A DNA stretch of 64,000 bases. Origin: an uncultured virus (IMG/VR IMGVR_UViG_3300044695_008744) (Duplodnaviria; Heunggongvirae; Uroviricota; Caudoviricetes). A program made the translations under genes and the position numbers. How positions within the stretch are numbered: position 1 is the first letter of the stretch; each line of letters opens with the position of its first letter. The stretch lies in the IMG/VR virus record IMGVR_UViG_3300044695_008744, one strand, 5' to 3'. The notes under the pieces were generated by a model, which did no database searches, was not told the origin of the DNA, and worked only from the letters and a program-made list of their open reading frames with translations. Shown here one piece after another: positions 1 to 64,000 of the stretch.

Positions 1-108
1 GAAATTGCTTTTAGAAATAATTGGATTACACAATCTGAATTATATAAATTGATTGACTCTTATGGCAAAAGTTTGTATTCAAAACAATTGAAATTGAGTT
101 TATTGTAA
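1..108 (+). CDS. rmlA: 3' end of glucose-1-phosphate thymidylyltransferase (RmlA/RfbA-like), truncated by window start
   Basis: Frame 1 reads EIAFRNNWITQSELYKLIDSYGKSLYSKQLKLSLL*, resembling the RmlA C-terminus (EIAxxxGWI...GKSxYGxYL); only 35 aa visible. Confidence 0.6.
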   Translation, partial: EIAFRNNWITQSELYKLIDSYGKSLYSKQLKLSLL

Positions 109-381
109 GCCAAAGATTTTCTTTGCGATGGCTAATGATTTTTCAAAAGCATGTCTTTCTGATAATGCTAAGTCATAATCTTCATCATTGTATTTAATTG
201 AATCTAAATAAACTTGTATTTTTTGTATTTCTGATTCCAAAGCACTAACTAATTCTTGTGCTGAAGAGCTAATGTTATTTTCTAACTTTGGTTTTGATTG
301 TTGGGGTTTGTAATCTTCAATTCCTTGACTAACAACACTTCGAACAATTGGTGTAACAGATGCTTTTTTAAATACAGGCAT
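100..381 (-). CDS. hypothetical protein
   Basis: 93 aa ORF with typical phage composition; N-terminus MPVFKKAS. Confidence 0.6.
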   Translation of the reverse strand: MPVFKKASVTPIVRSVVSQGIEDYKPQQSKPKLENNISSSAQELVSALESEIQKIQVYLDSIKYNDEDYDLALSERHAFEKSLAIAKKIFGLQ

Positions 382-387
382 GTTTAT

Positions 388-834
388 TTATTTCTTCTCA
401 GATTGTTTTGTTTCCTGTTTCATATTTACAGTAATGCACACCACTTGATAGTAGTTTTTTTTGCCCACTTTACTTACTGTGATTACGCAATCACCAAAAA
501 CTACATGGATTTGACGCTTACCAAAAACATACTTTTCTGGTTTGCCCAACTTTTGAATAACAGTTTTGAAATCTGAAGTTAAGCTAATATCTTTGTATTT
601 GACAGACTTGTTTACGCCATAAACCTGCAATCTTAGCACTCTGCTTGCATTATCAGTGTGTGCGGTTAGCAAATATGAATCTCTAGTAAAAGTAAACGCC
701 TGAAAAGTTTTATCTTCAGACTCTTCGATAGTCATAGGATTACCAAATCTTTTTGTTAAATCCAACAGGGATGGATTTTGCCCAAATCCTAAAAATCCAG
801 GAAAAGTTGATAATGTTAATAAAGTTGCCCACAT
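388..834 (-). CDS. putative secreted/periplasmic protein
   Basis: Hydrophobic N-terminus (MWATLLTLSTFPGFLGFG); internal repeat L/VxxxF/LGxP. Confidence 0.6.
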   Translation of the reverse strand: MWATLLTLSTFPGFLGFGQNPSLLDLTKRFGNPMTIEESEDKTFQAFTFTRDSYLLTAHTDNASRVLRLQVYGVNKSVKYKDISLTSDFKTVIQKLGKPEKYVFGKRQIHVVFGDCVITVSKVGKKNYYQVVCITVNMKQETKQSEKK

Positions 835-868
835 AGGTTTTTATACGAATATTGTATAAAATAATTAC

Positions 869-1108
869 ATGCCAATAGACAGATGGACAATGGCAGCTGT
901 TGCCCAAGAGGAAGCAGCTAGAGCTTTACAACAATATAAAATTGATGACAAAATCAAATCAATCATTGAAGCTGAGCTCGAAGTGAAAATTAAACAAGAA
1001 ATAGATGTGCAATTTGCTGATATGAGAAAGGCTGTTAAAATCATGAATGAGCAAATTTTAATTTTGAAAGATGCAGTGGAAACTCTCAGTAAAAAATACA
1101 ATAGCTAA
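869..1108 (+). CDS. small coiled-coil hypothetical protein
   Basis: 79 aa helical ORF preceded by the recurrent WAGG-N22-AATA motif. Confidence 0.6.
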   Translation: MPIDRWTMAAVAQEEAARALQQYKIDDKIKSIIEAELEVKIKQEIDVQFADMRKAVKIMNEQILILKDAVETLSKKYNS

Positions 1109-1547
1109 AATACTTTTTTCAAGCCCTATAGCATTTTTTTTAGGTGTAGGTGTATTTGTTGCCACAGACATTTTACAACCAAGTTATTTCAAAAATATCC
1201 CAATTTACTTTCCATATTTTGCCGCTGCTATGTTTGTTGGATATTTAGCTGTCTTTTTAGCTTCATCATATATTTCCACAACTAAATCAAAATTTAGAGC
1301 AATTTTTTTCATGATTGTATTTATGATCATAGAAGGTTTATTTTCTTTGTTGGCAGTTTCCACTTATTATGGAAACGAAAGCATTCCAATTTTAAGGCTA
1401 ATTGCATCTTTGTGCTTGCCTCTTGTTTTTAGTTTATTTTACTTTTTGAAATTAATAGAAACAGAAAAAAATGTAAAAGAATTAATAGATGAAAGAATTC
1501 TTTTCAAAAATTTTGATGAGCTTGAGTGTAGCAAGCCTAATTTCTAG
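1071..1547 (+). CDS. membrane protein (about 4 TM helices)
   Basis: Four long hydrophobic segments; overlaps both neighbours; exact start uncertain. Confidence 0.65.
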   Translation: MQWKLSVKNTIAKILFSSPIAFFLGVGVFVATDILQPSYFKNIPIYFPYFAAAMFVGYLAVFLASSYISTTKSKFRAIFFMIVFMIIEGLFSLLAVSTYYGNESIPILRLIASLCLPLVFSLFYFLKLIETEKNVKELIDERILFKNFDELECSKPNF

Positions 1548-2025
1548 TTGCTCTAGTCCAAAGCAAAGTAAATTGATTTTAATTGATATATCTGGCTCAA
1601 ATGCTTCGAATATTTCTAAAACTCTAAACAAAGTGAATGAGATTTATTTAGAAAGTGGACCCAATGATTATTTTGATATTTATTTTTTTTCAAGTGTCAA
1701 GTATTTAGCTTACACTGGAAACAAATTTAATAAAGACCGCGATTTTCTTCCATTTCTTAGGCTGGGATATGAAAAAACCGCGCAAATTAAAGTGAAAGAA
1801 GGAACATCTTTTGAGCTATGTAAATCAATTTTTGAAAATAATAAAATTTATAATCAAGCTTTTCTTTTGACAGATGGTTTTTTTGAAGACTCAAAAATCA
1901 CCAAAATAAATAATTCATCCAATATGCAAATAAATATTGTTGGATTAAATATTCAGAATAATGAGATTGTGTTAAAAGCATTTGAAAATCCAAATCAAGT
2001 GAAAATTGACTTTCAAGGTAATTGA
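1489..2025 (+). CDS. lipoprotein with von Willebrand factor A (vWA) domain
   Basis: Signal peptide with lipobox LISS-C; MIDAS-like IDISGS, GTS and LLTDG. Confidence 0.7.
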   Translation: MKEFFSKILMSLSVASLISSCSSPKQSKLILIDISGSNASNISKTLNKVNEIYLESGPNDYFDIYFFSSVKYLAYTGNKFNKDRDFLPFLRLGYEKTAQIKVKEGTSFELCKSIFENNKIYNQAFLLTDGFFEDSKITKINNSSNMQINIVGLNIQNNEIVLKAFENPNQVKIDFQGN

Positions 2026-2049
2026 TCATTTTAAAGAGAAAATAAAGAT

Positions 2050-2586
2050 ATGTTTGATCTTTATTTGTTTGAAATAGAGTGTGCTGAAAAAATAGGAGCA
2101 TATAAAATTGCAGACAATTTGCAAGATAAATTAGTGAAGATTGCATCAAAAGATCATAAAGAAGTGATTAAAAAAATCAAAAAAAAATTTGATAAATCAT
2201 CTGGCTTTAATGATATTTCTTACATGCAACATCTCGATAAGCTAGAGATAAATGTTGATCCGTCAATTAAGAAATCTGTCAAAGATAAAATTAAAGATAT
2301 GGCAGATCCATTTAAAGTTTCTTTCAGGTATAGCAGTGCTAAAAATATTGACGAATTAATGTCTGAATCAAGCATTGATCCCATTGACAAACATATAAGC
2401 AGATTGAAAAAATTAAGAAAAGAAAATCCAAGTTTTGATATATTCAAAGAAGAGCCATCTGATGAAGAATTAAAAGAAACTAGTGAATTTCCTGATGATG
2501 AAGAATTATCTGATTCAATTATGTCACTTGATCAGTTTCTTTTTTTAATTGCATTAGAAGATATTAACAAAAAAACTGAATCTTAA
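2050..2586 (+). CDS. hypothetical protein, possible head-associated protein
   Basis: 178 aa; N-terminal segment GAYKIADNLQDKLVKIAS; acidic C-terminus. Confidence 0.6.
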   Translation: MFDLYLFEIECAEKIGAYKIADNLQDKLVKIASKDHKEVIKKIKKKFDKSSGFNDISYMQHLDKLEINVDPSIKKSVKDKIKDMADPFKVSFRYSSAKNIDELMSESSIDPIDKHISRLKKLRKENPSFDIFKEEPSDEELKETSEFPDDEELSDSIMSLDQFLFLIALEDINKKTES

Positions 2587-2861
2587 AAGTTTTTGTTGAA
2601 GAATTCTTTTTCAAAAGGAGGTTCTTCTAAATTCATTTTATTTTCAATTGTGCCTAAATTGTAAAATTTTACTTTATATGCTTGTAGCAATGGTGTAAAG
2701 GTGGCTAGATTGTGTAGAAGCTCATAATATCTTTCACAAATCATCAAAAGCATTAATTTGTATTGCTCTTCCGAAAACTCAGAAGTTTTTACTTTTTCAA
2801 TAAAATTTTCAAGCAATTCAGCTTGCCTTAAATATACTGCAGCCACTTCTTCTGGTGTCAT
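2583..2861 (-). CDS. hypothetical protein
   Basis: 92 aa ORF at the end of the minus-strand gene block. Confidence 0.6.
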   Translation of the reverse strand: MTPEEVAAVYLRQAELLENFIEKVKTSEFSEEQYKLMLLMICERYYELLHNLATFTPLLQAYKVKFYNLGTIENKMNLEEPPFEKEFFNKNF

Positions 2862-2882
2862 AATATTTCTTTCTTAATTTAT

Positions 2883-3347
2883 TTAATTCTCACTTGTTTC
2901 ATTTAAAATTTTCAAAGCAATTTGTATTTTTTCATAACTTTTCATTTCGAGGTTTGAAAACTCAGTGAGATTGTATGACAGAGTTTTATTATTGATTTGA
3001 TAAGCTAGCATCAATTCATAGGGTATTTTTGAATTTTTATTTTGAATGAAATCAAGACAAGAATTAGCAAAACTTTTTGCTTCTGTTTCTGATAAACTTA
3101 AACTACTTTTGATTGTTTTAACCACTTGATTGCAAACACTGAAATGTAAGTTTTTAAAATCATGTTTTTCAGCATCAAACACAATCTGATCATCATAAAA
3201 AATTTTTATATTCAAAATTTTAAAAAATAGTTCTATTTCAGAAAAATGATCAAATGAATTACAATCAATCTTTGAAACTTTCTCAACAGTTAGATTGTCC
3301 AACTTTACTTTAAATTGATTACCATCATACTCTACAAAAAAAATCAT
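2883..3347 (-). CDS. hypothetical protein (possible tail assembly chaperone)
   Basis: Start overlaps the stop of the upstream tube-like gene (ATGA); function from position only. Confidence 0.45.
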   Translation of the reverse strand: MIFFVEYDGNQFKVKLDNLTVEKVSKIDCNSFDHFSEIELFFKILNIKIFYDDQIVFDAEKHDFKNLHFSVCNQVVKTIKSSLSLSETEAKSFANSCLDFIQNKNSKIPYELMLAYQINNKTLSYNLTEFSNLEMKSYEKIQIALKILNETSEN

Positions 3348-4501
3348 TGTGGCTCTGTGTATATTGTGGCTTCTACGGGGGCATATAAACCAGCTCTATT
3401 TATATCGAATTCATTTTGATTATAATACTCTTTACTATCAGGATCTGAAGCCTGTAATAATGCTATGAACTCTACAACGTGTACAAAACTTGCACTTGAA
3501 GCGTCAACTTTTACATCAAATGATTGCAAAGTAACATTTGACATAGGAAAATAAAAGGGTCCCCCAAAATAAAGTATAAATTGTTTGTGATTGCCAGCTG
3601 AGAAGTAAATTGAAAGATTTTCAGATGAAATAAACTTAAAACTACCAGTTACTTTACGTTTTTTATAAGATAAAAACTTAATGCCATCTGATAAAAATTT
3701 ATTTACACCATCATTGGCTGTATAAACTTGAGTAAAAGAATTTGAAATACTCAAATTCATTGATAGAATATTTATGCCTTCTGCAACAAAATAAGATTGT
3801 AAAGATTGTGTGGAAGTGCTAATATCTGAAGAATTTTGTGCTACATTTAAGCTTAAAATACAATCATAATTTTTTGCTGTTCTGTAAGTTTGCCTATAAC
3901 TGTTTATATCATAATTTGGCAACTCACTAGGTGGTAAAATTTGACTGCCACCTTCAAAATCTATAGTCACAGAAACGTCTCCTCCTTCTGCTAAACTTAT
4001 ATCAAATTTTTCAACAAATAAAGGACCTCCTAAATTTTTTGGGTTTACATCAACATTTAAAAAGAAAGGCACAAATTGATATACTGCCAATCTCCACAAT
4101 AACTGCTGAAAATAAGAATTTTGGTCATTCTCTACATAAGGAACTAGTACATTAGTAGTTAAACTGCCAGCTGTTTTAATCTTATCACTTCTAGCAAGAG
4201 CAATAAAATCTGAATATGTAAATGTATTTACTGGTTGGAACAAATCAATTTTATTAATAGTTACACTGTTAATCATCCCCAAATAATAATTTGTGTTATC
4301 ATGTGCTGTTTGTTTTAAAGAGCCTTTTTGAGCTTGATCAAAAAAATCTAATGATGGTGTGTAAACTTTTACTAAATCTTTGTTTATCAAATTCTTGAAA
4401 ACATTCAAAAAGGGAATATAAGAAAAATTTTGAGTGTAAAAGTATGGATCTTTATGAATGGCAATTGCTACCTTTTTAAGCGATGAAGGATTAATTATCA
4501 T
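3344..4501 (-). CDS. tail tube-like structural protein
   Basis: C-terminal pattern SMNLSISNSF...KRKVTGSFKF...LYFGG resembles phage tail tube folds; apparent paralog of 4872-6164. Confidence 0.5.
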   Translation of the reverse strand: MIINPSSLKKVAIAIHKDPYFYTQNFSYIPFLNVFKNLINKDLVKVYTPSLDFFDQAQKGSLKQTAHDNTNYYLGMINSVTINKIDLFQPVNTFTYSDFIALARSDKIKTAGSLTTNVLVPYVENDQNSYFQQLLWRLAVYQFVPFFLNVDVNPKNLGGPLFVEKFDISLAEGGDVSVTIDFEGGSQILPPSELPNYDINSYRQTYRTAKNYDCILSLNVAQNSSDISTSTQSLQSYFVAEGINILSMNLSISNSFTQVYTANDGVNKFLSDGIKFLSYKKRKVTGSFKFISSENLSIYFSAGNHKQFILYFGGPFYFPMSNVTLQSFDVKVDASSASFVHVVEFIALLQASDPDSKEYYNQNEFDINRAGLYAPVEATIYTEPQ

Positions 4502-4872
4502 ATCACTGTTTTAATCCACTCCTTGCAAACAAGCTTTATTAAGTTGTAATTTAATTTATTGATATCAACTTGATTAATAATAATTGGATCCAAATTTAGT
4601 TCTTCCGAAAACTGTAAATTATTTATTGCAGAAAGAAAAATATTTCTGTAAAGAATTGAAGTTCTTACAAAAGGCTTTCCAGTAATATGATTTATGAAAG
4701 TTGCCTCCTCTAAGGCTTCACTTATAATGTCAAATCTTGGTCCTTTTGCATGAAAATGTATTTTATGTTTATTGTTTTCTTTTGGATAGTCAACAATTAA
4801 TAATCCATTATCTAGTTTCACCACACTACATTCGGTTTCAAATTCATACAAGTCATTGTTCAAAATAATCAT
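4498..4872 (-). CDS. hypothetical protein (possible tail assembly chaperone)
   Basis: Lies between the two tube-like genes with overlapping start/stop codons. Confidence 0.45.
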   Translation of the reverse strand: MIILNNDLYEFETECSVVKLDNGLLIVDYPKENNKHKIHFHAKGPRFDIISEALEEATFINHITGKPFVRTSILYRNIFLSAINNLQFSEELNLDPIIINQVDINKLNYNLIKLVCKEWIKTVI

Positions 4873-6164
4873 TAATCATATTCTCCTTCCATTTCAAAAA
4901 TTGGTTGACCATTTCTCACTCTAGTAATTGCAAACCAATCAAAATCTAATGATACAAAACTACCTTGATCATTATTTATTTTAGTTGGTTGCCATATCGT
5001 GTAAGGTATATTTAAAACTTGGTTTCCAAAATAAATTTGCAAGCTTTTGTTATTTGCACCTGTCAAGGCTGGATATTTATTAAATGTTGGCTGTGAAGAT
5101 CTTAACGCTAACACTGACATTTTTCCATTAACTTTTCTGCTTTGGGAATAATAACCCTTAACAAATCTTCGTGGCATCTTTTCATAATTATTTCCATAAA
5201 AAGGATTAAGATTATTTTGAATGTTAATTGAAATTTCTTTTATTGGCGTGGGAATGAAACTTTGAGTAAATAATCCGCTTAATTGATCCAACGTTTTTAA
5301 GTCTGTAATATTAAAATCAGATTGTACATCATTTACATAATCTGAAATTTTAATTCTTGATTTGTGTAAAGGTATAATTGGGAGAAATTCAAATTTTCTT
5401 TGAGATGAGTTAATAAAATTGAATCTTGTTGATGCATCATAATTTATTGCAACAATTTTGCAGCCTAATTTGATATAATCTTCTTGGATAGTAAAATTTA
5501 TTGAATCTACCATACAAGGATAAAAACTACCTTCCGAAGTATCCATTCTGAACATTGGCTCATTAAAGATTGGGTATGTTGGGTCTGTTGAAGAACCATA
5601 AATAAAAACTTCAAGCCAATAGCCATTGAGCCATTCTTGGTCAGTGGGAAAAGATTGTAACCCAACAACATTATAACCATTCGTCAGAAAGTACAAAAAT
5701 TTTGGCGCACTTGCTGGAGGTTCAGGATTAAACAAAGCTTGATACATCAAAGTCTCGTTCACAGGTGGACTATTTCCAGGATTGTGTGTGAATTTATATG
5801 ATGTGGATGTGCCTTGAAAAGCCCAAGCTGAAACGTTTAGTAGCAAGTCAATCGCTGGGTCTAAGCATCCAATTAGACTGTTAGCAAATAGAAAATTTAC
5901 GTCAATACTAATTTGTCTATTTTCAAAACTAAAATGTGATTGTTGGTTAAAGCCACCGAAAGATAAATTATCTTGCGACGCAACGCTGACATCAACACTA
6001 AACTTATCCACTAATGCTATTCTTGGAATAGGGGTGTTATTTCTATCTTTTTGGGCTAACCAAGGTTGAGACACGCCCACTGTAATACCATTTCCGAAAT
6101 AGTCGCATTTATAAAGCTCTACTTTACCAAAATTACTAGGATATGAGAAAAGGTTAAAAATCAT
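4872..6164 (-). CDS. tail tube-like structural protein
   Basis: CMVDSINFTI, EISINIQNNLNPFY, RKVNGKM, LQIYFG patterns typical of tail tube proteins. Confidence 0.5.
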   Translation of the reverse strand: MIFNLFSYPSNFGKVELYKCDYFGNGITVGVSQPWLAQKDRNNTPIPRIALVDKFSVDVSVASQDNLSFGGFNQQSHFSFENRQISIDVNFLFANSLIGCLDPAIDLLLNVSAWAFQGTSTSYKFTHNPGNSPPVNETLMYQALFNPEPPASAPKFLYFLTNGYNVVGLQSFPTDQEWLNGYWLEVFIYGSSTDPTYPIFNEPMFRMDTSEGSFYPCMVDSINFTIQEDYIKLGCKIVAINYDASTRFNFINSSQRKFEFLPIIPLHKSRIKISDYVNDVQSDFNITDLKTLDQLSGLFTQSFIPTPIKEISINIQNNLNPFYGNNYEKMPRRFVKGYYSQSRKVNGKMSVLALRSSQPTFNKYPALTGANNKSLQIYFGNQVLNIPYTIWQPTKINNDQGSFVSLDFDWFAITRVRNGQPIFEMEGEYD

Positions 6165-8740
6165 GGTACACTGTCTATGGTAATGGTATCATATATAGTC
6201 CAATTAATTATTGATGTATTTGCTACAAAGTTTACTCCAAGCGTTAAATCAGGCTCAATAAAAACATCTACTACTTGATCAAAAAGATCATCTACGTTAC
6301 CGAGCAAAATAGTTGCACCTCTTTCTGTGCCTTGTGGTACTGAACCAGATAAAGTGGTTTGATATCCAGTGGTTGAATTTTCAGCTAAAACATAAACTGT
6401 CATTGAATTTTGAATCGGAGAAGTAGATGAGTATGTTTGCCCTAATACTGTTAAATTATTCCCTGCATCGTTAAAATTCATACTACTTAGGTCCAAATAT
6501 GGGACAAAAATCTGAACTCTAGCTGGATAAGCTGATTTATCATTTGTAAGGTAAACCCCTCTTGATGAAGTTACGGTTCCTGTGCTACCCTGATCTAAAA
6601 ATCCAAGTTTTGCTATTTGAGATTGTGTGATAGATGTATTGAATGACGTAAAATCATTTGTTGTAGCAAAATATGTTGTAAATCCTTGGGTATCGATAAA
6701 TTTTAATTTTTGACTTGCTGAAAGGCTGTAAGGGGTGTTCATTGAAAAAACTGCCCAATAATTTGTGTTAGATTGCAATCCAACAAAATTAGTATTATCC
6801 ACTGGTAAATTCATTATGTAAGCTGAAGATATTGAGGCAATTGGCATTGATTGTAAAGGATAAATCTCTGGTTCTATTGGATTGTAATTTGTGCCACTAT
6901 AAATTCCACAACTTAACTGTGACACAATCGGAAATAACTGGGCTCCAGCACCTCCAGAGCTTGTTTGTGCATCAAATATTGTGATAGTAGGCGTCTCTGT
7001 GTATCCACTACCGAAAGATGTAACTAATGCCGAACTAATGCCACCCCCAGCTGATGTAGATAATGATATCGCGGCTCCATATCCATTTCCTGAAATAATT
7101 GCATATGGAGAAATATAATTGGATCCAGCATTAACGATTAAACAGCTTTGAATTCCTGTTAAAGCCGAATTATCTGATATAAAAGCATTAAAGGCTAAAC
7201 CACCAATTGCTCCTGAAATTGCATCTGCATCTTTAATTTTGAAAGCAAATTTAGAAGATGAAATTCCAAAAGAAGAATTAAGTGAAGGCAGAATAGTGTC
7301 ATTTAAAGTGTAACCGCTCAATTGAAATGGGTCTGTTAATCTCTGTTGCTGGAAACCATTTTGCTCTTTGATATTTTTGTAAACATGAAAGAAAATTAAA
7401 TTAGATATTGTCGGAGAAGTGTAACTTAAATAATTATTTACTTTTTTATCAAAATAAAAATTTGAAGCAGAATTAACTTTAGGTGCATACTCTCCATCTG
7501 AAGTGACCGCTGATAAACCATAAGCATGCGTACCATTATAAATTGTTGAGTTTCCTGTAAAGTCCACTAAGTTTAACACTGATGTACTTCCAGGGAACGT
7601 ACCTAAACTTTGTCCTACTAAGGCATTGCCTCCAAAAATATCTCCTCTAAAAATCGCAAATGTTCTAGTCAAATCAACATTTTTGTAATAATAATAAAAA
7701 TCTTTAAACCTAGAATCAAAATCGGTTTTTTGCAAGCCATTGAATCCTAATCCATATTGAAATAAGACAGTGGGCTTAAAAGGCTGATTTCTCCAATATT
7801 GATCAAACCCCACTGAGTTAGAAGAAATATTTGTTGTGTATGTAATAAAACTGTTTACTAGATTTGATTCGATTGTGTATTTTTGTAAAGTGTTATATAC
7901 CTTAACAGAATTATTGACAGAATTTAAGAATGCATTGTATGCTTGCTGATTAGGGAAAAAACTTGCTGGATTACTGTATTCAGGATAAGATTCATATAAA
8001 GCAATTACTCCAAGTGGGCAACTATATGTAAGAGAGGAAGTGCCAGTAATATTTACTGTGGCTGAAGCTAAAATAATTCCTGAAGATGGAACTTCTATGT
8101 CAGGTGGCGTTCCATTAGCGGCAAACGTAGTAATATACTTAATTACTGGTTGAAAAATCAAATTAGCATTGAATCCAGTGGAAGCATAAGCGCTCACGTC
8201 TTGATTCAACACAATTGTGTTTGTATTTGAATTTATTGAAGCTACACCAAAAAGATAATTATTAATATTTATTGTTTTGAAATTATTCAAATATCCTACA
8301 CTTGGAAGTTGATCTACTGTAATGATATTTGATGAAATTGCAGTGATTGTGCAAGAAAAAATTGTAGATGCTAAATTAAAATCATTATAATCTAAATAAA
8401 ATTTGAAAAGTTTAGTACCTTGATAATCCACATCATTTTTCACTGGAATAGATTGTGAAGGAACAACAATTTTATTTCTTTGATAAAAAACTATTCCTTG
8501 GCTAAACTGAAATTCAATTTGCTCAATATTATTTACAAAATCCATATTTGCAAATGAATCTGCATCTTCAAACACACCAAATACTGGTTTGCCATAAGTT
8601 AATATAGATGCAATCTGAGACACGTTAAATAAAGCTGAATTAGGACTAGTGGTACTGCCTAATACATTCTTTTTGAGATCATAAGAAATCCCAACAGATT
8701 GTGAAAGATTAACTAAAAAAGAATCGTTTATATTTGCCAC
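6161..8740 (-). CDS. virion structural protein (baseplate/fibre-like)
   Basis: 859 aa, beta-rich; two copies of the IxxxGSGYTxxPTITI-type repeat seen in large myophage virion proteins; GTG start. Confidence 0.55.
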   Translation of the reverse strand: MANINDSFLVNLSQSVGISYDLKKNVLGSTTSPNSALFNVSQIASILTYGKPVFGVFEDADSFANMDFVNNIEQIEFQFSQGIVFYQRNKIVVPSQSIPVKNDVDYQGTKLFKFYLDYNDFNLASTIFSCTITAISSNIITVDQLPSVGYLNNFKTININNYLFGVASINSNTNTIVLNQDVSAYASTGFNANLIFQPVIKYITTFAANGTPPDIEVPSSGIILASATVNITGTSSLTYSCPLGVIALYESYPEYSNPASFFPNQQAYNAFLNSVNNSVKVYNTLQKYTIESNLVNSFITYTTNISSNSVGFDQYWRNQPFKPTVLFQYGLGFNGLQKTDFDSRFKDFYYYYKNVDLTRTFAIFRGDIFGGNALVGQSLGTFPGSTSVLNLVDFTGNSTIYNGTHAYGLSAVTSDGEYAPKVNSASNFYFDKKVNNYLSYTSPTISNLIFFHVYKNIKEQNGFQQQRLTDPFQLSGYTLNDTILPSLNSSFGISSSKFAFKIKDADAISGAIGGLAFNAFISDNSALTGIQSCLIVNAGSNYISPYAIISGNGYGAAISLSTSAGGGISSALVTSFGSGYTETPTITIFDAQTSSGGAGAQLFPIVSQLSCGIYSGTNYNPIEPEIYPLQSMPIASISSAYIMNLPVDNTNFVGLQSNTNYWAVFSMNTPYSLSASQKLKFIDTQGFTTYFATTNDFTSFNTSITQSQIAKLGFLDQGSTGTVTSSRGVYLTNDKSAYPARVQIFVPYLDLSSMNFNDAGNNLTVLGQTYSSTSPIQNSMTVYVLAENSTTGYQTTLSGSVPQGTERGATILLGNVDDLFDQVVDVFIEPDLTLGVNFVANTSIINWTIYDTITIDSVP

Positions 8741-8774
8741 TTATGATATTTTTATGAATTCGTAGCGTCTATGC

Positions 8775-9608
8775 CTAGCTTACACCAAAATAGTCATTTA
8801 AAAATTCTTGAACAAAAAAAGGAACTTCTGATTTATTCAAACTATACCAACTAATAAAATTTGGATTCCAACTTAATAAGTTTGCCCAATTATAAACATT
8901 CATATAAGTGCTATTAAATAAATTGTTATAAATAGTATAATCTACTTGAGTGTTAAATTTAATAAATGCATCATTTGCGTTCAAAGAATAAAATTGACCA
9001 TATCCATTGTTATATCTGAAACTTTTTAAGCTTATTGAATACAATGAAGTGGGTAATGATTGCCAACTAGTATTAATTCCTGAAATTGTGACATCTTCCA
9101 AGCGAGTCAAAACTAAAATAGATAAATTTGGATCATTAATTAAATCAGATTCAAAATCTCTTATTATGTTGGCATCTAAATCTTCATTTGAATCATAGGG
9201 TACTCCATAAGTTTTAAAGTTAGAAGCAATACCTACGATTGAAGCCCCATTTTGCTGAATAGATATTTTCAAAGGAAGTGTTTTGTTTACATAATTAATT
9301 GTACTTAAACCAGATGCTGGTAAGTCTTGAAGAGAAATCAAATTTTGTACTTGTATAGTTGTGTCATTATTTAAGTCTGGCAAAACTTGATACACAGAAT
9401 TATATGTAAACACACCTGGTTGAATCTTAATGTTGTTTAAATCGAATGGCTGGTAAAGCTCAAATCCATAATTGAGAGAAAAAGATGTTGAAAATCCATA
9501 ATTTCGCAAAGTGTTTATATTTGCATTTTCAATTTCTAATGACTTTTTATATTTATAAAAAAGCTCACACATAGATCCTAATAAATTTGTTATAATCGAA
9601 GTTGTCAT
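8775..9608 (-). CDS. probable virion structural protein
   Basis: 277 aa, translationally coupled within the structural block. Confidence 0.5.
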   Translation of the reverse strand: MTTSIITNLLGSMCELFYKYKKSLEIENANINTLRNYGFSTSFSLNYGFELYQPFDLNNIKIQPGVFTYNSVYQVLPDLNNDTTIQVQNLISLQDLPASGLSTINYVNKTLPLKISIQQNGASIVGIASNFKTYGVPYDSNEDLDANIIRDFESDLINDPNLSILVLTRLEDVTISGINTSWQSLPTSLYSISLKSFRYNNGYGQFYSLNANDAFIKFNTQVDYTIYNNLFNSTYMNVYNWANLLSWNPNFISWYSLNKSEVPFFVQEFLNDYFGVS

Positions 9609-12600
9609 GATGATCTAATAACGAAAGAGTCTCCTGGTGGATATCCACTATTCACTGATTCTGCATCTTCTAGTGTTTTAGAAACATTAAAAAATACAAT
9701 ATTGTCGATTGGTGCGCCAGAATTTAAACTCACAGGATTTGGAGTAATTCCAGATGATATTGAATTATAGTTAATTAATGTGTTTCCTGCTCCTACATTC
9801 CAATTCACTTGAATCATGGAAGTAGATAAAGAGAAATAATATACCTTAAAATACACAGGCAAAGATCTTTCAGAAACACTTAAACTTGAAGATGAAACAA
9901 TGATGCCTGTTGAAATTGTGCTAAATGTATCAATCAAAGGTTGAGAATTATTGTTGATGTATAGCTGGACACCAGCAGATGTACCTATAGTGATTGAAAC
10001 TGGAACGGTTGATGCCAAGTTCCCAGATGGTTGAAAAGTACCTTCAAATATCCCCGATTTTACTCCAGTAGAAATTCCTATTATTGTGTTAGCAGAACCC
10101 TGTAAATAATTTATTGAATCCACATAGGATTGCTGAATAACATTGAAGATTGAAAAGTTTTTATAATTAGAAGTGGTTCTATCCATCCAAGTCACTTTCC
10201 ATTTTGGATAAGCATTTAAGGTAATTGTTTCTTGATTATAAATTCCATTTGAATTATATCCAATATTAACATAAATATCATGAGAATATCCCAAATACTG
10301 ATAAACAGGTAAACTCGTACCAATTACACTTGTATTATTCAAAAATGCTCTTGGATAAATTGATAATGGTTGATTTACAAGATCTGATTTATATGACCAG
10401 TAACCATCTACCACATTTACAGGATCTGACTCTCTCAATCTATTTGGTTTTGCCAAACCAAATTGTGATTTATCTGTGTAATTGAAAGCTCCATAAATAT
10501 CTGGACTTACTTGATTAAAAAGTTTATTGAACACAAAATTGAAATTAACAGAAGTGTTAGACAGCCCAATCTGGCTCAAAGTAGACATGCCCAAAAGCAC
10601 ACCATCATATTGTGAAAGAGATCTACTCGCAAATGCTTGATTAATAAATAAAGGATTTGCTGATATTAAACTTGCTGAGTTAATAATTGTTCCAGAATAT
10701 AGTGTACTATTGAAAGTAAATGCCACTCCAGTAAAAGTGCTTGAAAGAGATGCAACATTAACCAAATTACTAAAAATTATTCCTGTTTCAGAATTATAAG
10801 TGGTAGATATTTTTAAAGACAAATTATTGGCGCCTTCATATTCACTATTTTTTCTTAAGTTAATATTGGCTCCAATCGTATCACTAATTAATAAATCAGA
10901 GCCAAAAATATTTGATAAATTTATTGGAGCTTTGGCAATATCTAAATCATAACCATTTGTGGAAATTCCACCAGCTATAATAAAGTAATTTGGGTCATTG
11001 TAAATATCTGATGACAGTATAGAATAATCAGAAGTTGAAATCCCAGTAAATGATCCTTTTATGCTTAAAAAACAATTAGTCAAATTTTGTTTTATCGAAA
11101 CATAGTATACTGATTGTGAGAGTGACACTAAAGTATTAGCAAAATTAAAATATATTGGAATGTTTAGATCTGAATAACTATTTCTACTAATTTCAGTTAT
11201 AGATATTCTATCTGAACTTGCCACTTCAGTTTTTATATTATCCTCTAGCGCATAAATTTTAAATTGTATATCTCCACTTGGATTTTTGCCATTCAATTCA
11301 ATTAATTTACAGCTTATTGTAACAAAACTAATTTGTTTGTTGCCGAAAGAATATGGCACAGTAATTGAATTGAATATTTCATCTTCATATAAAAGATAAG
11401 TTTGCGAACCAGCTGTATAGTTTAGATTGGACAAGTTTGTGTTAGGTGTAGAAAAATTATTAATGTTTTCTAAATCACCTGGCTGTAAATTCAAAGGGGC
11501 TATTAAGAATGAATCAATGGTAGGGGCATTATTTATTTTTATATCAATGTCAGCAAAAGAAGTGTAACCTAAGCCAACTAATGCTCTAGGGTTGAATTTA
11601 AAACCAGCATTGTAGCCTATAGCTGGAGGTTTAGTTTGTGTGAAACTTGTTATAATTTTGCTTGTATTTACGGTTGCTGAAAACTCAGAAACATTATCCA
11701 TAACCAAAGTTATAGAAGCGCTAGATGTTCCAATGCCTGTAGAAGTAAACCCAACATTCAGAAAAGTACTAAAACCGAAGTAAAAATTACTTCCTGGATT
11801 TAGAATTTTTATTGAGCTTGGATCTAAAATACCACTTGATAAAATACTAAATTCAATTTGAGCAGGTTGTTCGTCTGATTTTTGATTATCTGGAGGTAAA
11901 AACCATGCAGTGTATCCTCCAGGTATTTGTGAGCTTCCAAAAGAATTTACAGTAACAGATTTCAATCTACAATTGTAACCTACAGGAATATTTGAGATTG
12001 TGTATGGGGGTGAACCAACAAAAGCTGTAGCAATGCCACTTAAAATATTTGCCGTCAGATTAGTAAACCCTGTATCATCAATTTGAGCTGGCTCTAAGAA
12101 TTTTTCATCAAATCCTTCGTTCCAATATTTAGGTTGATTGACAACATAATTAGCAGCACATATTGAAATACTCGTGAGCGCATTGAAGTTGTTTGAAAAC
12201 TTATCTAAATTAATAGTGTAAAAAGAATTTCCAGCATCAAGATAATCTTGTATGGCTTCGTTGATGTCATCAGAATTAGTTATGCCCTGACTTCTTAAAT
12301 AATCTATAAACTCTTCGTAGGTATATTTTGTAGAATCTTTAGGTGAAAAAGATTTAGTAAGTATTGGGACAACAGATCCATCTTTTAAATTTGGAATAAG
12401 ACCAGAGTATCCATACAATCTGAATTCATTTATGCTTGAAACACTATAGTCGCTGTAATCCGTAGAATCTGGATTTGCTAAATAATAATATCCAATAGTA
12501 TCTTGGTTGTTAAAAATCCTGTTGTTGTAATCACTTTCAGAGATCAGATATTTAGATGCCATCAAATATAAAATTTTATTTAAATAATTTTGATTGTTGT

Positions 12601-14329
12601 ATCCGAATTTCAAATTTAATGTGTAATCCAGTGCTAATCCTTGCCCTTGACTGTAAGGATCAATTCCATTGCAAACTAAGCTAATTGGTTTATAGATTTC
12701 GAAAGCAGTGTCGGAGGGTAAATTATAATCGTTATATAAGGTTAATCTACCCTGATCAAAAATCAAAAACTCTTTACTTGAGACTATATGCACCGCTTCA
12801 TAAATGGATTTTTCTTCATATTCAGAAAAATTCAATGGTGGAGTGTCAGTGGTTCCATAAGGTTGTGTGAAATTTTTCAAGGTGTTCCTTGAAATTATTA
12901 AATTTTCGCCAGCAAAGTATTCATCGACATTATTGAAATTTACTCCAAAAAACAAATCAGCTATAAAATTATCTAAAGTGTTTAGATATAATGATTTCAA
13001 TTCATTTAATGCTAAAGAATAATTCTTTGCTGCTGGTAAATATTCAGCAAAAGCTATCCACAAATTTTCATCTGGAATTACTTTAACAAAAGCTGAAGGC
13101 ACAATTTGTGTATTGTAAACAATGCTGTAATCATTTTGTAAATTTATTTTTTTAGGATTTTTTTCAAAAATAAAAATATTAGCTGGAACATTTCTGTTAT
13201 ATAATTTTTCTAAACTTTTAATATTTAAAGAACTAGCAAAATTTGATTCAAAAAGATTTTTCAAATCATAGCTTGCATTTGCTGAAGTATTTTGTTTTGT
13301 ACCCGATGTAATAAAATCTCCATAAAAATACACATAATTTTGATTTGAACTTAATATATTATTGAAGTTAACATTTTCATAAGCAAAATATCTTGTTGGC
13401 TGGCTTTGTTCTGAAAATACTCCATCAATTAGAGTTTCATTTATTCTGTCTGGAGCCCATAAATATGGATCACTTTCAACAAAACACTGTGTTGTGAACC
13501 CGATAGAATATGGGGTAGTATTTGACCAAAAATTCTTTCTGCCTGAAATTGAAGTGATATTTGTTTGAATTGAAGATGTTGTTAAAATACCTAATTTATT
13601 TATGAAATTTTGAGTACCAACATATTTAATTGATGAGTTGGTGTTTGAATTTGTGGAAATAAAACTTGAATCATTATTTCCCCAATAAAAAGTTAGATTG
13701 TAATTAGATATTGAAGAATTAATATAGTTTAGTTTTATGAGTAAATTTGTTTGTGGCTGAGCATAAGACCATGCATAATCAAATCTTATCAAATTAGAAT
13801 TTACATACCCACTAGAAATATTAAAATTATCATTGCCATATACTGCAAAGTCTATTGGAGCATCAAAGAGATGAGAATTAAATTGATTTCCAGATAAATC
13901 AAAACTTGAATAAGGAATGGATATTACAGAAGTTTTATTTATACCCACTGCACTAAATGAGTAAATTTCTCCAGACAAAAAAGTACTGCTAAAGCCAAAA
14001 TTGTAATTTAAGATTGTGGTTGAAATATGTGTACATAAATTAAATGAAGGATAATTTTCAGTGTTTGTTAATCCTATTTTGACATTTTGCAGGCTTTGAA
14101 GCAAATAGTCTGTTTGGTTAGATTGTATCTCTGATTGATACGGTGCAAGAATAGAAGCCAAATCATAATTTTCTGTTACCGTGGATCCTATTATTTCCGA
14201 AGCTGATTCAAAAAAATGAGCACTTACACCAATATTTTTATTCATGTCACCAATTGTTTCATCCAACACTTGATAAGTGATTGCATTAGAGTGAACAATA
14301 TTTGTGAAGAATTTTTGTATCGTTGTCAT
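9605..14329 (-). CDS. large virion structural protein
   Basis: 1574 aa, N/S/T-rich beta-strand composition, one IKILNPGSNF-type repeat. Confidence 0.55.
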   Translation of the reverse strand: MTTIQKFFTNIVHSNAITYQVLDETIGDMNKNIGVSAHFFESASEIIGSTVTENYDLASILAPYQSEIQSNQTDYLLQSLQNVKIGLTNTENYPSFNLCTHISTTILNYNFGFSSTFLSGEIYSFSAVGINKTSVISIPYSSFDLSGNQFNSHLFDAPIDFAVYGNDNFNISSGYVNSNLIRFDYAWSYAQPQTNLLIKLNYINSSISNYNLTFYWGNNDSSFISTNSNTNSSIKYVGTQNFINKLGILTTSSIQTNITSISGRKNFWSNTTPYSIGFTTQCFVESDPYLWAPDRINETLIDGVFSEQSQPTRYFAYENVNFNNILSSNQNYVYFYGDFITSGTKQNTSANASYDLKNLFESNFASSLNIKSLEKLYNRNVPANIFIFEKNPKKINLQNDYSIVYNTQIVPSAFVKVIPDENLWIAFAEYLPAAKNYSLALNELKSLYLNTLDNFIADLFFGVNFNNVDEYFAGENLIISRNTLKNFTQPYGTTDTPPLNFSEYEEKSIYEAVHIVSSKEFLIFDQGRLTLYNDYNLPSDTAFEIYKPISLVCNGIDPYSQGQGLALDYTLNLKFGYNNQNYLNKILYLMASKYLISESDYNNRIFNNQDTIGYYYLANPDSTDYSDYSVSSINEFRLYGYSGLIPNLKDGSVVPILTKSFSPKDSTKYTYEEFIDYLRSQGITNSDDINEAIQDYLDAGNSFYTINLDKFSNNFNALTSISICAANYVVNQPKYWNEGFDEKFLEPAQIDDTGFTNLTANILSGIATAFVGSPPYTISNIPVGYNCRLKSVTVNSFGSSQIPGGYTAWFLPPDNQKSDEQPAQIEFSILSSGILDPSSIKILNPGSNFYFGFSTFLNVGFTSTGIGTSSASITLVMDNVSEFSATVNTSKIITSFTQTKPPAIGYNAGFKFNPRALVGLGYTSFADIDIKINNAPTIDSFLIAPLNLQPGDLENINNFSTPNTNLSNLNYTAGSQTYLLYEDEIFNSITVPYSFGNKQISFVTISCKLIELNGKNPSGDIQFKIYALEDNIKTEVASSDRISITEISRNSYSDLNIPIYFNFANTLVSLSQSVYYVSIKQNLTNCFLSIKGSFTGISTSDYSILSSDIYNDPNYFIIAGGISTNGYDLDIAKAPINLSNIFGSDLLISDTIGANINLRKNSEYEGANNLSLKISTTYNSETGIIFSNLVNVASLSSTFTGVAFTFNSTLYSGTIINSASLISANPLFINQAFASRSLSQYDGVLLGMSTLSQIGLSNTSVNFNFVFNKLFNQVSPDIYGAFNYTDKSQFGLAKPNRLRESDPVNVVDGYWSYKSDLVNQPLSIYPRAFLNNTSVIGTSLPVYQYLGYSHDIYVNIGYNSNGIYNQETITLNAYPKWKVTWMDRTTSNYKNFSIFNVIQQSYVDSINYLQGSANTIIGISTGVKSGIFEGTFQPSGNLASTVPVSITIGTSAGVQLYINNNSQPLIDTFSTISTGIIVSSSSLSVSERSLPVYFKVYYFSLSTSMIQVNWNVGAGNTLINYNSISSGITPNPVSLNSGAPIDNIVFFNVSKTLEDAESVNSGYPPGDSFVIRSS

Positions 14330-15360
14330 TACACTGCATTTACGTTAACATTATTTGGTCCAAATTGATCTACACTTATAATTTCCTTCGCCTTCAAGGT
14401 AAATTCTGCAGAATGAAGAAAAGCCGCGCTCATTCCATCGTTTGATGGTTTTATGTCGCCCACTTGTATATCTTGTAAAAATCTCATCAAATCTGCCTTA
14501 TTGGTTGAAATAGAATTTAAGTTGGTATTCCATTTTGAATTAGATGTAATTGTTGATGGCTTGATGCCAGACTCCCAATCAGAAATGAATGCTTGCACTG
14601 CTTGATATGCCACGCCTGCCCAATCATAGTAAGGTGGACTTCCTGAGGCGTGTGTTTCTAGCCAAAAATTGTTTATGTTTGTGATAATGTTATTAACATA
14701 ACTATTTAAAACTGTTGTCGCAGCACCTACATGTCCAGAGCCTCCAGAAATAGTTAATGTACCTGAAGAATATGGATTAGAAAAAGTGGTGGCTGAAATG
14801 CCAATGCCTGAAGACAATATTTCCGCAACATTAACATTGCCTGATATTCCTTTAGAAAGTCTTATGTAGGCGTTTGGATTACTAAAACCTGATCCTGACA
14901 CGCTGAAGATAAATCCTGTAGTTAAACCTGCTGGTAAGCTTGCGCTTGTGATACCAACATTTGTTATTACACCTGTGTCAATGTAGTGAATTGGGCTCAA
15001 AGGTAGTTTTCCGCAAAATGGACATAAATCACAAACCCACATACTTCTGTGATTTTTCAAAATATTATGGGCTACTCTGGCAGCTTCTAAAACCACTCTT
15101 TCAGAAGTTTCTTTATCATCATTTGAAGAATAAATTGTAACCCCGATTGTATATTCTATTTCTCTTAAACCAAAGCCAATATCTTTTAAATTACTTGAAG
15201 TGTTTCTTAGCACAACACCTAGAGGGGAAGGTAAAATTTGCCTGTCTCCAAAAAACCATTGCTCAATTACTCGATCATAAATTTCTGGATATCCTTGGGA
15301 ATTTTTAGGAAAATCAGTGTACAAAATTGCCTTTATTGTATCATAGATTTTTTCTACCAT
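14329..15360 (-). CDS. putative tail completion/terminator-like protein with insertion
   Basis: Directly downstream of the DUF1320-like gene; EYTIGVTIY and HSAEFTLKA flank a CDLCPFC-containing insert. Confidence 0.4.
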   Translation of the reverse strand: MVEKIYDTIKAILYTDFPKNSQGYPEIYDRVIEQWFFGDRQILPSPLGVVLRNTSSNLKDIGFGLREIEYTIGVTIYSSNDDKETSERVVLEAARVAHNILKNHRSMWVCDLCPFCGKLPLSPIHYIDTGVITNVGITSASLPAGLTTGFIFSVSGSGFSNPNAYIRLSKGISGNVNVAEILSSGIGISATTFSNPYSSGTLTISGGSGHVGAATTVLNSYVNNIITNINNFWLETHASGSPPYYDWAGVAYQAVQAFISDWESGIKPSTITSNSKWNTNLNSISTNKADLMRFLQDIQVGDIKPSNDGMSAAFLHSAEFTLKAKEIISVDQFGPNNVNVNAV

Positions 15361-15363
15361 TTA

Positions 15364-15855
15364 TTATGAACCACCCTTGCTTCTGCCACCCTCTGCAGGA
15401 TTTCTAGGTACTCCTTGAAGAGGTGATCTAACAAATCTACTCCCCCTTGTATTTCTGTTACCATAAATCCTTAATTCACCATTTTGCAACTTGTAAAGTT
15501 GCTCGTATGCCCATTTCACACGATCTTTTATTGCATCAGACATTTGCCTATCAGCGCCTTGTAATTTTTGTTCAAAAATTCTAGATGCAGCTAAAATGGC
15601 GACAATTTCCAAAATTGGCTTAGGATAATTTATTTCACCATCAAAATTTACTTTTTTCAAAGGAACATCGTATTGAGTAGCCAAAGAGCCATCAACTTCA
15701 TCAGAAGCTTGTTCAATAAAATAATCTAAATCAATATTAAATACAGATTCTGGGGTTGGATTCCTATAGCTAGGCGATGGATTGTCTCCTTCAACGACAA
15801 TGTTAGGTGGTAAGTATTTCTTTACGTCTTCTTTTGAACAATATAATCTAGCCAT
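15364..15855 (-). CDS. head-tail connector/neck protein, DUF1320 (Mu gp36-like)
   Basis: YCSKEDV...IEQASDEVDGSLATQYDVPL...ILAASRI...LYKLQNGE matches the family pattern. Confidence 0.7.
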   Translation of the reverse strand: MARLYCSKEDVKKYLPPNIVVEGDNPSPSYRNPTPESVFNIDLDYFIEQASDEVDGSLATQYDVPLKKVNFDGEINYPKPILEIVAILAASRIFEQKLQGADRQMSDAIKDRVKWAYEQLYKLQNGELRIYGNRNTRGSRFVRSPLQGVPRNPAEGGRSKGGS

Positions 15856-16522
15856 TTGGTTGCCCCTCTATTTTTTCTAAGTATTTTGGCACATAATCAG
15901 CGCCCTCATCTTCTCCAATTAAACCAAAACTATTTAAAGTTTTTCTGGATATTTCTGTATACACTGGGATATCTTCTAACTCAGATCCCGATCTTGCTGC
16001 TGATGAAATTACTCTTGGATAATCAATATCTAAATCTTTGAACGCTTTAGAATGAGCATTGTATATTTCAACAAAATCTGGTTCATAAGGTGTGCTTTGC
16101 CAATTTGATATTTCTCTGGCTAAGCTTTTTGATAAATCATACAATAAAACTTTACCTTGTTGTTTCTTGCATAATTGAATAGCTTGTTGTATTGGTAAGC
16201 CTGGTTTGATATTTTGTGTAATATTGTAAAATACAGCTTTGACACCATCAGAGCTCAAGTAATCTTGTCCTGGAATTACTTTAAGATCAATTCCAGATTG
16301 TTCAGCTTGCTTTTTTGCTATGTATCCAGGTTGCACTCCAAATCTGGACACAATTCCAATTACATCTAACCCCTTGACTATTGCCGAAGACAAAATAGAT
16401 TTAATTTTTGATTCGATCTCTGATTGGTTTTGCGCTTCCAGCTCTTCACCAAGATAGACACGAAGATCCATCCTCAAATTGTGTTTTCTTAAAGCTGTTT
16501 TTAAAAATACGGAATACCACAC
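15848..16522 (-). CDS. PHP-fold protein, metal-binding residues apparently degenerate
   Basis: AIVKGLDVIGI, LKVIPGQD, AIQLCKKQQG and DFVEIYNAH follow the PHP layout; DLHxH is replaced by DLRVY. Confidence 0.6.
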   Translation of the reverse strand: MWYSVFLKTALRKHNLRMDLRVYLGEELEAQNQSEIESKIKSILSSAIVKGLDVIGIVSRFGVQPGYIAKKQAEQSGIDLKVIPGQDYLSSDGVKAVFYNITQNIKPGLPIQQAIQLCKKQQGKVLLYDLSKSLAREISNWQSTPYEPDFVEIYNAHSKAFKDLDIDYPRVISSAARSGSELEDIPVYTEISRKTLNSFGLIGEDEGADYVPKYLEKIEGQPNG

Positions 16523-16556
16523 ACAATCTATTTAAAGAAAAATGACCTATTAGCCT

Positions 16557-17231
16557 TCAAATTCTTTTATTACCGCAGCCGCCACAGAAGTTATCAGTAG
16601 TTAAGTATTTGCTTCCGCATGAACGACAAAATGAGTCTTTTGCTGAAGGGGGGGCGGTGATGAGGGGGTTTTTCCAAGGCATTGCTATAGGATGACTAGA
16701 AGATGGTTGTCCTGGCTCGAATATATTTTCTGTTACTATATTTTCTCTTTTTTTATAAGGATTTATTTCAGGCTCAATTACTCTTTGGGGTAATCTATTT
16801 CCATTTTCATCAAATCTTAAAGCTAAATTAACCATTGCTGATCTGTAACCTAAATGTTGATTCAAATTTTTAATCACTTCTTCTTCTGATAGATCATCAA
16901 GCATATCTGTGCTCCAATCTGGAACTTCATCTAAATCAACTGTGTCTTCAGCGTCACATTCTAATGAAATATGTCCAATGAATTGATTTTCAGTTTCTTC
17001 AGTTTGTTCTGGCAATATCCCTAAAGAAATACCCAGCTTCTCTAGATTTTCGTTAAATAATGATGAAGAGTTAACTGAAACCCTACCAGGTCCTATTATA
17101 TTACCTGTAATTTTAGCCTTAGGTTCAATTGAACTATCGCTTGTACCAGTGATGCCACTTGATCCTTTTTTATATTCGCCTATCTTATCTTTAGAAAAAG
17201 AGATTCTTGTTTCTTTTGTATTGTCATTCAT
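16557..17231 (-). CDS. protein with C-terminal zinc ribbon
   Basis: FCRSCG...NFCGGCG at the C-terminus. Confidence 0.65.
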   Translation of the reverse strand: MNDNTKETRISFSKDKIGEYKKGSSGITGTSDSSIEPKAKITGNIIGPGRVSVNSSSLFNENLEKLGISLGILPEQTEETENQFIGHISLECDAEDTVDLDEVPDWSTDMLDDLSEEEVIKNLNQHLGYRSAMVNLALRFDENGNRLPQRVIEPEINPYKKRENIVTENIFEPGQPSSSHPIAMPWKNPLITAPPSAKDSFCRSCGSKYLTTDNFCGGCGNKRI

Positions 17232-17232
17232 A

Positions 17233-17565
17233 TTAAGATTGTGTAAATTGATAGCCCTTCAGTTCTAATTCTTGATTTGAATCATCCATCTGCTTTAATG
17301 TCGGCAAAAGAGTGTTCATTATTTCTAACTCACCCCACTCTGGTGGAACTGCAACTGTAAAAGTGACTTTATGAACTTTTTTTTCAGGTGTCTGAGTGGA
17401 TGGTGTTGCAAAATTCTTAATGTTTGGGTTGAGGTTTAAATTTTGTTCAGTTCCAGTATTTACAGAAGTAGATAGCTCTTGTGCTATTTTTATCAATTCC
17501 TCAGATAACAAAGGCTCAGTATTTCTGATCAAAGATGCAGCTTTAAATAATTTTTCAAAGTTCAT
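17233..17565 (-). CDS. hypothetical protein, possible head-associated protein
   Basis: 110 aa; N-terminal segment ends in EELIKIAQ. Confidence 0.6.
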   Translation of the reverse strand: MNFEKLFKAASLIRNTEPLLSEELIKIAQELSTSVNTGTEQNLNLNPNIKNFATPSTQTPEKKVHKVTFTVAVPPEWGELEIMNTLLPTLKQMDDSNQELELKGYQFTQS

Positions 17566-17791
17566 ATTACTATTTTACAAAAAACTTCCAAAAAACCTTA
17601 AAAAAAATGACCTTTACTGTGTAGGAAAAGTATATATAATTAATACTAATTAAAAACTAAATTAGAACTAAGGTTTTTTTTTAAATTTATGTATAATGTT
17701 AATGAGAATGCCGTCAATTCAAGGAAAAGGGCGTAAATATTCTCACACAATCTGCAAGGGTTTTAAATTTATATTTTAGAAAAAAATTAGT

Positions 17792-17992
17792 ATGAAGAGT
17801 GCTTACAAGAAAATTAAAAATATAATTGACGATACTTGTCACATATCTTTGAATGAAGATCATGGAGATTGTGATGATAAAATATCAAAATTTTTAATTG
17901 AAGAAGCAAAACTTCAGTGTATTATTAAAGTTTTAATTGAACACAATTATATTGATTCAAATCATAGAACTTTTCCTGAATACACATCATAA
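17792..17992 (+). CDS. small hypothetical protein
   Basis: 66 aa ORF ending 8 nt before the ribonuclease gene. Confidence 0.5.
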   Translation: MKSAYKKIKNIIDDTCHISLNEDHGDCDDKISKFLIEEAKLQCIIKVLIEHNYIDSNHRTFPEYTS

Positions 17993-18000
17993 GGAAAAAA

Positions 18001-18423
18001 ATGAATAAAAACATATCTACAAAAATTGTATCAGCTCTTTCGATCTTTGCTCTGGCAACCACTTCTTTTGCACAATCTACTTTCGGGAGACCTCACATTA
18101 ATTCAGTGACTGGTAGAGTTAATGTTTTACCAAATGTAAGAGTTATTGATTTTGGAAGACTCATTTATCAAGGAAGAATGGACGTAAATTCTACTATTGA
18201 TAGAATCAGATTGGGTAGAAAGCTAAATCATAAAAATGACGGATCATTTTTTTCAAATTTTCAACGAAGACTTCCAGCAAGCCCAGACACACAATACTAC
18301 AGAGAGTTTGTTCATCAAATGAATGGTTTTCCTTTTCCTGGACCACAAAGAGTGGTAATTGGCAAAAGAGGAGAAGTGTGGTATACAGGTGATCATTACA
18401 GTTCTTTTTTCAAAGTAAGATAA
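18001..18423 (+). CDS. secreted guanyl-specific ribonuclease (barnase/RNase Sa family)
   Basis: Sec signal peptide ending TTSFA; FSNFQRRLP, YYREF, GPQRVVIG, WYTGDHYSSF with catalytic E, R and H; SD AAGGA. Confidence 0.85.
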   Translation: MNKNISTKIVSALSIFALATTSFAQSTFGRPHINSVTGRVNVLPNVRVIDFGRLIYQGRMDVNSTIDRIRLGRKLNHKNDGSFFSNFQRRLPASPDTQYYREFVHQMNGFPFPGPQRVVIGKRGEVWYTGDHYSSFFKVR

Positions 18424-18442
18424 GATTGTGTATAATTAATAC

Positions 18443-19462
18443 ATGAGTAAGATTGAATCCGACAAAGAAAAAAAACAATCTATAAAACCTATTGCTAAAA
18501 AAACTGATTTTAATGGTGATAAAATAACACATTCTGAAACCGAAAAAACCAGAGGTGTTGTTGTATTTTTATCATCTGACTTAAGTGGTGCACCAGAAGT
18601 AATAGATGTTCACGACGGTACAGTAGATTTGGATGCTACCAACTCTCTAAAGAATGACACCGAATCAGAAAACTTGGTATTACAAAGCTTATATTTTGAT
18701 TCAATTTCGCCTGAAATCAATTGTAAACAACAAAAAATGTATCTAAAAGGCTCAGGTTTAAATTCAAAATTACCTGAGATTAAATGCAAAACAACACTCA
18801 GGGAGCGAATAGAAGATAAAAAAAACTCAATGCTGTCTAGAACTATTTTTTTGATAAATTTGTTCTTTTTGAAGAAAAAGTACACAAATTTCTTTACAAA
18901 TATTTATTCAGAAATAATACCAGAAGATGTTTTCCAAGCAAAGGTTTTGAATTTGACTAAGTTCAATCGCAATAGATTGATGAAAAAGTATGGTATCAGT
19001 GAAGATGAGCTCAATTTTATTGCTTTTGCAAGATTCTCGTACCCATTTATAACTAGAGGTGAAAAAGAATGGAGCAAAATCGAAAAAAATGCTGATGCGT
19101 TCATTGCAAGAAAATGGATAACAGAAGACATTAAAGGTAATTTCAAAATAAATGTTAGCAAAGTTTATACATTCAGGGAAAAAATTATTTTTCCTAATCA
19201 ATTTAAAGACATTGTTATCAAAAAAGCTTTTAATTGGAAAATCTTAAATAAGATTCTGAGAAAAGTTGAAAGAAGTGCAAAAACTCAAGTGCACGTTTAT
19301 ACTATTTCTCAAATTAGCAAACTTCCTTTTACCCAATTTGGAAATAGTAATATTGCCACTCATCCTCCTATTAGTAAAAATGATGAACAAATAAGTAGTT
19401 TGATCAAGAAAAAACCAATTGAAGCAATGAGTAGCATTAATAAAAAAAATTTTTTAAAATAA
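18443..19462 (+). CDS. hypothetical basic protein
   Basis: 339 aa Lys-rich ORF directly upstream of tRNA array 1; TATAAT just before the ATG. Confidence 0.6.
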   Translation: MSKIESDKEKKQSIKPIAKKTDFNGDKITHSETEKTRGVVVFLSSDLSGAPEVIDVHDGTVDLDATNSLKNDTESENLVLQSLYFDSISPEINCKQQKMYLKGSGLNSKLPEIKCKTTLRERIEDKKNSMLSRTIFLINLFFLKKKYTNFFTNIYSEIIPEDVFQAKVLNLTKFNRNRLMKKYGISEDELNFIAFARFSYPFITRGEKEWSKIEKNADAFIARKWITEDIKGNFKINVSKVYTFREKIIFPNQFKDIVIKKAFNWKILNKILRKVERSAKTQVHVYTISQISKLPFTQFGNSNIATHPPISKNDEQISSLIKKKPIEAMSSINKKNFLK

Positions 19463-19484
19463 AATAAAATAAGAAACTTTTTTA

Positions 19485-19513
19485 AAGGAAAAACCGTCTA
19501 AGATTGTGTAATA
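19485..19513 (+). promoter_or_regulatory. putative promoter of tRNA array 1 (AAGG-N21-AATA)
   Basis: Matches the motif recurring upstream of many genes in the window. Confidence 0.5.
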
Positions 19514-19529
19514 TAAAAAAGGAACTAAA

Positions 19530-19583
19530 ATGACAAATTCGCTACTCCATTCATATCCAGCCTACGCACCCTCATCGGGGTAG
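19530..19583 (+). CDS. attenuator leader peptide of tRNA array 1 (MTNSLLHSYPAYAPSSG)
   Basis: SD AAGGA 19519-19523, ATG 19530, TAG 19581-19583; codons CTA, CAT, TAT, TAC, CCA and GCA match the five downstream anticodons. Confidence 0.85.
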   Translation: MTNSLLHSYPAYAPSSG

Positions 19584-19612
19584 TGGCTCGTTGCGTATTT
19601 GACAAGCTACAG

Positions 19613-19646
19613 AACCCCGAAGGACTCAAATCTTTCGGGGTTTTTT
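19613..19646 (+). terminator. intrinsic terminator (attenuator) upstream of tRNA array 1
   Basis: AACCCCGAAGGA-ctcaaa-TCTTTCGGGGTT 12-bp stem followed by a T tract. Confidence 0.9.
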
Positions 19647-19652
19647 ATTTTT

Positions 19653-19664
19653 GAACATTGACAA
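19653..19664 (+). promoter_or_regulatory. boxA-like antitermination element
   Basis: GAACATTGACAA resembles rrn boxA; 11 nt before the first tRNA, same spacing as array 2. Confidence 0.55.
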
Positions 19665-19675
19665 TTTAATAAAAT

Positions 19676-19754
19676 CTATGCGTTGAGGAGTTTGGCTTAC
19701 CTCGCGTCCCTTGGGAGGACGAGTACGCAGGTTCAAATCCTGCCGCATAGACCA
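19676..19754 (+). tRNA. tRNA-Pro(TGG)
   Basis: Acceptor CTATGCG/CGCATAG, anticodon arm CGTCC-CT TGG GA-GGACG, GGTTCAAATCC, CCA end. Confidence 0.92.
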
Positions 19755-19758
19755 ATTT

Positions 19759-19843
19759 GGGGGCATCGCATAGTGGCAATTGCTGGAGACTGTAAATCTC
19801 CCCTCGCGAGAGTTCGTAGGTTCGAGTCCTTCTGCCCCCACCA
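19759..19843 (+). tRNA. tRNA-Tyr(GTA)
   Basis: Acceptor GGGGGCA/TGCCCCC, GGAGA-CT GTA AA-TCTCC, long variable arm, CCA end. Confidence 0.92.
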
Positions 19844-19850
19844 AAATTTT

Positions 19851-19930
19851 GCCGAAGTGGTGGAATGCATACACGCTAGTCTTAGAAACTAGTGCCTTAG
19901 GGCATGTGGGTTCAAATCCCACCTTCGGTA
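19851..19930 (+). tRNA. tRNA-Leu(TAG)
   Basis: Acceptor GCCGAAG/CTTCGGT, CTAGT-CT TAG AA-ACTAG, variable arm; followed by TCA rather than CCA. Confidence 0.9.
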
Positions 19931-19936
19931 TCAAAT

Positions 19937-20010
19937 AAGCAAGTAGCTCAATTGGTAGAGCCTTTTGGTTGTGACCCAGAAGCGTGTGAGTTCAAATCTC
20001 ACCTTGCTGA
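19937..20010 (+). tRNA. tRNA-His(GTG), atypical ends
   Basis: TAGCTCAATTGGTAGAGC D arm, TTTGG-TT GTG AC-CCAGA, GTGAG-TTCAAAT-CTCAC; 1:72 mismatch, no G-1/C73, no encoded CCA. Confidence 0.75.
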
Positions 20011-20019
20011 CTCAGTTTA

Positions 20020-20096
20020 GGGGCTGAAGCTTATTAGGGAAAGCGTCTGATTTGCAATCAGAAGTCTTGCGGGTTCGAAACCCGTCAGCTCCACCA
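20020..20096 (+). tRNA. tRNA-Ala(TGC)
   Basis: Acceptor GGGGCTG/CAGCTCC with G3:U70, TCTGA-TT TGC AA-TCAGA, CCA end. Confidence 0.92.
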
Positions 20097-20097
20097 A

Positions 20098-20415
20098 TTA
20101 CAAATCATAAAATCTCTTTGGAGTGTAAATATATTTCATAGGCTGAACACCTACCTCGTCAGGTTGAGTTGTAGGTTCTTCAGCTAATTCGCCTAATACC
20201 GCTGGTGGCTCAGGAATAGGGGGATTAATTTGTGCTGGTTCGTTAACAACATTATTTTGTTTACGATTATATTCTCTTGCCAATTCTTTACAAGTTTCGC
20301 AAGCTCTTTCATCAAATTGCCAGATTGTGTTTCCGCCAGGAAGTTGTTCAATGAAGCATCTACACCCTTCATGCACAGGAGGTAAGATTTGTTGTTGTGA
20401 ATATTTATACCACAC
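20098..20415 (-). CDS. small Cys/His protein with Mu gpF/SPP1 gp7-like PPxHxxCRC motif (GTG start MWYKYSQ; shorter than the ORF-track call)
   Basis: PPVHEGCRC and ACETC motifs; GTG at 20415 follows TAGG-N22-AATC; the longer start would run into the array 2 promoter/leader. Confidence 0.6.
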   Translation of the reverse strand: MWYKYSQQQILPPVHEGCRCFIEQLPGGNTIWQFDERACETCKELAREYNRKQNNVVNEPAQINPPIPEPPAVLGELAEEPTTQPDEVGVQPMKYIYTPKRFYDL

Positions 20416-20465
20416 AATCTGATTTTCAAGAAAAAAAACAAAAAAACCTAATTTTATAGAACAAA

Positions 20466-20493
20466 AAGGAGATTGTGTCGTATAATCATAATA
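20466..20493 (+). promoter_or_regulatory. putative promoter of tRNA array 2 (AAGG-N20-AATA, with TATAAT at 20481-20486)
   Basis: Recurrent motif plus a perfect sigma70-type -10 hexamer. Confidence 0.55.
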
Positions 20494-20504
20494 AGGAATT
20501 AACA

Positions 20505-20573
20505 ATGAAATTAAATTTGCAGGGCAGTATGGTGGGATGTTTTATTTGGTCAACCCAAGGGGGTAGTGGCTAG
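20505..20573 (+). CDS. attenuator leader peptide of tRNA array 2 (MKLNLQGSMVGCFIWSTQGGSG)
   Basis: SD AAGGA 20493-20497, ATG 20505, TAG 20571-20573; the run AGT ATG GTG GGA TGT TTT ATT TGG TCA plus CAG/CAA matches all ten canonical downstream tRNAs. Confidence 0.88.
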   Translation: MKLNLQGSMVGCFIWSTQGGSG

Positions 20574-20601
20574 AAACCTGCTGTTAGCAAAAATTTCAAC
20601 C

Positions 20602-20638
20602 AAAATCCCTGAAGGCAAAATCTTCAGGGATTTTTTTT
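20602..20638 (+). terminator. intrinsic terminator (attenuator) upstream of tRNA array 2
   Basis: AAAATCCCTGAAGG-caaaa-TCTTCAGGGATTTT stem followed by a T8 tract. Confidence 0.9.
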
Positions 20639-20640
20639 AT

Positions 20641-20652
20641 GTTCTTTGACAA
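20641..20652 (+). promoter_or_regulatory. boxA-like antitermination element
   Basis: GTTCTTTGACAA closely matches rrn boxA (GYTCTTTRAMAA); 11 nt before the first tRNA. Confidence 0.65.
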
Positions 20653-20663
20653 TTAAATAGTGA

Positions 20664-20739
20664 GCGATATTGGTGTTAATGGTTAGCATCACTGCCTTCC
20701 AAGCAGAGGGTGCCAGTTCGAATCTGGCATATCGCTCCA
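20664..20739 (+). tRNA. tRNA-Gly(TCC)
   Basis: Acceptor GCGATAT/ATATCGC, loop CT TCC AA, U73, CCA end. Confidence 0.92.
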
Positions 20740-20747
20740 GATTATGT

Positions 20748-20823
20748 GGCTTTCAGGTGTAACTGGTGTGCACGAAGTGCTGAAAACGCTTAGGACATAG
20801 TTCAATTCTATGGGGAGCCACCA
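20748..20823 (+). tRNA. tRNA-Phe(GAA)
   Basis: Acceptor GGCTTTC/GGGAGCC, AAGTG-CT GAA AA-CGCTT, CCA end. Confidence 0.88.
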
Positions 20824-20832
20824 CAATTTTGA

Positions 20833-20919
20833 GGAAGGTAATGCTGAATGGTTTTGGCGAATGTTTGCTAAACATTTCGGGCTGAAAGGTCTCTGGTTCA
20901 ATTCCAGTGCCTTCCTCCA
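20833..20919 (+). tRNA. tRNA-Ser(GCT)
   Basis: Acceptor GGAAGGT/GCCTTCC, AATGT-TT GCT AA-ACATT, long variable arm, CCA end. Confidence 0.88.
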
Positions 20920-20924
20920 TACAA

Positions 20925-21012
20925 GGGGAATTCGCATAGTGGTCTAGTGCGGCTGTCTTGAAAACAGTAGGGCTGAAAGGTTCCGTGGGTTCGAATCCTA
21001 CATTCCCCTCCA
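20925..21012 (+). tRNA. tRNA-Ser(TGA)
   Basis: Acceptor GGGGAAT/ATTCCCC, GCTGT-CT TGA AA-ACAGT, long variable arm, CCA end. Confidence 0.92.
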
Positions 21013-21020
21013 AGTTTTGT

Positions 21021-21094
21021 GTTGTCTCTAGCTCAGTTGGTAGAGCATTCCATCGCGAGGAAAGGCGAAGGTTCAATTCCTTCGGGCAACACCA
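21021..21094 (+). tRNA. aberrant tRNA-like gene, identity undetermined (nominal anticodon CGC, Thr-like body)
   Basis: Intact D arm, T arm and ACCA end, but only a 4-bp anticodon stem TTCC-ATCGCGA-GGAA and one extra base before U8; no G3:U70. Confidence 0.6.
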
Positions 21095-21100
21095 TTTTAT

Positions 21101-21187
21101 TGAGGAATAGTGTAATTGGTAACACGCTAGGTTTTGGCCCTAGAGACAGAAATGCTCGTCCACGTTCGAATCGTGGTTCCTCAGCCA
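21101..21187 (+). tRNA. tRNA-Gln(TTG) with unusually long variable region
   Basis: Acceptor TGAGGAA/TTCCTCA, G73, CTAGG-TT TTG GC-CCTAG, 16-nt variable region, CCA end. Confidence 0.85.
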
Positions 21188-21190
21188 AGC

Positions 21191-21265
21191 ATCCGAGTAG
21201 CTCAATGGTAGAGCCCAATCTTGATAAGGTTGAGGTTTTTGGTTCAAGCCCAAACTCGGATACCA
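21191..21265 (+). tRNA. tRNA-Ile(GAT)
   Basis: Acceptor ATCCGAG/CTCGGAT, CAATC-TT GAT AA-GGTTG, CCA end. Confidence 0.9.
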
Positions 21266-21266
21266 C

Positions 21267-21341
21267 ATCCGCGTAGCTCAACGGTAGAGCAAAATCCTTA
21301 CAAGATTGAGGTTTTTGGTTCGAATCCAAACGTGGATACCA
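21267..21341 (+). tRNA. tRNA-Val(TAC)
   Basis: Acceptor ATCCGCG/CGTGGAT, loop CT TAC AA, CCA end. Confidence 0.9.
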
Positions 21342-21346
21342 ATTTC

Positions 21347-21420
21347 GGCAAATTAGCTCAATGGCAGAGCGGAGGTATCATAAGCCTTTGATAAAAGTTC
21401 GATTCTTTTATTTGCCCCCA
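21347..21420 (+). tRNA. tRNA-Met(CAT), elongator-type (Ile2 not excluded)
   Basis: Acceptor GGCAAAT/ATTTGCC fully paired (not initiator-like), GAGGT-AT CAT AA-GCCTT, CCA end. Confidence 0.8.
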
Positions 21421-21423
21421 TAA

Positions 21424-21497
21424 GCACGATTAGCTAAATGGTAAAGCAAGGGTCTGCAAAACCTTTATCGCTGGTTCGATTCCAGCATTGTGCTCCA
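21424..21497 (+). tRNA. tRNA-Cys(GCA)
   Basis: Acceptor GCACGAT/ATTGTGC, U73, AGGGT-CT GCA AA-ACCTT, CCA end. Confidence 0.92.
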
Positions 21498-21500
21498 TAC

Positions 21501-21575
21501 ACCGCTGAGAGTAGGTTGTTTCTAAAGAGTCTCCAAAACTTTTTTACCTGGGTTCAAATCCCAGCGGCGGTGCCA
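21501..21575 (+). tRNA. tRNA-Trp(CCA)
   Basis: Acceptor ACCGCTG/CGGCGGT, G73, AGAGT-CT CCA AA-ACTTT, atypical D arm, CCA end. Confidence 0.85.
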
Positions 21576-21578
21576 ATC

Positions 21579-21887
21579 TCACGACACAATCTTAATAATA
21601 TGCGGTTCTGTTTCTGAGATATTGAATATACCATCACCCAATTGATATTTTTTACCTAAATCATCAATGAAATCCTGAAATTGCGTTTCAGCATTTTCAA
21701 TCACTTCTTGGTTTTGTGCAAATTCTGCCTGTAGGGATTGCATTTGCTTTTCAGTTTTTCTCATCATATCAAATAAATCTGATCTTTTTCCTTTCAGATT
21801 AAGAATACCAGCTCTCATTTGGGTATAGTTGTTGAATTCTTCTTTGGAAAGTGCTTTTTCAGATTGTGTGTCGCTTTTGAACTTCAT
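21579..21887 (-). CDS. coiled-coil hypothetical protein
   Basis: 102 aa heptad-rich ORF downstream of the amidase, convergent on array 2. Confidence 0.6.
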   Translation of the reverse strand: MKFKSDTQSEKALSKEEFNNYTQMRAGILNLKGKRSDLFDMMRKTEKQMQSLQAEFAQNQEVIENAETQFQDFIDDLGKKYQLGDGIFNISETEPHIIKIVS

Positions 21888-21905
21888 AATATTATTTTAC
21901 AAGAT

Positions 21906-22754
21906 TTATCTTGTTCTTATTAAAACAAAAGTGGCTCCAGTTTTATCACAAACATCTCTCAAAAATATCCAAGCGCTGCCATTTTCATCTATCTCGGCTA
22001 CAGGCACAGAATAACCTTTCAAGCCATTCATCCACACAATGTTTTTGCCCATTTTTGTCAAAGCATAATTTTTGGGTTGTAATTTATTAATAAATTCTCT
22101 AGCAGGAACAATAGTTCTACTATTTACCACTCTTGTTTTACCATAAATGAAAACATTATCTCCCAATGTTATTTCAAAAACAGGATTAGTCCAAGGCGCG
22201 GCACCTTCCCCACTAAAAATTAAATATTGTTTATTTACTGCATCTACAAATTTTGTTTTGTCTACAAGTTTACCAGGGCATGTTTTATTTGTCAAAGGGT
22301 CATCTCTATGGAATTTAAGTGTAGGTGGTTGCACCTTTAGATAATCGCAAAGAAACCCACACAATTCTTGAGTGATTTCAAAAATTTCTTTTGCTCTATG
22401 TGAAGTGAAATCTGTAACAGTGTCGTAGTCACCTAGCATTTCTATACCCCAAGCATTAGCATTATAGCTTTTGGCATGTACGCCAGGTTTGTTTAATGCT
22501 TGAAAAAGAATAATTCCTTTATCATCTACAAAAAAATGTGGTGCACCGTTCCAATTCATAACATGCTCATAATAATATTTCAAATTGATGAGATGTTGAT
22601 CTGTGAAGCCATTTGGTCTTTGTGAAAGATTAGGTGAGGCTGTGTGATGTACTACAACAAATTGCGGTTTAAATGAAGTGAAATTCAAAGTTGCTAAATA
22701 AGTTTTTAGTTCTGCGATCGTTACTCTTTTGCCAACATAAGGAATAGTGCCCAT
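21906..22754 (-). CDS. N-acetylmuramoyl-L-alanine amidase (Amidase_2 endolysin) with C-terminal copper-amine-oxidase-N/stalk-like domain
   Basis: VVHHTA, HFFV, GVHAKSYN, GIEMLGDY, FHRD, KTCPG; C-terminal RTIVPAREF...GSAWIFLRDV. Confidence 0.85.
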   Translation of the reverse strand: MGTIPYVGKRVTIAELKTYLATLNFTSFKPQFVVVHHTASPNLSQRPNGFTDQHLINLKYYYEHVMNWNGAPHFFVDDKGIILFQALNKPGVHAKSYNANAWGIEMLGDYDTVTDFTSHRAKEIFEITQELCGFLCDYLKVQPPTLKFHRDDPLTNKTCPGKLVDKTKFVDAVNKQYLIFSGEGAAPWTNPVFEITLGDNVFIYGKTRVVNSRTIVPAREFINKLQPKNYALTKMGKNIVWMNGLKGYSVPVAEIDENGSAWIFLRDVCDKTGATFVLIRTR

Positions 22755-22809
22755 AACTTTATTCTTCTAAATAAAAATTAATTTTCACTTTTTCTTTTAT
22801 AACTTTAAT

Positions 22810-23355
22810 ATGACTTTGAATTGCAATATTCCACATTTTGAATGTTTTGTTAAAAAAGAATTTCTTACCAACTTTACACAATCTGATGAGTTGATAAAAG
22901 CCAAAGCTTTTGCAGTGTCGAGCACAAGAGGTCAAGTGTTACAGTTTCATGTTTTGACAGAGCATGGAGCAATGTTTTCTAAACTTCCAGTGCATGCTTT
23001 AGTTCTTAAAAAAGATTATGAAAAAATGGAATTAAATCAGCTTGTCACTTATGATACTTTTAGTTTTCATTTGTCAAACATTACTTATGATTATTTAAAA
23101 TATTTGACATGCACATACTTTGCTGGTGATAAACGCGAAAAATATGGGGCTACATATTTTACAACAGTTGATTTTTATGATTCCGAGTATGCAGATCACC
23201 CTGGTGTCACTAAATGTTGTCATATTTTGTTTTTAGATAATGGCAATATTGCGGCAGCACCAAACAATAGAATCCTATGGAACGACACAGGATTAAAGTC
23301 AGATGTAACGAAAATTGATTATAAGCCTTTAAATAAAATCTTTACAGTGGAATGA
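22810..23355 (+). CDS. conserved phage protein of unknown function
   Basis: LNCNIP...FVKKEFL...FHVLTEHGAMFSKLPVHAL...HILFLDNGNIAAAPNNRILW resembles a widespread uncharacterised aquatic-phage family. Confidence 0.6.
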   Translation: MTLNCNIPHFECFVKKEFLTNFTQSDELIKAKAFAVSSTRGQVLQFHVLTEHGAMFSKLPVHALVLKKDYEKMELNQLVTYDTFSFHLSNITYDYLKYLTCTYFAGDKREKYGATYFTTVDFYDSEYADHPGVTKCCHILFLDNGNIAAAPNNRILWNDTGLKSDVTKIDYKPLNKIFTVE

Positions 23356-24137
23356 AAATATTTTTTGATCATATTCTTTTTCAGCAAACTAATTACAATT
23401 TTAATCATACACTTGTATCTGCAATTTTTGAAGAAAATGAATATAATTATGCATTAGAAAATGGATGGTTTCCAGATAATTTTTGGATAAATTCATCTAC
23501 AAGTCATTCAATAAGATGTGAAAAATTGGGCGAATTTGTTTGGTCTCCAATAAGATCTTCTAGAATTAAAGTGGAGGATTTTGTACTTGACAAAAAAGAT
23601 AGAAGATTACTTAAAAATAATATTGATGTAGAAAAGCAAATTGTTTCGCAAATAGATACTGTAGAAGTGTTTGAAGTTTATAAAAAATATATTTGCGCAA
23701 AAGGATTCGATGATTTTAAGGATTCATTAGAAGATTTCAAACATAGTTTTTGCCGAGAAGATTTTCATTTTTTACTTTACAAACAAAACACAATCTTAAT
23801 AGGCTTTTGTATTGTGCAACCATTTGGAAATAATCTAGTGTCTTATCAATTTTGTTGGGATTATGAAAATCCAAAATTAAGTTTGGGAAAATTTTCACAA
23901 ATTCAAGAAATAGAATATGCTAAATCACTCAACATGAATTATGTTTACATAGGATGCATTGCTGAAAAAGAAGGAATGTATAAAAGTAATTTTTCTGGAT
24001 TTGAATATTTTAATGGAAGAGAATGGAGAAAGAAAGATAACTTAATCGAAAAATGGCTTTTGAATGATTCAGATTGTGTGAGTATTGACAGATTGTGTGA
24101 GTTAGAAAAGGAATACATCAAAGACTACCAGGTTTAA
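23352..24137 (+). CDS. aminoacyl-tRNA-protein transferase, Ate1/Bpt family (GNAT fold)
   Basis: ALENGW, RSSRI, VYKKYI, FCWDYENPKLSLGKFSQIQEIEYAK...YVYIG...MYKSNF match the ATE_N/ATE_C pattern. Confidence 0.8.
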   Translation: MKIFFDHILFQQTNYNFNHTLVSAIFEENEYNYALENGWFPDNFWINSSTSHSIRCEKLGEFVWSPIRSSRIKVEDFVLDKKDRRLLKNNIDVEKQIVSQIDTVEVFEVYKKYICAKGFDDFKDSLEDFKHSFCREDFHFLLYKQNTILIGFCIVQPFGNNLVSYQFCWDYENPKLSLGKFSQIQEIEYAKSLNMNYVYIGCIAEKEGMYKSNFSGFEYFNGREWRKKDNLIEKWLLNDSDCVSIDRLCELEKEYIKDYQV

Positions 24138-24158
24138 CCCATTTTAATTTAAAAATGA

Positions 24159-24548
24159 TTATTGAATTTCAGGCTCAAAATAAGAAATCATCGTGATAGC
24201 TTCTGATTTATTAGTGAACATAGGAAAAAATCTCTCTTCAGTTCTGATCACATAATTCACATTATCATCGGGAATAATTTCCGCTTTTACTAAACAATCT
24301 AAAATAGCCTTATTAATGTTATCAATGTCTGATTTTCTCGTGAAACCCCTTCCTTGCACTACTTTAATTTCTATTTCTATTGGAAAGCCATCAGGCTTAT
24401 CTAGACCATTTTTTAACAGCGGAATATTTAGTTCAAGCCAATTTCTATAATGTTTTGATTTAACCATCCCATATTTTTTAGATGGTGTATACATTTTGTT
24501 TTTAGAAATAGGTGGACCAATCGTGATTGAAGTGCGTTTTATAATCAT
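24159..24548 (-). CDS. rusA: RusA-family Holliday junction resolvase
   Basis: PPISKN, SDIDNINKAILDCLVKAEIIPDDN catalytic motif. Confidence 0.85.
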   Translation of the reverse strand: MIIKRTSITIGPPISKNKMYTPSKKYGMVKSKHYRNWLELNIPLLKNGLDKPDGFPIEIEIKVVQGRGFTRKSDIDNINKAILDCLVKAEIIPDDNVNYVIRTEERFFPMFTNKSEAITMISYFEPEIQ

Positions 24549-24565
24549 AAATTATACAGGCAAAA

Positions 24566-26614
24566 TTAAGAAGCTCCACCTTTCCATATTTGTCTGAACA
24601 TTCTTGATCTTCCACCAGGGAAAGCGTATTCTGGCACTGTGACGGTACCCATAACAGGTCGCACAGCAATTGGAAGTTTTTTGAGAAGCTCGTTGAATTC
24701 TTCTTGATACATTTTTGCCGTGTCTTTAATACTCGCCACTGCATCAAATGATCCAGACTCAGGATCCATTACTAACAATCTTCGCTCTCTTTGATTAAGC
24801 CCCACAACAAGTTGCCGTAGCAAATAATATGTGGCACCAGATACCAATGTTGCATCATAATAAAAAGGCACTGTTGCAACATTGTATATTTTATTTAAAC
24901 CTGGTTGAGCATTAATAGCTTGAAGAGCTAAATACAATGCGTTGTTTATTTGAGTGTTGGTAAACATTCTTACATAATAAGTGACAAGCAGCGTATCATA
25001 TTCTTGAATACTAACTGGGTCGCCATTAATATCAAAGAAATAAAATTTCCCTTCATTGGTAAATCTATAAAATAATCCATTTGGATAGTTATTTGTTAGT
25101 GTTGAGGGATTGTCAAATGGATCACTCAAAGATTGGTCTAAGCTATTATAAAATCCAGTGTAAGGGCTTAATACAAACATACTGGATCTTTGACCACCAT
25201 TTGTTGAACATGTAATTCTTACTTGTGGTGCAGGATCTGTAACCATATCGCCATATGCTAAAGTGGCAGAAGTTCGCTGGAAACCAAATAAAGGCTCTTC
25301 ATCGTAAACTGGTACTCTTAACAATGCGTTGAGTTCAAACAAAACGGAAGATTTCAAAAGCAATTCATCACCAATCATTGGTTGAATTGATAATGTAGAT
25401 GTAAAATCATAGTTAGTTTGTTTTATGTAATAAGTGTCTGCTGGATTACCAGAGTTATCTATAAACTCATTCAAAGGCGCAGCTACACTTGCAACAAAAT
25501 CTAGAGCAGTAGGAATATAAGTGAGCCTGTTGTTGGCATCTCCTACAATAATATTATAATCTTGATCCTCAACCACAGAATTAGGCGTGTCAAACTGTTG
25601 ATAATTCACCCCTGTAGACCCAACAGTGTTTATAATTTGCCCCTCTGTAGATGTAGAACTAGAAACAGATTCAACCGAATATCCAACGCCATTAAAACCA
25701 TAAGTAGTGGTATTAACAGTGACAGATGTTGACGCCACAACATTCACCGTGTTATTGTAAGAATCGCAAGCAACTAAAATACCAAAGTGATTGTATATTA
25801 ATGCTGACCAAACTTGATCTGATGGAGTCAATGCAAAATTCAAAGACCACTGTGAGGTTGTATTTCCAAGATTGATGTTACCATCATAAATCCATTCCGA
25901 AATATTATTATCATAATCTGCAACAGCTACTTTTGAACCATCATAATTAGATATTTTTTTAACAGCGGCATTTAGTCCATTTGAAGAATTAATTATCACA
26001 CCAGAAGAACCAGCATCTGCCACCACTGTGTTTCCGCTCATACTCACATTAGTTGCAAAAACTGAACCACTAAAGCCGCAATATAATCTATCTTTATAAA
26101 AACTAAAATCCAGATCTTGATAAAATGATGTGCTTGCACCAACAAACACAGAATATTCAATAGTGTTGTGTTTAGTGAATGTAGAGTTCGCAAAAGTGAA
26201 CACTGTCAAGTTGGACGCAAACCCAACCATTATCACTTCGCTTGTTCCAATTGTTCCAACTTTCAAATTAACAGGAGTGGCTGATCCTAAGTAACTATTG
26301 CTTGCAAAAGCTTGCGTGGTGAATGTATTGCCCACCTTTTTATAAGCAATTAACCCTGATTGATTCAAGCAATAAATGTATGTTGTGCCTGATCCTAAAG
26401 CAATTGGCAAACCCAGATTTTGTGTAGAGTTGTTAGTGTATGTAGAAACAATGAGAGGAAATCTATAGTCATTGTTAGCTACACCTTTGAAAATTAAAGA
26501 TTGGGTAGATGGGAAGTTTGTGTCAGGATCCCAAGACACATATACTCCTGGGTTACCATGACTATTATTGTATTGTCCTATTAAACCTTGTTGAAATGGC
26601 ACTGCACTAGGCAT
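24566..26614 (-). CDS. virion protein: beta-propeller/NHL-like N-terminal part, head-tail adaptor-like helical C-terminus
   Basis: FDTPNSV...IIVGDANNR repeat; C-terminal FTNTQINNALYLALQAINAQP...LVSGATYYLL. Confidence 0.5.
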   Translation of the reverse strand: MPSAVPFQQGLIGQYNNSHGNPGVYVSWDPDTNFPSTQSLIFKGVANNDYRFPLIVSTYTNNSTQNLGLPIALGSGTTYIYCLNQSGLIAYKKVGNTFTTQAFASNSYLGSATPVNLKVGTIGTSEVIMVGFASNLTVFTFANSTFTKHNTIEYSVFVGASTSFYQDLDFSFYKDRLYCGFSGSVFATNVSMSGNTVVADAGSSGVIINSSNGLNAAVKKISNYDGSKVAVADYDNNISEWIYDGNINLGNTTSQWSLNFALTPSDQVWSALIYNHFGILVACDSYNNTVNVVASTSVTVNTTTYGFNGVGYSVESVSSSTSTEGQIINTVGSTGVNYQQFDTPNSVVEDQDYNIIVGDANNRLTYIPTALDFVASVAAPLNEFIDNSGNPADTYYIKQTNYDFTSTLSIQPMIGDELLLKSSVLFELNALLRVPVYDEEPLFGFQRTSATLAYGDMVTDPAPQVRITCSTNGGQRSSMFVLSPYTGFYNSLDQSLSDPFDNPSTLTNNYPNGLFYRFTNEGKFYFFDINGDPVSIQEYDTLLVTYYVRMFTNTQINNALYLALQAINAQPGLNKIYNVATVPFYYDATLVSGATYYLLRQLVVGLNQRERRLLVMDPESGSFDAVASIKDTAKMYQEEFNELLKKLPIAVRPVMGTVTVPEYAFPGGRSRMFRQIWKGGAS

Positions 26615-26652
26615 AATATATTTTTATGGAAAAAACACATTATGCCTTTAAT

Positions 26653-27468
26653 TTATTCTTCAGAATCTAGCACAATAGCTTCTGCAAAATCTTCGTCAGA
26701 TTCATCGATGCCCATGTCGTAGTTATTTGACTCAACAATATCATCGTAACCAACTACATCTCTCAATAAATCAGCTTTCATAGCTACCTCTTCGCTGTCT
26801 ATTCCAGAATCAATTCTTGCATCTCTATTAAGGTTGGTCATTTTAGCTTGAACCACTCCAACAGAATTTGAAGTATCATTCGAAGGAACAGCATAATAAA
26901 CATTGTGATTTTTTTCTGTGGCGGCAGTTTTAGTTCTAGAAAGAAGCTTTGGTACAATACCTGGATCATTTTCTACAATTTCTGCAAATTCCTCAGCAGT
27001 CAAAACTTCTCCTCTTTCATCAGAAAGTCTACTTGCAATTTCATAAGCAGTGACATAAGACATAGGGTGGCTTGCTGAACCTGAGATGTCTAATTCTGAA
27101 TTTTTTCTTTTTCCTTTTTCAAGGTCAATAGTATCAACATCAAATTCTTTATCATCAGTTTTTAATTTATTAAGCTTTGTCTTATTTTGTTGCTCTCTCA
27201 AAAGTTGTTTTTTTTCCTTTTGATATTGCATTTCCATAGTCTTTTCATATTCTTCTGGGGAAAGTTTTCTTAAAATACCATTTCTAATTGAATCTTTTAA
27301 GTTTCTTGATCTTCTAATTACATTTTCGTCTTCCCATGTAAGATCTTTCACTTCTGTAGGGGCAAACAATAAGCCGATATCGCTCACTGAATGCCAACCC
27401 AAAGTAATATTTTGGACAATGAATGTTTCTCTTTCTGTGCTAGAGTTTGTCATAATAATCTTATACAT
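26653..27468 (-). CDS. hypothetical phage protein
   Basis: 271 aa, acidic C-terminus, coupled to the upstream zinc-ribbon gene. Confidence 0.6.
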   Translation of the reverse strand: MYKIIMTNSSTERETFIVQNITLGWHSVSDIGLLFAPTEVKDLTWEDENVIRRSRNLKDSIRNGILRKLSPEEYEKTMEMQYQKEKKQLLREQQNKTKLNKLKTDDKEFDVDTIDLEKGKRKNSELDISGSASHPMSYVTAYEIASRLSDERGEVLTAEEFAEIVENDPGIVPKLLSRTKTAATEKNHNVYYAVPSNDTSNSVGVVQAKMTNLNRDARIDSGIDSEEVAMKADLLRDVVGYDDIVESNNYDMGIDESDEDFAEAIVLDSEE

Positions 27469-27797
27469 TAAAAATCAGAAAGTTTTTTGTCACCATTTTT
27501 AAATTCATTGCCTAACCAATATTCATTTGACACAGATTCTCTGGAATCAGGTGGCGCATCTTTTTTTCTTTTAAGTGTTTCATCTTTCATCCATTTTCCT
27601 GAATCAATTCTTTTTTCTGTTGCGCCAAGTTTTTTTTGGTTTGCGGTTCGTCCTTCCTTAGTAGCAAAAGAATCAAAAATTCTTTTCATTGTACCTTCCC
27701 CACAAGGACATTCCATTTCTGCTTTATAATCATTTATAGTAAGGTGAATTTCATGAATCGAATTATTACAAGTGCATCTGAATCTGAAAAGCGGCAT
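27468..27797 (-). CDS. FmdB-family zinc-ribbon protein (start revised to MPLFRFRC)
   Basis: MPLFRFRCTC...ECPCGEGTMKRIF matches the MPxYxYxC...CPxCG...xR pattern. Confidence 0.7.
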   Translation of the reverse strand: MPLFRFRCTCNNSIHEIHLTINDYKAEMECPCGEGTMKRIFDSFATKEGRTANQKKLGATEKRIDSGKWMKDETLKRKKDAPPDSRESVSNEYWLGNEFKNGDKKLSDF

Positions 27798-27949
27798 AAA
27801 AAATTTGTACATTTTTATTGCGTGAAAGCAAGGGATCATTTCAAAACAAATATATATGAAGAGGTAGTTTTTAAAAATGGTAAAAAAGCTTTGAAGGCAG
27901 TGAATCCTTCAAATAATGTTGTGTCATATTTAATTGTTAAGGAGTTTTA

Positions 27950-28855
27950 ATGGCAGATATAGGAACAGCAGTAAAAACAGTTGGTGGTTTTTTGGGCGTT
28001 AAAGAAATATTTGACCAAATAGTTAATAATTTTTTTGGTAAAGAAAAAACAGATACTACATTGGTAAAAGATAAGTTTGAACAATCAAAATTATTCAATC
28101 AACTCGCTGAATCATTGAAATCTATAAACTTCACAGAAGCTCAATTACCACCAGAATTGCAAAATGAATCTATAGGATTTCCAGAAAGATTACAAGCATT
28201 TTTATCTAATCGTTCGATAAGATTTTTCAATAACACTAATACTTTAGAGTTTGTAAAATCAATGATTAATTTTATTTCATCTACAAAGAATTTTGTAAAC
28301 TATGATCCAAATTACGGACAAGACTTTATAAATTACATAAAAAAATCTTTAAGCGTAGGCAAAACATTAACTGAAATTGATTCAGATTTGAATGCAATGT
28401 TAGAAAAAATTATGTTTCCTTCTTATATAATTCTAAGGTTAAGGGGTGAGACAAATAGCGCAAAATTAGTTTTAATTTTGCAAAATTTTGGAAAATTAGA
28501 CCAAAATACACTCAAAGATTTTGCAAATATTGAAAAAGAATCAACTTTACTATATGGTGAACATTCTTCAGATTTTGATTTAAAAATAGAAAATGAACAA
28601 GCTTTAGAAACTTTCATGTTTTACAGAAATTTAGCAGAAAACAAAATTTATAATTTACAAGTTGATACTAACATTAGCTATATAGAAGATTTTAAAAGAA
28701 ACATTGCAAATTTATATAACTGTAAAGATGAAACATGTATTTCAAAATACATTGGATCAGCAATCAATTTTGCTAAAATAAGAGAACAGGTGGGCATTGC
28801 ACTTAATACATACAATCCTGCTGAGGCATATCAGCCAAATATAGGTAGTAAATAA
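27950..28855 (+). CDS. hypothetical protein
   Basis: 301 aa; strong SD AAGGAG upstream. Confidence 0.65.
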   Translation: MADIGTAVKTVGGFLGVKEIFDQIVNNFFGKEKTDTTLVKDKFEQSKLFNQLAESLKSINFTEAQLPPELQNESIGFPERLQAFLSNRSIRFFNNTNTLEFVKSMINFISSTKNFVNYDPNYGQDFINYIKKSLSVGKTLTEIDSDLNAMLEKIMFPSYIILRLRGETNSAKLVLILQNFGKLDQNTLKDFANIEKESTLLYGEHSSDFDLKIENEQALETFMFYRNLAENKIYNLQVDTNISYIEDFKRNIANLYNCKDETCISKYIGSAINFAKIREQVGIALNTYNPAEAYQPNIGSK

Positions 28856-28856
28856 A

Positions 28857-29717
28857 ATGAGCAAAATATTTAAAAAAATTGCACAAGGAGATTTTAATTT
28901 TAACACTCAAACAAATTCTGCTCAACAGCCATTGGTGTCTGAGTCTAATAAAGATAATGAAGCACAAATCTTGTTTGATAAATTAACAGCTCTATCAAGC
29001 AAATTGGAAAAACAAAAAGCACAAGCTTCAACTCTGAAATCTAATTATGAGTTATTTAAAACAAGCACTCCATTTGATGATTCTGAAGTGCCCTCTGCGA
29101 TTTCTCCATGTTCATCAATAATAAAATTTAATAAATTTATTTCAAGTGATGATTATATTCAAAAAAATACTGAATATATATCTGGGCTGCAAGAATTATT
29201 AAATATATTGAAAGTAATTTTAACTGAAGCCAGTACATTAAAAACAAGTTATGATTCAGCTATTTCAGCAGCTGGAATTAAAACAAGTGAGTTTGAAAAG
29301 GCTAATCCTGAAACTTTGATTCAATCAATCAAAAATGAAGAAACAAAAACACAAACAGAAGTAATAATTGCAAACAAAACTTTAAAAATGTTTCAAATTA
29401 CATTACCTTTCAAACAAAGATATGTAAAAGTATTAGCTCGTTTATGCAGAGCGCAAAACATAAAGAAAAAACATGATGCTTTAAACTTAAAGTACGTGAG
29501 TGATCTTAGGAACTTAAAACTAGGCTATGATGACGCTATAAAAATCATAAAACAATGGCAGGCAGCTTTTCTTTCACAAGTGCCAAAACAAAAAATCACT
29601 TCTAAAGAGCAAGCAGAACTAATGTCAGAAAGTTTTGTTCAAGCTATATTAGAAATAGAAACAGAAAAAAGAAAACTTGTTTTTGAAAGATTTAAATCTA
29701 CATTTGGAAGAAAATGA
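28857..29717 (+). CDS. helical hypothetical protein, possible head-associated protein
   Basis: 286 aa; N-terminus MSKIFKKIAQ. Confidence 0.6.
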   Translation: MSKIFKKIAQGDFNFNTQTNSAQQPLVSESNKDNEAQILFDKLTALSSKLEKQKAQASTLKSNYELFKTSTPFDDSEVPSAISPCSSIIKFNKFISSDDYIQKNTEYISGLQELLNILKVILTEASTLKTSYDSAISAAGIKTSEFEKANPETLIQSIKNEETKTQTEVIIANKTLKMFQITLPFKQRYVKVLARLCRAQNIKKKHDALNLKYVSDLRNLKLGYDDAIKIIKQWQAAFLSQVPKQKITSKEQAELMSESFVQAILEIETEKRKLVFERFKSTFGRK

Positions 29718-30229
29718 CACAATCTGAAGCCTTCTTAGAATTTGAAGATTTGGGTATAAATGATTATATTTTTGAATCAGATAATATTTACTGTGAAAAG
29801 CATATGCCTGATTTTAAATATACTGCAGGCGATTTAATAAAGATTAAAAAACCAACAACACAATCTTACAAAAAAATTTACAAAGATGTTGATTATTATA
29901 TTGCAAAACAAGAAAAAGTGGTCAAAGAAATAAAATTCACCGAACCTAAAGAAGAAAAAATTGAAAAAATATCAAACGATGTAAATGAAAAAATAAATAA
30001 CATCACAAATCACATAAATAAGCAGTTAGACAAATCTAACAAAATGAACGAAGAACAAATTAAAGAGCTCGAAAAAAATATTGGTAGTTTGTCACAAAGT
30101 AAATATATTTCTGATTTTGATTTAAAAAAATTAGAAAATAGAATTATTGATTCAACACAGGACATAGTGGATGATTTACAAGAAAAGATAAGTAAACAAA
30201 CAAAATTTATTGAAAATTTTTTGAAATGA
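29714..30229 (+). CDS. coiled-coil hypothetical protein
   Basis: 171 aa, ATGA overlap with the upstream gene. Confidence 0.6.
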   Translation: MTQSEAFLEFEDLGINDYIFESDNIYCEKHMPDFKYTAGDLIKIKKPTTQSYKKIYKDVDYYIAKQEKVVKEIKFTEPKEEKIEKISNDVNEKINNITNHINKQLDKSNKMNEEQIKELEKNIGSLSQSKYISDFDLKKLENRIIDSTQDIVDDLQEKISKQTKFIENFLK

Positions 30230-30233
30230 AACT

Positions 30234-33200
30234 ATGCCAGATCAATATGTAAATCCTACTGTCAAACCATGCACAGGAAGTTATACTTGGGTTCCTTCTG
30301 TTCCGCCAAACATTGGTGGAATAAATCCATTAATTGGATTCAAAAATTTAATTATCGATAAAGGATCATTTCGCAATTATTTTGTATCACCAAAAACAAA
30401 TCCTGATGCAAATGCGCCTGTAATTTTATTGGGAAAAAATACTAACACTGGAAATAGATATTCGCCAATTATAAATGCCACAAGACCACTAGATTTAAAC
30501 AATAGAGTGCTTGTGGCTAATGACGATAATGTAGTGTGCAACTACACCTCTGATAAAAATCTGATTGAGTTTGAGTTTTCTGCAAGTGAATCCGTAAAAC
30601 CATTATCTTGTATTCAAATTACTTATGATCTTTCAGCATTTGATCCAAACATCAAGGCAGATGATTCTATTATTGAAATTTATGGAGTAGATTCCGCTGG
30701 AAAAGAGACAAAAATCACTGACAAAATTTATCTCACAAGGCAAAGAGATTCGGAAACCGAAATCAATCTGGAATATGCTCAACAGTTGGATGATACTAAT
30801 GTAAAATTTACCACAAAATATTTCAAAACAGCTAGTGAAATTTTAAATAGAGATAACTTCCCGAAGTTTAAAAAAATAATTTTTAGGGCTGTTTCAACAT
30901 ACAAAGATTCTTTTATTATTTTTGTATTGAAAAAAATAATGTTTTTCACTGCAGATCGTGTGAATTTTAGATATGATTTAGATGAGAAGCAATTACCATG
31001 TAATGCAATTGGCTATTCAATGTTTGTGAATGGTAGTTTTTATCCTGAGATTGGATATCAAAGTGTTACAGGCGTAATTGGTGGAACAATTGGTGCTACA
31101 GGATCTCCTACAGTTTCAAAAGGAGCTGAATCTTGGCCGCCAGGTAATAGATTTACCTCTAATATACATGTAAAATTATTTAACCCAGAGTTTAGAACAA
31201 ATTCTCCAGGATTTGCACATTCGTTAAATCTTCATTTATTAATTGTATCTTTTCCTGCTTTTGGAGAATTTGGTAATTCAGTGCTACCAGGAGTTTTACA
31301 TCCTTATTTTGCTGTCATTGTAGGACCAACCCCTTTCACGCAGCAGATGATTTTTTATGGAAATTCAGTGGTTCAGGTTGGAAAAAAAACTTTAGCTGTA
31401 ATTCCTTCTGCCACCTACAAGGGTATCACTGGTCAAATTGAAGTGAGTCGTATTCCTGGGAGTAAAAAAATACTCACTTATGAAAAGGGTGCAAATTTTG
31501 TTTTCAAAAATCAATTTTACTATGAAAGTTTGGGAATAACAACAGCAGAAATTTTTACAAATAGTTATTTGGATGAGCTGGGAATTCCATCTAATTCAGA
31601 GGCATACAATGGTTCACTACCTAGAGGGTCATCTACTCTACAGGCGCAGGAAGCAACTGTTGCTTTAAGAAATGTTAAACCTTATACTTTTTCATACACA
31701 ACATATCTTACTAACAAGCCAAATTTGTATGAAATTTTTACTAAAAGTGAACCTTGTTTAATTTTTAAATGTTCAAATTCAGCTGGATTTACTGCAAGTA
31801 CGTTTCAGCAACCTGGGTTTTTTAGCGCGGCTATAAAAGGTAGAGTTCTTGATACGCCAGGTTTGTTTGATACAAAGCTTATATTTAGAGTATTTACTGA
31901 AAGAAAAAGCGCGGAAAAAGTAGATTTTACATCCCCTTATCTATTAAATCACAGTTTCAAAATTATAGATTCTGGCACACAGGATTCAAAATTGATTCTT
32001 GATCAATTTAATTCTTCATGGGATTTTACAAATGTTTTGGTTTCTGGTAATTTATCTGCAAATGAGCAAAGAATTGAAGTGTCGCAAATTATTAACCCAT
32101 CTGAGCAAGATTTAAAAAATTTCGTTATAGATCAAAATCCAGAATATGACATTTATTGTGCAATTTATGCTTTTTCTACTCCAAATGATGTTTTTGCTAA
32201 TTATGATTTGAAAAAGTATACATCTTTGGACTTGCCATTAGTTTCATTTACAATTGCAGCAGATTTTGTTTTAACATTGCCAATTTATTATCAAAAGTCA
32301 TTTTCAAATGGAGGATTTTTAGAAGCTCAAAATGATCAAGGGGCATATGGGTCATATACACCTGATACTTCAGCGTACACAGCAGTGACTAATTTATATA
32401 ATGGGAAACCTGTTAAGGTTGATAGATTTTATAATAATGTATTAAATGAAGTAAGTGGATATTCGCAGCTTTTTACCTTAGATAGCGAAACTGAAGGGAA
32501 ATCCACTGAATTCTTTTTAGAATTTTTTAATTCAACAGTCAGTAGAGCAGATTTTTTAATATTGTTTGACGAAACATCAAGAGCTAAAATTAATTCAGGA
32601 AACTGGAAATTAGAAATAGATTTTGAAATCAATGACATTTCTTATTTGGATAATACTTTTATGAAATTTGAAATAGATTTGATTAATTCTATCACTTCAA
32701 ATTTAGTTTTAAAAATTGCTTCATCACCTTATCAAAAGATCGCACCTAAATCTATAATTGAAGATATTGAAATACCATTCTTTTTGCCTTTTTCTGAAAA
32801 TAAGATTGTGTTGAAGTTGTTTATAAAAAATAATAAAAATAATGGTTTTTTGAAAATAAATAAACTTTCACTTACTCAGCAAACATTAGAATACTTTGAT
32901 TACACAAGACGACTACCACAAACTGCTCCTTTAAATTTCTACGAAGACTTGCCAATACAACCTTCGTCCTATGTCGGGGGTTGCTCATCATTTGCTTTGT
33001 ATTTAGATTTGCCTTCTTCGGGGACAATTCTATATGATCCTAGTCCCAGTGGTTCAGGCTTGCCAATCAGTGGAGCAATTTACAGTCCGACATGGGTAGT
33101 CGAATTACCTGAACAAATGGAATTAAATTATAGAGGAAATATTAATGATAGTTTATTTCCCACAAGGGCTAGAGGTATCCAGCCTTACAAAATATTTTTC

Positions 33201-34469
33201 AGAACTGGAATTGCGAATAAAACAAGAACTGTTGACACAAAAAGACACAGACTAAGCGGATTAATTAACACAGTTTACAATTTTCCAAGCTCTTCGTCTG
33301 ACACATCAATTAAACAACTTGTTTCTGAAAGTTTTTTCAGATTTTCTTTATATCAAAATTATGTTTATACCCTTAATGCAAACACAAACTTAGTGTTATT
33401 GAATTTAGAAAACCCAATGTTATCAAAATCTTCAACTTTATTCTTAGAAGGTCAGAAAACAGTATTTGATAAAACAACAACTATTCTTACTGAAAGTCCA
33501 TTTCCTGGTTACATGAACCTACAACCAGCGCAAGGTGATACATTTTACCCAATCACAGATGATGCATACATCAAAGCTAAAATGCAACAATCACAGATTG
33601 TGGTTTTTGATTATAAAGATTTTAAAACTTTCACCTTGGGAGTCACCCCAATAGGAAATCTAATTTACTCAGAAGATCAATTTAATACTACAAATGCTTT
33701 TCCACCTTACGCTTTAATTGAAGGTGATCCTAATAATGTAAACTCTAATGCAGAATTAAATAATTTCAAGAATCTAACTAAAAACACAAACTATGTTGGT
33801 CCTGTTCAAACCACATATCCTGGCTTATTTGTCAATAAAAACGATTCTGTCATATTGTATGTATACAATCAACAAAATGGAAACAAATCAATTACAAGAA
33901 ATAATGTTACCATTTATTTTGGCACTGCAATTTATGCCAGAACATTGAATACTGCTGGTCCATCCAATCCCACCTTATTTTTTGATTTCAAAGCGTTTTT
34001 GAGCAAAGTGGATTCAAGTGTCAATAGTTGGGCAGATTTTCCTGTAATAGAGCACATCACTGTTTGCAAACATGATATATATACATTTGGAAATGAGTTT
34101 TATGTTGCGTTTGTTTGTGCTTCAAAAGTATTCATGCTTAAAGCAATTTATGATGCGTATGGTTTTTTTGTTCCCTCAGTTGCTTTTATTGCAGGCAATC
34201 TAAATAAAACAACTAACCCAAGCGAGCAAAAATTTATTGACATTCTGAACAATGCTTTCGAGCGTTCTACTATTTATAAACTCACCTACCCTAAAGGTTC
34301 TAACAATCCATATTCTAAGAATTTGGAATCTTCACAAAGAGTGGGGTTTATTGATTATGATGGAAAATATGTTGGAATACAATTTTTTGAGACAGACTTT
34401 TTAATGGAAGTGGTCTTTGAAAAATCATTTGCAATCGAAGCAGACTTTAGAAAAATAGGATCTGCTTAG
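30234..34469 (+). CDS. large virion structural protein
   Basis: 1411 aa beta-rich ORF opening the large-protein block. Confidence 0.55.
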   Translation: MPDQYVNPTVKPCTGSYTWVPSVPPNIGGINPLIGFKNLIIDKGSFRNYFVSPKTNPDANAPVILLGKNTNTGNRYSPIINATRPLDLNNRVLVANDDNVVCNYTSDKNLIEFEFSASESVKPLSCIQITYDLSAFDPNIKADDSIIEIYGVDSAGKETKITDKIYLTRQRDSETEINLEYAQQLDDTNVKFTTKYFKTASEILNRDNFPKFKKIIFRAVSTYKDSFIIFVLKKIMFFTADRVNFRYDLDEKQLPCNAIGYSMFVNGSFYPEIGYQSVTGVIGGTIGATGSPTVSKGAESWPPGNRFTSNIHVKLFNPEFRTNSPGFAHSLNLHLLIVSFPAFGEFGNSVLPGVLHPYFAVIVGPTPFTQQMIFYGNSVVQVGKKTLAVIPSATYKGITGQIEVSRIPGSKKILTYEKGANFVFKNQFYYESLGITTAEIFTNSYLDELGIPSNSEAYNGSLPRGSSTLQAQEATVALRNVKPYTFSYTTYLTNKPNLYEIFTKSEPCLIFKCSNSAGFTASTFQQPGFFSAAIKGRVLDTPGLFDTKLIFRVFTERKSAEKVDFTSPYLLNHSFKIIDSGTQDSKLILDQFNSSWDFTNVLVSGNLSANEQRIEVSQIINPSEQDLKNFVIDQNPEYDIYCAIYAFSTPNDVFANYDLKKYTSLDLPLVSFTIAADFVLTLPIYYQKSFSNGGFLEAQNDQGAYGSYTPDTSAYTAVTNLYNGKPVKVDRFYNNVLNEVSGYSQLFTLDSETEGKSTEFFLEFFNSTVSRADFLILFDETSRAKINSGNWKLEIDFEINDISYLDNTFMKFEIDLINSITSNLVLKIASSPYQKIAPKSIIEDIEIPFFLPFSENKIVLKLFIKNNKNNGFLKINKLSLTQQTLEYFDYTRRLPQTAPLNFYEDLPIQPSSYVGGCSSFALYLDLPSSGTILYDPSPSGSGLPISGAIYSPTWVVELPEQMELNYRGNINDSLFPTRARGIQPYKIFFRTGIANKTRTVDTKRHRLSGLINTVYNFPSSSSDTSIKQLVSESFFRFSLYQNYVYTLNANTNLVLLNLENPMLSKSSTLFLEGQKTVFDKTTTILTESPFPGYMNLQPAQGDTFYPITDDAYIKAKMQQSQIVVFDYKDFKTFTLGVTPIGNLIYSEDQFNTTNAFPPYALIEGDPNNVNSNAELNNFKNLTKNTNYVGPVQTTYPGLFVNKNDSVILYVYNQQNGNKSITRNNVTIYFGTAIYARTLNTAGPSNPTLFFDFKAFLSKVDSSVNSWADFPVIEHITVCKHDIYTFGNEFYVAFVCASKVFMLKAIYDAYGFFVPSVAFIAGNLNKTTNPSEQKFIDILNNAFERSTIYKLTYPKGSNNPYSKNLESSQRVGFIDYDGKYVGIQFFETDFLMEVVFEKSFAIEADFRKIGSA

Positions 34470-34505
34470 GTGAGGACACAACAAGTGTATAAAATAATAA
34501 AGTAA

Positions 34506-37500
34506 ATGGCAATTGGCACTTCTATTAATTTAAATACTCCAGAAAATTTTGAATTTCTCAACAATCTTGATACTAAACAACAATTAAAGATATTAGTTGA
34601 GTTGGGATATTTTGATATAAAATCTAGATCAAATTTTGCCGCAGGATATATTTCCGAAAATGTTAATAATCCTTATTTTCCTAATCCAGGAGGAAAACAA
34701 GGCGAATCTTTTGTAAAGAACACTGAACTTAAAAAGGTTAAATCACGAAAACTTAATGTTATTACAAATGGATTAATGCCTCCGCATGTAGAGATTTCTG
34801 GCGCTCCTTATTCTACGTTTGTTGAAGGAACTATTTTACCAGGAGAAACGCATCCTTTTTATGATTTAATTGTCGGTCCAACTCAGCCATTTCCTGCACC
34901 TATTATATCAGATGGTAACAACACTTCATTAGATTATTTATTTAGAAATCCTGAAATTTTAGATCAATTTTTTAATGCAGTAAGTAATGTCACCACTCAA
35001 GCTTTTAATAAATTAGGAACGCCATTTGTTCCTGGAACAACAAAAACATCTTATGCAGTTAAGGCAAAAAAAGATAACAAAAATATTGAAGCTTTGCCTA
35101 CATATAATATATGGCAGGTAGATAATTTACCAGGAGCAGTAAATGGTAATAAACTCATAAACTTTTCTTTTGAAAACTATTTAGGCTTCTTACCAAAAAC
35201 AACTGTTGATACTAAAGATATACAACCTTATGCTCAAACATGGTCATTCACTGATACGGCACAAATTCAAGTTTATGCTTCTAATTCACAGGTATCAATG
35301 ACCAGAATATATCCAATGTTTTATGACTACACATGGAATAGCAAAGCAAAATATTTAATTTATAACAATGCAACCTTGGATAAGCAACTTGAAGATGTTA
35401 GTGTTGGTTTTTCTACTACAATTAACAAGCCAGTAGGTTTTAGTATAAGATTTTCAAGTGTTGTGTTAAGCAATAATCCACCAACACAAGCTTCAACAAA
35501 CGCTGCTGTTTTATCTGAATCTCGCTTGATTATTTCATGGGGGTATTTACCTAACTCCCCTATTACTACACAAGCAGATTGTGATAATTTAGTTTCTAAC
35601 GATAAGGTGTTTTTATATACTTTAGAAATTAGCCCAAATGATTCTCCAAGATTATTTTTTAACTTGTCAAATTTAAATATGCAAAATATAAATGCGGCAG
35701 CAAATTATAAATCCGTTGAATTAAATAATCTTAAACGAATTACATCTCCTAACAAAAACTCTGGAGACAAAACTCCAAATGATTATGAATTGTATGTTTT
35801 CTATTCTGGTCAATATTTGTATATTGGAAATGAAAAAGATCCTTCCTCATGGCAAGTGATTAAAAAACCAACAATTCCTTTGAGTAATGAACCAGGTAAT
35901 GCTTTTGCAACAAAAACTTTCGAACACTATTTAGATGAAAAATCATACGTTAACATTCAGGCTCAATACATGAATTTCACGTTTTGCTATGGTCCTCCAC
36001 TTTTTGACCCCCATGACGATCAAAATATTCCAGCTCTGGGCGCAGATAAGCTTGCTAATACTTTAAACTTTGCTCAATTTAATACACCGTATGATAATAA
36101 ATCATCAATACCAACAAAAGAACAAGTGCTTAAATCATTAAAAGAAAACACTGCGCTTACATTTGAAAACACAAACCCTAATCAACAAATTGGCGGAGCA
36201 ACAGTTTATCATGATATTAGAACTGGTCCAGTTGAAAATTTATATGATGTTTTAATTGAGGATTTAAATAAAGATAGCACTAAAGGAACTTATGCCACAA
36301 AAATTACTTTTCCTAAAACTTTAGGTGGTGATGTATTTAATAAATACACTCCTTCAATAGATATTCCTGAGCCAGATATTTTAGAAAATTATGTTAAATA
36401 TGATCTTACGACAAAAGACGGCGTGTCTAATATTTCACAAATCTTAACGGAAACTGTAAGCAATGTTTCTGTTACAAAAAGTTTAGAGCAAGGCACATCT
36501 AACTATGTAAAATCAACTTTAAGTATCACTTTTCAAAATTTAAACGAGTCTGAAGCTGGATTAAAAATTTTGCAGTTCATGAGACATAATGTATGTGTGC
36601 TTCGCGTGTCTGCTGGATATGATACTTTATACCCATACTTCGAAGGGATGGTTTTTAAGATTACTGCTAATGAAAGCCTAGATAAAACTGAAATTATTGT
36701 TGAAGCTCATGATTTGATTGATTCGCTTTTTGAAAGAGATAAAACATTAATTGTCTCCAAAGTGGCTATGCATTTTCCAGGTATGAGACTTAAAAAAATT
36801 ATTAACTCTTTGGTTTATTTTTCGGAGCTCCACAATCACTTCAAATATGATCTAGGAGATGTAACAAACGAAAACACAATTGCATATTACTTAGAAAATA
36901 ACCCTGAAGCTGGTCTTCCGCGAATAGCTGATGCTCTTCCAATTCCAAACTTAGGAAAGTTTTTTGTCTCCCCTTACAGTGCTCAAAACACATATTTCAA
37001 AGTTTTGAAACAATGTCGTGATTTATTGATACAAGTAAATATTAACAAAGACGACAGAAAAAGATTTGATGTCCCTGTGTACTATTGGTTTACAAGTGGT
37101 GTGGAAGGATTAAATAATCGGGGCAGATTTGGTATATCTACAGATGTCAATGGCATAGTTATGAGCTCACGAACTTTGCCCAAAGATAAAGACACATTTT
37201 TCTTGAGAAAAAAAAGCATCAAGCAAATTATGCTAGATGATGTTAATGAACTTCATGGTTATTTATCAGCTGAAAACGCATTTACATCTTCTTCTAATGC
37301 AGATAACCTATTTTACAGAGGGTTATTTAGATTTTTAGACATTGATACAGAATTCCAACTTGTTCAAGAAGTATTTCCAAACGCTATTTCACCTTTCCAG
37401 ACTATTGAAGATGCAAACCAATATATAGGTTATGAAAAAATAGTAATGTTCGATGATCCTGATAGCGATCCTGACACACAAACAACTATTGCTGGAATCC

Positions 37501-37814
37501 ATTTGCCAGATAGAAAATTAGCTGAAAATTTTGTCAAAAAATGGATGAATGCCAACTATAACATTGTTTATGAATCCATTAATTTAAGTGCTTATGTTAC
37601 AAAGCCTTTAAATGAATGGGGTTGGTTTACGGTTTGTATTGAAAATGAACTTCAAAAAAATCCTAAAGTAGAAGTAATTAATGATGTTAGTTTTGAATCC
37701 ACAGAAATTCCTGAGCAATTTTTATATTCTAACATAACATATAAATTCAAACTAGACGAAAATTTAATTATTGCAGAAATAAATGGATCTAAAAGCCCGA
37801 TTCAAAACATTTAA
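34506..37814 (+). CDS. putative baseplate hub/tail-tip protein
   Basis: C-terminal half STLSITFQN...LRVSAGY...YFEGMV...IIVEAHDL resembles phage hub proteins. Confidence 0.5.
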   Translation: MAIGTSINLNTPENFEFLNNLDTKQQLKILVELGYFDIKSRSNFAAGYISENVNNPYFPNPGGKQGESFVKNTELKKVKSRKLNVITNGLMPPHVEISGAPYSTFVEGTILPGETHPFYDLIVGPTQPFPAPIISDGNNTSLDYLFRNPEILDQFFNAVSNVTTQAFNKLGTPFVPGTTKTSYAVKAKKDNKNIEALPTYNIWQVDNLPGAVNGNKLINFSFENYLGFLPKTTVDTKDIQPYAQTWSFTDTAQIQVYASNSQVSMTRIYPMFYDYTWNSKAKYLIYNNATLDKQLEDVSVGFSTTINKPVGFSIRFSSVVLSNNPPTQASTNAAVLSESRLIISWGYLPNSPITTQADCDNLVSNDKVFLYTLEISPNDSPRLFFNLSNLNMQNINAAANYKSVELNNLKRITSPNKNSGDKTPNDYELYVFYSGQYLYIGNEKDPSSWQVIKKPTIPLSNEPGNAFATKTFEHYLDEKSYVNIQAQYMNFTFCYGPPLFDPHDDQNIPALGADKLANTLNFAQFNTPYDNKSSIPTKEQVLKSLKENTALTFENTNPNQQIGGATVYHDIRTGPVENLYDVLIEDLNKDSTKGTYATKITFPKTLGGDVFNKYTPSIDIPEPDILENYVKYDLTTKDGVSNISQILTETVSNVSVTKSLEQGTSNYVKSTLSITFQNLNESEAGLKILQFMRHNVCVLRVSAGYDTLYPYFEGMVFKITANESLDKTEIIVEAHDLIDSLFERDKTLIVSKVAMHFPGMRLKKIINSLVYFSELHNHFKYDLGDVTNENTIAYYLENNPEAGLPRIADALPIPNLGKFFVSPYSAQNTYFKVLKQCRDLLIQVNINKDDRKRFDVPVYYWFTSGVEGLNNRGRFGISTDVNGIVMSSRTLPKDKDTFFLRKKSIKQIMLDDVNELHGYLSAENAFTSSSNADNLFYRGLFRFLDIDTEFQLVQEVFPNAISPFQTIEDANQYIGYEKIVMFDDPDSDPDTQTTIAGIHLPDRKLAENFVKKWMNANYNIVYESINLSAYVTKPLNEWGWFTVCIENELQKNPKVEVINDVSFESTEIPEQFLYSNITYKFKLDENLIIAEINGSKSPIQNI

Positions 37815-37853
37815 TTTCAAGGATTTGCCTTGTGAAAACACCAATAACTATAT

Positions 37854-38072
37854 ATGCGTTTTAGTAGTTTATCAGAAGCAATAAAATATCACACACAAGT
37901 TACAAGCAAAACTGATAACATTGCACCTTATGGTTCTCTTGCTGCTGAATTATCTCAAATTCCAGTGTTGAACACAAACTATATAACGCCACAATCTCCT
38001 AATGCAATTACCTATGGTGTTACAATCTGGGGCTTAGGTAAAATCACAGAAGTAAATAAACCAGAAGTATGA
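37854..38072 (+). CDS. small virion-associated protein
   Basis: 72 aa, coupled to the next gene; preceded by the recurrent motif. Confidence 0.55.
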   Translation: MRFSSLSEAIKYHTQVTSKTDNIAPYGSLAAELSQIPVLNTNYITPQSPNAITYGVTIWGLGKITEVNKPEV

Positions 38073-41000
38073 ATCAAACACCCATTTACCAATTAGGTTA
38101 TTTCATTCCCAATATGACAATTGGGAATGATTTAGATTTAGATAAAAATCGTTTTACAACGATTGAAAATCAATTATATAATGTTTATAACATTTTCGGC
38201 AATGGTGTTTTAACCAAATTTGATGAAAATGGAAAGCAAATCCCCTCTTGGAATTTGTCCGCTGTTCCATCACAAAAAACAATTAGAGTAAGTGATGGAA
38301 AGGGACATGTAAATTATAAATATGCAGAAACTTCAGATTTTGTAGATGTGAATTTGATCTTACCAGGAAGTGCCACTTCTGGAACTTTTATTTATTATTT
38401 TTATGCAGTTCAAAATGTAAACACGCCTGTTGATAAATCAGTAAATTTTACTTTTTCGCTTACACAAATTAATGACCCAACAAATTACATAGGCTTAGGC
38501 GCAGCTGAGTTAACTTTGAATACAGATGGATCATTTACACTTGTCGCTTATAATGATGTTGAACATGGAAGACAAGAAATATCATTATTCAGTTCATTAA
38601 CAGGTTTAGTAAAAAATCACAAGCACATTGGTGGTTTAAATAACCCATCGCCAATTGATTTATCTAAACATGTTACAGGATTTCTTTCAGCAGATAATAT
38701 TGAAGGTTTAGATCTAAGCAGAGTTACCTCTGGAACATTAAGTGCAAATCGATTACCTGTAATAGATCACAATACTTTAACAAACATTGGAACTTTAACA
38801 CATGAACAAATTGATGCATTGTTAGCATCTTTGCAATATCCAGATCAAAATTATAGCTTATCTGATTATGGAATTGTTAACAGGCTTCAGATTGTGTTAG
38901 CTCTGAAAAAACAATCTGGATTTTTTAACATTGATGGTGAGCAAATTAATTCAATATTTTATGTGCCATATGCTCAAATGGATAAATTTGTTGATTACAC
39001 AAATACCACTGCATTGATAAACACAGAGTTGCACAGAGTGTATGGAACCACTGGGCTTGCAAGACAATCAAATGTTATAAAAGTAGACACTACGCAGGAT
39101 TTTAAAACAGCATTATTTTATGCAGAAGATTCAATACCCAACCCTACTGTTTCAAATATTGAAGTGACAGGCGTTACTACCACTCCTGTTGCTGGGACAT
39201 TGAATATTCCATATGGTTTAACTGGCTCCGCAAACACAATCTATATTTCAAGTGCCCAAGATTCATTTGTTTCTTCTTTCTCAACTACTGGTGTTTATAG
39301 AAACAGAAGAATAGATTTTGATTCTAACTTGAATTTGAATTCACCATTAGGATTGTGGTTTGATAATGTCAAAAACTATTTATATATCGCTGATACATAC
39401 AATCATAGAATAATTGTAACAGATAGTAATTTTTCTTCAGTGATTGCAAAAGTAGGCGCAAATAATGCTTCTGGAGTTCCTGGAAGTGGAAATGGCGTTG
39501 GCTTCAATTACCCAAAAGGTGTATTTGGGCTAGGGAACACATTTTATGTTGCAGACTCAGGCAATAATCAAATACAAAAATATTCATGGAGCGGAGGGGT
39601 TCCTGTTTATCAAAGAACTTATAAATATTCAGATAGTACAATTCTTGGATTAAACCAATCATTGAATGATCCAAGAGGCTTAATTGCTACATCATTCAGA
39701 GGTAACAACTATCTTTTTGTTTCTGATTACAACAATCACAGAGTTTTATGTGGTATAGAAACAAACAATAAGTATTCTGTTTATCAAATACTTGGAGGAA
39801 ATAGTGGTGGATTTGGAATTTTTAATACTAGCTTAATCACATACAATGCGTCTTCTAGTGTCACTGGTATTGGTGCTTCATTTACTTTTAATTCATCTTT
39901 CAATGGAGTAATTAGATCTATTGGTGTTTCTTCTTCTGGAGCTGGATATAGCAACAATGATAGTTTTATACTTAAATACAATGGAAATCAAAATGGGCTT
40001 TTTAACGTTCTCACAGATGGTGCTGGTAGAATAACTACAGCTTTTGTTTCTTATGGAATAAACACTGCAAATATTTTTGGTTTTGATCATCCACAAGGTT
40101 TAGCTATTAATGGTATTGGATCCAGATTGGACATGCTAATCACTGACACTGACAATAACAGAATAATTAATTATAGAAGCGTTGTTGGTGTAGGCACTAC
40201 TTCAGGGCAGTTTGTGTATAGTTATAATATTGGAACATCTGGCTCTCTTGGTATTTCATCACTATCAATTTATATGCAAAGACCCGCTGGTGTATATGCA
40301 CAGCAAGGGTTCAGCACAATTTTTGTTGCTGATAGCTTAAATAACAGGGTGCATAGTTTAGCAACATCTTTTGCAAATAATAGTATAGGCGGAATCACCA
40401 CTTTTACTTTTGGCATTGGAGACACATCATTAACTAGCGGTGGCATTACTCTTACCAAGCCAATATCTTATTTAGGCATTTCTACACCGTCTGTTGCTGG
40501 TTCTGCTACGGCAGGTTGGTTTGTAGGTGAACAAATTGCTCAGGGTACACAATTCCAATCGGACTCCATAGACAGATATTCATATGTAACTTTTTCCACT
40601 AAAACACTCACAATACAAGACACAATCGCCGTGTCAATTGCAACATTAAATGAGACAACTGAAAGAACTTTAGGACAAATAAGTTGTTATTTAATTTTCG
40701 CTGATAACTTTTCAGGTGGAACATTAATACCTTTTAGTTTGAGTAACAATACGAACAGAAACTCAATTAAAATCTCAGAAAAGATATACACTATAAGGCT
40801 GAATGGATCTACAACCAGTCAGTTTTATGATTTTGCGGATTTGACATTATTCACTGAGCAACCAAATCCTTCGATAATTGGTTTTGGGTTTAAGTGGTCT
40901 ACATCAACAGGATGGACAAACAATGATAGTTATCAGCTTGGATGGTATTTGCCGCAGTTTAGCACACAACTTTTGCAGACAAATTATCCAAAAGTTTTAG

Positions 41001-43114
41001 CGTATAGACAAGCGAATGGTTTGCAAAATTCTATCTTTGCATTTAACGCAAACAGATACGCAGGCACAGGAACATTTGTATTTAGGTTTGATTCTGGCGT
41101 GGCAGGTAATGCAACTTTTGATAATGTCATCTATTCATTTGCCACTCCATACTCACCAAAAGGAACATCAAGTATACAATTTTATTACAGAGTTGATGAT
41201 ACACTAGATCAATTGAATTTAGATTCTTATACTTTGAATCCATTGTATCCTATCTCAGGTGGAAGTTATAACATTAATAAAACTGGGCGATATATTGACT
41301 TGGTGTTTATTCTTAATGCAGCAAGTGTGGATCAGCTTGCAGCCCCTGTAATTAGCAGTATAGCTTTGAATTATAGTGTTTATGGAAAAGCCACTGGAAT
41401 TATTTACGATACCAATGTAAATAATGCACCACAAGGTTTGTATCCGAGATTGAAATGGACACAAGGTGAAAGTTCAAACATCAGCATAGTGCCAGTGCCA
41501 AATGATAACAATCAATCATATCAAATTGAGATAGAAGACACAGCTAACATTGGCAAATACATTTATTTATCCACAAACAACCTAGAACTAACAGATTCTT
41601 CAGACACAACAGGATTCGTAGACATCAACAACAATCTTTACTTGTCGCCTTATCAAGCTTTCGCAGAACTAGATGCTGGTCTTTTGAATCCACAGCATTT
41701 CTATTCAAATGGACAATCTGGATATTTCATTGCTGACACTGACAATGATAGAGTTATTGAAGTGGATTCAACTGGAGCGGCTACAAGAGCTATTCAAGGG
41801 AATATTAAGCTTCCAAGATGTGATCGCGCTTTTGCTATTTTAGGGGTTTTTTATAACACAAATACACGTCAGCTTTATGCCACTTTTAGCCAATATTTAA
41901 TATTTGCTGCTGACTACTTACAATCTTTATCGGTTTCTATAAATGGTGTTTCTTATTCTTTAACAAATTCTGCTTATTTTGATCAAAATAATGTTGGACT
42001 GTTTTCTGTAAATTCTAATAATCAATCGGCAACATTCTATGTCACTGTTACTAGAACAATGGATGCTTTACTTACAGAGAATCCATATGATGCAAGATTT
42101 GAAATACAAAACCCTGCAACTAATCCTCCATTTTTGTTACCAACCACAGGCAGAAGTGATGGAAATCAACCTGAAAATGAAACTTTAACTTACACCACTT
42201 CTCAGTTTGATGAGTTTACATCGAACAGCGCTCTTGGCTTAGGAACTATTCTAGACTACACATCTAATGTTGTAGTGAATGTAGTTGATCCAGTGACATT
42301 TGGTACAGCTACAGAAACATCAACAGAACTTTGGAGTTATTGGCAAGGCACAAATCAATTCCCTAATTACTCAAACTTTTATTCTATACCAATACAAGTT
42401 TTTCCAATTTACTTTGATAACATATTTAAGCCTTTACATGTTGATTACACAGAAGCTGGTGCTTTAGTGATTTCTACCGTTGGAAACAATGCAATTAGAG
42501 CGTATAACGAAAACTTTGTTCTGGGATACAAGATTAGCCTTTCAAGTTTTACTTTTAACGAAAAACTTGGAGGCTCCACTGTTGTATTAGATAGAGCCGC
42601 AGATGAAAGCGGAAATGTATTGCTTGTGGCACAACCAGGTATTTCCACAGACAACATCACTGGAAAAGCAATCATTTATAATCGAAATTCTGGTTCATTA
42701 GTGAATCAATATACTTTCAGTAATTTTGATGCTGTTAAAGCATACTCTGAAGATGATGGATATTTGATATTGCTTAATGATAGATTAGGCGGAATTAGAT
42801 CTAAATTGGTAAAAGTTGGTCAAGATGGCTCTAATCAATATACATTAAGTAATGCATTTTCTAGACCTGTCTCATTAGAAATAAAAGAAAATGGATATTA
42901 TTATGTTACAGATTTAACTGGTCAATATGGAACTATTTTCTTTAGAACATTCGTTGCCGATGGTTCAGGAAATTCTACTGGCTCAAGTTCTTCGGGAGGT
43001 GGCGGTTCAACAGGTGGAGGAAACGCAGGTGGTGGAATTATCGGTGGCACAACAGGAGGAACATCAGGAGGCTCAACAGGCGGAGGCAACATTATAGGTG
43101 GTGGTGGTGGTTAA
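38069..43114 (+). CDS. large virion protein with NHL-repeat beta-propeller and Gly-rich tail
   Basis: Repeated LNSPLGL..YIADTYNHRI, FNYPKGV..YVADSGNNQI, LNDPRGL..VSDYNNHRV, FDHPQGL..TDTDNNRI, RPAGV..VADSLNNRV. Confidence 0.7.
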   Translation: MNQTPIYQLGYFIPNMTIGNDLDLDKNRFTTIENQLYNVYNIFGNGVLTKFDENGKQIPSWNLSAVPSQKTIRVSDGKGHVNYKYAETSDFVDVNLILPGSATSGTFIYYFYAVQNVNTPVDKSVNFTFSLTQINDPTNYIGLGAAELTLNTDGSFTLVAYNDVEHGRQEISLFSSLTGLVKNHKHIGGLNNPSPIDLSKHVTGFLSADNIEGLDLSRVTSGTLSANRLPVIDHNTLTNIGTLTHEQIDALLASLQYPDQNYSLSDYGIVNRLQIVLALKKQSGFFNIDGEQINSIFYVPYAQMDKFVDYTNTTALINTELHRVYGTTGLARQSNVIKVDTTQDFKTALFYAEDSIPNPTVSNIEVTGVTTTPVAGTLNIPYGLTGSANTIYISSAQDSFVSSFSTTGVYRNRRIDFDSNLNLNSPLGLWFDNVKNYLYIADTYNHRIIVTDSNFSSVIAKVGANNASGVPGSGNGVGFNYPKGVFGLGNTFYVADSGNNQIQKYSWSGGVPVYQRTYKYSDSTILGLNQSLNDPRGLIATSFRGNNYLFVSDYNNHRVLCGIETNNKYSVYQILGGNSGGFGIFNTSLITYNASSSVTGIGASFTFNSSFNGVIRSIGVSSSGAGYSNNDSFILKYNGNQNGLFNVLTDGAGRITTAFVSYGINTANIFGFDHPQGLAINGIGSRLDMLITDTDNNRIINYRSVVGVGTTSGQFVYSYNIGTSGSLGISSLSIYMQRPAGVYAQQGFSTIFVADSLNNRVHSLATSFANNSIGGITTFTFGIGDTSLTSGGITLTKPISYLGISTPSVAGSATAGWFVGEQIAQGTQFQSDSIDRYSYVTFSTKTLTIQDTIAVSIATLNETTERTLGQISCYLIFADNFSGGTLIPFSLSNNTNRNSIKISEKIYTIRLNGSTTSQFYDFADLTLFTEQPNPSIIGFGFKWSTSTGWTNNDSYQLGWYLPQFSTQLLQTNYPKVLAYRQANGLQNSIFAFNANRYAGTGTFVFRFDSGVAGNATFDNVIYSFATPYSPKGTSSIQFYYRVDDTLDQLNLDSYTLNPLYPISGGSYNINKTGRYIDLVFILNAASVDQLAAPVISSIALNYSVYGKATGIIYDTNVNNAPQGLYPRLKWTQGESSNISIVPVPNDNNQSYQIEIEDTANIGKYIYLSTNNLELTDSSDTTGFVDINNNLYLSPYQAFAELDAGLLNPQHFYSNGQSGYFIADTDNDRVIEVDSTGAATRAIQGNIKLPRCDRAFAILGVFYNTNTRQLYATFSQYLIFAADYLQSLSVSINGVSYSLTNSAYFDQNNVGLFSVNSNNQSATFYVTVTRTMDALLTENPYDARFEIQNPATNPPFLLPTTGRSDGNQPENETLTYTTSQFDEFTSNSALGLGTILDYTSNVVVNVVDPVTFGTATETSTELWSYWQGTNQFPNYSNFYSIPIQVFPIYFDNIFKPLHVDYTEAGALVISTVGNNAIRAYNENFVLGYKISLSSFTFNEKLGGSTVVLDRAADESGNVLLVAQPGISTDNITGKAIIYNRNSGSLVNQYTFSNFDAVKAYSEDDGYLILLNDRLGGIRSKLVKVGQDGSNQYTLSNAFSRPVSLEIKENGYYYVTDLTGQYGTIFFRTFVADGSGNSTGSSSSGGGGSTGGGNAGGGIIGGTTGGTSGGSTGGGNIIGGGGG

Positions 43115-44960
43115 TTTCATTTATCCAAAAAAAAATAATGTTTTTAAAGCCTCGCAATATTCAACCCAATCAGTGTTTAATGATTTGCCGAAGTATTCAA
43201 TATCCGTATATGATGATGCAAATTTCATTTACAAAAGACAATCACAAAATGGAAATCAAATCCTTTCTAACATAATCTCAGATGATTTATTCCCTGATGA
43301 TTCTAATCAAGAATCAAAAACAAGATACTTAACAGGCAGAGGCACAAATTCTAAAATATTTTATCTTAAAGTGCTTGTAAATAAACCTGTGCCACAAGAC
43401 ACTCCTGGAAACTATTCAACTATTTTTTATTTAGCTAAAACACAAATATTTGGCGCGGTTTCTACAGTATATTATTCATTAAGATGTATTGAAAAGAATC
43501 AAAACTACACTGCTTACACATCAGTGATAACAATTAAAAAATCAGATTTTATTTCTCAATTTGATGGAAAAATATTTCTTAATCTTGTTGGTGATTATGA
43601 TGTTTCTGTAAAATTTCCAATTGATTTACAAATTAATAATTCAGCTTCTACTTCAATAAGCCAAATAAGTAGTGCAACACCTCAAACTTTAAGCTCCACT
43701 ACAAATAATTCAGCATATTTTCAGACATACCCAGTGAGCTTTTCTTACTACGAATATTCTGATAGTCAAGATTTTAATTTTACTTACACAAACTTAGTGC
43801 TTACAAATAGTTTATTTTCCACTGCTAACACAATAATTAATTCAAATGTAAGCACAGGTATCTCACTTAGGTTTACTTTTTCAGGCGTATATAATATTTC
43901 TGACTTTAGTTATTTTGGCTTGACCATTCAAAATACCGATCCATCTTATAATCCCAACGTTGACACAATCTTCAAAATTGTTTTTAGAACAGTGGAAGAC
44001 GAAGTGATAAGTGTAGAAGATTGCTCTATCTTGAATAATCTTAATTCTGGATATTACAATGTAGTGTTCAAACTCAAAAATATAGACACAAATCTTAATA
44101 ATCTAAATTACATGCTGATACAAATAATAAGCACAAGAACATTAACACAAAACTACAGTATTACATATATCAATTTTATGACAGCTATCACTGCTGGTGC
44201 TTTTTCTGTAAAATCGCTGCAAAACAATACACAAGAGGAAAATTTTACTAAAGATCCATTCGATAAAATACAATATATTGATAATTTAAAAAATCAAGAA
44301 TTAATTAAAAGCACTGCTTTATTTACCACTGTCGAAAGCTTAATTGAAATAGGGGATGAAGTAGTTTATGAAATAACAACACAATCTGGAAAAATTTATT
44401 TACCAGAAAATGCTATGATATTTACTAGCAATGATTTTTTACCAGCATATTCTTTGGAGCAAGACGTTTTAATTTTAGAAAATGATTCTTTCATGCCTAT
44501 CACTTCAATAAAAATAATGCCTCCAAGAAAAGTGAAAATGATAGATATTTATGAGAATGCTGATTATATTTTGAATGGATTTTATGTTAAGAACCCACTG
44601 TTTATAAAAAGTTTTCAAAGAATTTTTCTTGAAAGAATTGAAACTAGAAAACAAAATAAAAGTTTTTCAATAAATGATGAAAAATACTTTTTATTAGAAT
44701 CAGAAGATTTTCAATATTTTTCAAATGAAATTGTTTTGAAAAAAGGCAATCATATAATTGAGTTTTCTCCTTCGACAATTTATGCATCGATTTTAATTAG
44801 TGGTAATTCTGAAATTGTTGTTCAATCAAAAATTAAACAAAAAGTAGTGGGACAAAATCAAAAATTGCAATTAGATATAGATAATAAAAATTTTTTAATA
44901 TATCTAAAAAGTAATAGCACAATAACTATACACAAACTAATATGTAAACATGAGAGTTAA
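43098..44960 (+). CDS. virion protein with degenerate Hint-like domain
   Basis: VYEITTQSG...ITSIKI...YILNGFYVKN (about 44184-44594); GTG start after GGAGG. Confidence 0.55.
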   Translation: MVVVVNFIYPKKNNVFKASQYSTQSVFNDLPKYSISVYDDANFIYKRQSQNGNQILSNIISDDLFPDDSNQESKTRYLTGRGTNSKIFYLKVLVNKPVPQDTPGNYSTIFYLAKTQIFGAVSTVYYSLRCIEKNQNYTAYTSVITIKKSDFISQFDGKIFLNLVGDYDVSVKFPIDLQINNSASTSISQISSATPQTLSSTTNNSAYFQTYPVSFSYYEYSDSQDFNFTYTNLVLTNSLFSTANTIINSNVSTGISLRFTFSGVYNISDFSYFGLTIQNTDPSYNPNVDTIFKIVFRTVEDEVISVEDCSILNNLNSGYYNVVFKLKNIDTNLNNLNYMLIQIISTRTLTQNYSITYINFMTAITAGAFSVKSLQNNTQEENFTKDPFDKIQYIDNLKNQELIKSTALFTTVESLIEIGDEVVYEITTQSGKIYLPENAMIFTSNDFLPAYSLEQDVLILENDSFMPITSIKIMPPRKVKMIDIYENADYILNGFYVKNPLFIKSFQRIFLERIETRKQNKSFSINDEKYFLLESEDFQYFSNEIVLKKGNHIIEFSPSTIYASILISGNSEIVVQSKIKQKVVGQNQKLQLDIDNKNFLIYLKSNSTITIHKLICKHES

Positions 44961-47900
44961 TTTTCAAGCAAACAAAAATGATGTCAATCTTCTGATTAAT
45001 GATCAGATTGTGTGTTCGTTTGTTAATTCAAAAATTTTATCAGAAAATACCATTCAATCTGGTGAAATATCAATCACTTTTGATGTGTCTCAAAATATTA
45101 TTAATTTCAATTTAGAAAGCAAAAATTTTGAAATTTTATCAATGAAATTTGATTCAATTAAACTTTTAAAATCAAACAGATACTATTGTGATTTTGGAAA
45201 TTCTTTAATAGAAATAGATTGTGAAAAAGCTACTTTAATAGCCAATACAAATCTTGTGATAGGTTTTTCTGGATTTCATAAATTTTCTTACGAAGTAAAA
45301 GAGTCATTTTATACATCTAGCTACAGACAACTTTCAGCATCAAGCGATTTAGTTTACAGTAAAGAAGCCCCTAGTTTTTCAATTACATTTTATAGAGATT
45401 TTCAAAACAACAACTTTAGCACTTTGTTTGACTCTTATAAAGACATTCAAATATTGTCGCTTGCTAATGCAAACTCCACAGAACAACCAAATAGCGCAGT
45501 AATTTATGTCAAAATTATATCTTCGAAAATAGATACTTATCCTGCAGTTTCTTTTCCTTTAACACCTCAACAGGCAAGCCCAGTTTACACTCTTGCTGTA
45601 TATTCTGAATATTACACTAATAAAAATAATAAACGTGTTGTACCTATCTATAAACTTTATAACACAAACGAAGGAAGTGTATATTTAGCTGAATTTACAT
45701 TAGAAAATTCTAATTACATTAATTTATTTGATGGAACCAGGCAATTTTTTGTTGAAGTTACAAAGTTCATTTACAATGGTTATTTGAATGTGAAAACAGA
45801 AATTAACGGAGGAACTCAAACAACTTCACCACAATCTAGCATCACTTCTAGTTCATCTACATTATCTAGTATTCCATCTCAAAATTGTTGTTTTCAGTTT
45901 TACACTGGCTCATTGCCATACTATACCGCAAACTGGAGCAATACAACCTACACTTATGATATAGGTCGTTTATTGTGTGATTTTTCAATTCCAGAAACAA
46001 CCACTTATCAAAGCACAAGTTTTGCCACGTCTTCAAACACACTTTTCTATAATGGATCTAATTTTATAGGCATCAATGCTAAATATGATTTTTCCAATTT
46101 TTCATATAAAAATTATGAATGGATTTCATTATTTTTTGTCTCTTTAGATGATTTAACTAACGCCACTATTAATAAAAATCTTTACTATTTAGAGGTACTA
46201 TATTATTATGTGGAAATAAATCAACCAGATAAATTTGTTTTTTGTATGGACGACGCAAATATAATCAATTTTGGGTCAAACTATGGATTACAAGCTTTCT
46301 TTGATTTCAATAAATATCTCAGAAAAAATGCAGCTAGTCCAGTTACTTTAAAAACAATTGAAATACAATTGCAAAAATCAACTAATGTATTTCCGAATGA
46401 GTTTAGGTTATATGATTTTAAGCTATTTACAATTTATTGTGGTGGTCTGCCTAAAAAATATGATATTGCTGTTAATGCGTTTGATAAAAATAGCTTAGAT
46501 GAATTAGAAGCTTTAATCACCAATAGTCCTGCAGATAACAATTTAAATTCTTCTGGGCTTACGCCTTTCACAAGAAATTTTAATAATGCAACTAATGCTT
46601 CATTTACGGCATCAAGCGGACTATGGAAAAACTTAACAGACGGAATTTCTAGAAATTACACATTTGAATATTGGGTACTCAACAATATTACAGATAACAA
46701 AATTTATCAAAACACTTACACAATTGGAGTAAATGCTGATTATATGCTAAGTGCATATTTTTCTTTGCAATCAGATTCTTCTAGTAGTTCATCTAGTAGC
46801 TCATGTGTAGTTTATGGAACAAAAATACACACATCAATAAATGAAACTATTAATGTTGAAAACTTGAAAGTTGGAGATTACGTATTAGGACTAAATGGTT
46901 CAAATAATTTTACAAAATATAAAATTACAAAAATTTCAGAATCTCACTCTGAGCAAATTTATAAATTATCTTTTTCTAATAATACATTAGAGTGTTCTGA
47001 ATCACATTGCGTATTTAGCCCATTAGATTCTGGTTTTAAACAATCGCTTGAACTTAACACAAACAAAATTTTAAAATGCATTGATAAAAATCATAAAATT
47101 GATACAATTGAAATTTTGCCACCTAAAAAAGTAGTGAAACTAGAATTACAAAACAATGGTTGTTATTTTGCAAATGGTGTGTTATCTCATTCACAAGATA
47201 AACATCCAGATTTTGTTGCTTTTGCTAAAAATCAATATAGAGCGATGAGCAATACTTATGTTGAATTTTTGAAATATGGAGATACAACCTGGATCCCACC
47301 AAGTGGAATTAATTATTTGAAAATTGAATGTATAGGTGCAGGAGGCTTTTCAAGTTCTACAGCTGGAGGCGATGGTGGAGACTACTCCATGATTGAGTTT
47401 AATAATATATTCCCTGAATTTCCTACATTTGCATCAATTACATTTACAATAGGAGAAAATCCTTATGCAATTCCAACATCCTTTATAGCTACATGGGACA
47501 TAGGTTCTGGTCTTAATCAGTTTTGGGTAGCAGCAAGTTCAGGAGGTGGTATTGGAGGAGATACTGGCTACTATGGAAGTCCGCCCAATTTAATGTCTTT
47601 AGCAAATGGCAAAAGACATTTTGGAGGAAAAGGGGCAACTTTAGATTCTGGCACAGGCTTAGGTGGGGGTGGCGCAGCTGGCAAAAATGGAAATGGTGAA
47701 AGCGGGGGAGATTCTGTTAACTTTAATACTTGGTGGGGTGGTGCTTCAGGGGGAGGAGCATCAACTCAAACACAAAGACTTCCTGGAAATCCAGGTGTGG
47801 AATACACCGCAAATGCTGGAAAATATGCTGGAGAACAAGCAGGATCTGGTGGAGGCGGAGCAGGTCTAATTCAAGGATTATCTTATGGAGGACTTTATGG

Positions 47901-48795
47901 AGGGGGGCAAGGTAGTTATCCACCATCTGGAATTCCAACGCTAAGCTCATACGGGATCATAATCATTACATATAGAATTGGAAGTGAATCTAGTAGCTCT
48001 TCATCAACTAAGTCTTCAACTAGCAGTTCAAGCACGTCTGGCTCTACAGGGTCTTCAACTTTTTCTACACCAAGTAGCTCATCTACAAGTGGCTCATCTA
48101 CAAGTGGATCATCTACAAGCGGTTCATCTACAAGCGGTTCATCTACAAGCGGTTCATCCACAAGTAGTTCGCCTCCAAGTAGTTCTTCCAGCTCAAGCTC
48201 CGCAACCACGTCTAGTTCTAGTTCAAGTGAGACATCGGTTACATCCCCTAGCACACCTCCAAGCTCAACCACTAGTTCAGATACTGGATCTTCCACTACT
48301 TCAAGTGCAACCAGTAGCATAACAGATTCTGGTTCTGGTTCAATGCCGCCTCCATCTATTCTTGCATTAAAATCTGAAAATCAAGTAATGTTTAGTGCTT
48401 CAAATAATTATCAAACGCTTTGGAAATATTTAATTTCAAGTGTTTGGAAAAAACCTTTACTTTTTTCAACCGCAAGCCTTGATTCATTTAATGGCTATGT
48501 GTTTGATAATGAATCAAAAATAATGTTCAAATTTATAATTGATATTGAAAGTTATACTGACATTATAAACTTTGTTATTATATCTGAAAAAGACAACTTT
48601 AATATTGAAAATCAAAATTTCACAACAAAAGATACAATCTCAACAAACAACAAAAATGTAAAAATTATATGTTGCCCAAAAAATCCAGAAATTATATTTA
48701 CACTTCACTCAGAAGAGCCAAACACAATCTATGGTTTTTTTGCCTTGGATGATTCAGAATTAGATTCATTCATACTAAATCTTCAAGGTAATTGA
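44950..48795 (+). CDS. virion protein with internal Hint (intein-like) domain, Gly-rich domain and Ser/Thr-rich linker
   Basis: CVVYGTKI...VENLKVGDYVL...LECSESH...YFANGVLSHS; IECIGAGG Gly-rich domain; poly-Ser tracts. Confidence 0.7.
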   Translation: MRVNFQANKNDVNLLINDQIVCSFVNSKILSENTIQSGEISITFDVSQNIINFNLESKNFEILSMKFDSIKLLKSNRYYCDFGNSLIEIDCEKATLIANTNLVIGFSGFHKFSYEVKESFYTSSYRQLSASSDLVYSKEAPSFSITFYRDFQNNNFSTLFDSYKDIQILSLANANSTEQPNSAVIYVKIISSKIDTYPAVSFPLTPQQASPVYTLAVYSEYYTNKNNKRVVPIYKLYNTNEGSVYLAEFTLENSNYINLFDGTRQFFVEVTKFIYNGYLNVKTEINGGTQTTSPQSSITSSSSTLSSIPSQNCCFQFYTGSLPYYTANWSNTTYTYDIGRLLCDFSIPETTTYQSTSFATSSNTLFYNGSNFIGINAKYDFSNFSYKNYEWISLFFVSLDDLTNATINKNLYYLEVLYYYVEINQPDKFVFCMDDANIINFGSNYGLQAFFDFNKYLRKNAASPVTLKTIEIQLQKSTNVFPNEFRLYDFKLFTIYCGGLPKKYDIAVNAFDKNSLDELEALITNSPADNNLNSSGLTPFTRNFNNATNASFTASSGLWKNLTDGISRNYTFEYWVLNNITDNKIYQNTYTIGVNADYMLSAYFSLQSDSSSSSSSSSCVVYGTKIHTSINETINVENLKVGDYVLGLNGSNNFTKYKITKISESHSEQIYKLSFSNNTLECSESHCVFSPLDSGFKQSLELNTNKILKCIDKNHKIDTIEILPPKKVVKLELQNNGCYFANGVLSHSQDKHPDFVAFAKNQYRAMSNTYVEFLKYGDTTWIPPSGINYLKIECIGAGGFSSSTAGGDGGDYSMIEFNNIFPEFPTFASITFTIGENPYAIPTSFIATWDIGSGLNQFWVAASSGGGIGGDTGYYGSPPNLMSLANGKRHFGGKGATLDSGTGLGGGGAAGKNGNGESGGDSVNFNTWWGGASGGGASTQTQRLPGNPGVEYTANAGKYAGEQAGSGGGGAGLIQGLSYGGLYGGGQGSYPPSGIPTLSSYGIIIITYRIGSESSSSSSTKSSTSSSSTSGSTGSSTFSTPSSSSTSGSSTSGSSTSGSSTSGSSTSGSSTSSSPPSSSSSSSSATTSSSSSSETSVTSPSTPPSSTTSSDTGSSTTSSATSSITDSGSGSMPPPSILALKSENQVMFSASNNYQTLWKYLISSVWKKPLLFSTASLDSFNGYVFDNESKIMFKFIIDIESYTDIINFVIISEKDNFNIENQNFTTKDTISTNNKNVKIICCPKNPEIIFTLHSEEPNTIYGFFALDDSELDSFILNLQGN
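46804..47193 (+). other. Hint/BIL-like autoprocessing domain, no endonuclease
   Basis: Cys1, block B-like SxxH, block F/G ending His-Ser instead of His-Asn; about 130 aa. Confidence 0.75.
48076..48165 (+). repeat. six tandem 15-bp repeats encoding (G/S)SSTS
   Basis: AGCTCATCTACAAGT, GGCTCATCTACAAGT, GGATCATCTACAAGC, GGTTCATCTACAAGC x2, GGTTCATCCACAAGT. Confidence 0.9.
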
Positions 48796-48823
48796 TTGAG
48801 CAACTAGGAATATTTTTATATCA

Positions 48824-51800
48824 ATGTCGTGGAATTTGCAAATTGTCCCAAAAGGACTCCTATTAAGTAGATATATTAAAAACGTTATTTTGTTAAATCC
48901 AAATAATGTTAAAAATGTCGAGAACAATCCATTGATTCTTGATCAATATCAAACTTATAATGCGGCAAATAACACAGCAAATATTGTTTTTCAGCTCGCA
49001 GTTTATAACACAAATCCACAAAATCAAGCTAGTGAGCCGACAATCACTTCTATAAATTTCATTCAAATCTCTAACGATCCTTTGTTTAATGAAGTTTATT
49101 ACTTAATTCCAGCTAAGTTTTCACAAGCCTATAATCTGCAAACTGATTATGAAGTAGACTTAAGCGCTTACTCATTTACACAAACTGCGTTGCCTGCTTC
49201 CCAATCAGTAACTTTCACTGAAAGCAGTGGCACAGGAAATATTTCGATTAAAAACTGGGCTCTTTCAGGCTCTTCTGGCGCTAAAAAAGTATACTTCAGC
49301 ATAAATGCCAATTTAAGTGATGGCACAAATGCCACATATCCAGAGGGGCTTGATGTGTATGATGAAATCATTGTATGTTCAAGTTTTATTTCGTCCCCTG
49401 GAGTTCCACAAACTTTAGCTAAATCTAAACAAAATTATTCATCTTCTCCATTATATTTTGAAGCAGACGTGGCAAGCAATTCTGGAATTAATCAAATTGA
49501 TGATTATGGAGTTGCATCTTATTTTTGGGATGGATTAATTCTCAAAACCACTGATAATGTTTATAGAAATAATTATTCACAAGAAAATATTCAATTGTTT
49601 AATTCTATTTCGCCAAAAGCATCAAATTTAAATCAAGAAAAACTTCCAGTGGTTTTTTCTACTACTTTAACAACAACTAATTGGTCATCTTCTGCATATA
49701 AAAAATATATAACAGCAAATGCTTTTACTTTGACAGCTTCTGATAATGTTTATTTCTTTGAATGTTATGTTAACAATTACTCTAACACATTAAATTATGT
49801 TAGTGGGAAGAGTTTTTTTTATGAATTTAATGTTGTAAACAGCACAGGCTCCACTAAGTATTTGAGACAGCAATTGGTTTTTGATGAACAGTTTAACACA
49901 TTGGTGATCTATATTTCAATTGATGATACAACATGGTCTAGTGATTCAAGCTATGTCCCTTCTGCATTATATAAAACGATCACAATCACAAACCCAGATG
50001 TAATTGGTCAAATTACACAATCTGGAAGCTTCATTACATTTATTGAACTTTTAGATTCTGCAAATAAAATCTTACAATCTAAAATCATATTCAAGCCTCA
50101 AAATTCCACTGATAGTTTTGTGGTATCAGAAACACTTTTCACTTCTAATACTTTTAATTTAGCAAATGCCTACGGTGAATTCAGATTCTTTTTACAGAAC
50201 TCAACATACACTACCGTTCTTGAATCAGTGCAATATGGATTATGCCAGGGGGCAATTTCGGCTGCAGTAATGCCTAATGATAAAATCATTACAGATTATA
50301 GTAGTAAAGTAGAAAATTCGATTTACAATTTCAATGACTCTGCAAAACTTAATACTTGGTTTACAATTTCTAACTCTCCAGCCTCAGGTGTTGTTAATAC
50401 GACAACATCTACTGTGCAGCTTTTTAATAATCAAGAAAATGATGGAATAAATAATTTATCTGCTATTGAAATACAATCTTCAGTGCCAACTTTTTCAGTG
50501 GATTCCACGCTGATTTCTCGCTTTAGAGTTTCAAGTGCCAATTCTGCTGTATTAAAAACTGCTTATTCGTTTGATAGCAATTTAAATTATGAAAATTTTG
50601 TTTTTAATGATTTACTCCAAACCTCTAGTGGAGTATATTTACCGCAAAACAACGCATTATATGAATACACCACTTCTCTAAGCTGGACTGGATCAAGCAG
50701 ATTTGATTTAAATGTTTTTAATGTTGGTCTTGGGCAAACTTGTTCAATTACCACAACAAAAACTAACAACTTATTTTTCTATTCTCAATCAAACAATAGT
50801 GGAACATTAACACCACCAACAATCATTAAAACTGTATCAAATATTTCTAGTACAAATATTTTTAATGCTTGGATTAGTACAAATGGCATTTCCACAGCTT
50901 TCATTGTTCAAAGTTCTTTATCTGTCAAAAATAAAGGGTTAGTTCCTATTACAATCACTTCATCGGCAGGATTAAGTACAATTTTACCTGGTCAACCTTT
51001 TGTAAATTCAATTTCTACTAATTCTTTGCAACCAACACAAATTATTGTATCTGCTCCTTCAAGTTCTATATCTAATAGTCTAAATTTCTTATACGATTTT
51101 GGCAAGATTGGGACAATCACTGATTTAAGTTTAAAAATTCAGATTGCAACACCACCTGAGTGTCCATCTACTTTACCATCCTTCCAATACTCAGTGGAGG
51201 TTTCGGACGATTTTATCAATTGGACTTTTGTTTCATCACTCACTGCCACTGATACTTTTTATCCATCAACAGGCGATTTGCTGTTGAGTTTTAGTGATAT
51301 TGATCAAGAAAATGTTAGATATGCAAGAGTGAGATTGTATTATAATATTGCTGTAACTTTTGATCCAAGAACAATCTATAGATATTCAAGTTTGCAAGGG
51401 ACAATCTCTTCCTCTTCTTCAATTACAAATACTGGAAAACTCATCTTTGGATTTACTGATACTAGTGCTAAAAATTCATCTTTAAATCAACTTTACAATC
51501 AGCCAACATATTTGAGAAAATATGTGACAAATTCAAGTGTTGTAAATGGAATAATTTTTGATTTCTCAGAATATTCAACAACAATCGGTGGACCAGTTTA
51601 TTTAAGTTTACTCACTGAAACTGAAGAAAAAAGATTTTACACAATCGCTAACAATTTCTCATTAAGCACAGACTATACATTCTCATTTAGTGTGCAGAGG
51701 ACAAATTCTGATAATGCTTTTCATTTGAAACCATTTTTTACTCTAAGTGGGGGAAATCTAAATGAACTATCATTAAGTCTTGATGATATTCTCACAGAAC

Positions 51801-54800
51801 CTTTAGATACACAATCTCTTACTTTTGGATTTTATCCATTTATATCTTTGATTGGTAATGGCAACGCCACTGTATCTTACTCCGTGTTTAGAGGCACTTA
51901 TAATCATGGGCTAAGTTACCAAAAAGATAAAACATATTTTTCATTGTTATCAAGTGAAAACCCTGACTATACTTCTCAGTATGGAAAAAATGTTATTGCT
52001 CAAAATACATACGGAATTACCACTTCAGCATTTCCGCAGATAGACACATACTTTTCTAATAACTCTATAAAGCAATTTAAATACGAAAATGTTACTTTTA
52101 CAGTTAAAGCAGCATCAACTAGTCCAGTAGGTCTGTATGGACAAACTTATATAGACGGCATATATTTAGATTTTTGTGATTATGTTTTGGTTGCTGGTCA
52201 AGTTGATAAAACAACAAATGGTGTATATCAAGTTCAAAGCCAAAGATGGGTTAAACAATCTGCATTGCCTTCAGGTAGTAATTTATCTGAGCCTACAGTG
52301 TTAGTAAGCCAGGGAAATATTTTTGAAAATACACTTTGGATGCTAGATAAAACCTCATCTGAATGGATTAGCAATGTGATTAGTTGCCCAGTCGTAATTG
52401 AGGACAATAATCTTCTTTTCACAGGAGTATCATCTTCTTATAAATATCCACAATATATTAAACTTGCATGTTCAGTAAATGGAATTGCCAGCCAAAGCAC
52501 CAGCAACCAAGTACAGATAAAATTGGCGAATTCTCCCACAGAAATTATTCAGGAAACTGATCAGATTACACAATGGGTTGGATTATTGCAAAATGGACAA
52601 CTTTACAATATTCAAGAAAAAAGCAATTCTAATAACACTGTATTTATGAATTTTGGAATTTCAAGTTCTCAAATTTCAGGAATTACAACAAATAGTTTTC
52701 CAGCAGTTTACAATATTTTAACAAGTTATGCTGGTAATTTTGCACCAGCAATATCAAATAATTCAGATTTTGTTCTTCCAGCTTACGGTTCTGAATATAG
52801 AATTTTCAAAAATGCTAGTTTAATTTATCAGCTATTTTCAACCTATGATTCGGTGAGTTTGAGTTCTTTGTCCACTGCAGTTGTAAACTCTTCAGTGTAT
52901 GCACTTAATTTTGCAAATCTTAAATCACCACAATCTGGTTATAGTACAGATATATTCATTGATAATGTTGCACCAACTATAGGAATTGTTTCTGTTTTAA
53001 ATGATCAAACAAAATCTGTAACTCTTGGTGTATCCACTGCATTAGACGCTGGGTCTGGTTTATATATAGCAAGAATTGTTCAAAGAAATCCATCCAATGA
53101 ATTAATATATGGATCTTGGTTTGGTTTTAATACAAACAGTTTTTATGGCTTATCAACCTTTACTGCATATCCTTCATATGTATCGAATGTAAATGGAATT
53201 TCCACTGGAGAACCTCTTTCAGGTTATTATAGATATAGCTTGCAAGTGGCAGACTCTGTAGGAAATGTAGCACAAACAAATCAAGTAGAAAGTTTTTATT
53301 ATGAATCTGCTCTTGTTGACACACAAGGTCCAGGATGTTCTGTTCAGTTTGTCAACTCACAAACATTTGAACCGATTTCAATTTCTTCATCTACAATCTT
53401 AACTGCTCAGATGTTTGCAACAGACACATTATCTCAGGTCAAAGCTTTTAGATATAGAATTCTACCTGATGGAGAATTCGGCAATTGGATTGACTATAAT
53501 GAATATGCTAACATTTATCTTCCTGAAAATATTTTAGACGGCACACTATCTGTCCAATTTCAGTTTAAAGATTTTGGCAATAATGTGTTGTATTCAAATT
53601 CTACAATCATAAATGATCAAGTTTATGTTTATTCATGGAACATTGTATCAAAACTTATAAACAATACTCTTTTCACTGTCACTGAAGTTACGAAATACAA
53701 TAATAACTCAGTTCTTTTGATTGGTGCATCTAAGCAAAATGCTGCTACACTTTTTGTGTGGGACAACAACAAACTGATTGAATTACAATATTCTGGCTTT
53801 ACAGGATGTAAAGCTGTTACCGCATTGATAAAAGTGGGAACACAAGTTTTAATTGGAACTGACAATGGTTCTATATTCACATACAGAAATGGTGTGGTGG
53901 CAGGTCCATTCGCTACTTTGAGTTGGGGCGATACACCTTTGCCAATTTCTAAATTTGAAATTCACTCTTACCCAGAAGACAACACAAGTTTTGTTTACGC
54001 AACAACATTAAATATTCCAAGAATTTTTAGAACTCCAACTGATAGCTTGAGATCTACTTCTTGGGAAGTAATTCAACCACCATTTATTTCTCTGGAGAAA
54101 ATTAATGTATTGAATTCGGGGCTTTGGTCAGGTACACAAATTTCATACACAATCTCATCAAGTTATATACCAGCCACATTATCACCAAACTATAGTTATG
54201 GTATTTCAAGTGTTATTGTTGCCAGCTCTGGTTCTAATTTACCAAGTGCGCCTACAATTACTGTTGGTGGACCCATTACAAACCTTGGATTACAGCCAGT
54301 AATGCAAGGAAGTATTGGTCAAATTATTTTAATTGCAAGTGGTCAAGGGTATTCGTCTGGAGCCACAGTAACAATTGCATCACCAGCAACAGGAGGATCA
54401 TCAGTACAAGCCACTGGTGTTGCAGTAACAAATTCACTTGGTCAGATTGTGTCGATAGTTTTGACTGCTGCAGGCTATGGATATACTGCACAGTACCCAG
54501 CTGTAACAATCACAGGAAATTCTGGAAATGGAAGCCAAGCTACCGCTACAGCAATAACACAATTTGATTCGATTTATTCTGTTACTGTCACTTCAACAGG
54601 TATTGCTACAACATCTAACATTACACTGACTACATCAGGTGGCGCGGTTTTAATTCCTACATTCTTGTATAGAGTGCCATCTATTACATTGACAAGCCCA
54701 GGCTTTGGTTATACATCAAGCCCAATTGTTTCAATTAATGGTTTAACAACCTTAGCAAGTTCAGTGGCACAATATGGTTCAATACAATCTATCACAGTGA

Positions 54801-57800
54801 GTGAGCCAGATGTAGAATTTCCAATCACTCTTTCTCCTAGTATATCTTTTATTGGTGGAGCATCCACTTCGTTTACCGCTAGTTTATCAACCACATCAAT
54901 TTCTTTTTCTACAGGTTCGACCGATAGTTTCTTAGGATTTGTATTAAGCTCAGCAAGTATCACAACAAGTTCTGTTGGTTTTGGGACTATTCCTCAGATT
55001 GTGTTTACAGGAACTGGAACTACAAATATTTTCTTACCACAGCTAGAATATGTTTTATCTGATGACATTCTTTTATATACAAAATCTGGTTCAATTTATG
55101 ATATTAAATCTTTTGATAATAAACTTTTTGTTTCAAGTTCATCAGGCGATATTGTAGAAATTGGTTATTCAAGCGGAATATTCAGCGCAGAGAGACATAA
55201 ACTTAATGTCAATAGCAATACTTTTTCTAATATTATTCCTGTTAATTTGGCAAAATATAATGATGGTATAAGCACTAATCTTTATTTTAGCACAAAAGAA
55301 GAGCCTTATATTGGAAAGTTAACAAAAAATCTAAACAGTTTTATTTTTGATTCTTATCGTGATAACATTTTACTTTTCAAACCTTTTAATTTTGATATTC
55401 TTTCAAACTGGCAACTTAAGAAAATTATCAATGATAATGGTTTTGCAAACGTTTCTTATGGAGATTCAAACAATAGTTCTGTTGACATCACAACATTTAA
55501 TGCTCAAGCTTTTTATGAAACTACAAAAGAGAACACATGGTTCAACAGATGTATTACTAATAATGACTATTTAGTGTTGTTTGATTTCCAGGCAGTTATT
55601 GGAACACAATCTTTTGAAATTTCAACTTTTAATTCTACACTTAAAGTAGCATTTACAGTTTTAAATAACACTCTACAGATTGCTTTTGGAAACAATAACT
55701 ATTCTACTATTGAAATTGATCTTTCATCTAATTACAATATTTATTTTGCAAAGAGTTCACAAAATTTATACATTTACAATGATTCTAACTTAATTTACAG
55801 TGAAATAGGATTTTTTGTAACCGTGAGTGCACAACCAGTTATTAAGTTTGGTTACATATTCGAACCACAAACTGTTTCAGCCAATGGTGACACTCTGTAC
55901 ATATTTGGTTTACCTTCTAATGCTGAATCTTCACAATTTATTTGGAGACAAATTAAATTCTCATTTAATAGCAGCACTAATGTATTACCAACTGATTATT
56001 ATAGTTTAAGTTTACCTTATGTAATGGCTAATTCTAGCTCTGTAAGAGCACTTAGAAATATAAACAATAGTTTGTTTGCCGCAACAAAATCAATTTTAGA
56101 TAGAAGAAGTACAACAAATCTTCCAGATGTTGGCACTAAAGTTTTTAGATTAGATAATGATTACTGGAGTGATGTTACAGGTAACTTTGATACATATACA
56201 GCAAGTGTAAGCACCTCTTATGTAATAACTTCACCAAACGACATTAACGCTTTAGACAATTCGTATTTTGTTACAGGTTTGGTTAAATCAATTCCAACAA
56301 GACAAGCAGCAAACACAATTATTCTTGGTCTTACATCGAACACAATTTATGAAGAACAAAATGGTCTTATATTAACAATTATTTACCCATATAATATTGA
56401 ACCTTCAGGCAAATTCTTGTTTATTTCAAGCACAAATAGTAATGTAACAGTTCCTTCTTCTGTCTTCTTTAGTTCAAGCGATCAAGTTCAAACTGTTGCT
56501 GTGGGAATTGGATCTACATCAGTAAACTCAAATGTCACCTTAACTGTAACTGATGGTGATATTTCCCAATCTGTTACAGCTAATATTTTGCCAATTGGAA
56601 TTTCTACTCTTGGATTCAATACAAATCTTTTTGTTGGATATTCTCAAGATTCTGTAATTGCAAATATAAGATTGACATCAGTTCCTAAAACAAACAGAAC
56701 AATTTTATTATCTAGCAATAATAGTTCAGTGCTGGCAGCACCAACAAATGGAATTGCTACAATTACAGCGGGTAATATTGGAATCTTTACTTCATTCTCA
56801 GTTGGCACAGCTGTAGCATCTAACACTAGCGTGACTATTGCTGCGTCTTACAGATCAACATTTGGGATAGCTACAGTTGTTGCATCTCCATTTGTTTTGT
56901 CATTAGGCGTAAATACAAATACTTTTGTTGGCAATGAATCCACAAGAAAAGTATTTGTAACATCCAGCGTTCAAAAATCCCCAATTGGCGTATTAACAGT
57001 GAATTACACCTCAAGTAGTAGTGCTATATTAAGTATACAGCCATCCGCTGTAATATCTCCAGCTTCTTTCAGCACAACTACTCAATTAACAATTGGAAAT
57101 GCTGTCACTACCAACACTCAAGTCAATTTGACAGGAAGATTTACTGGATCAATTTCCACTGGAATTTCTACTGCCACTCCGTTTGTTGTGACTACAGCGA
57201 CCACTGACTTATCAAGTCCAGTTTTAGGTTTACAAACTTCTAACGTTACATTTACAATTAATACTACACCTCTTACTAATGTGTCGGTTAGAAACATTGT
57301 GAGTTCACCTTCTTTTGTTAATATGGTGTTCCCTACATTCTCAACAGTCCTTGCTGGTACTTTATCTACCACTTTTGCAATATCTACTACAATTCAAACA
57401 TCAGCAGGATTAGCTATTACAATCAAAGGTGCGCCATTTGGATTCAACACTTCTCCAACTCAAGGTTTAATACTTTCTTCTGACGTTTGGAAGATTACAG
57501 GGTTTTCTATTTCCCCAACTTCAATTGTTGGAAATGGGCTTTTCGCAAATGGCATAGGTCAATCATATATTCTAAATGTTTCACTTAATATTGGTTTGCA
57601 AACAACAATTCTTATTACATCAAGTACAGGCTTTGTTAGCACAAGAAACATTAATTTCTTGACCACAAGCACAGGCTCAGCATCATCTATTGGATATGCC
57701 ACTGGATTTTCTACTTCTGCAATAACAAACGTAACTATAACAGCCACTGGTCCTAATTCTATATCTAGTTCAGTAAGTGGCTTGTTCTTAAATCCACTGT

Positions 57801-60800
57801 TAATTTCAAGTTTTTCGACAGCTTATGTATGGAATGACATTGCAACATTGTCTCCTAATTATACTATAGGAGGTCTAGGGGCAACAGTGATTGGCACTGT
57901 TGTGCTTAATTCTTATGTAGCCACAGGTGTTCAAACTATTCTTGTAAGAGCAAGCAATGTAACCACTCCTATAAGAATTTATGGTCAATCTTCTTCATCG
58001 GAAATTATAGGCTTAGCAACAGTATATACAGGTAGCAACACTACAAGTATTAATTTTGGGGCAAATTTTGTTTCTGTAAATACATCAGAGCCAATTACAG
58101 CTAGAATAATTTCTTCTGGTAGTGGTGTAGCAACAACGCCTATCAATGTTTACACCTATCCATCTTACAGTGCAATTTTCTATCCTGTTTACAGTGGTCG
58201 AGAAAACTATTTTGCACTTTCTGTTGGAACAAGTTTGCCAGTGAGCATTGGTTTTGCTGTAACTTTTAATAGTGGAGCTGGAATTGCTATAACAGCCACT
58301 CTTTTTGCGCAACAAAATCAAGTGTTGGCAAGCGTAAATCTTGGAACATTTAACACAGATAAGGTAATTTTAGCAGAAGTTGTGGCTTTAGGCTCAATGC
58401 AAACCTATTATGTGACAGGATATGCAAAAACAGGGGACGTTTTTGGTATGGGCTACAATTACTACGGGGAACTTTCATATAATTATCCTGTTTTAGGTCC
58501 AACAAATGGTTCGGCAGATAAGATTGCAATGAATCTTGGAAACATTGTTAAAACTGTATCAGGCTATCATCATAATTTAGCTCTTGATTCATATGGATAT
58601 GTTTATGGTATTGGTTATAATGCATATAATCAAATAGATTCTACTGGTATATCCACAAATGCTTTCAAACTCATCAACACAAATAACACATATGTCAGAG
58701 ACATTTTTGCTCAAGGTAACTCTTCTTACTTTATAACTGCCGATAACAAACTATATGGTTTTGGAGAAAATAATTCATATAGTTTGGGTACTTCAGGGTT
58801 TGCAAGCACAAGTGCTCCTTATCTTATAGCTTCTAATGTTGTTTTAGCTAGTATTATTTATGATAGAGGTGCTTACGTAACCTATGACAACAGGCAAGGA
58901 ATACAATCAGTGTATGAGTTTGGTAATGGAGCAGCTGGAATAACAAGTAAGCCCATCACTACATTGACAGATCAAGGCGTAACAATTCCCATTAGTAATT
59001 TGAGAATTTCAAATATTGATAATGGTCAGTATCATACAGTGGCGTGTGGCATATGGTCAAATCAAACTTTAGGTTTTTCTTCTAGTGGTGTTTTTGCTTG
59101 GGGAAGCAATGCATATTATCAAATAGGAACTTCTATTTCTATTGGCTATATAACAGTGCCTAATATTCTTCATAGATTTACCCAAGGAGGGGTTGATCAT
59201 GTTACACAATCTAATAACATTTACGCTGTTGATAGATTATCTGGTGTTGTTGAAAGTTATATACCTCAGGATCAATACTTTGTAGGCTCTGTAACAATGA
59301 ATACTCAAGGAATTGGATATACAGCAGGAGCAACTGTAACGTTTTCTGCTCCTCCTGTAACCCCATCTTCCGTTACAGCAACAGGTTACGCAGTCACTAA
59401 CGCGATTGGAATTGTTTCATCAGTCCTAATTACTAATCAAGGAGCAGGTTATAATCTTGGAGCAGCTGTTACGTTTTCTCCTCCACCAGCAGGAATAAAT
59501 ACTCGAAATGCTACTGGTACTGTTATTGTAAGCGCCAATAAAGTGGATTCAATTGTTATCACTGATTCTGGTAATGGTTATACTGAAGCCCCAACAGTAT
59601 TTATTTCACCAATAGCTGGTGGCTCAGGAGCGGCAGGAATTTCTTCAATGGCGTATAGCCAAATCACACAAATTATCGTCAGCAATTCTGGTTTTGGTTA
59701 TACAAACGCTCCAACAATAACAATTTCGTCTGTTGTGGGTTCAGGTGCAACAGCCACAGCAAATATCGAAACTATTGCTGAGCCAATTAACATTATTTAT
59801 CAAGTTGGAGTCAGCGTGACTTCGAACGCTACTGGATTTGGTTTAGCTCAAACATCTATCGCTGCTCCTTTATATGTAACAATACCTCAAGTATTACAGC
59901 GTATTTCTAAAAACTCTCAACATTTTGTTTGGACTATGCAATCTGGTTTAGTTTATGTCTCAGGCGGATCAGTGGGTCCGATACCTCTTACACAGTTAAC
60001 AACCACATTTACACAATCTGTTAGGCTGTTTGCACAAAATGAACCTCTCTCTACAAATGAACTTTATAGTTATGTGTGGTCAGCTGGCTCAAACATAACA
60101 ATTTCACTATTTGCTGGGGAAATTGTTCAAACTCTGAGTCAAGTTCCTGTAAAAATCAGTAGCCAAAACCAATGGGGTCCAACTAGTAACAATGAGTGGG
60201 GCTGGGCTTTAACACTCAAAACTGATGGTTCAATCGATTTCTTTAGACAACACCCAACGATTGTTCCTAAGTATGTTCAGAATTATCTACAAAATATTTA
60301 TGGAAATACTTTTGTTGATGTTTGTGCTACAAGCTATTTCAAGCCTACTAGACTTTATGGTGATTCAAACTATGCACCTGTAGCTCTTTCTTATTCAGGA
60401 GGCAACGTATTTGTTATAAGAACTCAAGGCGTAAGCAGTTACAATGTTTACCTTTCTAAGGCATCATCTGTTGCCCCTGTCCTAATTGATTCTGGCTATT
60501 TAAGTTATGAATATGCTAGTTTAAGAACTTATGCAAACTTCGCTGTGGCATACGCTGATGGTACAATTGAGCTTTATGTCCAAACATCTTTTGGGTTTGG
60601 TCATAGCCTTCTCACTTCTTGGAATCCAGATGGATCTCAGATTTCTATTTTAAAGAGTTTAATTAATGCAACCACTGATACGATTGTAAATGTTACATCT
60701 TCAAGTTCAAATTTTGTGTATCTTTATGTTGGAACGCAAAATAGATTACTAAATTGTTATTATGCATGGAATACCAGCTTCTCGGCTTTAGGCTCTTCTG

Positions 60801-61240
60801 CTTCACCAACATTATTGAATTCTGTAACAATAAGTTCAGTGTATGGATATGTAAAATATATTGAATCATTTGTTGATGGCGTAATAATTGCTGCAACATC
60901 AAATAATTATCTGTTAGTCATGGGTGCAACGAATTTAGTTGTTTTTGGCGCAACACTTGTCCCTGGTGAGATCACATCTATTACGTCAAGTTATCCTGAA
61001 TACGGAGTAGCTCCATCTGGTAAACCAACTATTTTTGTTACAACTACATATAATGTTTATGCATATGAAATTAATATCACGCCAAACTATGAAATAGGTT
61101 TGAATTATTATAACATCACTGGAGACTATCAGCTTATGACTCAGAATGGATTCCAAACTGGATCTCCAGTTACAAATATCATAAACACATCAACAAATGA
61201 TACATTCACGCTTTTATTGCGCGAACCAACAAGTTCTTAA
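48824..61240 (+). CDS. giant (4138 aa) tail fibre/baseplate-associated protein with RCC1-like repeats and GxGYTxAPTxTI repeats
   Basis: VLVAGQVDKTTNGVY fibre-type motif; repeats such as ITDSGNGYTEAPTVFI; GDVFGMGYNYYGEL, SGYHHNLAL..GYVYGIGYN, VFAWGSNAYYQIG. Confidence 0.7.
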   Translation: MSWNLQIVPKGLLLSRYIKNVILLNPNNVKNVENNPLILDQYQTYNAANNTANIVFQLAVYNTNPQNQASEPTITSINFIQISNDPLFNEVYYLIPAKFSQAYNLQTDYEVDLSAYSFTQTALPASQSVTFTESSGTGNISIKNWALSGSSGAKKVYFSINANLSDGTNATYPEGLDVYDEIIVCSSFISSPGVPQTLAKSKQNYSSSPLYFEADVASNSGINQIDDYGVASYFWDGLILKTTDNVYRNNYSQENIQLFNSISPKASNLNQEKLPVVFSTTLTTTNWSSSAYKKYITANAFTLTASDNVYFFECYVNNYSNTLNYVSGKSFFYEFNVVNSTGSTKYLRQQLVFDEQFNTLVIYISIDDTTWSSDSSYVPSALYKTITITNPDVIGQITQSGSFITFIELLDSANKILQSKIIFKPQNSTDSFVVSETLFTSNTFNLANAYGEFRFFLQNSTYTTVLESVQYGLCQGAISAAVMPNDKIITDYSSKVENSIYNFNDSAKLNTWFTISNSPASGVVNTTTSTVQLFNNQENDGINNLSAIEIQSSVPTFSVDSTLISRFRVSSANSAVLKTAYSFDSNLNYENFVFNDLLQTSSGVYLPQNNALYEYTTSLSWTGSSRFDLNVFNVGLGQTCSITTTKTNNLFFYSQSNNSGTLTPPTIIKTVSNISSTNIFNAWISTNGISTAFIVQSSLSVKNKGLVPITITSSAGLSTILPGQPFVNSISTNSLQPTQIIVSAPSSSISNSLNFLYDFGKIGTITDLSLKIQIATPPECPSTLPSFQYSVEVSDDFINWTFVSSLTATDTFYPSTGDLLLSFSDIDQENVRYARVRLYYNIAVTFDPRTIYRYSSLQGTISSSSSITNTGKLIFGFTDTSAKNSSLNQLYNQPTYLRKYVTNSSVVNGIIFDFSEYSTTIGGPVYLSLLTETEEKRFYTIANNFSLSTDYTFSFSVQRTNSDNAFHLKPFFTLSGGNLNELSLSLDDILTEPLDTQSLTFGFYPFISLIGNGNATVSYSVFRGTYNHGLSYQKDKTYFSLLSSENPDYTSQYGKNVIAQNTYGITTSAFPQIDTYFSNNSIKQFKYENVTFTVKAASTSPVGLYGQTYIDGIYLDFCDYVLVAGQVDKTTNGVYQVQSQRWVKQSALPSGSNLSEPTVLVSQGNIFENTLWMLDKTSSEWISNVISCPVVIEDNNLLFTGVSSSYKYPQYIKLACSVNGIASQSTSNQVQIKLANSPTEIIQETDQITQWVGLLQNGQLYNIQEKSNSNNTVFMNFGISSSQISGITTNSFPAVYNILTSYAGNFAPAISNNSDFVLPAYGSEYRIFKNASLIYQLFSTYDSVSLSSLSTAVVNSSVYALNFANLKSPQSGYSTDIFIDNVAPTIGIVSVLNDQTKSVTLGVSTALDAGSGLYIARIVQRNPSNELIYGSWFGFNTNSFYGLSTFTAYPSYVSNVNGISTGEPLSGYYRYSLQVADSVGNVAQTNQVESFYYESALVDTQGPGCSVQFVNSQTFEPISISSSTILTAQMFATDTLSQVKAFRYRILPDGEFGNWIDYNEYANIYLPENILDGTLSVQFQFKDFGNNVLYSNSTIINDQVYVYSWNIVSKLINNTLFTVTEVTKYNNNSVLLIGASKQNAATLFVWDNNKLIELQYSGFTGCKAVTALIKVGTQVLIGTDNGSIFTYRNGVVAGPFATLSWGDTPLPISKFEIHSYPEDNTSFVYATTLNIPRIFRTPTDSLRSTSWEVIQPPFISLEKINVLNSGLWSGTQISYTISSSYIPATLSPNYSYGISSVIVASSGSNLPSAPTITVGGPITNLGLQPVMQGSIGQIILIASGQGYSSGATVTIASPATGGSSVQATGVAVTNSLGQIVSIVLTAAGYGYTAQYPAVTITGNSGNGSQATATAITQFDSIYSVTVTSTGIATTSNITLTTSGGAVLIPTFLYRVPSITLTSPGFGYTSSPIVSINGLTTLASSVAQYGSIQSITVSEPDVEFPITLSPSISFIGGASTSFTASLSTTSISFSTGSTDSFLGFVLSSASITTSSVGFGTIPQIVFTGTGTTNIFLPQLEYVLSDDILLYTKSGSIYDIKSFDNKLFVSSSSGDIVEIGYSSGIFSAERHKLNVNSNTFSNIIPVNLAKYNDGISTNLYFSTKEEPYIGKLTKNLNSFIFDSYRDNILLFKPFNFDILSNWQLKKIINDNGFANVSYGDSNNSSVDITTFNAQAFYETTKENTWFNRCITNNDYLVLFDFQAVIGTQSFEISTFNSTLKVAFTVLNNTLQIAFGNNNYSTIEIDLSSNYNIYFAKSSQNLYIYNDSNLIYSEIGFFVTVSAQPVIKFGYIFEPQTVSANGDTLYIFGLPSNAESSQFIWRQIKFSFNSSTNVLPTDYYSLSLPYVMANSSSVRALRNINNSLFAATKSILDRRSTTNLPDVGTKVFRLDNDYWSDVTGNFDTYTASVSTSYVITSPNDINALDNSYFVTGLVKSIPTRQAANTIILGLTSNTIYEEQNGLILTIIYPYNIEPSGKFLFISSTNSNVTVPSSVFFSSSDQVQTVAVGIGSTSVNSNVTLTVTDGDISQSVTANILPIGISTLGFNTNLFVGYSQDSVIANIRLTSVPKTNRTILLSSNNSSVLAAPTNGIATITAGNIGIFTSFSVGTAVASNTSVTIAASYRSTFGIATVVASPFVLSLGVNTNTFVGNESTRKVFVTSSVQKSPIGVLTVNYTSSSSAILSIQPSAVISPASFSTTTQLTIGNAVTTNTQVNLTGRFTGSISTGISTATPFVVTTATTDLSSPVLGLQTSNVTFTINTTPLTNVSVRNIVSSPSFVNMVFPTFSTVLAGTLSTTFAISTTIQTSAGLAITIKGAPFGFNTSPTQGLILSSDVWKITGFSISPTSIVGNGLFANGIGQSYILNVSLNIGLQTTILITSSTGFVSTRNINFLTTSTGSASSIGYATGFSTSAITNVTITATGPNSISSSVSGLFLNPLLISSFSTAYVWNDIATLSPNYTIGGLGATVIGTVVLNSYVATGVQTILVRASNVTTPIRIYGQSSSSEIIGLATVYTGSNTTSINFGANFVSVNTSEPITARIISSGSGVATTPINVYTYPSYSAIFYPVYSGRENYFALSVGTSLPVSIGFAVTFNSGAGIAITATLFAQQNQVLASVNLGTFNTDKVILAEVVALGSMQTYYVTGYAKTGDVFGMGYNYYGELSYNYPVLGPTNGSADKIAMNLGNIVKTVSGYHHNLALDSYGYVYGIGYNAYNQIDSTGISTNAFKLINTNNTYVRDIFAQGNSSYFITADNKLYGFGENNSYSLGTSGFASTSAPYLIASNVVLASIIYDRGAYVTYDNRQGIQSVYEFGNGAAGITSKPITTLTDQGVTIPISNLRISNIDNGQYHTVACGIWSNQTLGFSSSGVFAWGSNAYYQIGTSISIGYITVPNILHRFTQGGVDHVTQSNNIYAVDRLSGVVESYIPQDQYFVGSVTMNTQGIGYTAGATVTFSAPPVTPSSVTATGYAVTNAIGIVSSVLITNQGAGYNLGAAVTFSPPPAGINTRNATGTVIVSANKVDSIVITDSGNGYTEAPTVFISPIAGGSGAAGISSMAYSQITQIIVSNSGFGYTNAPTITISSVVGSGATATANIETIAEPINIIYQVGVSVTSNATGFGLAQTSIAAPLYVTIPQVLQRISKNSQHFVWTMQSGLVYVSGGSVGPIPLTQLTTTFTQSVRLFAQNEPLSTNELYSYVWSAGSNITISLFAGEIVQTLSQVPVKISSQNQWGPTSNNEWGWALTLKTDGSIDFFRQHPTIVPKYVQNYLQNIYGNTFVDVCATSYFKPTRLYGDSNYAPVALSYSGGNVFVIRTQGVSSYNVYLSKASSVAPVLIDSGYLSYEYASLRTYANFAVAYADGTIELYVQTSFGFGHSLLTSWNPDGSQISILKSLINATTDTIVNVTSSSSNFVYLYVGTQNRLLNCYYAWNTSFSALGSSASPTLLNSVTISSVYGYVKYIESFVDGVIIAATSNNYLLVMGATNLVVFGATLVPGEITSITSSYPEYGVAPSGKPTIFVTTTYNVYAYEINITPNYEIGLNYYNITGDYQLMTQNGFQTGSPVTNIINTSTNDTFTLLLREPTSS

Positions 61241-61279
61241 TCTAGGCAAAACCAGTTTAGATCAAGAAAAATAGAATGA

Positions 61280-64000
61280 ATGTTCACCGCAGTTGCCTCA
61301 AATACAAGTTTAACAATTTATTTTCCAGCTACAATCACTGGTGTAAATACAAATCTGATTTATGTATTTGATAATAATGTTTTTAGATCAATTTCATCGT
61401 ATGGAATTGCTTCATCTCAAGTAAATTTTACTTTAAATAAATCTGTAACAGTGGGCGGAACTACCAAAATAAATCTTTATAGGGGTGGAATAAGTTCAGC
61501 AACAGGTTTGTTTACCACATCAGTGATATTTGCCACAAATTCAACAATATATGTTGATAATAATGAGCCATCATTAATTGAAATGATTGAACAAGGCAAT
61601 TATAATTTTACCAGTTATGTTTATTCTAATTTTATCACTGGTATTTCTACAGAAGCTAATTTTCCATCTGCTAACCTCACTTTGAAAAGACAACCACCGT
61701 CTGGTAAAATAACAATTAATGAGGGATATTTAGGGAGCATGAAAGTGCACAGATTTGCCGCATTATCTTCAACAATATTTACAGTGAATGAAGCCAGTTT
61801 TTTTTATGCACCTAAAAACTTTGCGTTTGATTATAATGTTTTTGGAAATCAAACTTTATATTCAATAACTTTAAGTTTTGCTCCAGCTAATGCTTTTGCA
61901 ACAAATTCGAAAGGATATTTCACATTAAATGAAGATTATTTTGATTCACCTTCGCAAGTTGCGCTAGGAATTACAACAATTGTTGATTTAACAGGAATAA
62001 CACAATCTGCTGTTAGATTTACTTTCACTGATCCAGTAGTGCTTTCTGAAGGAAAATATTGGTTTGTTTTCAAGCCCACTCCAAGTGCGAGTTTTGGCTC
62101 TGGAAATCAAATGCAATTAAAACAATCTGTAGCTGACAATTTATATACTACCACTTTCTTAGATTCAGATGATGGTGTTGTTTTTACTTCCACAGAATAC
62201 AACGGTGTTGGTTTTACTGTTATTACAGAACGAGGAATTGTTTTGCCATCTGAAGACGCAATTTATAATCAGTTGAATCAACCTCAAGCAGAAGAAGTGA
62301 TTTATGGAGATGAGTCAAATTTAAATGTTTATGTATCTTTAGCAGTTCCGACATCTGCACACTCAATAAAGAAAAATTTATTAGATGATTCACAGGTGTA
62401 TGCAATCGAAACTCTCATTGACTCTTTAGGTCAAAATCAATACGAAGTGGTTGGAGTAAATTCATCATATTATTCAATGATTGCAAATGCTTTGACACCA
62501 AACATTGTAAGATATGATTTTTACTCTCCTCAAAATATTTATCAAATTAACTTGAATAGCTTGGGGGATTATTACGCTAAAGGAAATCAAGGAACAGTGT
62601 TAGTGTCAGCTTCTGACTTTATTGGTTTGTCAACAATTGAAATTTCCACTTCTCCAAATTTTCCATCTAGTGGTACCACTTCAATCACACTATCTGGCAA
62701 TCCGCAGTTATATTTAGAAAATTTAGATTTTGATTTTGGTGATTTAGGCAAACAATTTGTAGCAGTGCAATACGAAACAGGTAATCCTATTCGAGCAATT
62801 TTTGCAGTGGCAATCAATGGGGTATTTAATTATCTTTTAATTTCTGATTCTGATCTTTATACATATGATCAAACTACTATAACAAATGTCTACACCCTTT
62901 CTAATTCAATCTTTACCACATATTGTGTTGGAACAGAGGGCATTTTATTGGCAGACACAAATGGTGTAATTTATAATTTCAATAATAATGCCATCACAAC
63001 CATTGGTAATGTTGCTAATATTCCTACAGCTTCATCTACGCAAACTACAAACTCATATATTGGTGTTTCTACTTTGTTAGACACATCTTCAGCGCAAAGT
63101 AGAAAAAGAATCTATAAACTTAATAACAATACATTATCTCACTTGTCGTGGTCTACACAAATTCCAGAACCTGAAATTACATTTATTTATTCCACATCAT
63201 TTGGATTAATTATTGGTGCTTTTGAACAAAACAGATCTGTTGGTAAAATATACATTTACTACAATTCTATCCTCACGCTCCAGTATCAAACTTATCTCAG
63301 ACCTGATGTTGCTTTCTTTTCAACTACAACAAATAAACTTTATGTAGCGTTTGCTGGTTCTCAAATTTTATATGCTTCTTACAGCTCAAATAAACTTGGT
63401 AATTTTGAAGATTCAGGTGTTCCAGTTTCAGGAACAGTTGCAAAACAACTTACTGCAACTAAAGACTCTGGATATATTTCAGTGATAACAGATTTTTCAG
63501 CTTATATTTTCAATGAAACTAATTACACAGCTTCTCAGATTACTTCACCAGGTTACTCATCTGATGACCAGAGGGGATTGTTAGTTAGCGTAGAAAATCA
63601 AAATCTTAACCTTTCTTATTATAAATCAAGCTACAAAACACAATCTTTTAGCAATGTACAATTTGATCCTCTTTTAAATGGATATACATCAGCATTTGTT
63701 TACAACGCAAATGGATATATAGTTTTTGATACAATCTCAACTAGTTACACCACTGATTTCTTTTTGCAGTATCCTAATAATTCTTCCATTCAATACATAA
63801 AATTTGATGGGCAAAATTTAAGTTTAGACAATAACACATTTACTCAAACCTTTGAGCCATCTATTCCAAGACAATTCTCATTTGAAATAGTTGGATTAGC
63901 TGTAACAGGCATTGGAACAATTGCGCTCTACAATGGGCTTAATTCTTCCTCTCCTGTGGTGGGGCTATCAAGCTTTGTTGCACCAAAAACAATAAACTGG
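61280..64000 (+). CDS. large virion structural protein, truncated by window end (absent from the ORF track)
   Basis: ATG 61280 (MFTAVASNTSLTIYFPATITG...) after TAGG-N23-AATA; frame spot-checked as open through ...APKTINW at 64000. Confidence 0.7.
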   Translation, partial: MFTAVASNTSLTIYFPATITGVNTNLIYVFDNNVFRSISSYGIASSQVNFTLNKSVTVGGTTKINLYRGGISSATGLFTTSVIFATNSTIYVDNNEPSLIEMIEQGNYNFTSYVYSNFITGISTEANFPSANLTLKRQPPSGKITINEGYLGSMKVHRFAALSSTIFTVNEASFFYAPKNFAFDYNVFGNQTLYSITLSFAPANAFATNSKGYFTLNEDYFDSPSQVALGITTIVDLTGITQSAVRFTFTDPVVLSEGKYWFVFKPTPSASFGSGNQMQLKQSVADNLYTTTFLDSDDGVVFTSTEYNGVGFTVITERGIVLPSEDAIYNQLNQPQAEEVIYGDESNLNVYVSLAVPTSAHSIKKNLLDDSQVYAIETLIDSLGQNQYEVVGVNSSYYSMIANALTPNIVRYDFYSPQNIYQINLNSLGDYYAKGNQGTVLVSASDFIGLSTIEISTSPNFPSSGTTSITLSGNPQLYLENLDFDFGDLGKQFVAVQYETGNPIRAIFAVAINGVFNYLLISDSDLYTYDQTTITNVYTLSNSIFTTYCVGTEGILLADTNGVIYNFNNNAITTIGNVANIPTASSTQTTNSYIGVSTLLDTSSAQSRKRIYKLNNNTLSHLSWSTQIPEPEITFIYSTSFGLIIGAFEQNRSVGKIYIYYNSILTLQYQTYLRPDVAFFSTTTNKLYVAFAGSQILYASYSSNKLGNFEDSGVPVSGTVAKQLTATKDSGYISVITDFSAYIFNETNYTASQITSPGYSSDDQRGLLVSVENQNLNLSYYKSSYKTQSFSNVQFDPLLNGYTSAFVYNANGYIVFDTISTSYTTDFFLQYPNNSSIQYIKFDGQNLSLDNNTFTQTFEPSIPRQFSFEIVGLAVTGIGTIALYNGLNSSSPVVGLSSFVAPKTINW

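What the first reader, a model, noticed from the sequence alone, without database searches (positions are those of the whole stretch)
19485..21575. Codon-matched leader-peptide attenuators gating two phage tRNA arrays: a candidate multi-tRNA depletion sensor
Seen: both arrays share one unannotated layout of promoter-like motif, SD AAGGA, short ORF ending in TAG, strong intrinsic terminator, boxA-like 12-mer, 11 nt, then the first tRNA. Each leader ORF carries codons for its own array and lacks most of the other's. Leader 1 has L/H/Y/P/A and no C, F, I, W, Q or V. Leader 2 has G/F/S/Q/I/V/M/C/W and no H, Y, P or A. Established: trp/his/pheST-type attenuators use ribosome stalling on leader codons to choose antiterminator over terminator, normally for one or a few amino acids and for biosynthetic or synthetase genes. 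Host defences such as PrrC, PARIS (AriB) and retron-associated PtuAB cleave tRNAs, and phage tRNAs can rescue infection. Inference: the leader acts as an OR-gate with one codon per tRNA, so loss or uncharging of any listed host tRNA stalls the ribosome and transcribes the replacement set. I know of no description of attenuators controlling tRNA arrays this way, but I could not search the literature.
Basis: partly seen in the sequence, partly recalled or inferred. Interest (0 to 1): 0.97.

Follow-up and report, generated by a model that had tools for sequence, protein, structure and literature searches.

The report
Leader-peptide switches gating phage tRNA genes
In this giant phage, two blocks of tRNA genes each sit behind a tiny test gene spelled in the codons those tRNAs read, followed by a switchable transcription stop, so the phage probably makes these tRNAs when ribosomes run short of them, a control I could not find described for tRNA genes.

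Summary
Each tRNA array in this 347-kb phage genome is preceded by the same layout. A -10-like box and an AGGA ribosome site come first. A short ORF follows (17 and 22 codons), then a 14-bp intrinsic terminator and a boxA-like 12-mer. Exactly 11 nt later the first tRNA begins.

Leader 1 has 9 of 16 codons for its own array (Pro/Tyr/Leu/His/Ala). Leader 2 has 16 of 21 and covers 9 of its array's 10 amino acids.

An automatic search found 19 terminator/short-ORF units upstream of tRNAs across ten phage genomes of this family. It included cultured Bacillus phage G, where gp86 precedes Cys-Asp-Phe-Tyr-Glu-Thr-Ser-Trp. Shuffled leader/array pairings never reached the observed concordance (0 of 50,000). 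This held at codon/anticodon level and without the discovery genome.

Most units in relatives are not homologous in sequence. One reads MLMQQQQSQSSQSSSS before Gln-Gln-Gln-Ser.

In leader 1, folding shows an antiterminator built from the leader's 3' end. A ribosome reaching the stop codon would mask it. Leader 2's antiterminator is weak.

Nothing is shown experimentally. The anti-defence trigger is inference. I found no published account. This scan has noted the same design in other phages.

The parts
19501..19514 (+). Promoter-like element of unit 1: the genome's recurrent 9-mer AGATTGTGT running into a -10-like TAATAT (19509-19514)
   Evidence: Sequence. The 9-mer or its complement occurs 336 times in the genome. 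The -10-like position is conserved in the four-leader alignment. No full sigma-70 promoter was called there. The promoter role is inferred.
19519..19523 (+). Shine-Dalgarno-like AAGGA, 6 nt before the ATG of leader 1
   Evidence: AGGA lies 7-9 nt before the ATG in all four leaders of G000 and G001.
19530..19583 (+). Leader ORF 1, MTNSLLHSYPAYAPSSG, stop TAG
   Evidence: 9 of 16 codons are for array 1 and 5 of 5 amino acids are covered. Length, start and stop are conserved in G001 despite 5 non-synonymous and 4 synonymous codon changes.
19569..19588 (+). Antiterminator 5' strand of unit 1. It comprises the last leader codons, the stop codon and the 12-mer GGGGTAGTGGCT, and it resembles the terminator's 3' arm
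   Evidence: The duplex with the terminator 5' arm is -16.4 kcal/mol against -8.8 +/- 2.2 for shuffles (1 of 500 as good). Its formation depends on the modelled ribosome position.
19611..19652 (+). Intrinsic terminator 1 (14-pair stem 19611-19644, then a T run)
   Evidence: One compensatory pair change against G001: A-U becomes C-G.
19653..19664 (+). boxA-like 12-mer GAACATTGACAA, 11 nt before tRNA-Pro
   Evidence: 7 of 11 positions match the gamma-proteobacterial BoxA consensus GYTCTTTAANA read in PMC5725501. The 12-mer is identical in G001's unit 1 (GAACATTGACAA); the core TTGACAATT is identical in all four units. Function is inferred.
19676..20096 (+). tRNA array 1: Pro(TGG), Tyr(GTA), Leu(TAG), His(GTG), Ala(TGC)
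   Evidence: ARAGORN and Rfam.
20471..20486 (+). Promoter-like element of unit 2: GATTGTGT then TATAAT (20481-20486)
   Evidence: The promoter role is inferred.
20493..20497 (+). Shine-Dalgarno-like AAGGA, 7 nt before the ATG of leader 2
20505..20573 (+). Leader ORF 2, MKLNLQGSMVGCFIWSTQGGSG, stop TAG
   Evidence: 16 of 21 codons are for array 2, 9 of 10 amino acids are covered, and 0 of 21 codons are read by array 1.
20553..20571 (+). Candidate antiterminator strand of unit 2 (ACCCAAGGGGGTA plus the 12-mer GGGGTAGTGGCT)
   Evidence: Weak: the duplex is -10.1 kcal/mol and 139 of 500 shuffles are as good. The orthologous strand in G001 is better, -13.7 with 10 of 500 as good.
20602..20642 (+). 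Intrinsic terminator 2 (14-pair stem 20602-20634, then a T run)
   Evidence: Against G001 there is a compensatory U-A to C-G change and loss of one pair on both arms.
20641..20652 (+). boxA-like 12-mer GTTCTTTGACAA, 11 nt before tRNA-Gly
   Evidence: 10 of 11 positions match GYTCTTTAANA (PMC5725501). The 12-mer is identical in G001.
20664..21575 (+). tRNA array 2: Gly(TCC), Phe(GAA), Ser(GCT), Ser(TGA), 'Ala'(CGC), Gln(TTG), Ile(GAT), Val(TAC), Met(CAT), Cys(GCA), Trp(CCA)
   Evidence: Ser(GCT) is found only at a lowered ARAGORN threshold and as a sub-threshold Rfam tRNA-clan hit.

Best explanation
Each unit is a ribosome-mediated (leader-peptide) transcription attenuator that gates a tRNA array.

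Transcription starts at the -10-like box. A ribosome loads at AGGA and translates the short ORF while RNA polymerase approaches the terminator.

If every codon is decoded quickly, the ribosome reaches the stop codon. There it covers the leader's 3' end, which is the only strand able to pair with the terminator's 5' arm. The terminator forms and the array stays silent.

If charged tRNA for any codon in the first two thirds of the leader is scarce, the ribosome stalls upstream. The 3' end stays free and pairs with the terminator's 5' arm. Polymerase then reads on over a boxA-like element into the array.

The sensed codons are those read by the tRNAs behind the switch. The product therefore relieves the stall, which gives supply-on-demand feedback for up to ten tRNA species per switch.

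Shown here: the anatomy, its conservation, the codon/anticodon concordance across many units, and predicted alternative pairings. Inferred: translation of the leader, termination, the direction of the switch, and the boxA role.
For: 1. The layout is identical in both units. The folded leaders are more stable than shuffles (z -3.1 and -4.1).

2. In close relative G001 both leaders are kept, with start, frame and stop preserved. The peptide changes while the composition holds: leader 1 is 9 of 16 in both genomes. G001 gains tRNA-Leu(GAG) and has 3 Leu codons against 2. G001 lacks tRNA-Ile, and the Ile codon in its leader is replaced by ATG.

3. The four leaders share a 3' switch module (60 invariant of 123 columns), but their codon-bearing 5' parts differ.

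4. Within the genome, 5 and 3 of 1663 short ORFs match as well as the two leaders; the counts were not filtered to leave out the leaders. The own-versus-other-array codon table gives Fisher p = 1.4e-4.

5. An automatic search gave 19 units in ten genomes, and 8 of the 19 have binomial P < 0.01. Examples are MLMQQQQSQSSQSSSS... before Gln-Gln-Gln-Ser...KNDNNWRDADDN... before Asn-Asp, a 7-Leu leader before Leu tRNAs, and phage G gp86 (28 of 43 residues, 8 of 8 amino acids).

6. Shuffled pairings reach the observed score in 0 of 100,000 and 0 of 50,000 trials. Without G000 and G001 the counts are 0 of 50,000 in each of the three settings;'s earlier set, which dropped only G000 and three redundant units (13 units, one G001 unit kept), 4 of 100,000. 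At codon level the count is 0 of 50,000. Only the true arrangement, 1 of 1152, reaches it among within-genome permutations.

7. Frame control: the matched fraction is 0.52 in frame against 0.32 and 0.32 in the shifted frames. The true frame is best in 16 of 19 units.

8. Matched residues lie early in the leaders: 0.57 in the first two thirds against 0.42 in the last third (p = 7e-4).

9. Antiterminator pairing beats shuffles for G000 leader 1 (1 of 500 as good), G001 leader 1 (1 of 500), G001 leader 2 (10 of 500), G035d (0 of 500) and the G015 Leu leader (13 of 500).

10. Ribosome-mask folding gives the expected behaviour. In leader 1 the terminator arm is sequestered at 0.69 with the A site on codons 2-9, 0.60 at codon 10 and 0.50 at codon 11, and 0.30-0.33 from codon 12 to the stop. 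The G015 Leu and G038 Asn/Asp leaders behave like four-region trp-type switches.

11. No TATAAT lies between terminator and tRNA in the window's units. The genome's other tRNAs sit directly after TATAAT with no leader.
Against: No RNA or ribosome data exist for any unit.

Leader 2 of the window has only a weak candidate antiterminator (139 of 500 shuffles as good). Its masked folds show no clear switch (arm pairing 0.29-0.62 throughout).

For 7 of the 13 units tested for antiterminator pairing, the duplex was no better than shuffles.

For leader 1 the equilibrium fold of the nascent RNA forms the antiterminator even without a ribosome. The untranslated state is therefore ambiguous.

Each tRNA is represented by only one to five codons, whereas classical leaders use runs. 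Sensitivity to mild shortage is doubtful.

The concordance is imperfect. 'Ala(CGC)' has no codon in leader 2. G001 keeps tRNA-Val but has no Val codon in its leader. Leader 1 carries 5 codons read by array 2.

6 of the 19 automatic units show no enrichment. At least two of the 19 are ordinary gene-end terminators followed by a TATAAT promoter: G001 414, which shows no match (0 of 15), and G013, which is nominally enriched (5 of 11, P = 0.016).
Confidence: 0.8

Rival explanations
1. This rival keeps the same switch but names a specific trigger. The leaders would be multi-input alarms for sudden loss of host tRNAs, caused by anticodon nucleases or other tRNA-cleaving defences or by phage-induced host tRNA decay. 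One stalled codion of any listed kind would turn on the replacement set.
For: Each array tRNA has only one or a few codons in the window's leaders. That suits detection of near-total loss better than mild starvation (inference). Ten of eleven array-2 tRNAs are represented. That phage tRNAs can rescue infection from tRNA-targeting defences is established knowledge, recalled and not read here.
Against: Nothing in the sequence points to a defence context. Relatives use classical runs (QQQQ, Leu x7, Asn/Asp) that look like ordinary supply sensors. The host and its defences are unknown.
Confidence: 0.25
2. The short ORFs are independent small genes or upstream gene ends with their own terminators. 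The tRNAs would be transcribed from separate promoters downstream, and the codon match would have no regulatory meaning.
For: The motif after the terminator contains TTGACA, a perfect -35 hexamer. Some automatic units are of this ordinary kind, with TATAAT between terminator and tRNA (G001 414, G013, G011).
Against: In the window no -10 box lies at a usable distance. TTGACA-to-TAAAAT spacing is 6 nt, and a start there would fall inside the tRNA. The peptide sequence is not conserved while its composition is. Concordance with the downstream tRNAs beats all shuffles and is frame-specific.
Confidence: 0.05
3. The leader RNA senses tRNAs directly, T-box-like, by codon-anticodon pairing without translation. 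Alternatively, the leader is translated for another purpose, for example to keep a ribosome coupled to polymerase.
For: Both ideas would also place array codons in the leader.
Against: No T-box or other Rfam leader family reaches threshold. The codons are in one frame with a conserved AGGA, ATG and stop, and the match is lost in the other frames. Up to ten different specifier codons in a row have no precedent in T-boxes (knowledge).
Confidence: 0.04
4. The match is a chance or compositional coincidence.
For: Short AT-rich ORFs are common: the genome has 1663 of 14-26 codons.
Against. No shuffle reaches the observed concordance, including within-genome and codon-level tests and tests that exclude the discovery genome.
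Confidence: 0.01

Closest known systems
Multivalent leader-peptide attenuators of enterobacterial amino-acid operons (ilvGMEDA, ilvBN, thr, leu, his, trp, pheA leaders)
   Same: Promoter, ribosome site, short ORF rich in regulatory codons and an intrinsic terminator. An alternative pairing is decided by where the ribosome stops. Some of these leaders sense several amino acids at once (recalled knowledge; pheL mechanism read in PMC3082878).
   Different: The regulated genes here are tRNAs, not enzymes. Up to ten species are sensed by one to five codons each in the window. The element sits in phage genomes. No Rfam leader family matches (His_leader 26.9 bits against a 49-bit cut-off; Thr_leader 24.4 against 55).
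pheST (pheM leader) and other aminoacyl-tRNA-synthetase attenuators
   Different: Those regulate the charging enzyme for one amino acid. Here the tRNA genes themselves are regulated, so the product directly relieves the sensed stall.
T-box riboswitches
   Same: A terminator/antiterminator choice upstream of translation-related genes, keyed to a codon that matches a specific tRNA.
   Different: T-boxes bind uncharged tRNA directly without translation and have a conserved fold. No T-box hit was found here, and the codons form a translatable frame.
rrn/lambda BoxA-Nus antitermination
   Same: GTTCTTTGACA matches 10 of 11 positions of the BoxA consensus GYTCTTTAANA (PMC5725501, passages read). It sits at the head of a long untranslated stable-RNA transcript, as in rRNA operons.
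   Different: The host and its own BoxA are unknown. Unit 1's copy matches only 7 of 11 positions. Binding of Nus factors is untested.
Bacillus phage G gp86 (annotated only as 'gp86')
   Same: A 44-codon ORF, an 11-pair terminator and then tRNA-Cys. 28 of 43 residues are for the eight tRNAs of the cluster that follows. Phage G is the nearest cultured relative by major head protein (48.7% identity).
   Different: No sequence homology to the window's leaders. Small protein genes lie between its tRNAs.

Membership tests
Leader-peptide (ribosome-mediated) transcription attenuators | Short ORF with start codon and ribosome site between promoter and terminator | tested here: met
   AGGA, ATG, frame and stop are conserved in G001.
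Leader-peptide (ribosome-mediated) transcription attenuators | Leader enriched in codons tied to the regulated product | tested here: met
   9 of 16 and 16 of 21 codons match. Concordance beats all shuffles at amino-acid and codon level.
Leader-peptide (ribosome-mediated) transcription attenuators | Intrinsic terminator between leader and regulated genes | tested here: met
   14-pair stems with T runs at 19611-19644 and 20602-20634.
Leader-peptide (ribosome-mediated) transcription attenuators | Mutually exclusive antiterminator whose formation depends on ribosome position | tested here: inconclusive
   Met in silico for leader 1 (1 of 500 shuffles as good; arm pairing 0.69 falling to 0.30). 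Not shown for leader 2 (139 of 500).
Leader-peptide (ribosome-mediated) transcription attenuators | Regulated genes are amino-acid biosynthesis or synthetase genes | tested here: not met
   The downstream genes are 5 and 11 tRNAs. This is the point of departure from the known kind.
Leader-peptide (ribosome-mediated) transcription attenuators | Leader translated; read-through rises when cognate charged tRNA falls | not testable with these tools
Rfam leader families (His_leader, Thr_leader, Trp_leader and others) | Score at or above the family's gathering cut-off | tested here: not met
   His_leader 26.9 bits against 49 at 20486-20640. Nothing was found for unit 1.
T-box riboswitch | Match to the T-box covariance model | tested here: not met
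   No T-box hit at E <= 1 in 18500-22500.
BoxA (NusB/NusE site) | Match to BoxA consensus at the head of a stable-RNA transcript | tested here: inconclusive
   10 of 11 and 7 of 11 positions match GYTCTTTAANA. The consensus is for gamma-proteobacteria and the host is unknown.

The most novel reading that the evidence does not exclude
These are viral multi-input tRNA-loss alarms. A modular switch carries a swappable 'address' written in codons. It detects the disappearance of any one of up to ten host tRNAs, for example after attack by anticodon nucleases or during host tRNA decay, and turns on exactly the replacement set. The module spreads by duplication and re-addressing, as the two paralogous units of this genome suggest. 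It has also arisen repeatedly in giant phages, including a cultured one.
Probability: 0.25. Interest if true: 0.93.

Novelty: new variant of a known kind. Interest (0 to 1): 0.85.

Why it matters
tRNA genes are usually treated as constitutively or growth-rate controlled. Phage tRNAs are usually discussed as codon-usage helpers or counter-defence spares.

A translated sensor that reads the very codons its tRNAs decode would be a direct feedback loop on decoding capacity. It would show that giant phages monitor the host's translation state codon by codon. It would also explain how tRNA genes are grouped into arrays: by shared switch.

The same design occurs in cultured Bacillus phage G, so the idea can be tested at the bench now. 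The leaders could also serve as compact natural reporters of the supply of specific tRNAs.

Tried and rejected
- A loose pattern, GGTARTGGCT-N55-85-TTGACAAT, scanned over viral and metagenome contigs gave 120 and 119 stretches. By blastn only the G001 loci were true relatives. This spent the single metagenome scan, so metagenomic relatives remain unexamined.
- The neighbouring 339-aa ORF, alone and as a two-sequence alignment, found only G001.
- A covariance model of the shared 3' module (R1) found it only in G000 (2 copies) and G001 (2 copies) among 43 records. Three weak hits had E of 0.003-0.01. The units in other relatives are therefore not recognisably homologous.
- RNA evidence: no RNA holder was listed.
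- I recalled that E. coli pheV or pheU might have a Phe-rich leader. The pheV upstream sequence shows only a promoter, so I dropped the idea.
- Rfam leader and T-box families gave nothing at threshold.
- The split tRNA-like sequence at G000 13.6-13.97 kb has no intron family at the gathering score.
- I did not run pair counting on the four-leader alignment. MAFFT puts the two terminator types one column out of register. Compensatory changes were read by eye instead.
- No homologue of the phage G leader was found in 50,697 phage records.
- Literature searches found no paper describing leader-peptide attenuation of tRNA genes. PMC2965389 and PMC3082878 were read as passages only. Subscription journals are not covered.

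Full report
**What is there.** The window is part of a 347,392-bp virus record with 33.6% G+C, 23 ARAGORN tRNAs and a tmRNA. Its major head protein is 48.7% identical to that of Bacillus phage G, the nearest cultured phage. Almost none of 20 large window ORFs match PHROGs.

- a -10-like box (TAATAT 19509-19514; TATAAT 20481-20486) beside the genome's recurrent 9-mer AGATTGTGT;
- AAGGA 6-7 nt before an ATG;
- a short ORF (19530-19583, MTNSLLHSYPAYAPSSG; 20505-20573, MKLNLQGSMVGCFIWSTQGGSG), both ending in TAG;
- a 14-pair terminator with a T run (19611-19644; 20602-20634);
- a 12-mer (GAACATTGACAA; GTTCTTTGACAA);
- exactly 11 nt, and then the first tRNA.

Array 1 is Pro-Tyr-Leu(TAG)-His-Ala(TGC). 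Array 2 is Gly-Phe-Ser(GCT)-Ser(TGA)-'Ala'(CGC)-Gln-Ile-Val-Met-Cys-Trp. Ser(GCT) needs a lowered ARAGORN threshold.

The genome's other tRNAs (Met, Asp-Asn-Thr, Lys, Arg, Met-Glu) lie directly after TATAAT boxes, with no ORF or terminator. The genome therefore has two classes of tRNA gene.

**Is the codon match real within this genome?** Leader 1 has 9 of 16 codons for array 1 and covers all five of its amino acids. Leader 2 has 16 of 21 for array 2 and covers 9 of 10; the missing one is Ala(CGC).

Using wobble rules, leader 2 has 0 of 21 codons read by array 1. Leader 1 has 5 of 16 read by array 2 (Ser x4, Gly). The 2x2 table gives Fisher p = 1.4e-4.

Of 1663 ATG ORFs of 14-26 codons anywhere in the genome, 5 do as well as leader 1 and 3 as well as leader 2.

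TAG is an ordinary though minor stop codon: 21 of 219 long ORFs end in it.

**The close relative.** G001 is a 166-kb fragment whose proteins are 65-92% identical to G000's. It holds both units.

Leader 1' is MINTLSHLYPALAPSSG. It differs by 5 non-synonymous and 4 synonymous codon changes. Length, start and stop are unchanged, and 9 of 16 codons again match.

G001's array has an extra tRNA-Leu(GAG), and its leader has three Leu codons (CTC, CTA, CTC) against two.

Leader 2' is MRNSQFSQGCFMWSTLQGNG. G001's array 2 has no tRNA-Ile, and the Ile codon is replaced by ATG.

Against the idea, G001 keeps tRNA-Val without a Val codon in its leader. The tRNA at the Gln position is of unclear identity. 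Its Gly(TCC) is called by Rfam but not as Gly by ARAGORN; Ser(GCT) and Trp I could read only by eye.

The four leaders align well from the last codons through the terminator to the 12-mer (60 invariant of 123 columns). The codon-bearing 5' parts do not align. The two units look like duplicates of one switch with different 'addresses'.

The terminators show compensatory changes: A-U to C-G in unit 1, and U-A to C-G plus loss of one pair on both arms in unit 2.

**Distant relatives and the shuffled-pairing test.** The head-protein alignment retrieved a large family of giant phages. Of 325 candidate stretches, 146 encoded a relative, and 80 were kept at 55-95% identity.

I fetched tRNA regions of nine further records (G004, G011, G013, G015, G020, G029, G035, G036, G038) and of phage G.

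An automatic caller then used these rules:
- a terminator stem of at least 10 pairs within 260 nt upstream of a tRNA;
- the longest ATG ORF of at least 10 codons, in an open frame of at most 75 codons, ending within 100 nt of the terminator;
- the array defined as the following same-strand tRNAs.

It gave 19 units in ten genomes. None outside G000 and G001 is homologous to the window's module: model R1 was searched over 43 records.

Examples:
- G035: MLMQQQQSQSSQSSSSFGWPCALAP before Gln-Gln-Gln-Ser (13 of 24, P = 1e-6).
- G038: MSFKNDNNWRDADDNTSSRLVVRS before Asn-Asp(-Trp).
- G020: ...SLNNHNGNARLTYQVNTAVHNYPNM... before Asn-Asn-His-Tyr-Tyr.
- G015: MTRRYLSLLGLLSLSLEKAAIS before Leu tRNAs, and a Gly/Ser/Thr/Asp-rich leader before Gly-Ser-Thr-Asp.
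- Phage G: gp86, MMKCSWFEFDTDFTDVFYCEYTFYSLYTFLDIRKQLQKSRGCLT, followed by the only terminator-like site in that 1.2-kb stretch and the cluster Cys-Asp-Phe-Tyr-Glu-Thr-Ser-Trp (28 of 43, 8 of 8 covered).

Eight of the 19 units have binomial P < 0.01, and 13 have P < 0.05. Six show nothing. Two of the 19 (G001 414, 0 of 15; G013, nominally enriched at 5 of 11) are ordinary gene ends with a TATAAT between terminator and tRNA.

Shuffling the arrays among leaders gave these results:
- 0 of 100,000 shuffles reached the observed score in an earlier 18-unit set.
- 0 of 50,000 did so for 19-21 units under three parameter settings.
- 0 of 50,000 did so without G000 and G001. In one search's earlier 13-unit set, which dropped G000 and three redundant units, the count was 4 of 100,000.
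- 0 of 50,000 did so at codon/anticodon level, strict or relaxed wobble.
- Among all 1152 within-genome permutations, only the true arrangement reaches the observed score.

The matched fraction is 0.52 in frame against 0.32 and 0.32 in the two shifted frames, and the true frame is best in 16 of 19 units. Nucleotide composition or leader-tRNA sequence similarity therefore does not explain the match.

Matched residues sit in the first two thirds of the leaders (0.57 against 0.42, p = 7e-4). This is where stalls would matter.

**How the switch would work.** In unit 1 the stretch 19569-19582 (CCCTCATCGGGGTA: the last codons plus the stop) resembles the terminator's 3' arm. It pairs with the terminator's 5' arm at -16.4 kcal/mol, against -8.8 +/- 2.2 for shuffles (1 of 500 as good).

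The same holds in G001 unit 1 (1 of 500), G001 unit 2 (10 of 500), G035 (0 of 500) and the G015 Leu unit (13 of 500). It does not hold for the window's unit 2 (139 of 500) or for six others.

I folded the nascent RNA with a 30-nt ribosome mask. In unit 1 the terminator arm is sequestered at 0.69 while the A site is on codons 2-9, 0.60 at codon 10 and 0.50 at codon 11 (Leu, Leu, His, Ser, Tyr, Pro, Ala lie at codons 5-11). It falls to 0.30-0.33 from codon 12 to the stop.

The G015 Leu and G038 Asn/Asp units behave like four-region trp-type attenuators. The arm is free without a ribosome, sequestered during stalls on the matched codons, and free again later.

For unit 1 the no-ribosome state is ambiguous. 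The equilibrium nascent fold forms the antiterminator. The full-length fold shows a leader hairpin plus the terminator.

Unit 2 shows no clean switch in this crude model. These are predictions, not measurements.

**The 12-mer.** GTTCTTTGACA matches 10 of 11 positions of the BoxA consensus GYTCTTTAANA, and GAACATTGACA matches 7 of 11 (PMC5725501, passages read).

A Nus-type antitermination site at the head of a long untranslated transcript would make sense. The host is unknown, however, and this remains a lead.

It is not a usable promoter. No -10 lies at the right distance, and a start there would fall inside the tRNA.

**Comparison with what is known.** In mechanism this is classical leader-peptide attenuation. 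It differs in three ways: the regulated genes are tRNAs, up to ten species are sensed per switch, and it is viral.

It belongs to no Rfam leader or T-box family.

Seven full-text searches found no account of leader-peptide control of tRNA genes. My recollection of a pheV leader was wrong.

This scan's own earlier notes describe the same design in at least six other genomes, but none on this genome or on look-alike DNA. Those are unchecked AI notes and are not counted as evidence here.

**What remains open.**
- Whether the leaders are translated.
- Whether termination occurs at these sites.
- The direction and dynamic range of the switch.
- Whether the natural trigger is ordinary supply-and-demand feedback or sudden host tRNA loss through defence nucleases.
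- Why 'Ala(CGC)' is unrepresented in leader 2.
- How unit 2's switch is built.

No RNA data could be obtained.

Noticed in passing
whole genome G000; for example window 19501-19509 and 20471-20479: The 9-mer AGATTGTGT/ACACAATCT occurs 336 times (192 + 144). TTTTCCAGGTTTAACA occurs 62 times, all on the + strand. It usually continues ...CACAATCTGATTATAATAGATATG, which puts TATAAT 4 nt before an ATG. This looks like a phage-specific promoter for leaderless genes.
   Followed up: partly
G000 contig 13,66x-13,965 (L254), outside the window: A tRNA-like 5' half and 3' half lie about 230 nt apart, just upstream of tRNA-Met. This may be an interrupted tRNA. Rfam found no intron family at the gathering score.
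   Followed up: partly
window 21021-21094: The tRNA called Ala(CGC) lacks the G3:U70 pair expected of alanine tRNAs (recalled rule). It is conserved with the same anticodon in G001 and is the only array-2 tRNA with no codon in leader 2.
   Followed up: no
window 21101-21187: tRNA-Gln(TTG) is 87 nt long with a long extra arm. The tRNA at the same position in G001 gets inconsistent ARAGORN calls.
   Followed up: no
L001/L003 (G001), minus strand: G001's tRNA-Gly(TCC) carries a 17-nt hairpin-forming insert just after the anticodon. Its array 2 is split by about 770 nt holding an ORF on the other strand beside a second Ser(GCT)-like copy. An unexplained ~85-nt stretch lies between the boxA-like motif and tRNA-Pro.
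   Followed up: no
L350 2192-2264 and 2285-2359 (G015); L376 8933-9007 (phage G): Relative G015 has two tRNAs with anticodon CTA (amber-reading). Phage G has an annotated tRNA 'other' (tta) next to its tmRNA. Some members of the family may read stop codons.
   Followed up: no
window 48824-61240: A single ORF of 4138 aa. Several other ORFs of 1100-1700 aa are nearby, and none has a PHROG match.
   Followed up: no
window 21906-22754, minus strand: A 282-aa ORF just downstream of array 2 matches endolysin/amidase PHROGs (E = 2e-12).
   Followed up: no
G000 record: The record is classed 'provirus' with 99% completeness by its source, although it is a single 347-kb phage-like contig. I saw no host flank in the window.
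   Followed up: no

What the first reader, a model, noticed from the sequence alone, without database searches (positions are those of the whole stretch)
19530..19583. Leader 1 is built from the five amino acids of array 1
Codons 5-14 (19542-19571) read CTA CTC CAT TCA TAT CCA GCC TAC GCA CCC (LLHSYPAYAP), so 9 of 10 encode Leu, His, Tyr, Pro or Ala. They include the exact cognates CTA for Leu(TAG), CCA for Pro(TGG), GCA for Ala(TGC) and TAC for Tyr(GTA), plus wobble CAT for His(GTG). These C-rich codons stand out against the AT-rich surroundings. This repeats the leader 2 pattern independently with a disjoint tRNA set.
Basis: seen in the sequence. Interest (0 to 1): 0.9.

Follow-up and report, generated by a model that had tools for sequence, protein, structure and literature searches.

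The report
Leader-peptide attenuators gating phage tRNA arrays
A giant lake phage places each of its two large tRNA gene blocks behind a tiny test gene written in the codons those tRNAs read and wired to a stop/go RNA switch, so it probably makes those tRNAs only when ribosomes run short of them.

Summary
ATG 19530 to TAG 19583 encodes MTNSLLHSYPAYAPSSG, and 9 of codons 5-14 specify Leu, His, Tyr, Pro or Ala. These are the five tRNAs that follow at 19676-20096.

The match is beyond chance:
- Leader 1 covers 5 of 5 array-1 tRNAs. Its paralogue, leader 2 (20505-20573), covers 10 of 11 array-2 tRNAs.
- The real split of the 16 tRNAs is the single best of 4368 possible splits.
- Leader 2 is the best of 2389 short ORFs in the 347-kb genome.

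Both leaders share one scaffold: phage promoter motif, AGGAA, short ORF, an invariant 12-mer holding or abutting the stop codon, an intrinsic terminator, a TTGACAATTNAAT box, then the tRNAs. The 12-mer can pair with the ORF's 3' half or with the terminator's 5' arm. That is the classic four-segment attenuator.

Two related metagenomic lineages keep the frame. One sensing codon per tRNA is fixed and changes only synonymously.

Best reading (about 0.7): ribosome-mediated attenuation that senses decoding by the array's own tRNAs.

Caveats: no expression data, only three lineages, and a weak leader-2 antiterminator.

Six literature searches found no such control of tRNA genes. Earlier unchecked notes of this scan report the same idea on other, unrelated phage DNA.

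The parts
19501..19514 (+). Promoter-like element of leader 1: genome-wide phage motif AGATTGTGT followed by the -10-like TAATAT
   Evidence: Sequence. GATTGTG occurs 432 times in the 347-kb genome with consensus CAGATTGTGT. The same motif followed by TATAAT abuts the other tRNA clusters. The promoter role is inferred.
19520..19524 (+). AGGAA, a Shine-Dalgarno-like box 5 nt upstream of the ATG
   Evidence: AGGAA lies 5-9 nt upstream of the ATG in all six leader versions, although the surrounding upstream sequence has diverged. SD cores are enriched at -17 to -8 of phage genes, but only 49 of 292 long ORFs have one.
19530..19583 (+). Leader 1 ORF, MTNSLLHSYPAYAPSSG*, 17 codons plus stop
   Evidence: It is open and of the same length in three lineages. 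The other five frames carry stops in at least one lineage.
19542..19565 (+). Sensing window of leader 1, codons 5-12 (L L H S Y P A Y). A stall here leaves the 12-mer free.
   Evidence: Stall model: the antiterminator stays at -21 to -25 kcal/mol for A-site codons up to 12 and collapses from codon 13-14. L5, H7, Y9, P10 and A11 are invariant in three lineages.
19559..19572 (+). Segment 1, AGCCUACGCACCCU, which pairs with segment 2 (anti-antiterminator or pause hairpin)
   Evidence: MFE folds: -12.9 kcal/mol, z = -2.07, 5 of 200 shuffles as good.
19577..19588 (+). Segment 2, the conserved 12-mer GGGGTAGTGGCT, which contains the leader's stop codon
   Evidence: Exact copies at 19577 and 20560 only. 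It sits in different reading frames in the two leaders, so it is an RNA-level element. It pairs with segment 1 or with segment 3.
19605..19620 (+). Segment 3, AGCUAC..ACCCCGA, the partner of segment 2 in the antiterminator; it overlaps the terminator's 5' arm
   Evidence: antiterminator 19575-19620 at -22.1 kcal/mol, z = -3.67, 1 of 200 shuffles as good.
19611..19656 (+). Intrinsic terminator of leader 1: 14-bp stem, 6-nt loop, T-run
   Evidence: stem 19611-19644 plus TTATTTTTGA.: -20 kcal/mol, z = -5.85, 0 of 200 shuffles as good.
19658..19670 (+). Conserved box TTGACAATTTAAT between the terminator and the first tRNA
   Evidence: Invariant TTGACAATTNAAT in all six units. A similar TTGAAAATTAAAT lies downstream of a CGTATAAT promoter in front of another tRNA. 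It is therefore probably a transcribed pre-tRNA 5' leader element rather than a promoter. Its function is unknown.
19676..20096 (+). tRNA array 1: Pro(TGG), Tyr(GTA), Leu(TAG), His(GTG), Ala(TGC)
   Evidence: ARAGORN; Rfam tRNA hits.
20470..20498 (+). Leader 2 promoter-like element AGATTGTGTCGTATAAT followed by AGGAA
   Evidence: The upstream gene is divergent (20098-20505, minus strand), so this unit has its own start.
20505..20573 (+). Leader 2 ORF, MKLNLQGSMVGCFIWSTQGGSG*. Codons 6-16 (QGSMVGCFIWS) all belong to array 2.
   Evidence: 10 of 11 array-2 tRNAs covered, with a run of 9 (strict wobble) or 11 (four-way wobble) in-set codons. It is the only one of 2389 short ORFs with coverage of 10 or more.
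20602..20642 (+). Intrinsic terminator of leader 2
   Evidence: 20602-20634 plus T-run.: -17.9 kcal/mol, z = -5.55.
20647..20659 (+). Conserved box TTGACAATTAAAT of unit 2
20664..21575 (+). tRNA array 2: Gly(TCC), Phe(GAA), Ser(GCT), Ser(TGA), 'Ala'(CGC), Gln(TTG), Ile(GAT), Val(TAC), Met(CAT), Cys(GCA), Trp(CCA)
   Evidence: ARAGORN one search gives 10 of them. The eleventh, at 20833-20915, was found by Rfam and called tRNA-Ser(gct) by ARAGORN at a relaxed threshold.

Best explanation
Both units are ribosome-mediated (leader-peptide) transcription attenuators that gate the phage's two large tRNA arrays.

Proposed mechanism:
1. Transcription starts at a phage promoter motif and a ribosome loads on the short ORF.
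2. If every codon in the sensing window is decoded promptly, the ribosome runs to the stop codon. That codon lies inside (leader 1) or just after (leader 2) the conserved 12-mer, which is segment 2.
3. The ribosome covers segment 2, the terminator hairpin (segments 3:4) forms, and transcription ends before the tRNAs.
4. If a codon in the sensing window is decoded slowly because its tRNA is scarce, uncharged or damaged, the ribosome stalls upstream. It holds segment 1, segment 2 pairs with segment 3, the terminator cannot form, and RNA polymerase reads into the array.
5. The sensing windows are leader 1 codons 5-12 and leader 2 codons 6-15. Each holds about one codon per tRNA of the array behind it. 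Each array is therefore under negative feedback from its own products.

Shown from sequence and computation: the ORFs, the terminators, the alternative pairings, the codon/tRNA match and its conservation.

Inferred: the transcription start, translation of the ORFs, coupling of ribosome and polymerase, and the direction of the response.
For: Architecture
- The order is promoter motif, AGGAA, ORF, 12-mer, terminator, box, tRNAs. It occurs twice in the window and nowhere else in the 347-kb genome. nhmmer gives two hits at E about 3e-39 and the next best at E = 0.31.
- Four other tRNA clusters have a promoter that abuts the tRNA and no leader.
- The terminators are real (z = -5.85 and -5.55).

Switch
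- The 12-mer pairs with the ORF's 3' half.
- When segment 4 is not yet made and segment 1 is masked, the 12-mer pairs instead with the terminator's 5' arm. Energies are -20 to -25 kcal/mol in the three leader-1 versions and -11.5 to -18 in the three leader-2 versions.
- Masking through the stop codon leaves -1 kcal/mol or less.
- In the stall model the antiterminator survives stalls up to codon 12 (leader 1), codon 15 (leader 2) and codon 13 (leader 2 of G001). That is where the in-set codons end.
- The one variable base of the 12-mer (G/A) is unpaired in both conformers.

Codon match
- Leader 1 covers 5 of 5 array-1 tRNAs and leader 2 covers 10 of 11 array-2 tRNAs.
- The cross-match is 0 codons for leader 2 against array 1.
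- The real split is the unique best of 4368.
- The genome-wide ranks are 18 of 2389 and 1 of 2389.

Conservation
- Three lineages carry the units: the window plus L024; L025, L026, L036 and L042; and G001 plus L032/L033.
- Start, stop and frame are kept, and the leader-2 length differences between the window/L025 (22 codons) and G001 (20 codons) are whole codons, so the frame stays open.
- In-frame synonymous changes are 4 of 9, 2 of 4 and 5 of 10 differing codons, against 0-2 in the off-frames.
- Leu5 uses CTA, CTT and CTC in the three lineages.
- G001 has an extra tRNA-Leu(GAG), and its leader 1 holds two CTC codons and covers 6 of 6 tRNAs.
- G001 lacks tRNA-Ile, and its leader 2 reads Met where the window reads Ile.
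- Replacements in G001 leader 2 stay within the array's set: G to F, M to Q, I to M.

Other
- Rfam's His_leader model aligns full length to leader 2 but below threshold: 26.9 bits against a gathering score of 49, E = 0.11.
Against: - There is no expression, ribosome or 5'/3'-end evidence.
- There are only three lineages, and they are homologous, so the replications are not independent.
- The leader-2 antiterminator folds no better than shuffles (z = -0.59, 51 of 200).
- In the full-length RNA the terminator is always in the MFE structure, so the switch must work kinetically.
- For leader 1 the truncated free RNA already prefers the antiterminator. The default state without a ribosome is therefore unclear.
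- The -10-like hexamers sit only 5-7 nt upstream of AGGAA. The SD may therefore lie at the very 5' end of the transcript.
- Only 49 of 292 long ORFs of the phage have an SD core.
- The leader holds one codon per tRNA, not runs as in the classical leaders.
- Mismatches: 'Ala'(CGC) is never represented. G001 keeps tRNA-Val but its leader 2 has no Val codon.
- Leaders are unchanged where HNH endonuclease insertions have cut the arrays: L042 array 1 has lost Leu, His and Ala, and L025 array 2 is truncated.
- Codons 11-14 of leader 1 and W-S-T of leader 2 are also constrained by pairing with the 12-mer, so part of the match may be structural.
- The invariant TTGACAATTNAAT box is unexplained. If it were a promoter, the arrays would not depend on read-through.
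Confidence: 0.7

Rival explanations
1. General translation-capacity sensor. The leader is translated and works as an attenuator, but it reports overall ribosome speed or availability (for example host shut-off, or global ribosome or elongation-factor status). It does not report the supply of the particular tRNAs downstream, and the codon match is a by-product.
For: Each tRNA has only one codon in the leader, so any single tRNA gives weak leverage. Leaders did not change after recent loss of tRNAs from the arrays. 'Ala'(CGC), and Val in G001, are not represented.
Against: The match is array-specific. Leader 2 has 0 codons read by array 1. The true 5+11 split is the unique best of 4368. Leader 2 is the single best of 2389 short ORFs. 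The two paralogous scaffolds differ precisely in their sensing windows. A general sensor would not need this.
Confidence: 0.1
2. Untranslated structured RNA. The unit is a small RNA, a processing signal or an RNA-only switch (protein- or RNA-binding) in front of the arrays. The ORF and its composition are accidental or follow from RNA pairing.
For: The whole leader is strongly structured (z = -4.0 and -4.4). The 12-mer is conserved at the RNA level and sits in different frames in the two leaders. SD use in this phage is low. The transcription start may clip the SD. In the own-nucleotide shuffle test the match for leader 1 alone is modest (P = 0.02).
Against: Frame 0 is the only frame open in all six versions. 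Leader 2 differs in length between lineages (22 codons in the window, 20 in G001) yet its frame stays open. The excess of synonymous changes is frame-specific. The sensing codons upstream of segment 1 (leader 1 codons 5-10, leader 2 codons 6-14) carry most of the match. Spacer positions change freely while the five sensing positions are fixed. AGGAA is kept at SD distance. No Rfam family reaches its threshold, and there is no T-box hit at E of 1 or less.
Confidence: 0.12
3. Separate small transcription unit. Promoter, mini-gene and terminator form an independent unit (a small peptide gene, or the terminator of the upstream gene). The tRNAs are transcribed from their own start at the TTGACAATTNAAT box.
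For: The box is invariant and lies 5-9 nt upstream of the first tRNA, as the TATAAT promoters of the other tRNA clusters do. Leader 1 follows a co-directional gene that ends at 19462.
Against: The box has no sigma-70-type partner hexamer. Its relative at genome position 13640 lies downstream of a CGTATAAT promoter, that is, inside a transcript. Leader 2 follows a divergent gene, so its terminator ends nothing else. The peptide sequence is not conserved as such: positions 6, 8 and 12 vary and residues trade places. This reading does not explain the array-specific codon match.
Confidence: 0.06

Closest known systems
Leader-peptide transcription attenuators of enterobacterial amino-acid operons (trpL, hisL, leuL, pheL, thrL and the multivalent ilvL). 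Named from general knowledge, not from a call.
   Same: A short ORF lies next to the promoter. Regulatory codons sit in or just upstream of segment 1. The stop codon is close to segment 2. The 1:2, 2:3 and 3:4 pairings are mutually exclusive. An intrinsic terminator lies upstream of the regulated genes. Rfam's His_leader model aligns end to end to leader 2 at a sub-threshold score.
   Different: The regulated genes are tRNAs, not biosynthetic enzymes. The leader samples about one codon for each of 5 or 10 different tRNAs rather than runs of one to three amino acids. The logical signal is tRNA supply, with feedback by the product itself. The system is phage-encoded and present as two paralogous, differently 'programmed' copies. 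There is no sequence membership in any Rfam leader family.
pheM leader of the pheST operon (leader-peptide attenuation of an aminoacyl-tRNA synthetase). Recalled, not tested here.
   Same: A leader-peptide attenuator controls a component of the decoding apparatus rather than a biosynthetic pathway.
   Different: That target is a protein enzyme and the leader senses one amino acid or tRNA. Here the targets are the tRNAs themselves and many are sensed at once.
T-box riboswitches (Rfam RF00230). Recalled.
   Same: A terminator/antiterminator decision in a 5' leader reports the state of a specific tRNA.
   Different: A T-box binds the uncharged tRNA directly, without a ribosome, through one specifier codon and a conserved T-box sequence. 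No T-box match was found at E of 1 or less. Here there is a translatable ORF with many codons.
Earlier notes of this scan on other phage genomes (e1-2978539, e1-5886956, e1-5926040 and others)
   Same: The same idea: a promoter, a codon-matched or pan-amino-acid leader ORF and a switchable terminator in front of phage tRNA arrays.
   Different: Those notes concern unrelated sequences. No look-alike of this leader was found among earlier findings by sequence or by relatives. They are AI notes, and I did not test them.

Membership tests
Ribosome-mediated (leader-peptide) transcription attenuator (mechanistic class) | Short ORF with a start codon and ribosome-binding signal close to the transcription start | tested here: inconclusive
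   ATG ORFs of 17 and 22 codons have AGGAA 5-9 nt upstream in all six versions. The promoter and transcription start are inferred only. The -10-like hexamer lies 5-7 nt upstream of AGGAA. SD use in the phage is low (49 of 292).
Ribosome-mediated (leader-peptide) transcription attenuator (mechanistic class) | Regulatory codons in the leader that correspond to the product or function of the regulated genes | tested here: met
   Leader 1 covers 5 of 5 and leader 2 covers 10 of 11 downstream tRNAs. The real split is the unique best of 4368. The ranks are 18 and 1 of 2389 short ORFs.
Ribosome-mediated (leader-peptide) transcription attenuator (mechanistic class) | Intrinsic terminator between the leader ORF and the regulated genes | tested here: met
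   Terminators at 19611-19644 and 20602-20634 with T-runs; z = -5.85 and -5.55.
Ribosome-mediated (leader-peptide) transcription attenuator (mechanistic class) | Antiterminator mutually exclusive with the terminator, and an anti-antiterminator (1:2) that involves the ORF | tested here: met
   The 12-mer pairs with 19559-19572 or with 19605-19620. Support is strong for leader 1 (z = -3.67) and weak for leader 2 (z = -0.59).
Ribosome-mediated (leader-peptide) transcription attenuator (mechanistic class) | Geometry: a ribosome at the stop codon blocks the antiterminator, and a ribosome stalled at the regulatory codons permits it | tested here: met
   Constrained folds. This is a model only, using an assumed footprint of 13 nt from the A-site codon.
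Ribosome-mediated (leader-peptide) transcription attenuator (mechanistic class) | Read-through rises when the cognate charged tRNA is limiting, and this depends on leader translation | not testable with these tools
   This needs reporter or in vitro coupled transcription-translation assays.
Rfam His_leader (RF00514) | Score at or above the family's gathering threshold | tested here: not met
   26.9 bits against 49, E = 0.11, at 20486-20640. Not a member; the resemblance is in architecture only.
T-box riboswitch | Match to the T-box covariance model (Stem I specifier loop plus T-box antiterminator sequence) | tested here: not met
   No T-box hit among the 26 matches at E of 1 or less in 19300-21700.

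The most novel reading that the evidence does not exclude
The two leaders are programmable 'tRNA meters'. Each carries one test codon for every tRNA in the block behind it. Loss of any single host tRNA species would then switch on exactly the phage array that holds the replacement, and the new tRNA would switch it off again. Such loss could come from phage-induced host shut-off or from host anticodon-nuclease defences. This would be a self-calibrating, per-array feedback control of tRNA supply and a built-in sensor of tRNA-targeting immunity. It would also be easy to re-program in evolution by exchanging single codons, as the L/S/R/P/Y swaps between lineages suggest.
Probability: 0.35. Interest if true: 0.9.

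Novelty: new variant of a known kind. Interest (0 to 1): 0.8.

Why it matters
Why phages carry tRNA genes, and how they control them, is still debated. The proposed reasons are codon-usage compensation, survival of host tRNA decay, and escape from tRNA-cleaving defences.

A leader that reads the very codons served by the array behind it would mean three things:
- The phage measures decoding directly and supplies tRNAs on demand.
- tRNA genes, normally seen as constitutive or growth-rate controlled, can be under product feedback through the ribosome.
- Attenuation, a textbook amino-acid-sensing device, has been re-used with a one-codon-per-tRNA design.

The paralogous pair in one genome is a natural specificity-swap experiment, which makes the idea directly testable with reporters. 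Six full-text searches found no description of leader-peptide control of tRNA genes.

Tried and rejected
- Searches for relatives. Viral-contig pattern scans returned 8 loci each and 1 locus. Only the G001 contig was a true relative; the rest were chance matches in coding DNA.
- Protein-based locus searches with the neighbouring 135-aa and amidase proteins found nothing. An alignment of the inter-array protein found only G001 again.
- The metagenome scan returned 21 loci. Seven, from six contigs, were true relatives and 14 were chance.
- The genome-contig scan returned 14 loci, none a relative, so it gave no host clue.
- blastn against cultured phages matched only single tRNAs. tblastn of the inter-array protein gave no match.
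- Expression. No RNA holder was listed.
- Metagenome contigs L025 and L042 could not be extended because they are not held. The rest of L025's array 2 is therefore unseen.
- A minus-strand 34-codon ORF over leader 1 is rejected because it is interrupted by stops in G001.
- The idea that TTGACAATT is a sigma-70 -35 box is rejected. It has no -10 partner, and a related box lies inside a transcript.
- ARAGORN intron mode gave implausible identities for two G001 tRNAs with insertions. I left them unassigned and dropped them, together with a duplicate Ser(GCT)-like copy, from the G001 partition test.
- The first attempt at the statistics used a wrong frame for leader 2. One search supersedes it.
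- The MAFFT alignment of the two paralogues (A2) is off by one column in the terminator. I therefore did not run column-based pair counts and relied on per-sequence folds.
- Rfam at the gathering threshold found no group I intron in the split tRNA-like region at genome position 13664-13965.
Full report
**What is there.** The window is part of a 347,392-bp virus record with 33.6% G+C.
- At 19530-19583 an ATG-initiated ORF reads MTNSLLHSYPAYAPSSG*.
- It is followed by a 14-bp intrinsic terminator (19611-19644 plus T-run), a 13-nt box TTGACAATTTAAT (19658-19670), and five tRNA genes at 19676-20096: Pro(TGG), Tyr(GTA), Leu(TAG), His(GTG) and Ala(TGC).
- After a gene on the opposite strand (20098-20505), the same plan is repeated.
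- The second unit has AGATTGTGTCGTATAAT, AGGAA, the ORF 20505-20573 (MKLNLQGSMVGCFIWSTQGGSG*), a terminator at 20602-20634, the box TTGACAATTAAAT, and eleven tRNAs at 20664-21575.
- ARAGORN missed the eleventh tRNA, at 20833-20915. Rfam found it, and ARAGORN at a relaxed threshold reads it as Ser(GCT).
- The two units align at 75% column identity and share an exact 12-mer, GGGGTAGTGGCT.
- A profile of the unit finds only these two copies in the genome (E about 3e-39; next best 0.31).
- The genome's other tRNA clusters (Asp-Asn-Thr, Lys, Arg, Met-Glu) have a TATAAT promoter that abuts the tRNA and no leader.

**Is the codon match more than chance?** I used strict wobble rules: G34 reads C/U, U34 reads A/G, C34 reads G.

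| Test | Leader 1 vs array 1 | Leader 2 vs array 2 |
|---|---|---|
| Array tRNAs covered by the leader's codons | 5 of 5 (16 codons) | 10 of 11 (21 codons; 'Ala'(CGC) missed) |
| P, draws from the phage's own codon usage | 9e-4 | 7e-5 |
| P, shuffles of the leader's own nucleotides | 0.02 | 0.003 |
| Off-frame readings of the same DNA | 2 of 5 | 6-7 of 11 |
| Short ATG ORFs in the genome (n = 2389) with equal or better coverage | 18 (4 of 596 length-matched) | 1, leader 2 itself |

- The match is specific. Leader 2 contains no codon read by array 1. Leader 1 contains five codons (Ser, Gly) read by array 2.
- With the two leaders held fixed, the real assignment of the 16 tRNAs to a block of 5 and a block of 11 is the single best of all 4368 assignments, with 15 of 16 covered.

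**The RNA switch.**
- The free leader RNAs are strongly structured (z = -4.0 and -4.4).
- In every version the 12-mer (segment 2) pairs with the 3' half of the ORF (segment 1). For leader 1 this is 19559-19572 with 19577-19588, at -12.9 kcal/mol and z = -2.07. For leader 2 it is -12.2 kcal/mol and z = -2.18.
- If the RNA is cut just before the terminator's 3' arm and segment 1 is masked, the 12-mer pairs instead with the terminator's 5' arm plus the bases upstream of it (segment 3).
- That antiterminator is -20 to -25 kcal/mol in the three leader-1 versions and -11.5 to -18 in the three leader-2 versions. The terminators are -18 to -22.
- Masking through the stop codon plus a ribosome's reach leaves -1 kcal/mol or less.
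- In a codon-by-codon stall model the antiterminator persists for A-site codons up to 12 in leader 1, 15 in leader 2 and 13 in the G001 leader 2, then collapses. The in-set codons end at that boundary.
- The 12-mer sits in different reading frames in the two leaders. TAG is the stop codon of leader 1 but is out of frame in leader 2. The 12-mer is therefore conserved as RNA, as expected for a segment that must pair with two partners.
- Its one variable base (G/A in L025 and G001 leader 2) is unpaired in both conformers.
- Weak points. The leader-2 antiterminator is no better than shuffles (z = -0.59, 51 of 200). The full-length MFE always contains the terminator, so any switch is kinetic. The truncated free leader-1 RNA already prefers the antiterminator.

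**Relatives.** Pattern scans found true relatives in one viral contig (G001, 166.5 kb) and in six metagenome contigs (7 of 21 loci). They fall into three lineages.

| Lineage | Leader 1 | Leader 2 |
|---|---|---|
| Window (and L024) | MTNSLLHSYPAYAPSSG | MKLNLQGSMVGCFIWSTQGGSG |
| L025, L026, L036, L042 | MTNSLRHPYPAYAPSSG | MKLNLQGSMVGCFIWSTQGGNG |
| G001 (and L032/L033) | MINTLSHLYPALAPSSG | MRNSQFSQGCFMWSTLQGNG |

- Frame 0 is the only one of six frames open in all versions.
- In leader 1, L5, H7, Y9, P10 and A11 are invariant: one codon for each amino acid of the array.
  - Their codons change synonymously (CTA/CTT/CTC; CCA/CCG; GCC/GCA).
  - The positions between them change freely (L/R/S; S/P/L).
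- In-frame synonymous fractions are 4 of 9, 2 of 4 and 5 of 10 differing codons, against 0-2 in the off-frames.
- G001 has an extra tRNA-Leu(GAG) in array 1. Its leader carries CTC twice plus CTA and covers 6 of 6 tRNAs.
- G001's array 2 lacks tRNA-Ile, and its leader 2 has ATG where the window has ATT. The other replacements stay within the array's set (G to F, M to Q).
- For G001, 13 of 15 confidently assigned tRNAs are covered, and 6 of 5005 splits do as well. Two tRNAs with insertions and one duplicate were left out of that test.
- Against tight tracking:
  - G001 keeps tRNA-Val, but its leader 2 has lost Val.
  - In L042 an HNH endonuclease gene (PF01844) together with a different tRNA-Tyr has replaced Tyr-Leu-His and most of Ala.
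  - In L025 an HNH insertion truncates array 2.
  - The leaders are unchanged in both L042 and L025. These look like recent events.

**Translation signals.**
- AGGAA lies 5-9 nt upstream of the ATG in all six versions, although G001's upstream sequence has diverged.
- SD cores are enriched at -17 to -8 of this phage's genes, but only 49 of 292 long ORFs have one.
- The likely promoters use the motif CAGATTGTGT. GATTGTG has 432 sites in the genome.
- Their -10-like hexamers lie 5-7 nt upstream of AGGAA, so the SD would be at the extreme 5' end of the RNA. This is a genuine uncertainty.

**The box.** TTGACAATTNAAT is invariant in all six units and has no -10 partner. A near-copy, TTGAAAATTAAAT, lies between a CGTATAAT promoter and another tRNA at genome position 13640-13664. 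I read it as a transcribed 5' element of the tRNA precursor. Its function is unknown.

**Mechanism proposed.** This is classical ribosome-mediated attenuation with tRNA genes as the regulated output.
- Smooth decoding takes the ribosome to the stop codon on the 12-mer. The terminator then forms and no tRNA is made.
- A slow codon in the sensing window holds the ribosome on or upstream of segment 1. The 12-mer pairs with the terminator's 5' arm and the array is transcribed.
- More tRNA cannot cure amino-acid starvation, so the useful signal is tRNA supply. That makes each array a product-feedback loop.
- Shown: sequence features, foldability, statistics and conservation.
- Inferred: transcription start, translation, coupling and direction of control.

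**Comparison with what is known.**
- The nearest kin in mechanism are the enterobacterial leader-peptide attenuators (recalled).
- Rfam's His_leader model aligns end to end with leader 2, but at 26.9 bits against a threshold of 49. There is therefore no family membership.
- No T-box match was found.
- The differences are the regulated genes (tRNAs), the one-codon-per-tRNA design covering 5 or 10 species, and two differently programmed paralogues in a phage.

**Literature.**
- Six full-text searches returned no paper that links leader peptides or attenuation to tRNA genes or arrays (I saw listings and abstract starts only).
- A term search inside PMC2965389 found 0 mentions of tRNA genes or operons.
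- The library lacks most subscription journals, so absence from print is not proven.

**Earlier notes of this scan.** A word search returned 77 notes in at least 71 other genomes that describe the same idea, and I saw eight of them. None shares sequence with this window. I did not test them, and they did not enter my scores.

**Verdict.** Confidence in a tRNA-sensing leader-peptide attenuator is about 0.7. It is a new variant of a known kind.

Noticed in passing
window 19501-19509, 20470-20478 and throughout genome G000: The 10-mer CAGATTGTGT is hugely over-represented: GATTGTG has 432 sites on both strands of 347 kb. It often lies just upstream of a TATAAT-like hexamer. A longer repeat, CCAGGTTTAAC(ACAATCTGA), occurs 63 times on the + strand only, after terminators. 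It is probably the phage's own promoter or regulatory signal.
   Followed up: partly
window 19658-19670 and 20647-20659; G000:C1:13640-13652: An invariant box TTGACAATTNAAT lies between each attenuator terminator and the first tRNA. A near-copy precedes another tRNA downstream of a CGTATAAT promoter. Its function is unknown; a pre-tRNA 5' leader or processing signal is one possibility.
   Followed up: partly
window 21021-21094; L025 (minus strand) around 3559-3629: The tRNA called Ala(CGC) has no G3:U70 pair in its acceptor stem (my reading of the sequence). Its homologue in L025 carries anticodon TAC (Val) and has lost its 3' end to an insertion. This is a fast-changing tRNA of doubtful identity, and the only array-2 tRNA with no codon in leader 2.
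   Followed up: partly
window 21101-21187: tRNA-Gln(TTG) is 87 nt long with a long extra arm, which is unusual for a Gln tRNA.
   Followed up: no
L012 (G001) 9826-9914 and 8598-8705, minus strand: The G001 homologue of tRNA-Gly(TCC) carries a 17-nt hairpin-forming insertion in its anticodon loop. The tRNA in the place of Gln carries a roughly 24-nt insertion. ARAGORN's intron mode gave inconsistent identities for both.
   Followed up: partly
L042 5278-6054; L025 3000-3560 (minus strand); L012 8811-9509: The tRNA arrays are insertion hot spots. HNH endonuclease genes (PF01844) sit inside array 1 of L042, together with a foreign tRNA-Tyr, and behind the truncated array 2 of L025. G001 has an unannotated 232-aa ORF inside array 2.
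   Followed up: yes
window 18001-18423 and 23352-24137: The arrays are flanked by a barnase/RNase N1-T1-type ribonuclease (PF00545, 36 bits), with what looks to me like an N-terminal signal-like segment (not tested), and by a protein with the C-terminal domain of arginine-tRNA-protein transferase (PF04377, 53 bits). The latter family of enzymes uses aminoacyl-tRNA.
   Followed up: partly
G000:C1:321534-321917 (L059 235-619): The phage encodes its own tmRNA (Rfam 108 bits; ARAGORN tag AKKNRRNGFGSAQAGFAMVA). This is another investment in handling stalled ribosomes.
   Followed up: partly
G000:C1:13664-13965 (L058): Two halves of a Leu-like tRNA appear to be separated by about 220 nt, just upstream of tRNA-Met. 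An intron is possible, but Rfam at the gathering threshold found no group I intron.
   Followed up: partly
L012 (G001) 11960-12050, minus strand: In G001 about 100 nt of extra sequence lie between the TTGACAATTAAAT box and tRNA-Pro. I did not identify this sequence.
   Followed up: no
window 48824-61237, 38069-43111, 9605-14326: There are very large ORFs (4138, 1681 and 1573 aa) with almost no PHROG matches. The window is otherwise a poorly annotated structural region of a jumbo phage.
   Followed up: no

Follow-up and report, generated by a model that had tools for sequence, protein, structure and literature searches.

Two tRNA gene arrays of a lake jumbo phage are each preceded by a short leader unit that appears to function as a ribosome-controlled attenuator. 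Control by the ribosome in some form is likely, and we favor, with some reserve, the narrower view that both elements are strict 1:2/2:3/3:4 attenuators of the trp/thr/ilv type that gate the phage tRNA arrays. The anatomy of the two units, the match between leader codons and downstream tRNAs, the predicted folds and their conservation in close relatives carry the argument.

Genome setting and probable host

The DNA analyzed here (the window) is a stretch of 64,000 nucleotides that corresponds to bases 151736-215735 of a single virus record of 347,392 bases; positions below are those of the window, and all features described lie on its + strand. The complete record is 33.6% G+C, has 23 called tRNA genes, and is classed as a provirus. 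It contains two matches to sigma-70 region 2 (two sigma-70-type factors), and no RNA polymerase beta match was found in its 347 kb, so the phage is probably transcribed by the host polymerase. The sequencing runs that share most with it carry the label aquatic metagenome, and lake water is the label of runs from that sample or study; the source virus is a lake jumbo phage. A pattern-limited Hsp70 protein search, in which 80 loci were kept, gave named Armatimonadota lineages in 20 of the 21 best matches among those loci (58-62% identity), a sequence-based hint at the host that falls short of an assignment.

Anatomy of the leader units and tRNA arrays

Both units have the same order, namely a -10-like motif, AGGA, a short open reading frame (ORF), a terminator, a boxA-like motif and a tRNA array. 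The candidate -10 elements, proposed from sequence only, are TAATAT after a TG in unit 1 (19509-19514) and TATAAT in unit 2 (20481-20486). The former is missed by a consensus promoter scan; motifs similar to it (TGTATAAT and CGTATAAT) lie directly 5′ of leaderless tRNA genes of this genome. Shine-Dalgarno-like sequences AGGAA (19520-19524) and AAGGA (20493-20497) precede leader ORF 1, of 17 codons (19530-19583, MTNSLLHSYPAYAPSSG), and leader ORF 2, of 22 codons (20505-20573, MKLNLQGSMVGCFIWSTQGGSG). The putative sensor codons specify Leu, His, Tyr, Pro and Ala in the first and Gln, Gly, Ser, Met, Val, Cys, Phe, Ile and Trp in the second. The length and stop codon of ORF 1 are kept in all seven distinct leader-1 sequences; among the ten distinct leader-2 sequences, ORF 2 retains its frame and stop codon, and indels inside it are in frame.

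The first-pass annotation had proposed that each leader can form mutually exclusive protector, antiterminator and terminator hairpins. The leader 1 arms all read as it described them, and folding gives essentially the proposed hairpins: a protector (1:2) at 19559-19588 (predicted -12.3 kcal/mol; borderline, with 9 of 200 shuffles folding as well), an antiterminator (2:3) at 19570-19623 (predicted -23.4 kcal/mol, z -3.7; 1/200), and an intrinsic terminator (3:4) with a U tract at 19611-19652 (predicted -20.0 kcal/mol; 0/200). The leader 2 arms were also correctly read and its folds are found, with a protector at 20547-20572 (predicted -9.5 kcal/mol; 12/200, again borderline) and an intrinsic terminator with a U tract at 20602-20640 (predicted -17.9 kcal/mol; 0/200). 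Its antiterminator (20559-20610), however, prefers a register one base off the one first drawn, with -13.5 kcal/mol including an inner helix versus -8.5 for the originally drawn helices alone. The caveat that this structure is weaker than its leader 1 counterpart was justified: it has z -0.4, 62 of 200 shuffles fold as well, and taken alone this antiterminator of the window does not rise above chance. The distance from stop codon to terminator is 30 and 32 nt in the two leaders.

The boxA-like motif after terminator 2 (20640-20655) is identical at 13 of 16 bases to a stretch of the E. coli rrnB leader that we take to be boxA, the site of NusB and NusE. A weaker match, with a putative boxA function, follows terminator 1 (19654-19667), where GAACATTGACAATT is invariant in all seven leader-1 sequences. 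BoxA is described as protecting non-coding RNA from Rho (PMC4807359). Among eight boxA matches in five candidate host genomes, none lies near an RNA gene.

Array 1 (19676-20096) consists of called tRNA genes for Pro(TGG), Tyr(GTA), Leu(TAG), His(GTG) and Ala(TGC). Array 2 (20664-21575) begins with Gly(TCC), Phe(GAA), Ser(GCT), Ser(TGA) and an odd tRNA with anticodon CGC, and its 3′ part comprises Gln(TTG), Ile(GAT), Val(TAC), Met(CAT), Cys(GCA) and Trp(CCA). The Ser(GCT) tRNA (20833-20919) is missed by ARAGORN at default settings and gives a weak Rfam hit; its anticodon loop was read in the sequence.

Leader codons match the downstream arrays

Leader ORF 1 has codons for all five amino acids of array 1, with 9 of 16 codons matched (P=1.2e-3), and leader ORF 2 covers all nine of array 2, with 16 of 21 codons matched (P=3.8e-5); these values set whole ORFs against the phage's own codon usage, with the CGC tRNA left out of the array 2 set. 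When the arrays are swapped as a control there is no codon match (P=0.86 and 0.97). For each array amino acid, at least one codon lies no later than the modeled switch boundary discussed below. The other eight called tRNA genes (Met, Asp, Asn, Thr, Lys, Arg, Met and Glu) have no comparable leader. TATAAT lies immediately 5′ of four of their five blocks, and the remaining block comes after an intron-containing tRNA.

Among relatives of the phage, the leader codons partly follow the tRNA content. Relative L001 has an extra tRNA-Leu(GAG) and two CTC codons, and it has neither an Ile codon in leader 2 nor a called Ile tRNA; similarly, relative L043 has neither a Val codon nor a Val tRNA. There are also mismatches: L001 lacks a Val codon despite its tRNA-Val, a Trp codon is retained in L043 where the anticodon of the homologous tRNA is TCG, and five of the seven leader-1 sequences contain an Arg codon, for which array 1 has no tRNA.

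A 12-mer shared by the two leaders

The 12-mer GGGGTAGTGGCT is present at 19577-19588 and 20560-20571, as was noted at first pass, and the two copies are indeed in different reading frames, G/GGG/TAG/TGG/CT in leader 1 and GG/GGT/AGT/GGC/T(AG) in leader 2. These are the only two window-wide matches with at most one mismatch (chance expectation 0.02), and no shuffle of 100 contains two; the 347 kb genome holds these two exact copies and one one-mismatch copy elsewhere. Copy 1 is invariant in 7/7 leader-1 sequences, and copy 2 reads GGGTARTGGCT in 10/10 leader-2 sequences, in which R, the sole variable base (G or A), is unpaired in both folds; in leader 1 this position takes part in pairing and does not vary.

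It had been argued that a 12-mer conserved in two frames must be conserved at the RNA level. Part of this argument stands, in that the differing partner strands still pair with it, the ORF frames differ and the variable base is unpaired, all of which indicate an RNA-level constraint. However, the alignment of the two leaders spans the 12-mer, the terminator and the boxA-like motif, and by this alignment both leaders descend from one cassette, with the identity of the 12-mer due in part to shared ancestry; with common descent, identity alone is therefore no proof of constraint. The 12-mer is also clade-specific, and a distant relative (G015, see below) has matched leaders that lack it.

These observations bear on another explanation, in which the 12-mer binds a protein of phage or host, or else an antisense RNA, and the terminator is thereby flipped at a set stage of infection or upon prophage induction, with the leader ORFs secondary. 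The near invariance of the 12-mer and its identity across two frames would fit such a site, as would the provirus classification and the two sigma-70-type factors, but the array-specific codon match, the in-frame indels of leader 2 and the matched G015 leaders without a 12-mer would all be left unexplained, and we consider this explanation improbable.

Proposed mechanism and folding with a ribosome in place

Under the attenuation model, the short leader would be transcribed by the host RNA polymerase and translated by a ribosome presumably coupled to it. The 12-mer would be the common switch strand, pairing upstream first to make the protector, which is probably also a pause hairpin. A ribosome held on sensor codons just 5′ of the 12-mer would melt the protector and let the 12-mer pair with the 5′ arm of the terminator; with that arm captured, transcription would run on, Nus factors could load at the boxA-like motif and the tRNAs would be made. 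If the sensor codons are read fast, the ribosome would instead cover the 12-mer, the terminator would form and the array would stay low. The signal sensed would presumably be slow decoding, and as the tRNAs made are those of the slow codons, a negative feedback loop would be closed.

Equilibrium folding with the full terminator present always gives the terminator, as expected for a kinetic switch, and is uninformative on switching; truncated nascent RNA was therefore folded instead, ending at the terminator 5′ arm and with 13 nt masked from the first base of the A-site codon. Folding with the ribosome footprint moved codon by codon had been suggested as a check of the first-pass proposal, and its outcome agrees in part with that proposal: the antiterminator sequesters the terminator arm until the A site passes Tyr12 in leader 1 (freeing the arm costs 11-13 kcal/mol up to there and <2 afterward) and Trp15 in leader 2 (7 kcal/mol, then 0.4). 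In all 17 distinct leaders the arm is freed right after the last unique sensor codon. With a 10-nt mask instead of 13 the boundary falls one codon later; in trp logic the effective stall window is narrow and the ribosome is described as masking about 10 nt downstream (PMC4615214). For three of four E. coli controls (thrL, trpL and ilvL) the boundary falls at the last sensor codon or within about three codons beyond it, and the same folding model fails on the fourth, hisL. Results of a greedy co-transcriptional model (barrier cut-off 7 kcal/mol) were patchy even for these E. coli controls and are not used as evidence.

The upstream sequestration of the terminator arm in leader 1 beats 200/200 shuffles; that of leader 2 (8.7 kcal/mol) beats 186/200, with 14/200 as high. 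When the genome's 47 terminator-like hairpins are ordered by sequestration, the leader terminators take the top two places (13.0 and 8.7), and the third has 8.4.

The position of the ribosome on the leader matters in ways that modify the first proposal. A ribosome reaching the TAG had been thought to cover the switch; in the model, masking begins 4-7 codons short of the TAG, as the A site moves beyond codon 12-13 in leader 1 and codon 15-16 in leader 2. The idea that a ribosome stalled earlier masks the protector arm only is borne out within a narrow codon window, as the protector is melted only from stalls at about His7/Pro10-Tyr12 in leader 1 and Cys12/Phe13-Trp15 in leader 2; it fails at Leu5-Leu6 and Gln6-Val10, respectively, where a stall leaves the protector intact. 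For these earlier stalls the barrier from protector to antiterminator is estimated at 8.7 kcal/mol in leader 1 and, for stalls at Gly7-Val10, about 13 kcal/mol in leader 2; their codons could be sensed through refolding, through pausing or through a delay that adds up. Only a modest barrier (3-6.5 kcal/mol) separates the antiterminator from the terminator.

The energies also raise a variant that is ribosome-controlled without being strictly trp-type. In it the protector would do no more than cause a pause or set the timing, and the RNA, certainly that of leader 1, would fold into the antiterminator by default; for termination a ribosome would have to be over the 12-mer in time, and any cumulative slowing or failed initiation would give read-through. 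In leader 1 the protector state is about 10 kcal/mol less stable than the antiterminator state, which leaves the protector a kinetic role only; with the barrier just given for this leader and a terminator arm that in the naked RNA is sequestered at equilibrium with probability 1.00, leader 1 fits the variant, which would also explain why sensor codons lie 5′ of the protector-melting window. Leader 2, in which protector state and antiterminator differ little in energy and are separated by the higher barrier, speaks against it, as does the retention of the protector in 17/17 leaders with 5.7-12.9 kcal/mol of switch protection (in L001 via a shifted register). We regard this variant as rather unlikely, though clearly ahead of the binding-site explanation. 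For the trp-type 1:2/2:3/3:4 logic first claimed for the leaders, computation supports the three exclusive hairpins and the position switch; the predicted leader 1 protector is less stable than its antiterminator.

Conservation in close relatives

In a viral scan a single relative was found to have both leaders, and a metagenome scan for the leader pattern turned up 96 stretches. There are 73 distinct contexts of the pattern, 72 of them from the metagenome scan or the first viral match. A U tract is present in 16 of the 73, and in 15 of these 16 a tRNA gene is called right behind it; none of the other 57 has a tRNA gene within 400 nt, and these were dropped as chance matches. The resulting comparison set, which includes the window, has seven distinct leader-1 and ten distinct leader-2 sequences; AGGA 5′ of the ATG is found in all 17, having been a selection criterion. 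By-column identity is 91% among leader-1 and 92% among leader-2 sequences, and the relatives are therefore not independent.

In leader 1 (7 sequences) 97.0% of antiterminator cells and 96.1% of protector cells are paired, and the values for leader 2 (10 sequences) are 92.8% and 100% (100/100). Covariation across homologues, the comparative check that the first-pass annotation put forward, lends no support at this level of identity: none of 57 pairs in four structure counts, including the 11 of the leader 1 protector, is changed on both sides. Both hairpins are kept, partly in shifted registers, by the relative that has diverged most, in which 11 of 72 positions are changed in one leader and 16 of 81 in the other. 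Random mutants with equal numbers of changes keep both hairpins in 2 of 300 cases per leader; with as many changes as in the closer relatives, both are kept in 21 and 16 of 300. The structures are, as predictions, real, and they are conserved as far as close relatives can show.

A further view is that the terminators are fixed and leaky and merely damp tRNA transcription, the 12-mer being a relic of cassette duplication and the pairings incidental in G/C-rich patches. Homology of the leaders over the terminator and boxA-like motif, the lack of two-sided covariation and the weak leader 2 antiterminator of the window are what it would lead one to expect. It does not sit well with the neutral-mutation control (2/300) or the codon match to the arrays, nor with the shuffling results, in which the sequestration of L001 beats 200/200 shuffles in leader 1, like that of the window, and 199/200 in leader 2. 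We find it the least probable of the explanations considered, slightly behind a protein or antisense RNA site.

Relation to known attenuators and tRNA arrays

Like E. coli trpL (Rfam RF00513), the phage leaders, if attenuators, combine a short leader ORF and a first hairpin with mutually exclusive antiterminator and terminator hairpins, as described for trpL in PMC4615214, and trpL has a comparable profile in the identical folding model. They differ in that trpL controls biosynthetic enzymes and senses one amino acid via tandem codons, whereas the phage leaders precede tRNA genes and sample 5 or 9 amino acids once or twice each. Further parallels are thrL and ilvL (ilvGMEDA) of E. coli, which sense several amino acids, have a Gly-rich tail after the last sensor codon, lose sequestration after that codon and have a stop-to-terminator distance of 24 nt versus the 30 and 32 nt of the phage leaders; unlike the latter, they sample 2-3 amino acids in long runs, have a protein-coding output and belong to the host chromosome rather than a phage. 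In E. coli pheST (pheM), leader-peptide attenuation controls a part of the translation machinery by the level of charged tRNA, but there the output is a synthetase and not tRNA. The trn operon of Anabaena PCC 7120 is an inducible tRNA array under the repressor TrcR (PMC10272220). As described there, it too is a spare tRNA array that is off and conditionally turned on, but by means of a repressor protein rather than a leader peptide and terminator.

No attenuator of tRNA genes was found in the literature, where mostly open-access main texts were covered. What is new in the phage elements is the tRNA-gene output, the viral setting and the breadth of sensing; in the folding model they work like thrL and ilvL, and they lie outside all Rfam leader families. 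If the model is correct, leader-peptide attenuation is not confined to amino-acid operons but also governs tRNA genes and occurs in a virus.

The presence of tRNA genes in phages is a long-standing puzzle. Host defenses are reported to deplete tRNAs and phage tRNAs to restore infection (PMC11555353, PMC10264068); a T5-like example of phage tRNAs used against depletion, with a strong promoter, is described in the same sources, and neither main text speaks of attenuation, the word stem 'attenuat' being absent from both. Depletion of host tRNAs is likely the reason for the phage arrays. Should slow decoding of its own codons be what turns each array on, the arrays would be a response to tRNA shortage and not a simple compensation for codon bias; this would also be a case of a leader that samples nine amino acids, and would provide compact sensors for tRNA-cutting defense systems. 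A more tentative proposal, to which we give a little less than even weight, is that the element is a modular sensor of tRNA depletion, a duplicated switch core rewired to two codon sets, each array coming on when its tRNAs are destroyed. This would make it a feedback counter-defense whose leader codons list the tRNAs attacked by host immunity or infection.

Wider searches and a distant relative

A strict form of the leader pattern has no match in 185,579 prokaryote genomes, and two looser viral scans returned the known relative again, three matches without tRNAs and nothing else. Protein searches with two flanking proteins gave no useful relatives. Among the Rfam leader families (His, Trp, Thr, Leu and Phe) none reaches its gathering score, the best being His_leader with 26.9 bits versus 49; the relative scores 30.3 and 27.9 bits, also below the cut-off. 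Rfam matches up to E=5 in the interval 14000-27000 include no T-box riboswitch family.

Loci around homologues of a head-tail adaptor-like protein have tRNAs within 10 kb in just 2 of 22 cases, and no convincing leader was found in genomes G011 and G013 (5 and 9 tRNA matches, respectively). G015, whose adaptor-like protein is 48% identical to that of the phage, is a genome of 478,840 bases with 62 tRNA matches. It has three leader-plus-terminator units that are unrelated in sequence to the leaders of the window and whose codons match their arrays with P=0.003, 0.036 and 0.0005, the amino-acid sets having been read off the downstream arrays. One of the three, the Asn/His/Tyr unit, has a sharp switch profile, one a moderate profile and one none. 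Two more candidate leaders in G015, without called terminators, lie before Gln and Lys arrays.

tRNA genes of the second array

The tRNA-Ile (anticodon GAT) and tRNA-Val (anticodon TAC) genes in the second array (window 21191-21341) have almost identical bodies, and this close similarity suggests, on sequence grounds, that the pair originated by duplication and an anticodon switch. The body common to the two is also present in a relative's stretch, L043, where it carries the anticodon TAT. The same stretch contains a homolog (L043:4409-4483) of the tRNA-Trp (anticodon CCA; window 21501-21575), whose D arm is atypical; the anticodon of that homolog is TCG. An odd tRNA body at window 21021-21094 has the anticodon CGC and lacks the G3-U70 pair; its anticodon is TGC in L043 and in L067 and TAC in L028 (both also from relatives), and this gene may be either a decoy or a copy that is drifting.

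Interrupted tRNA genes and a conserved insert

A sequence resembling a group I intron (Rfam RF00028, E 6.8e-7), which at 38.3 bits falls short of the family's cut-off of 50, is present elsewhere in the phage genome (L133:192-379, about 13690-13880 of G000:C1). It lies within an apparent tRNA gene, to judge by resemblance a tRNA-Leu; ARAGORN makes no tRNA call for this apparently intron-bearing gene. In the relatives' stretches L130 and L026, short insertions lie within the anticodon loop of tRNA genes (about 3588 and 4803, minus strand, in L130), and ARAGORN annotates introns in these genes, 12 and 24 nt long. One of these tRNAs is Gly-like, and the second is of ambiguous type.

In three relatives' stretches (L001, L025, and L067) a conserved structured insert of ∼85 nt, which the window lacks, separates the boxA-like motif from tRNA-Pro; no Rfam family reaches its cut-off with this insert.

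Short ORFs of a distant relative and protein genes of the phage

The distant relative G015, a phage of 478,840 bases with 62 tRNA matches, has up to five short ORFs that match their arrays (L123, L124, L125, L127, and L128); one, with five Gln codons, is placed before a Gln array.

A 140-amino acid protein with a Pfam Ribonuclease domain (PF00545, E 8.5e-9; window 18001-18423) is encoded 1.1 kb upstream of leader 1. A gene near the tRNA arrays (window 23352-24137) encodes a product with the C-terminal domain of arginine-tRNA-protein transferase (PF04377, E 8.4e-14). Elsewhere, the phage genome (G000:C1) encodes translation initiation factor 3 (2047-2559; L131), Hsp70 (333717-335582; L132), and a Clp protease (324774-325349; L134).
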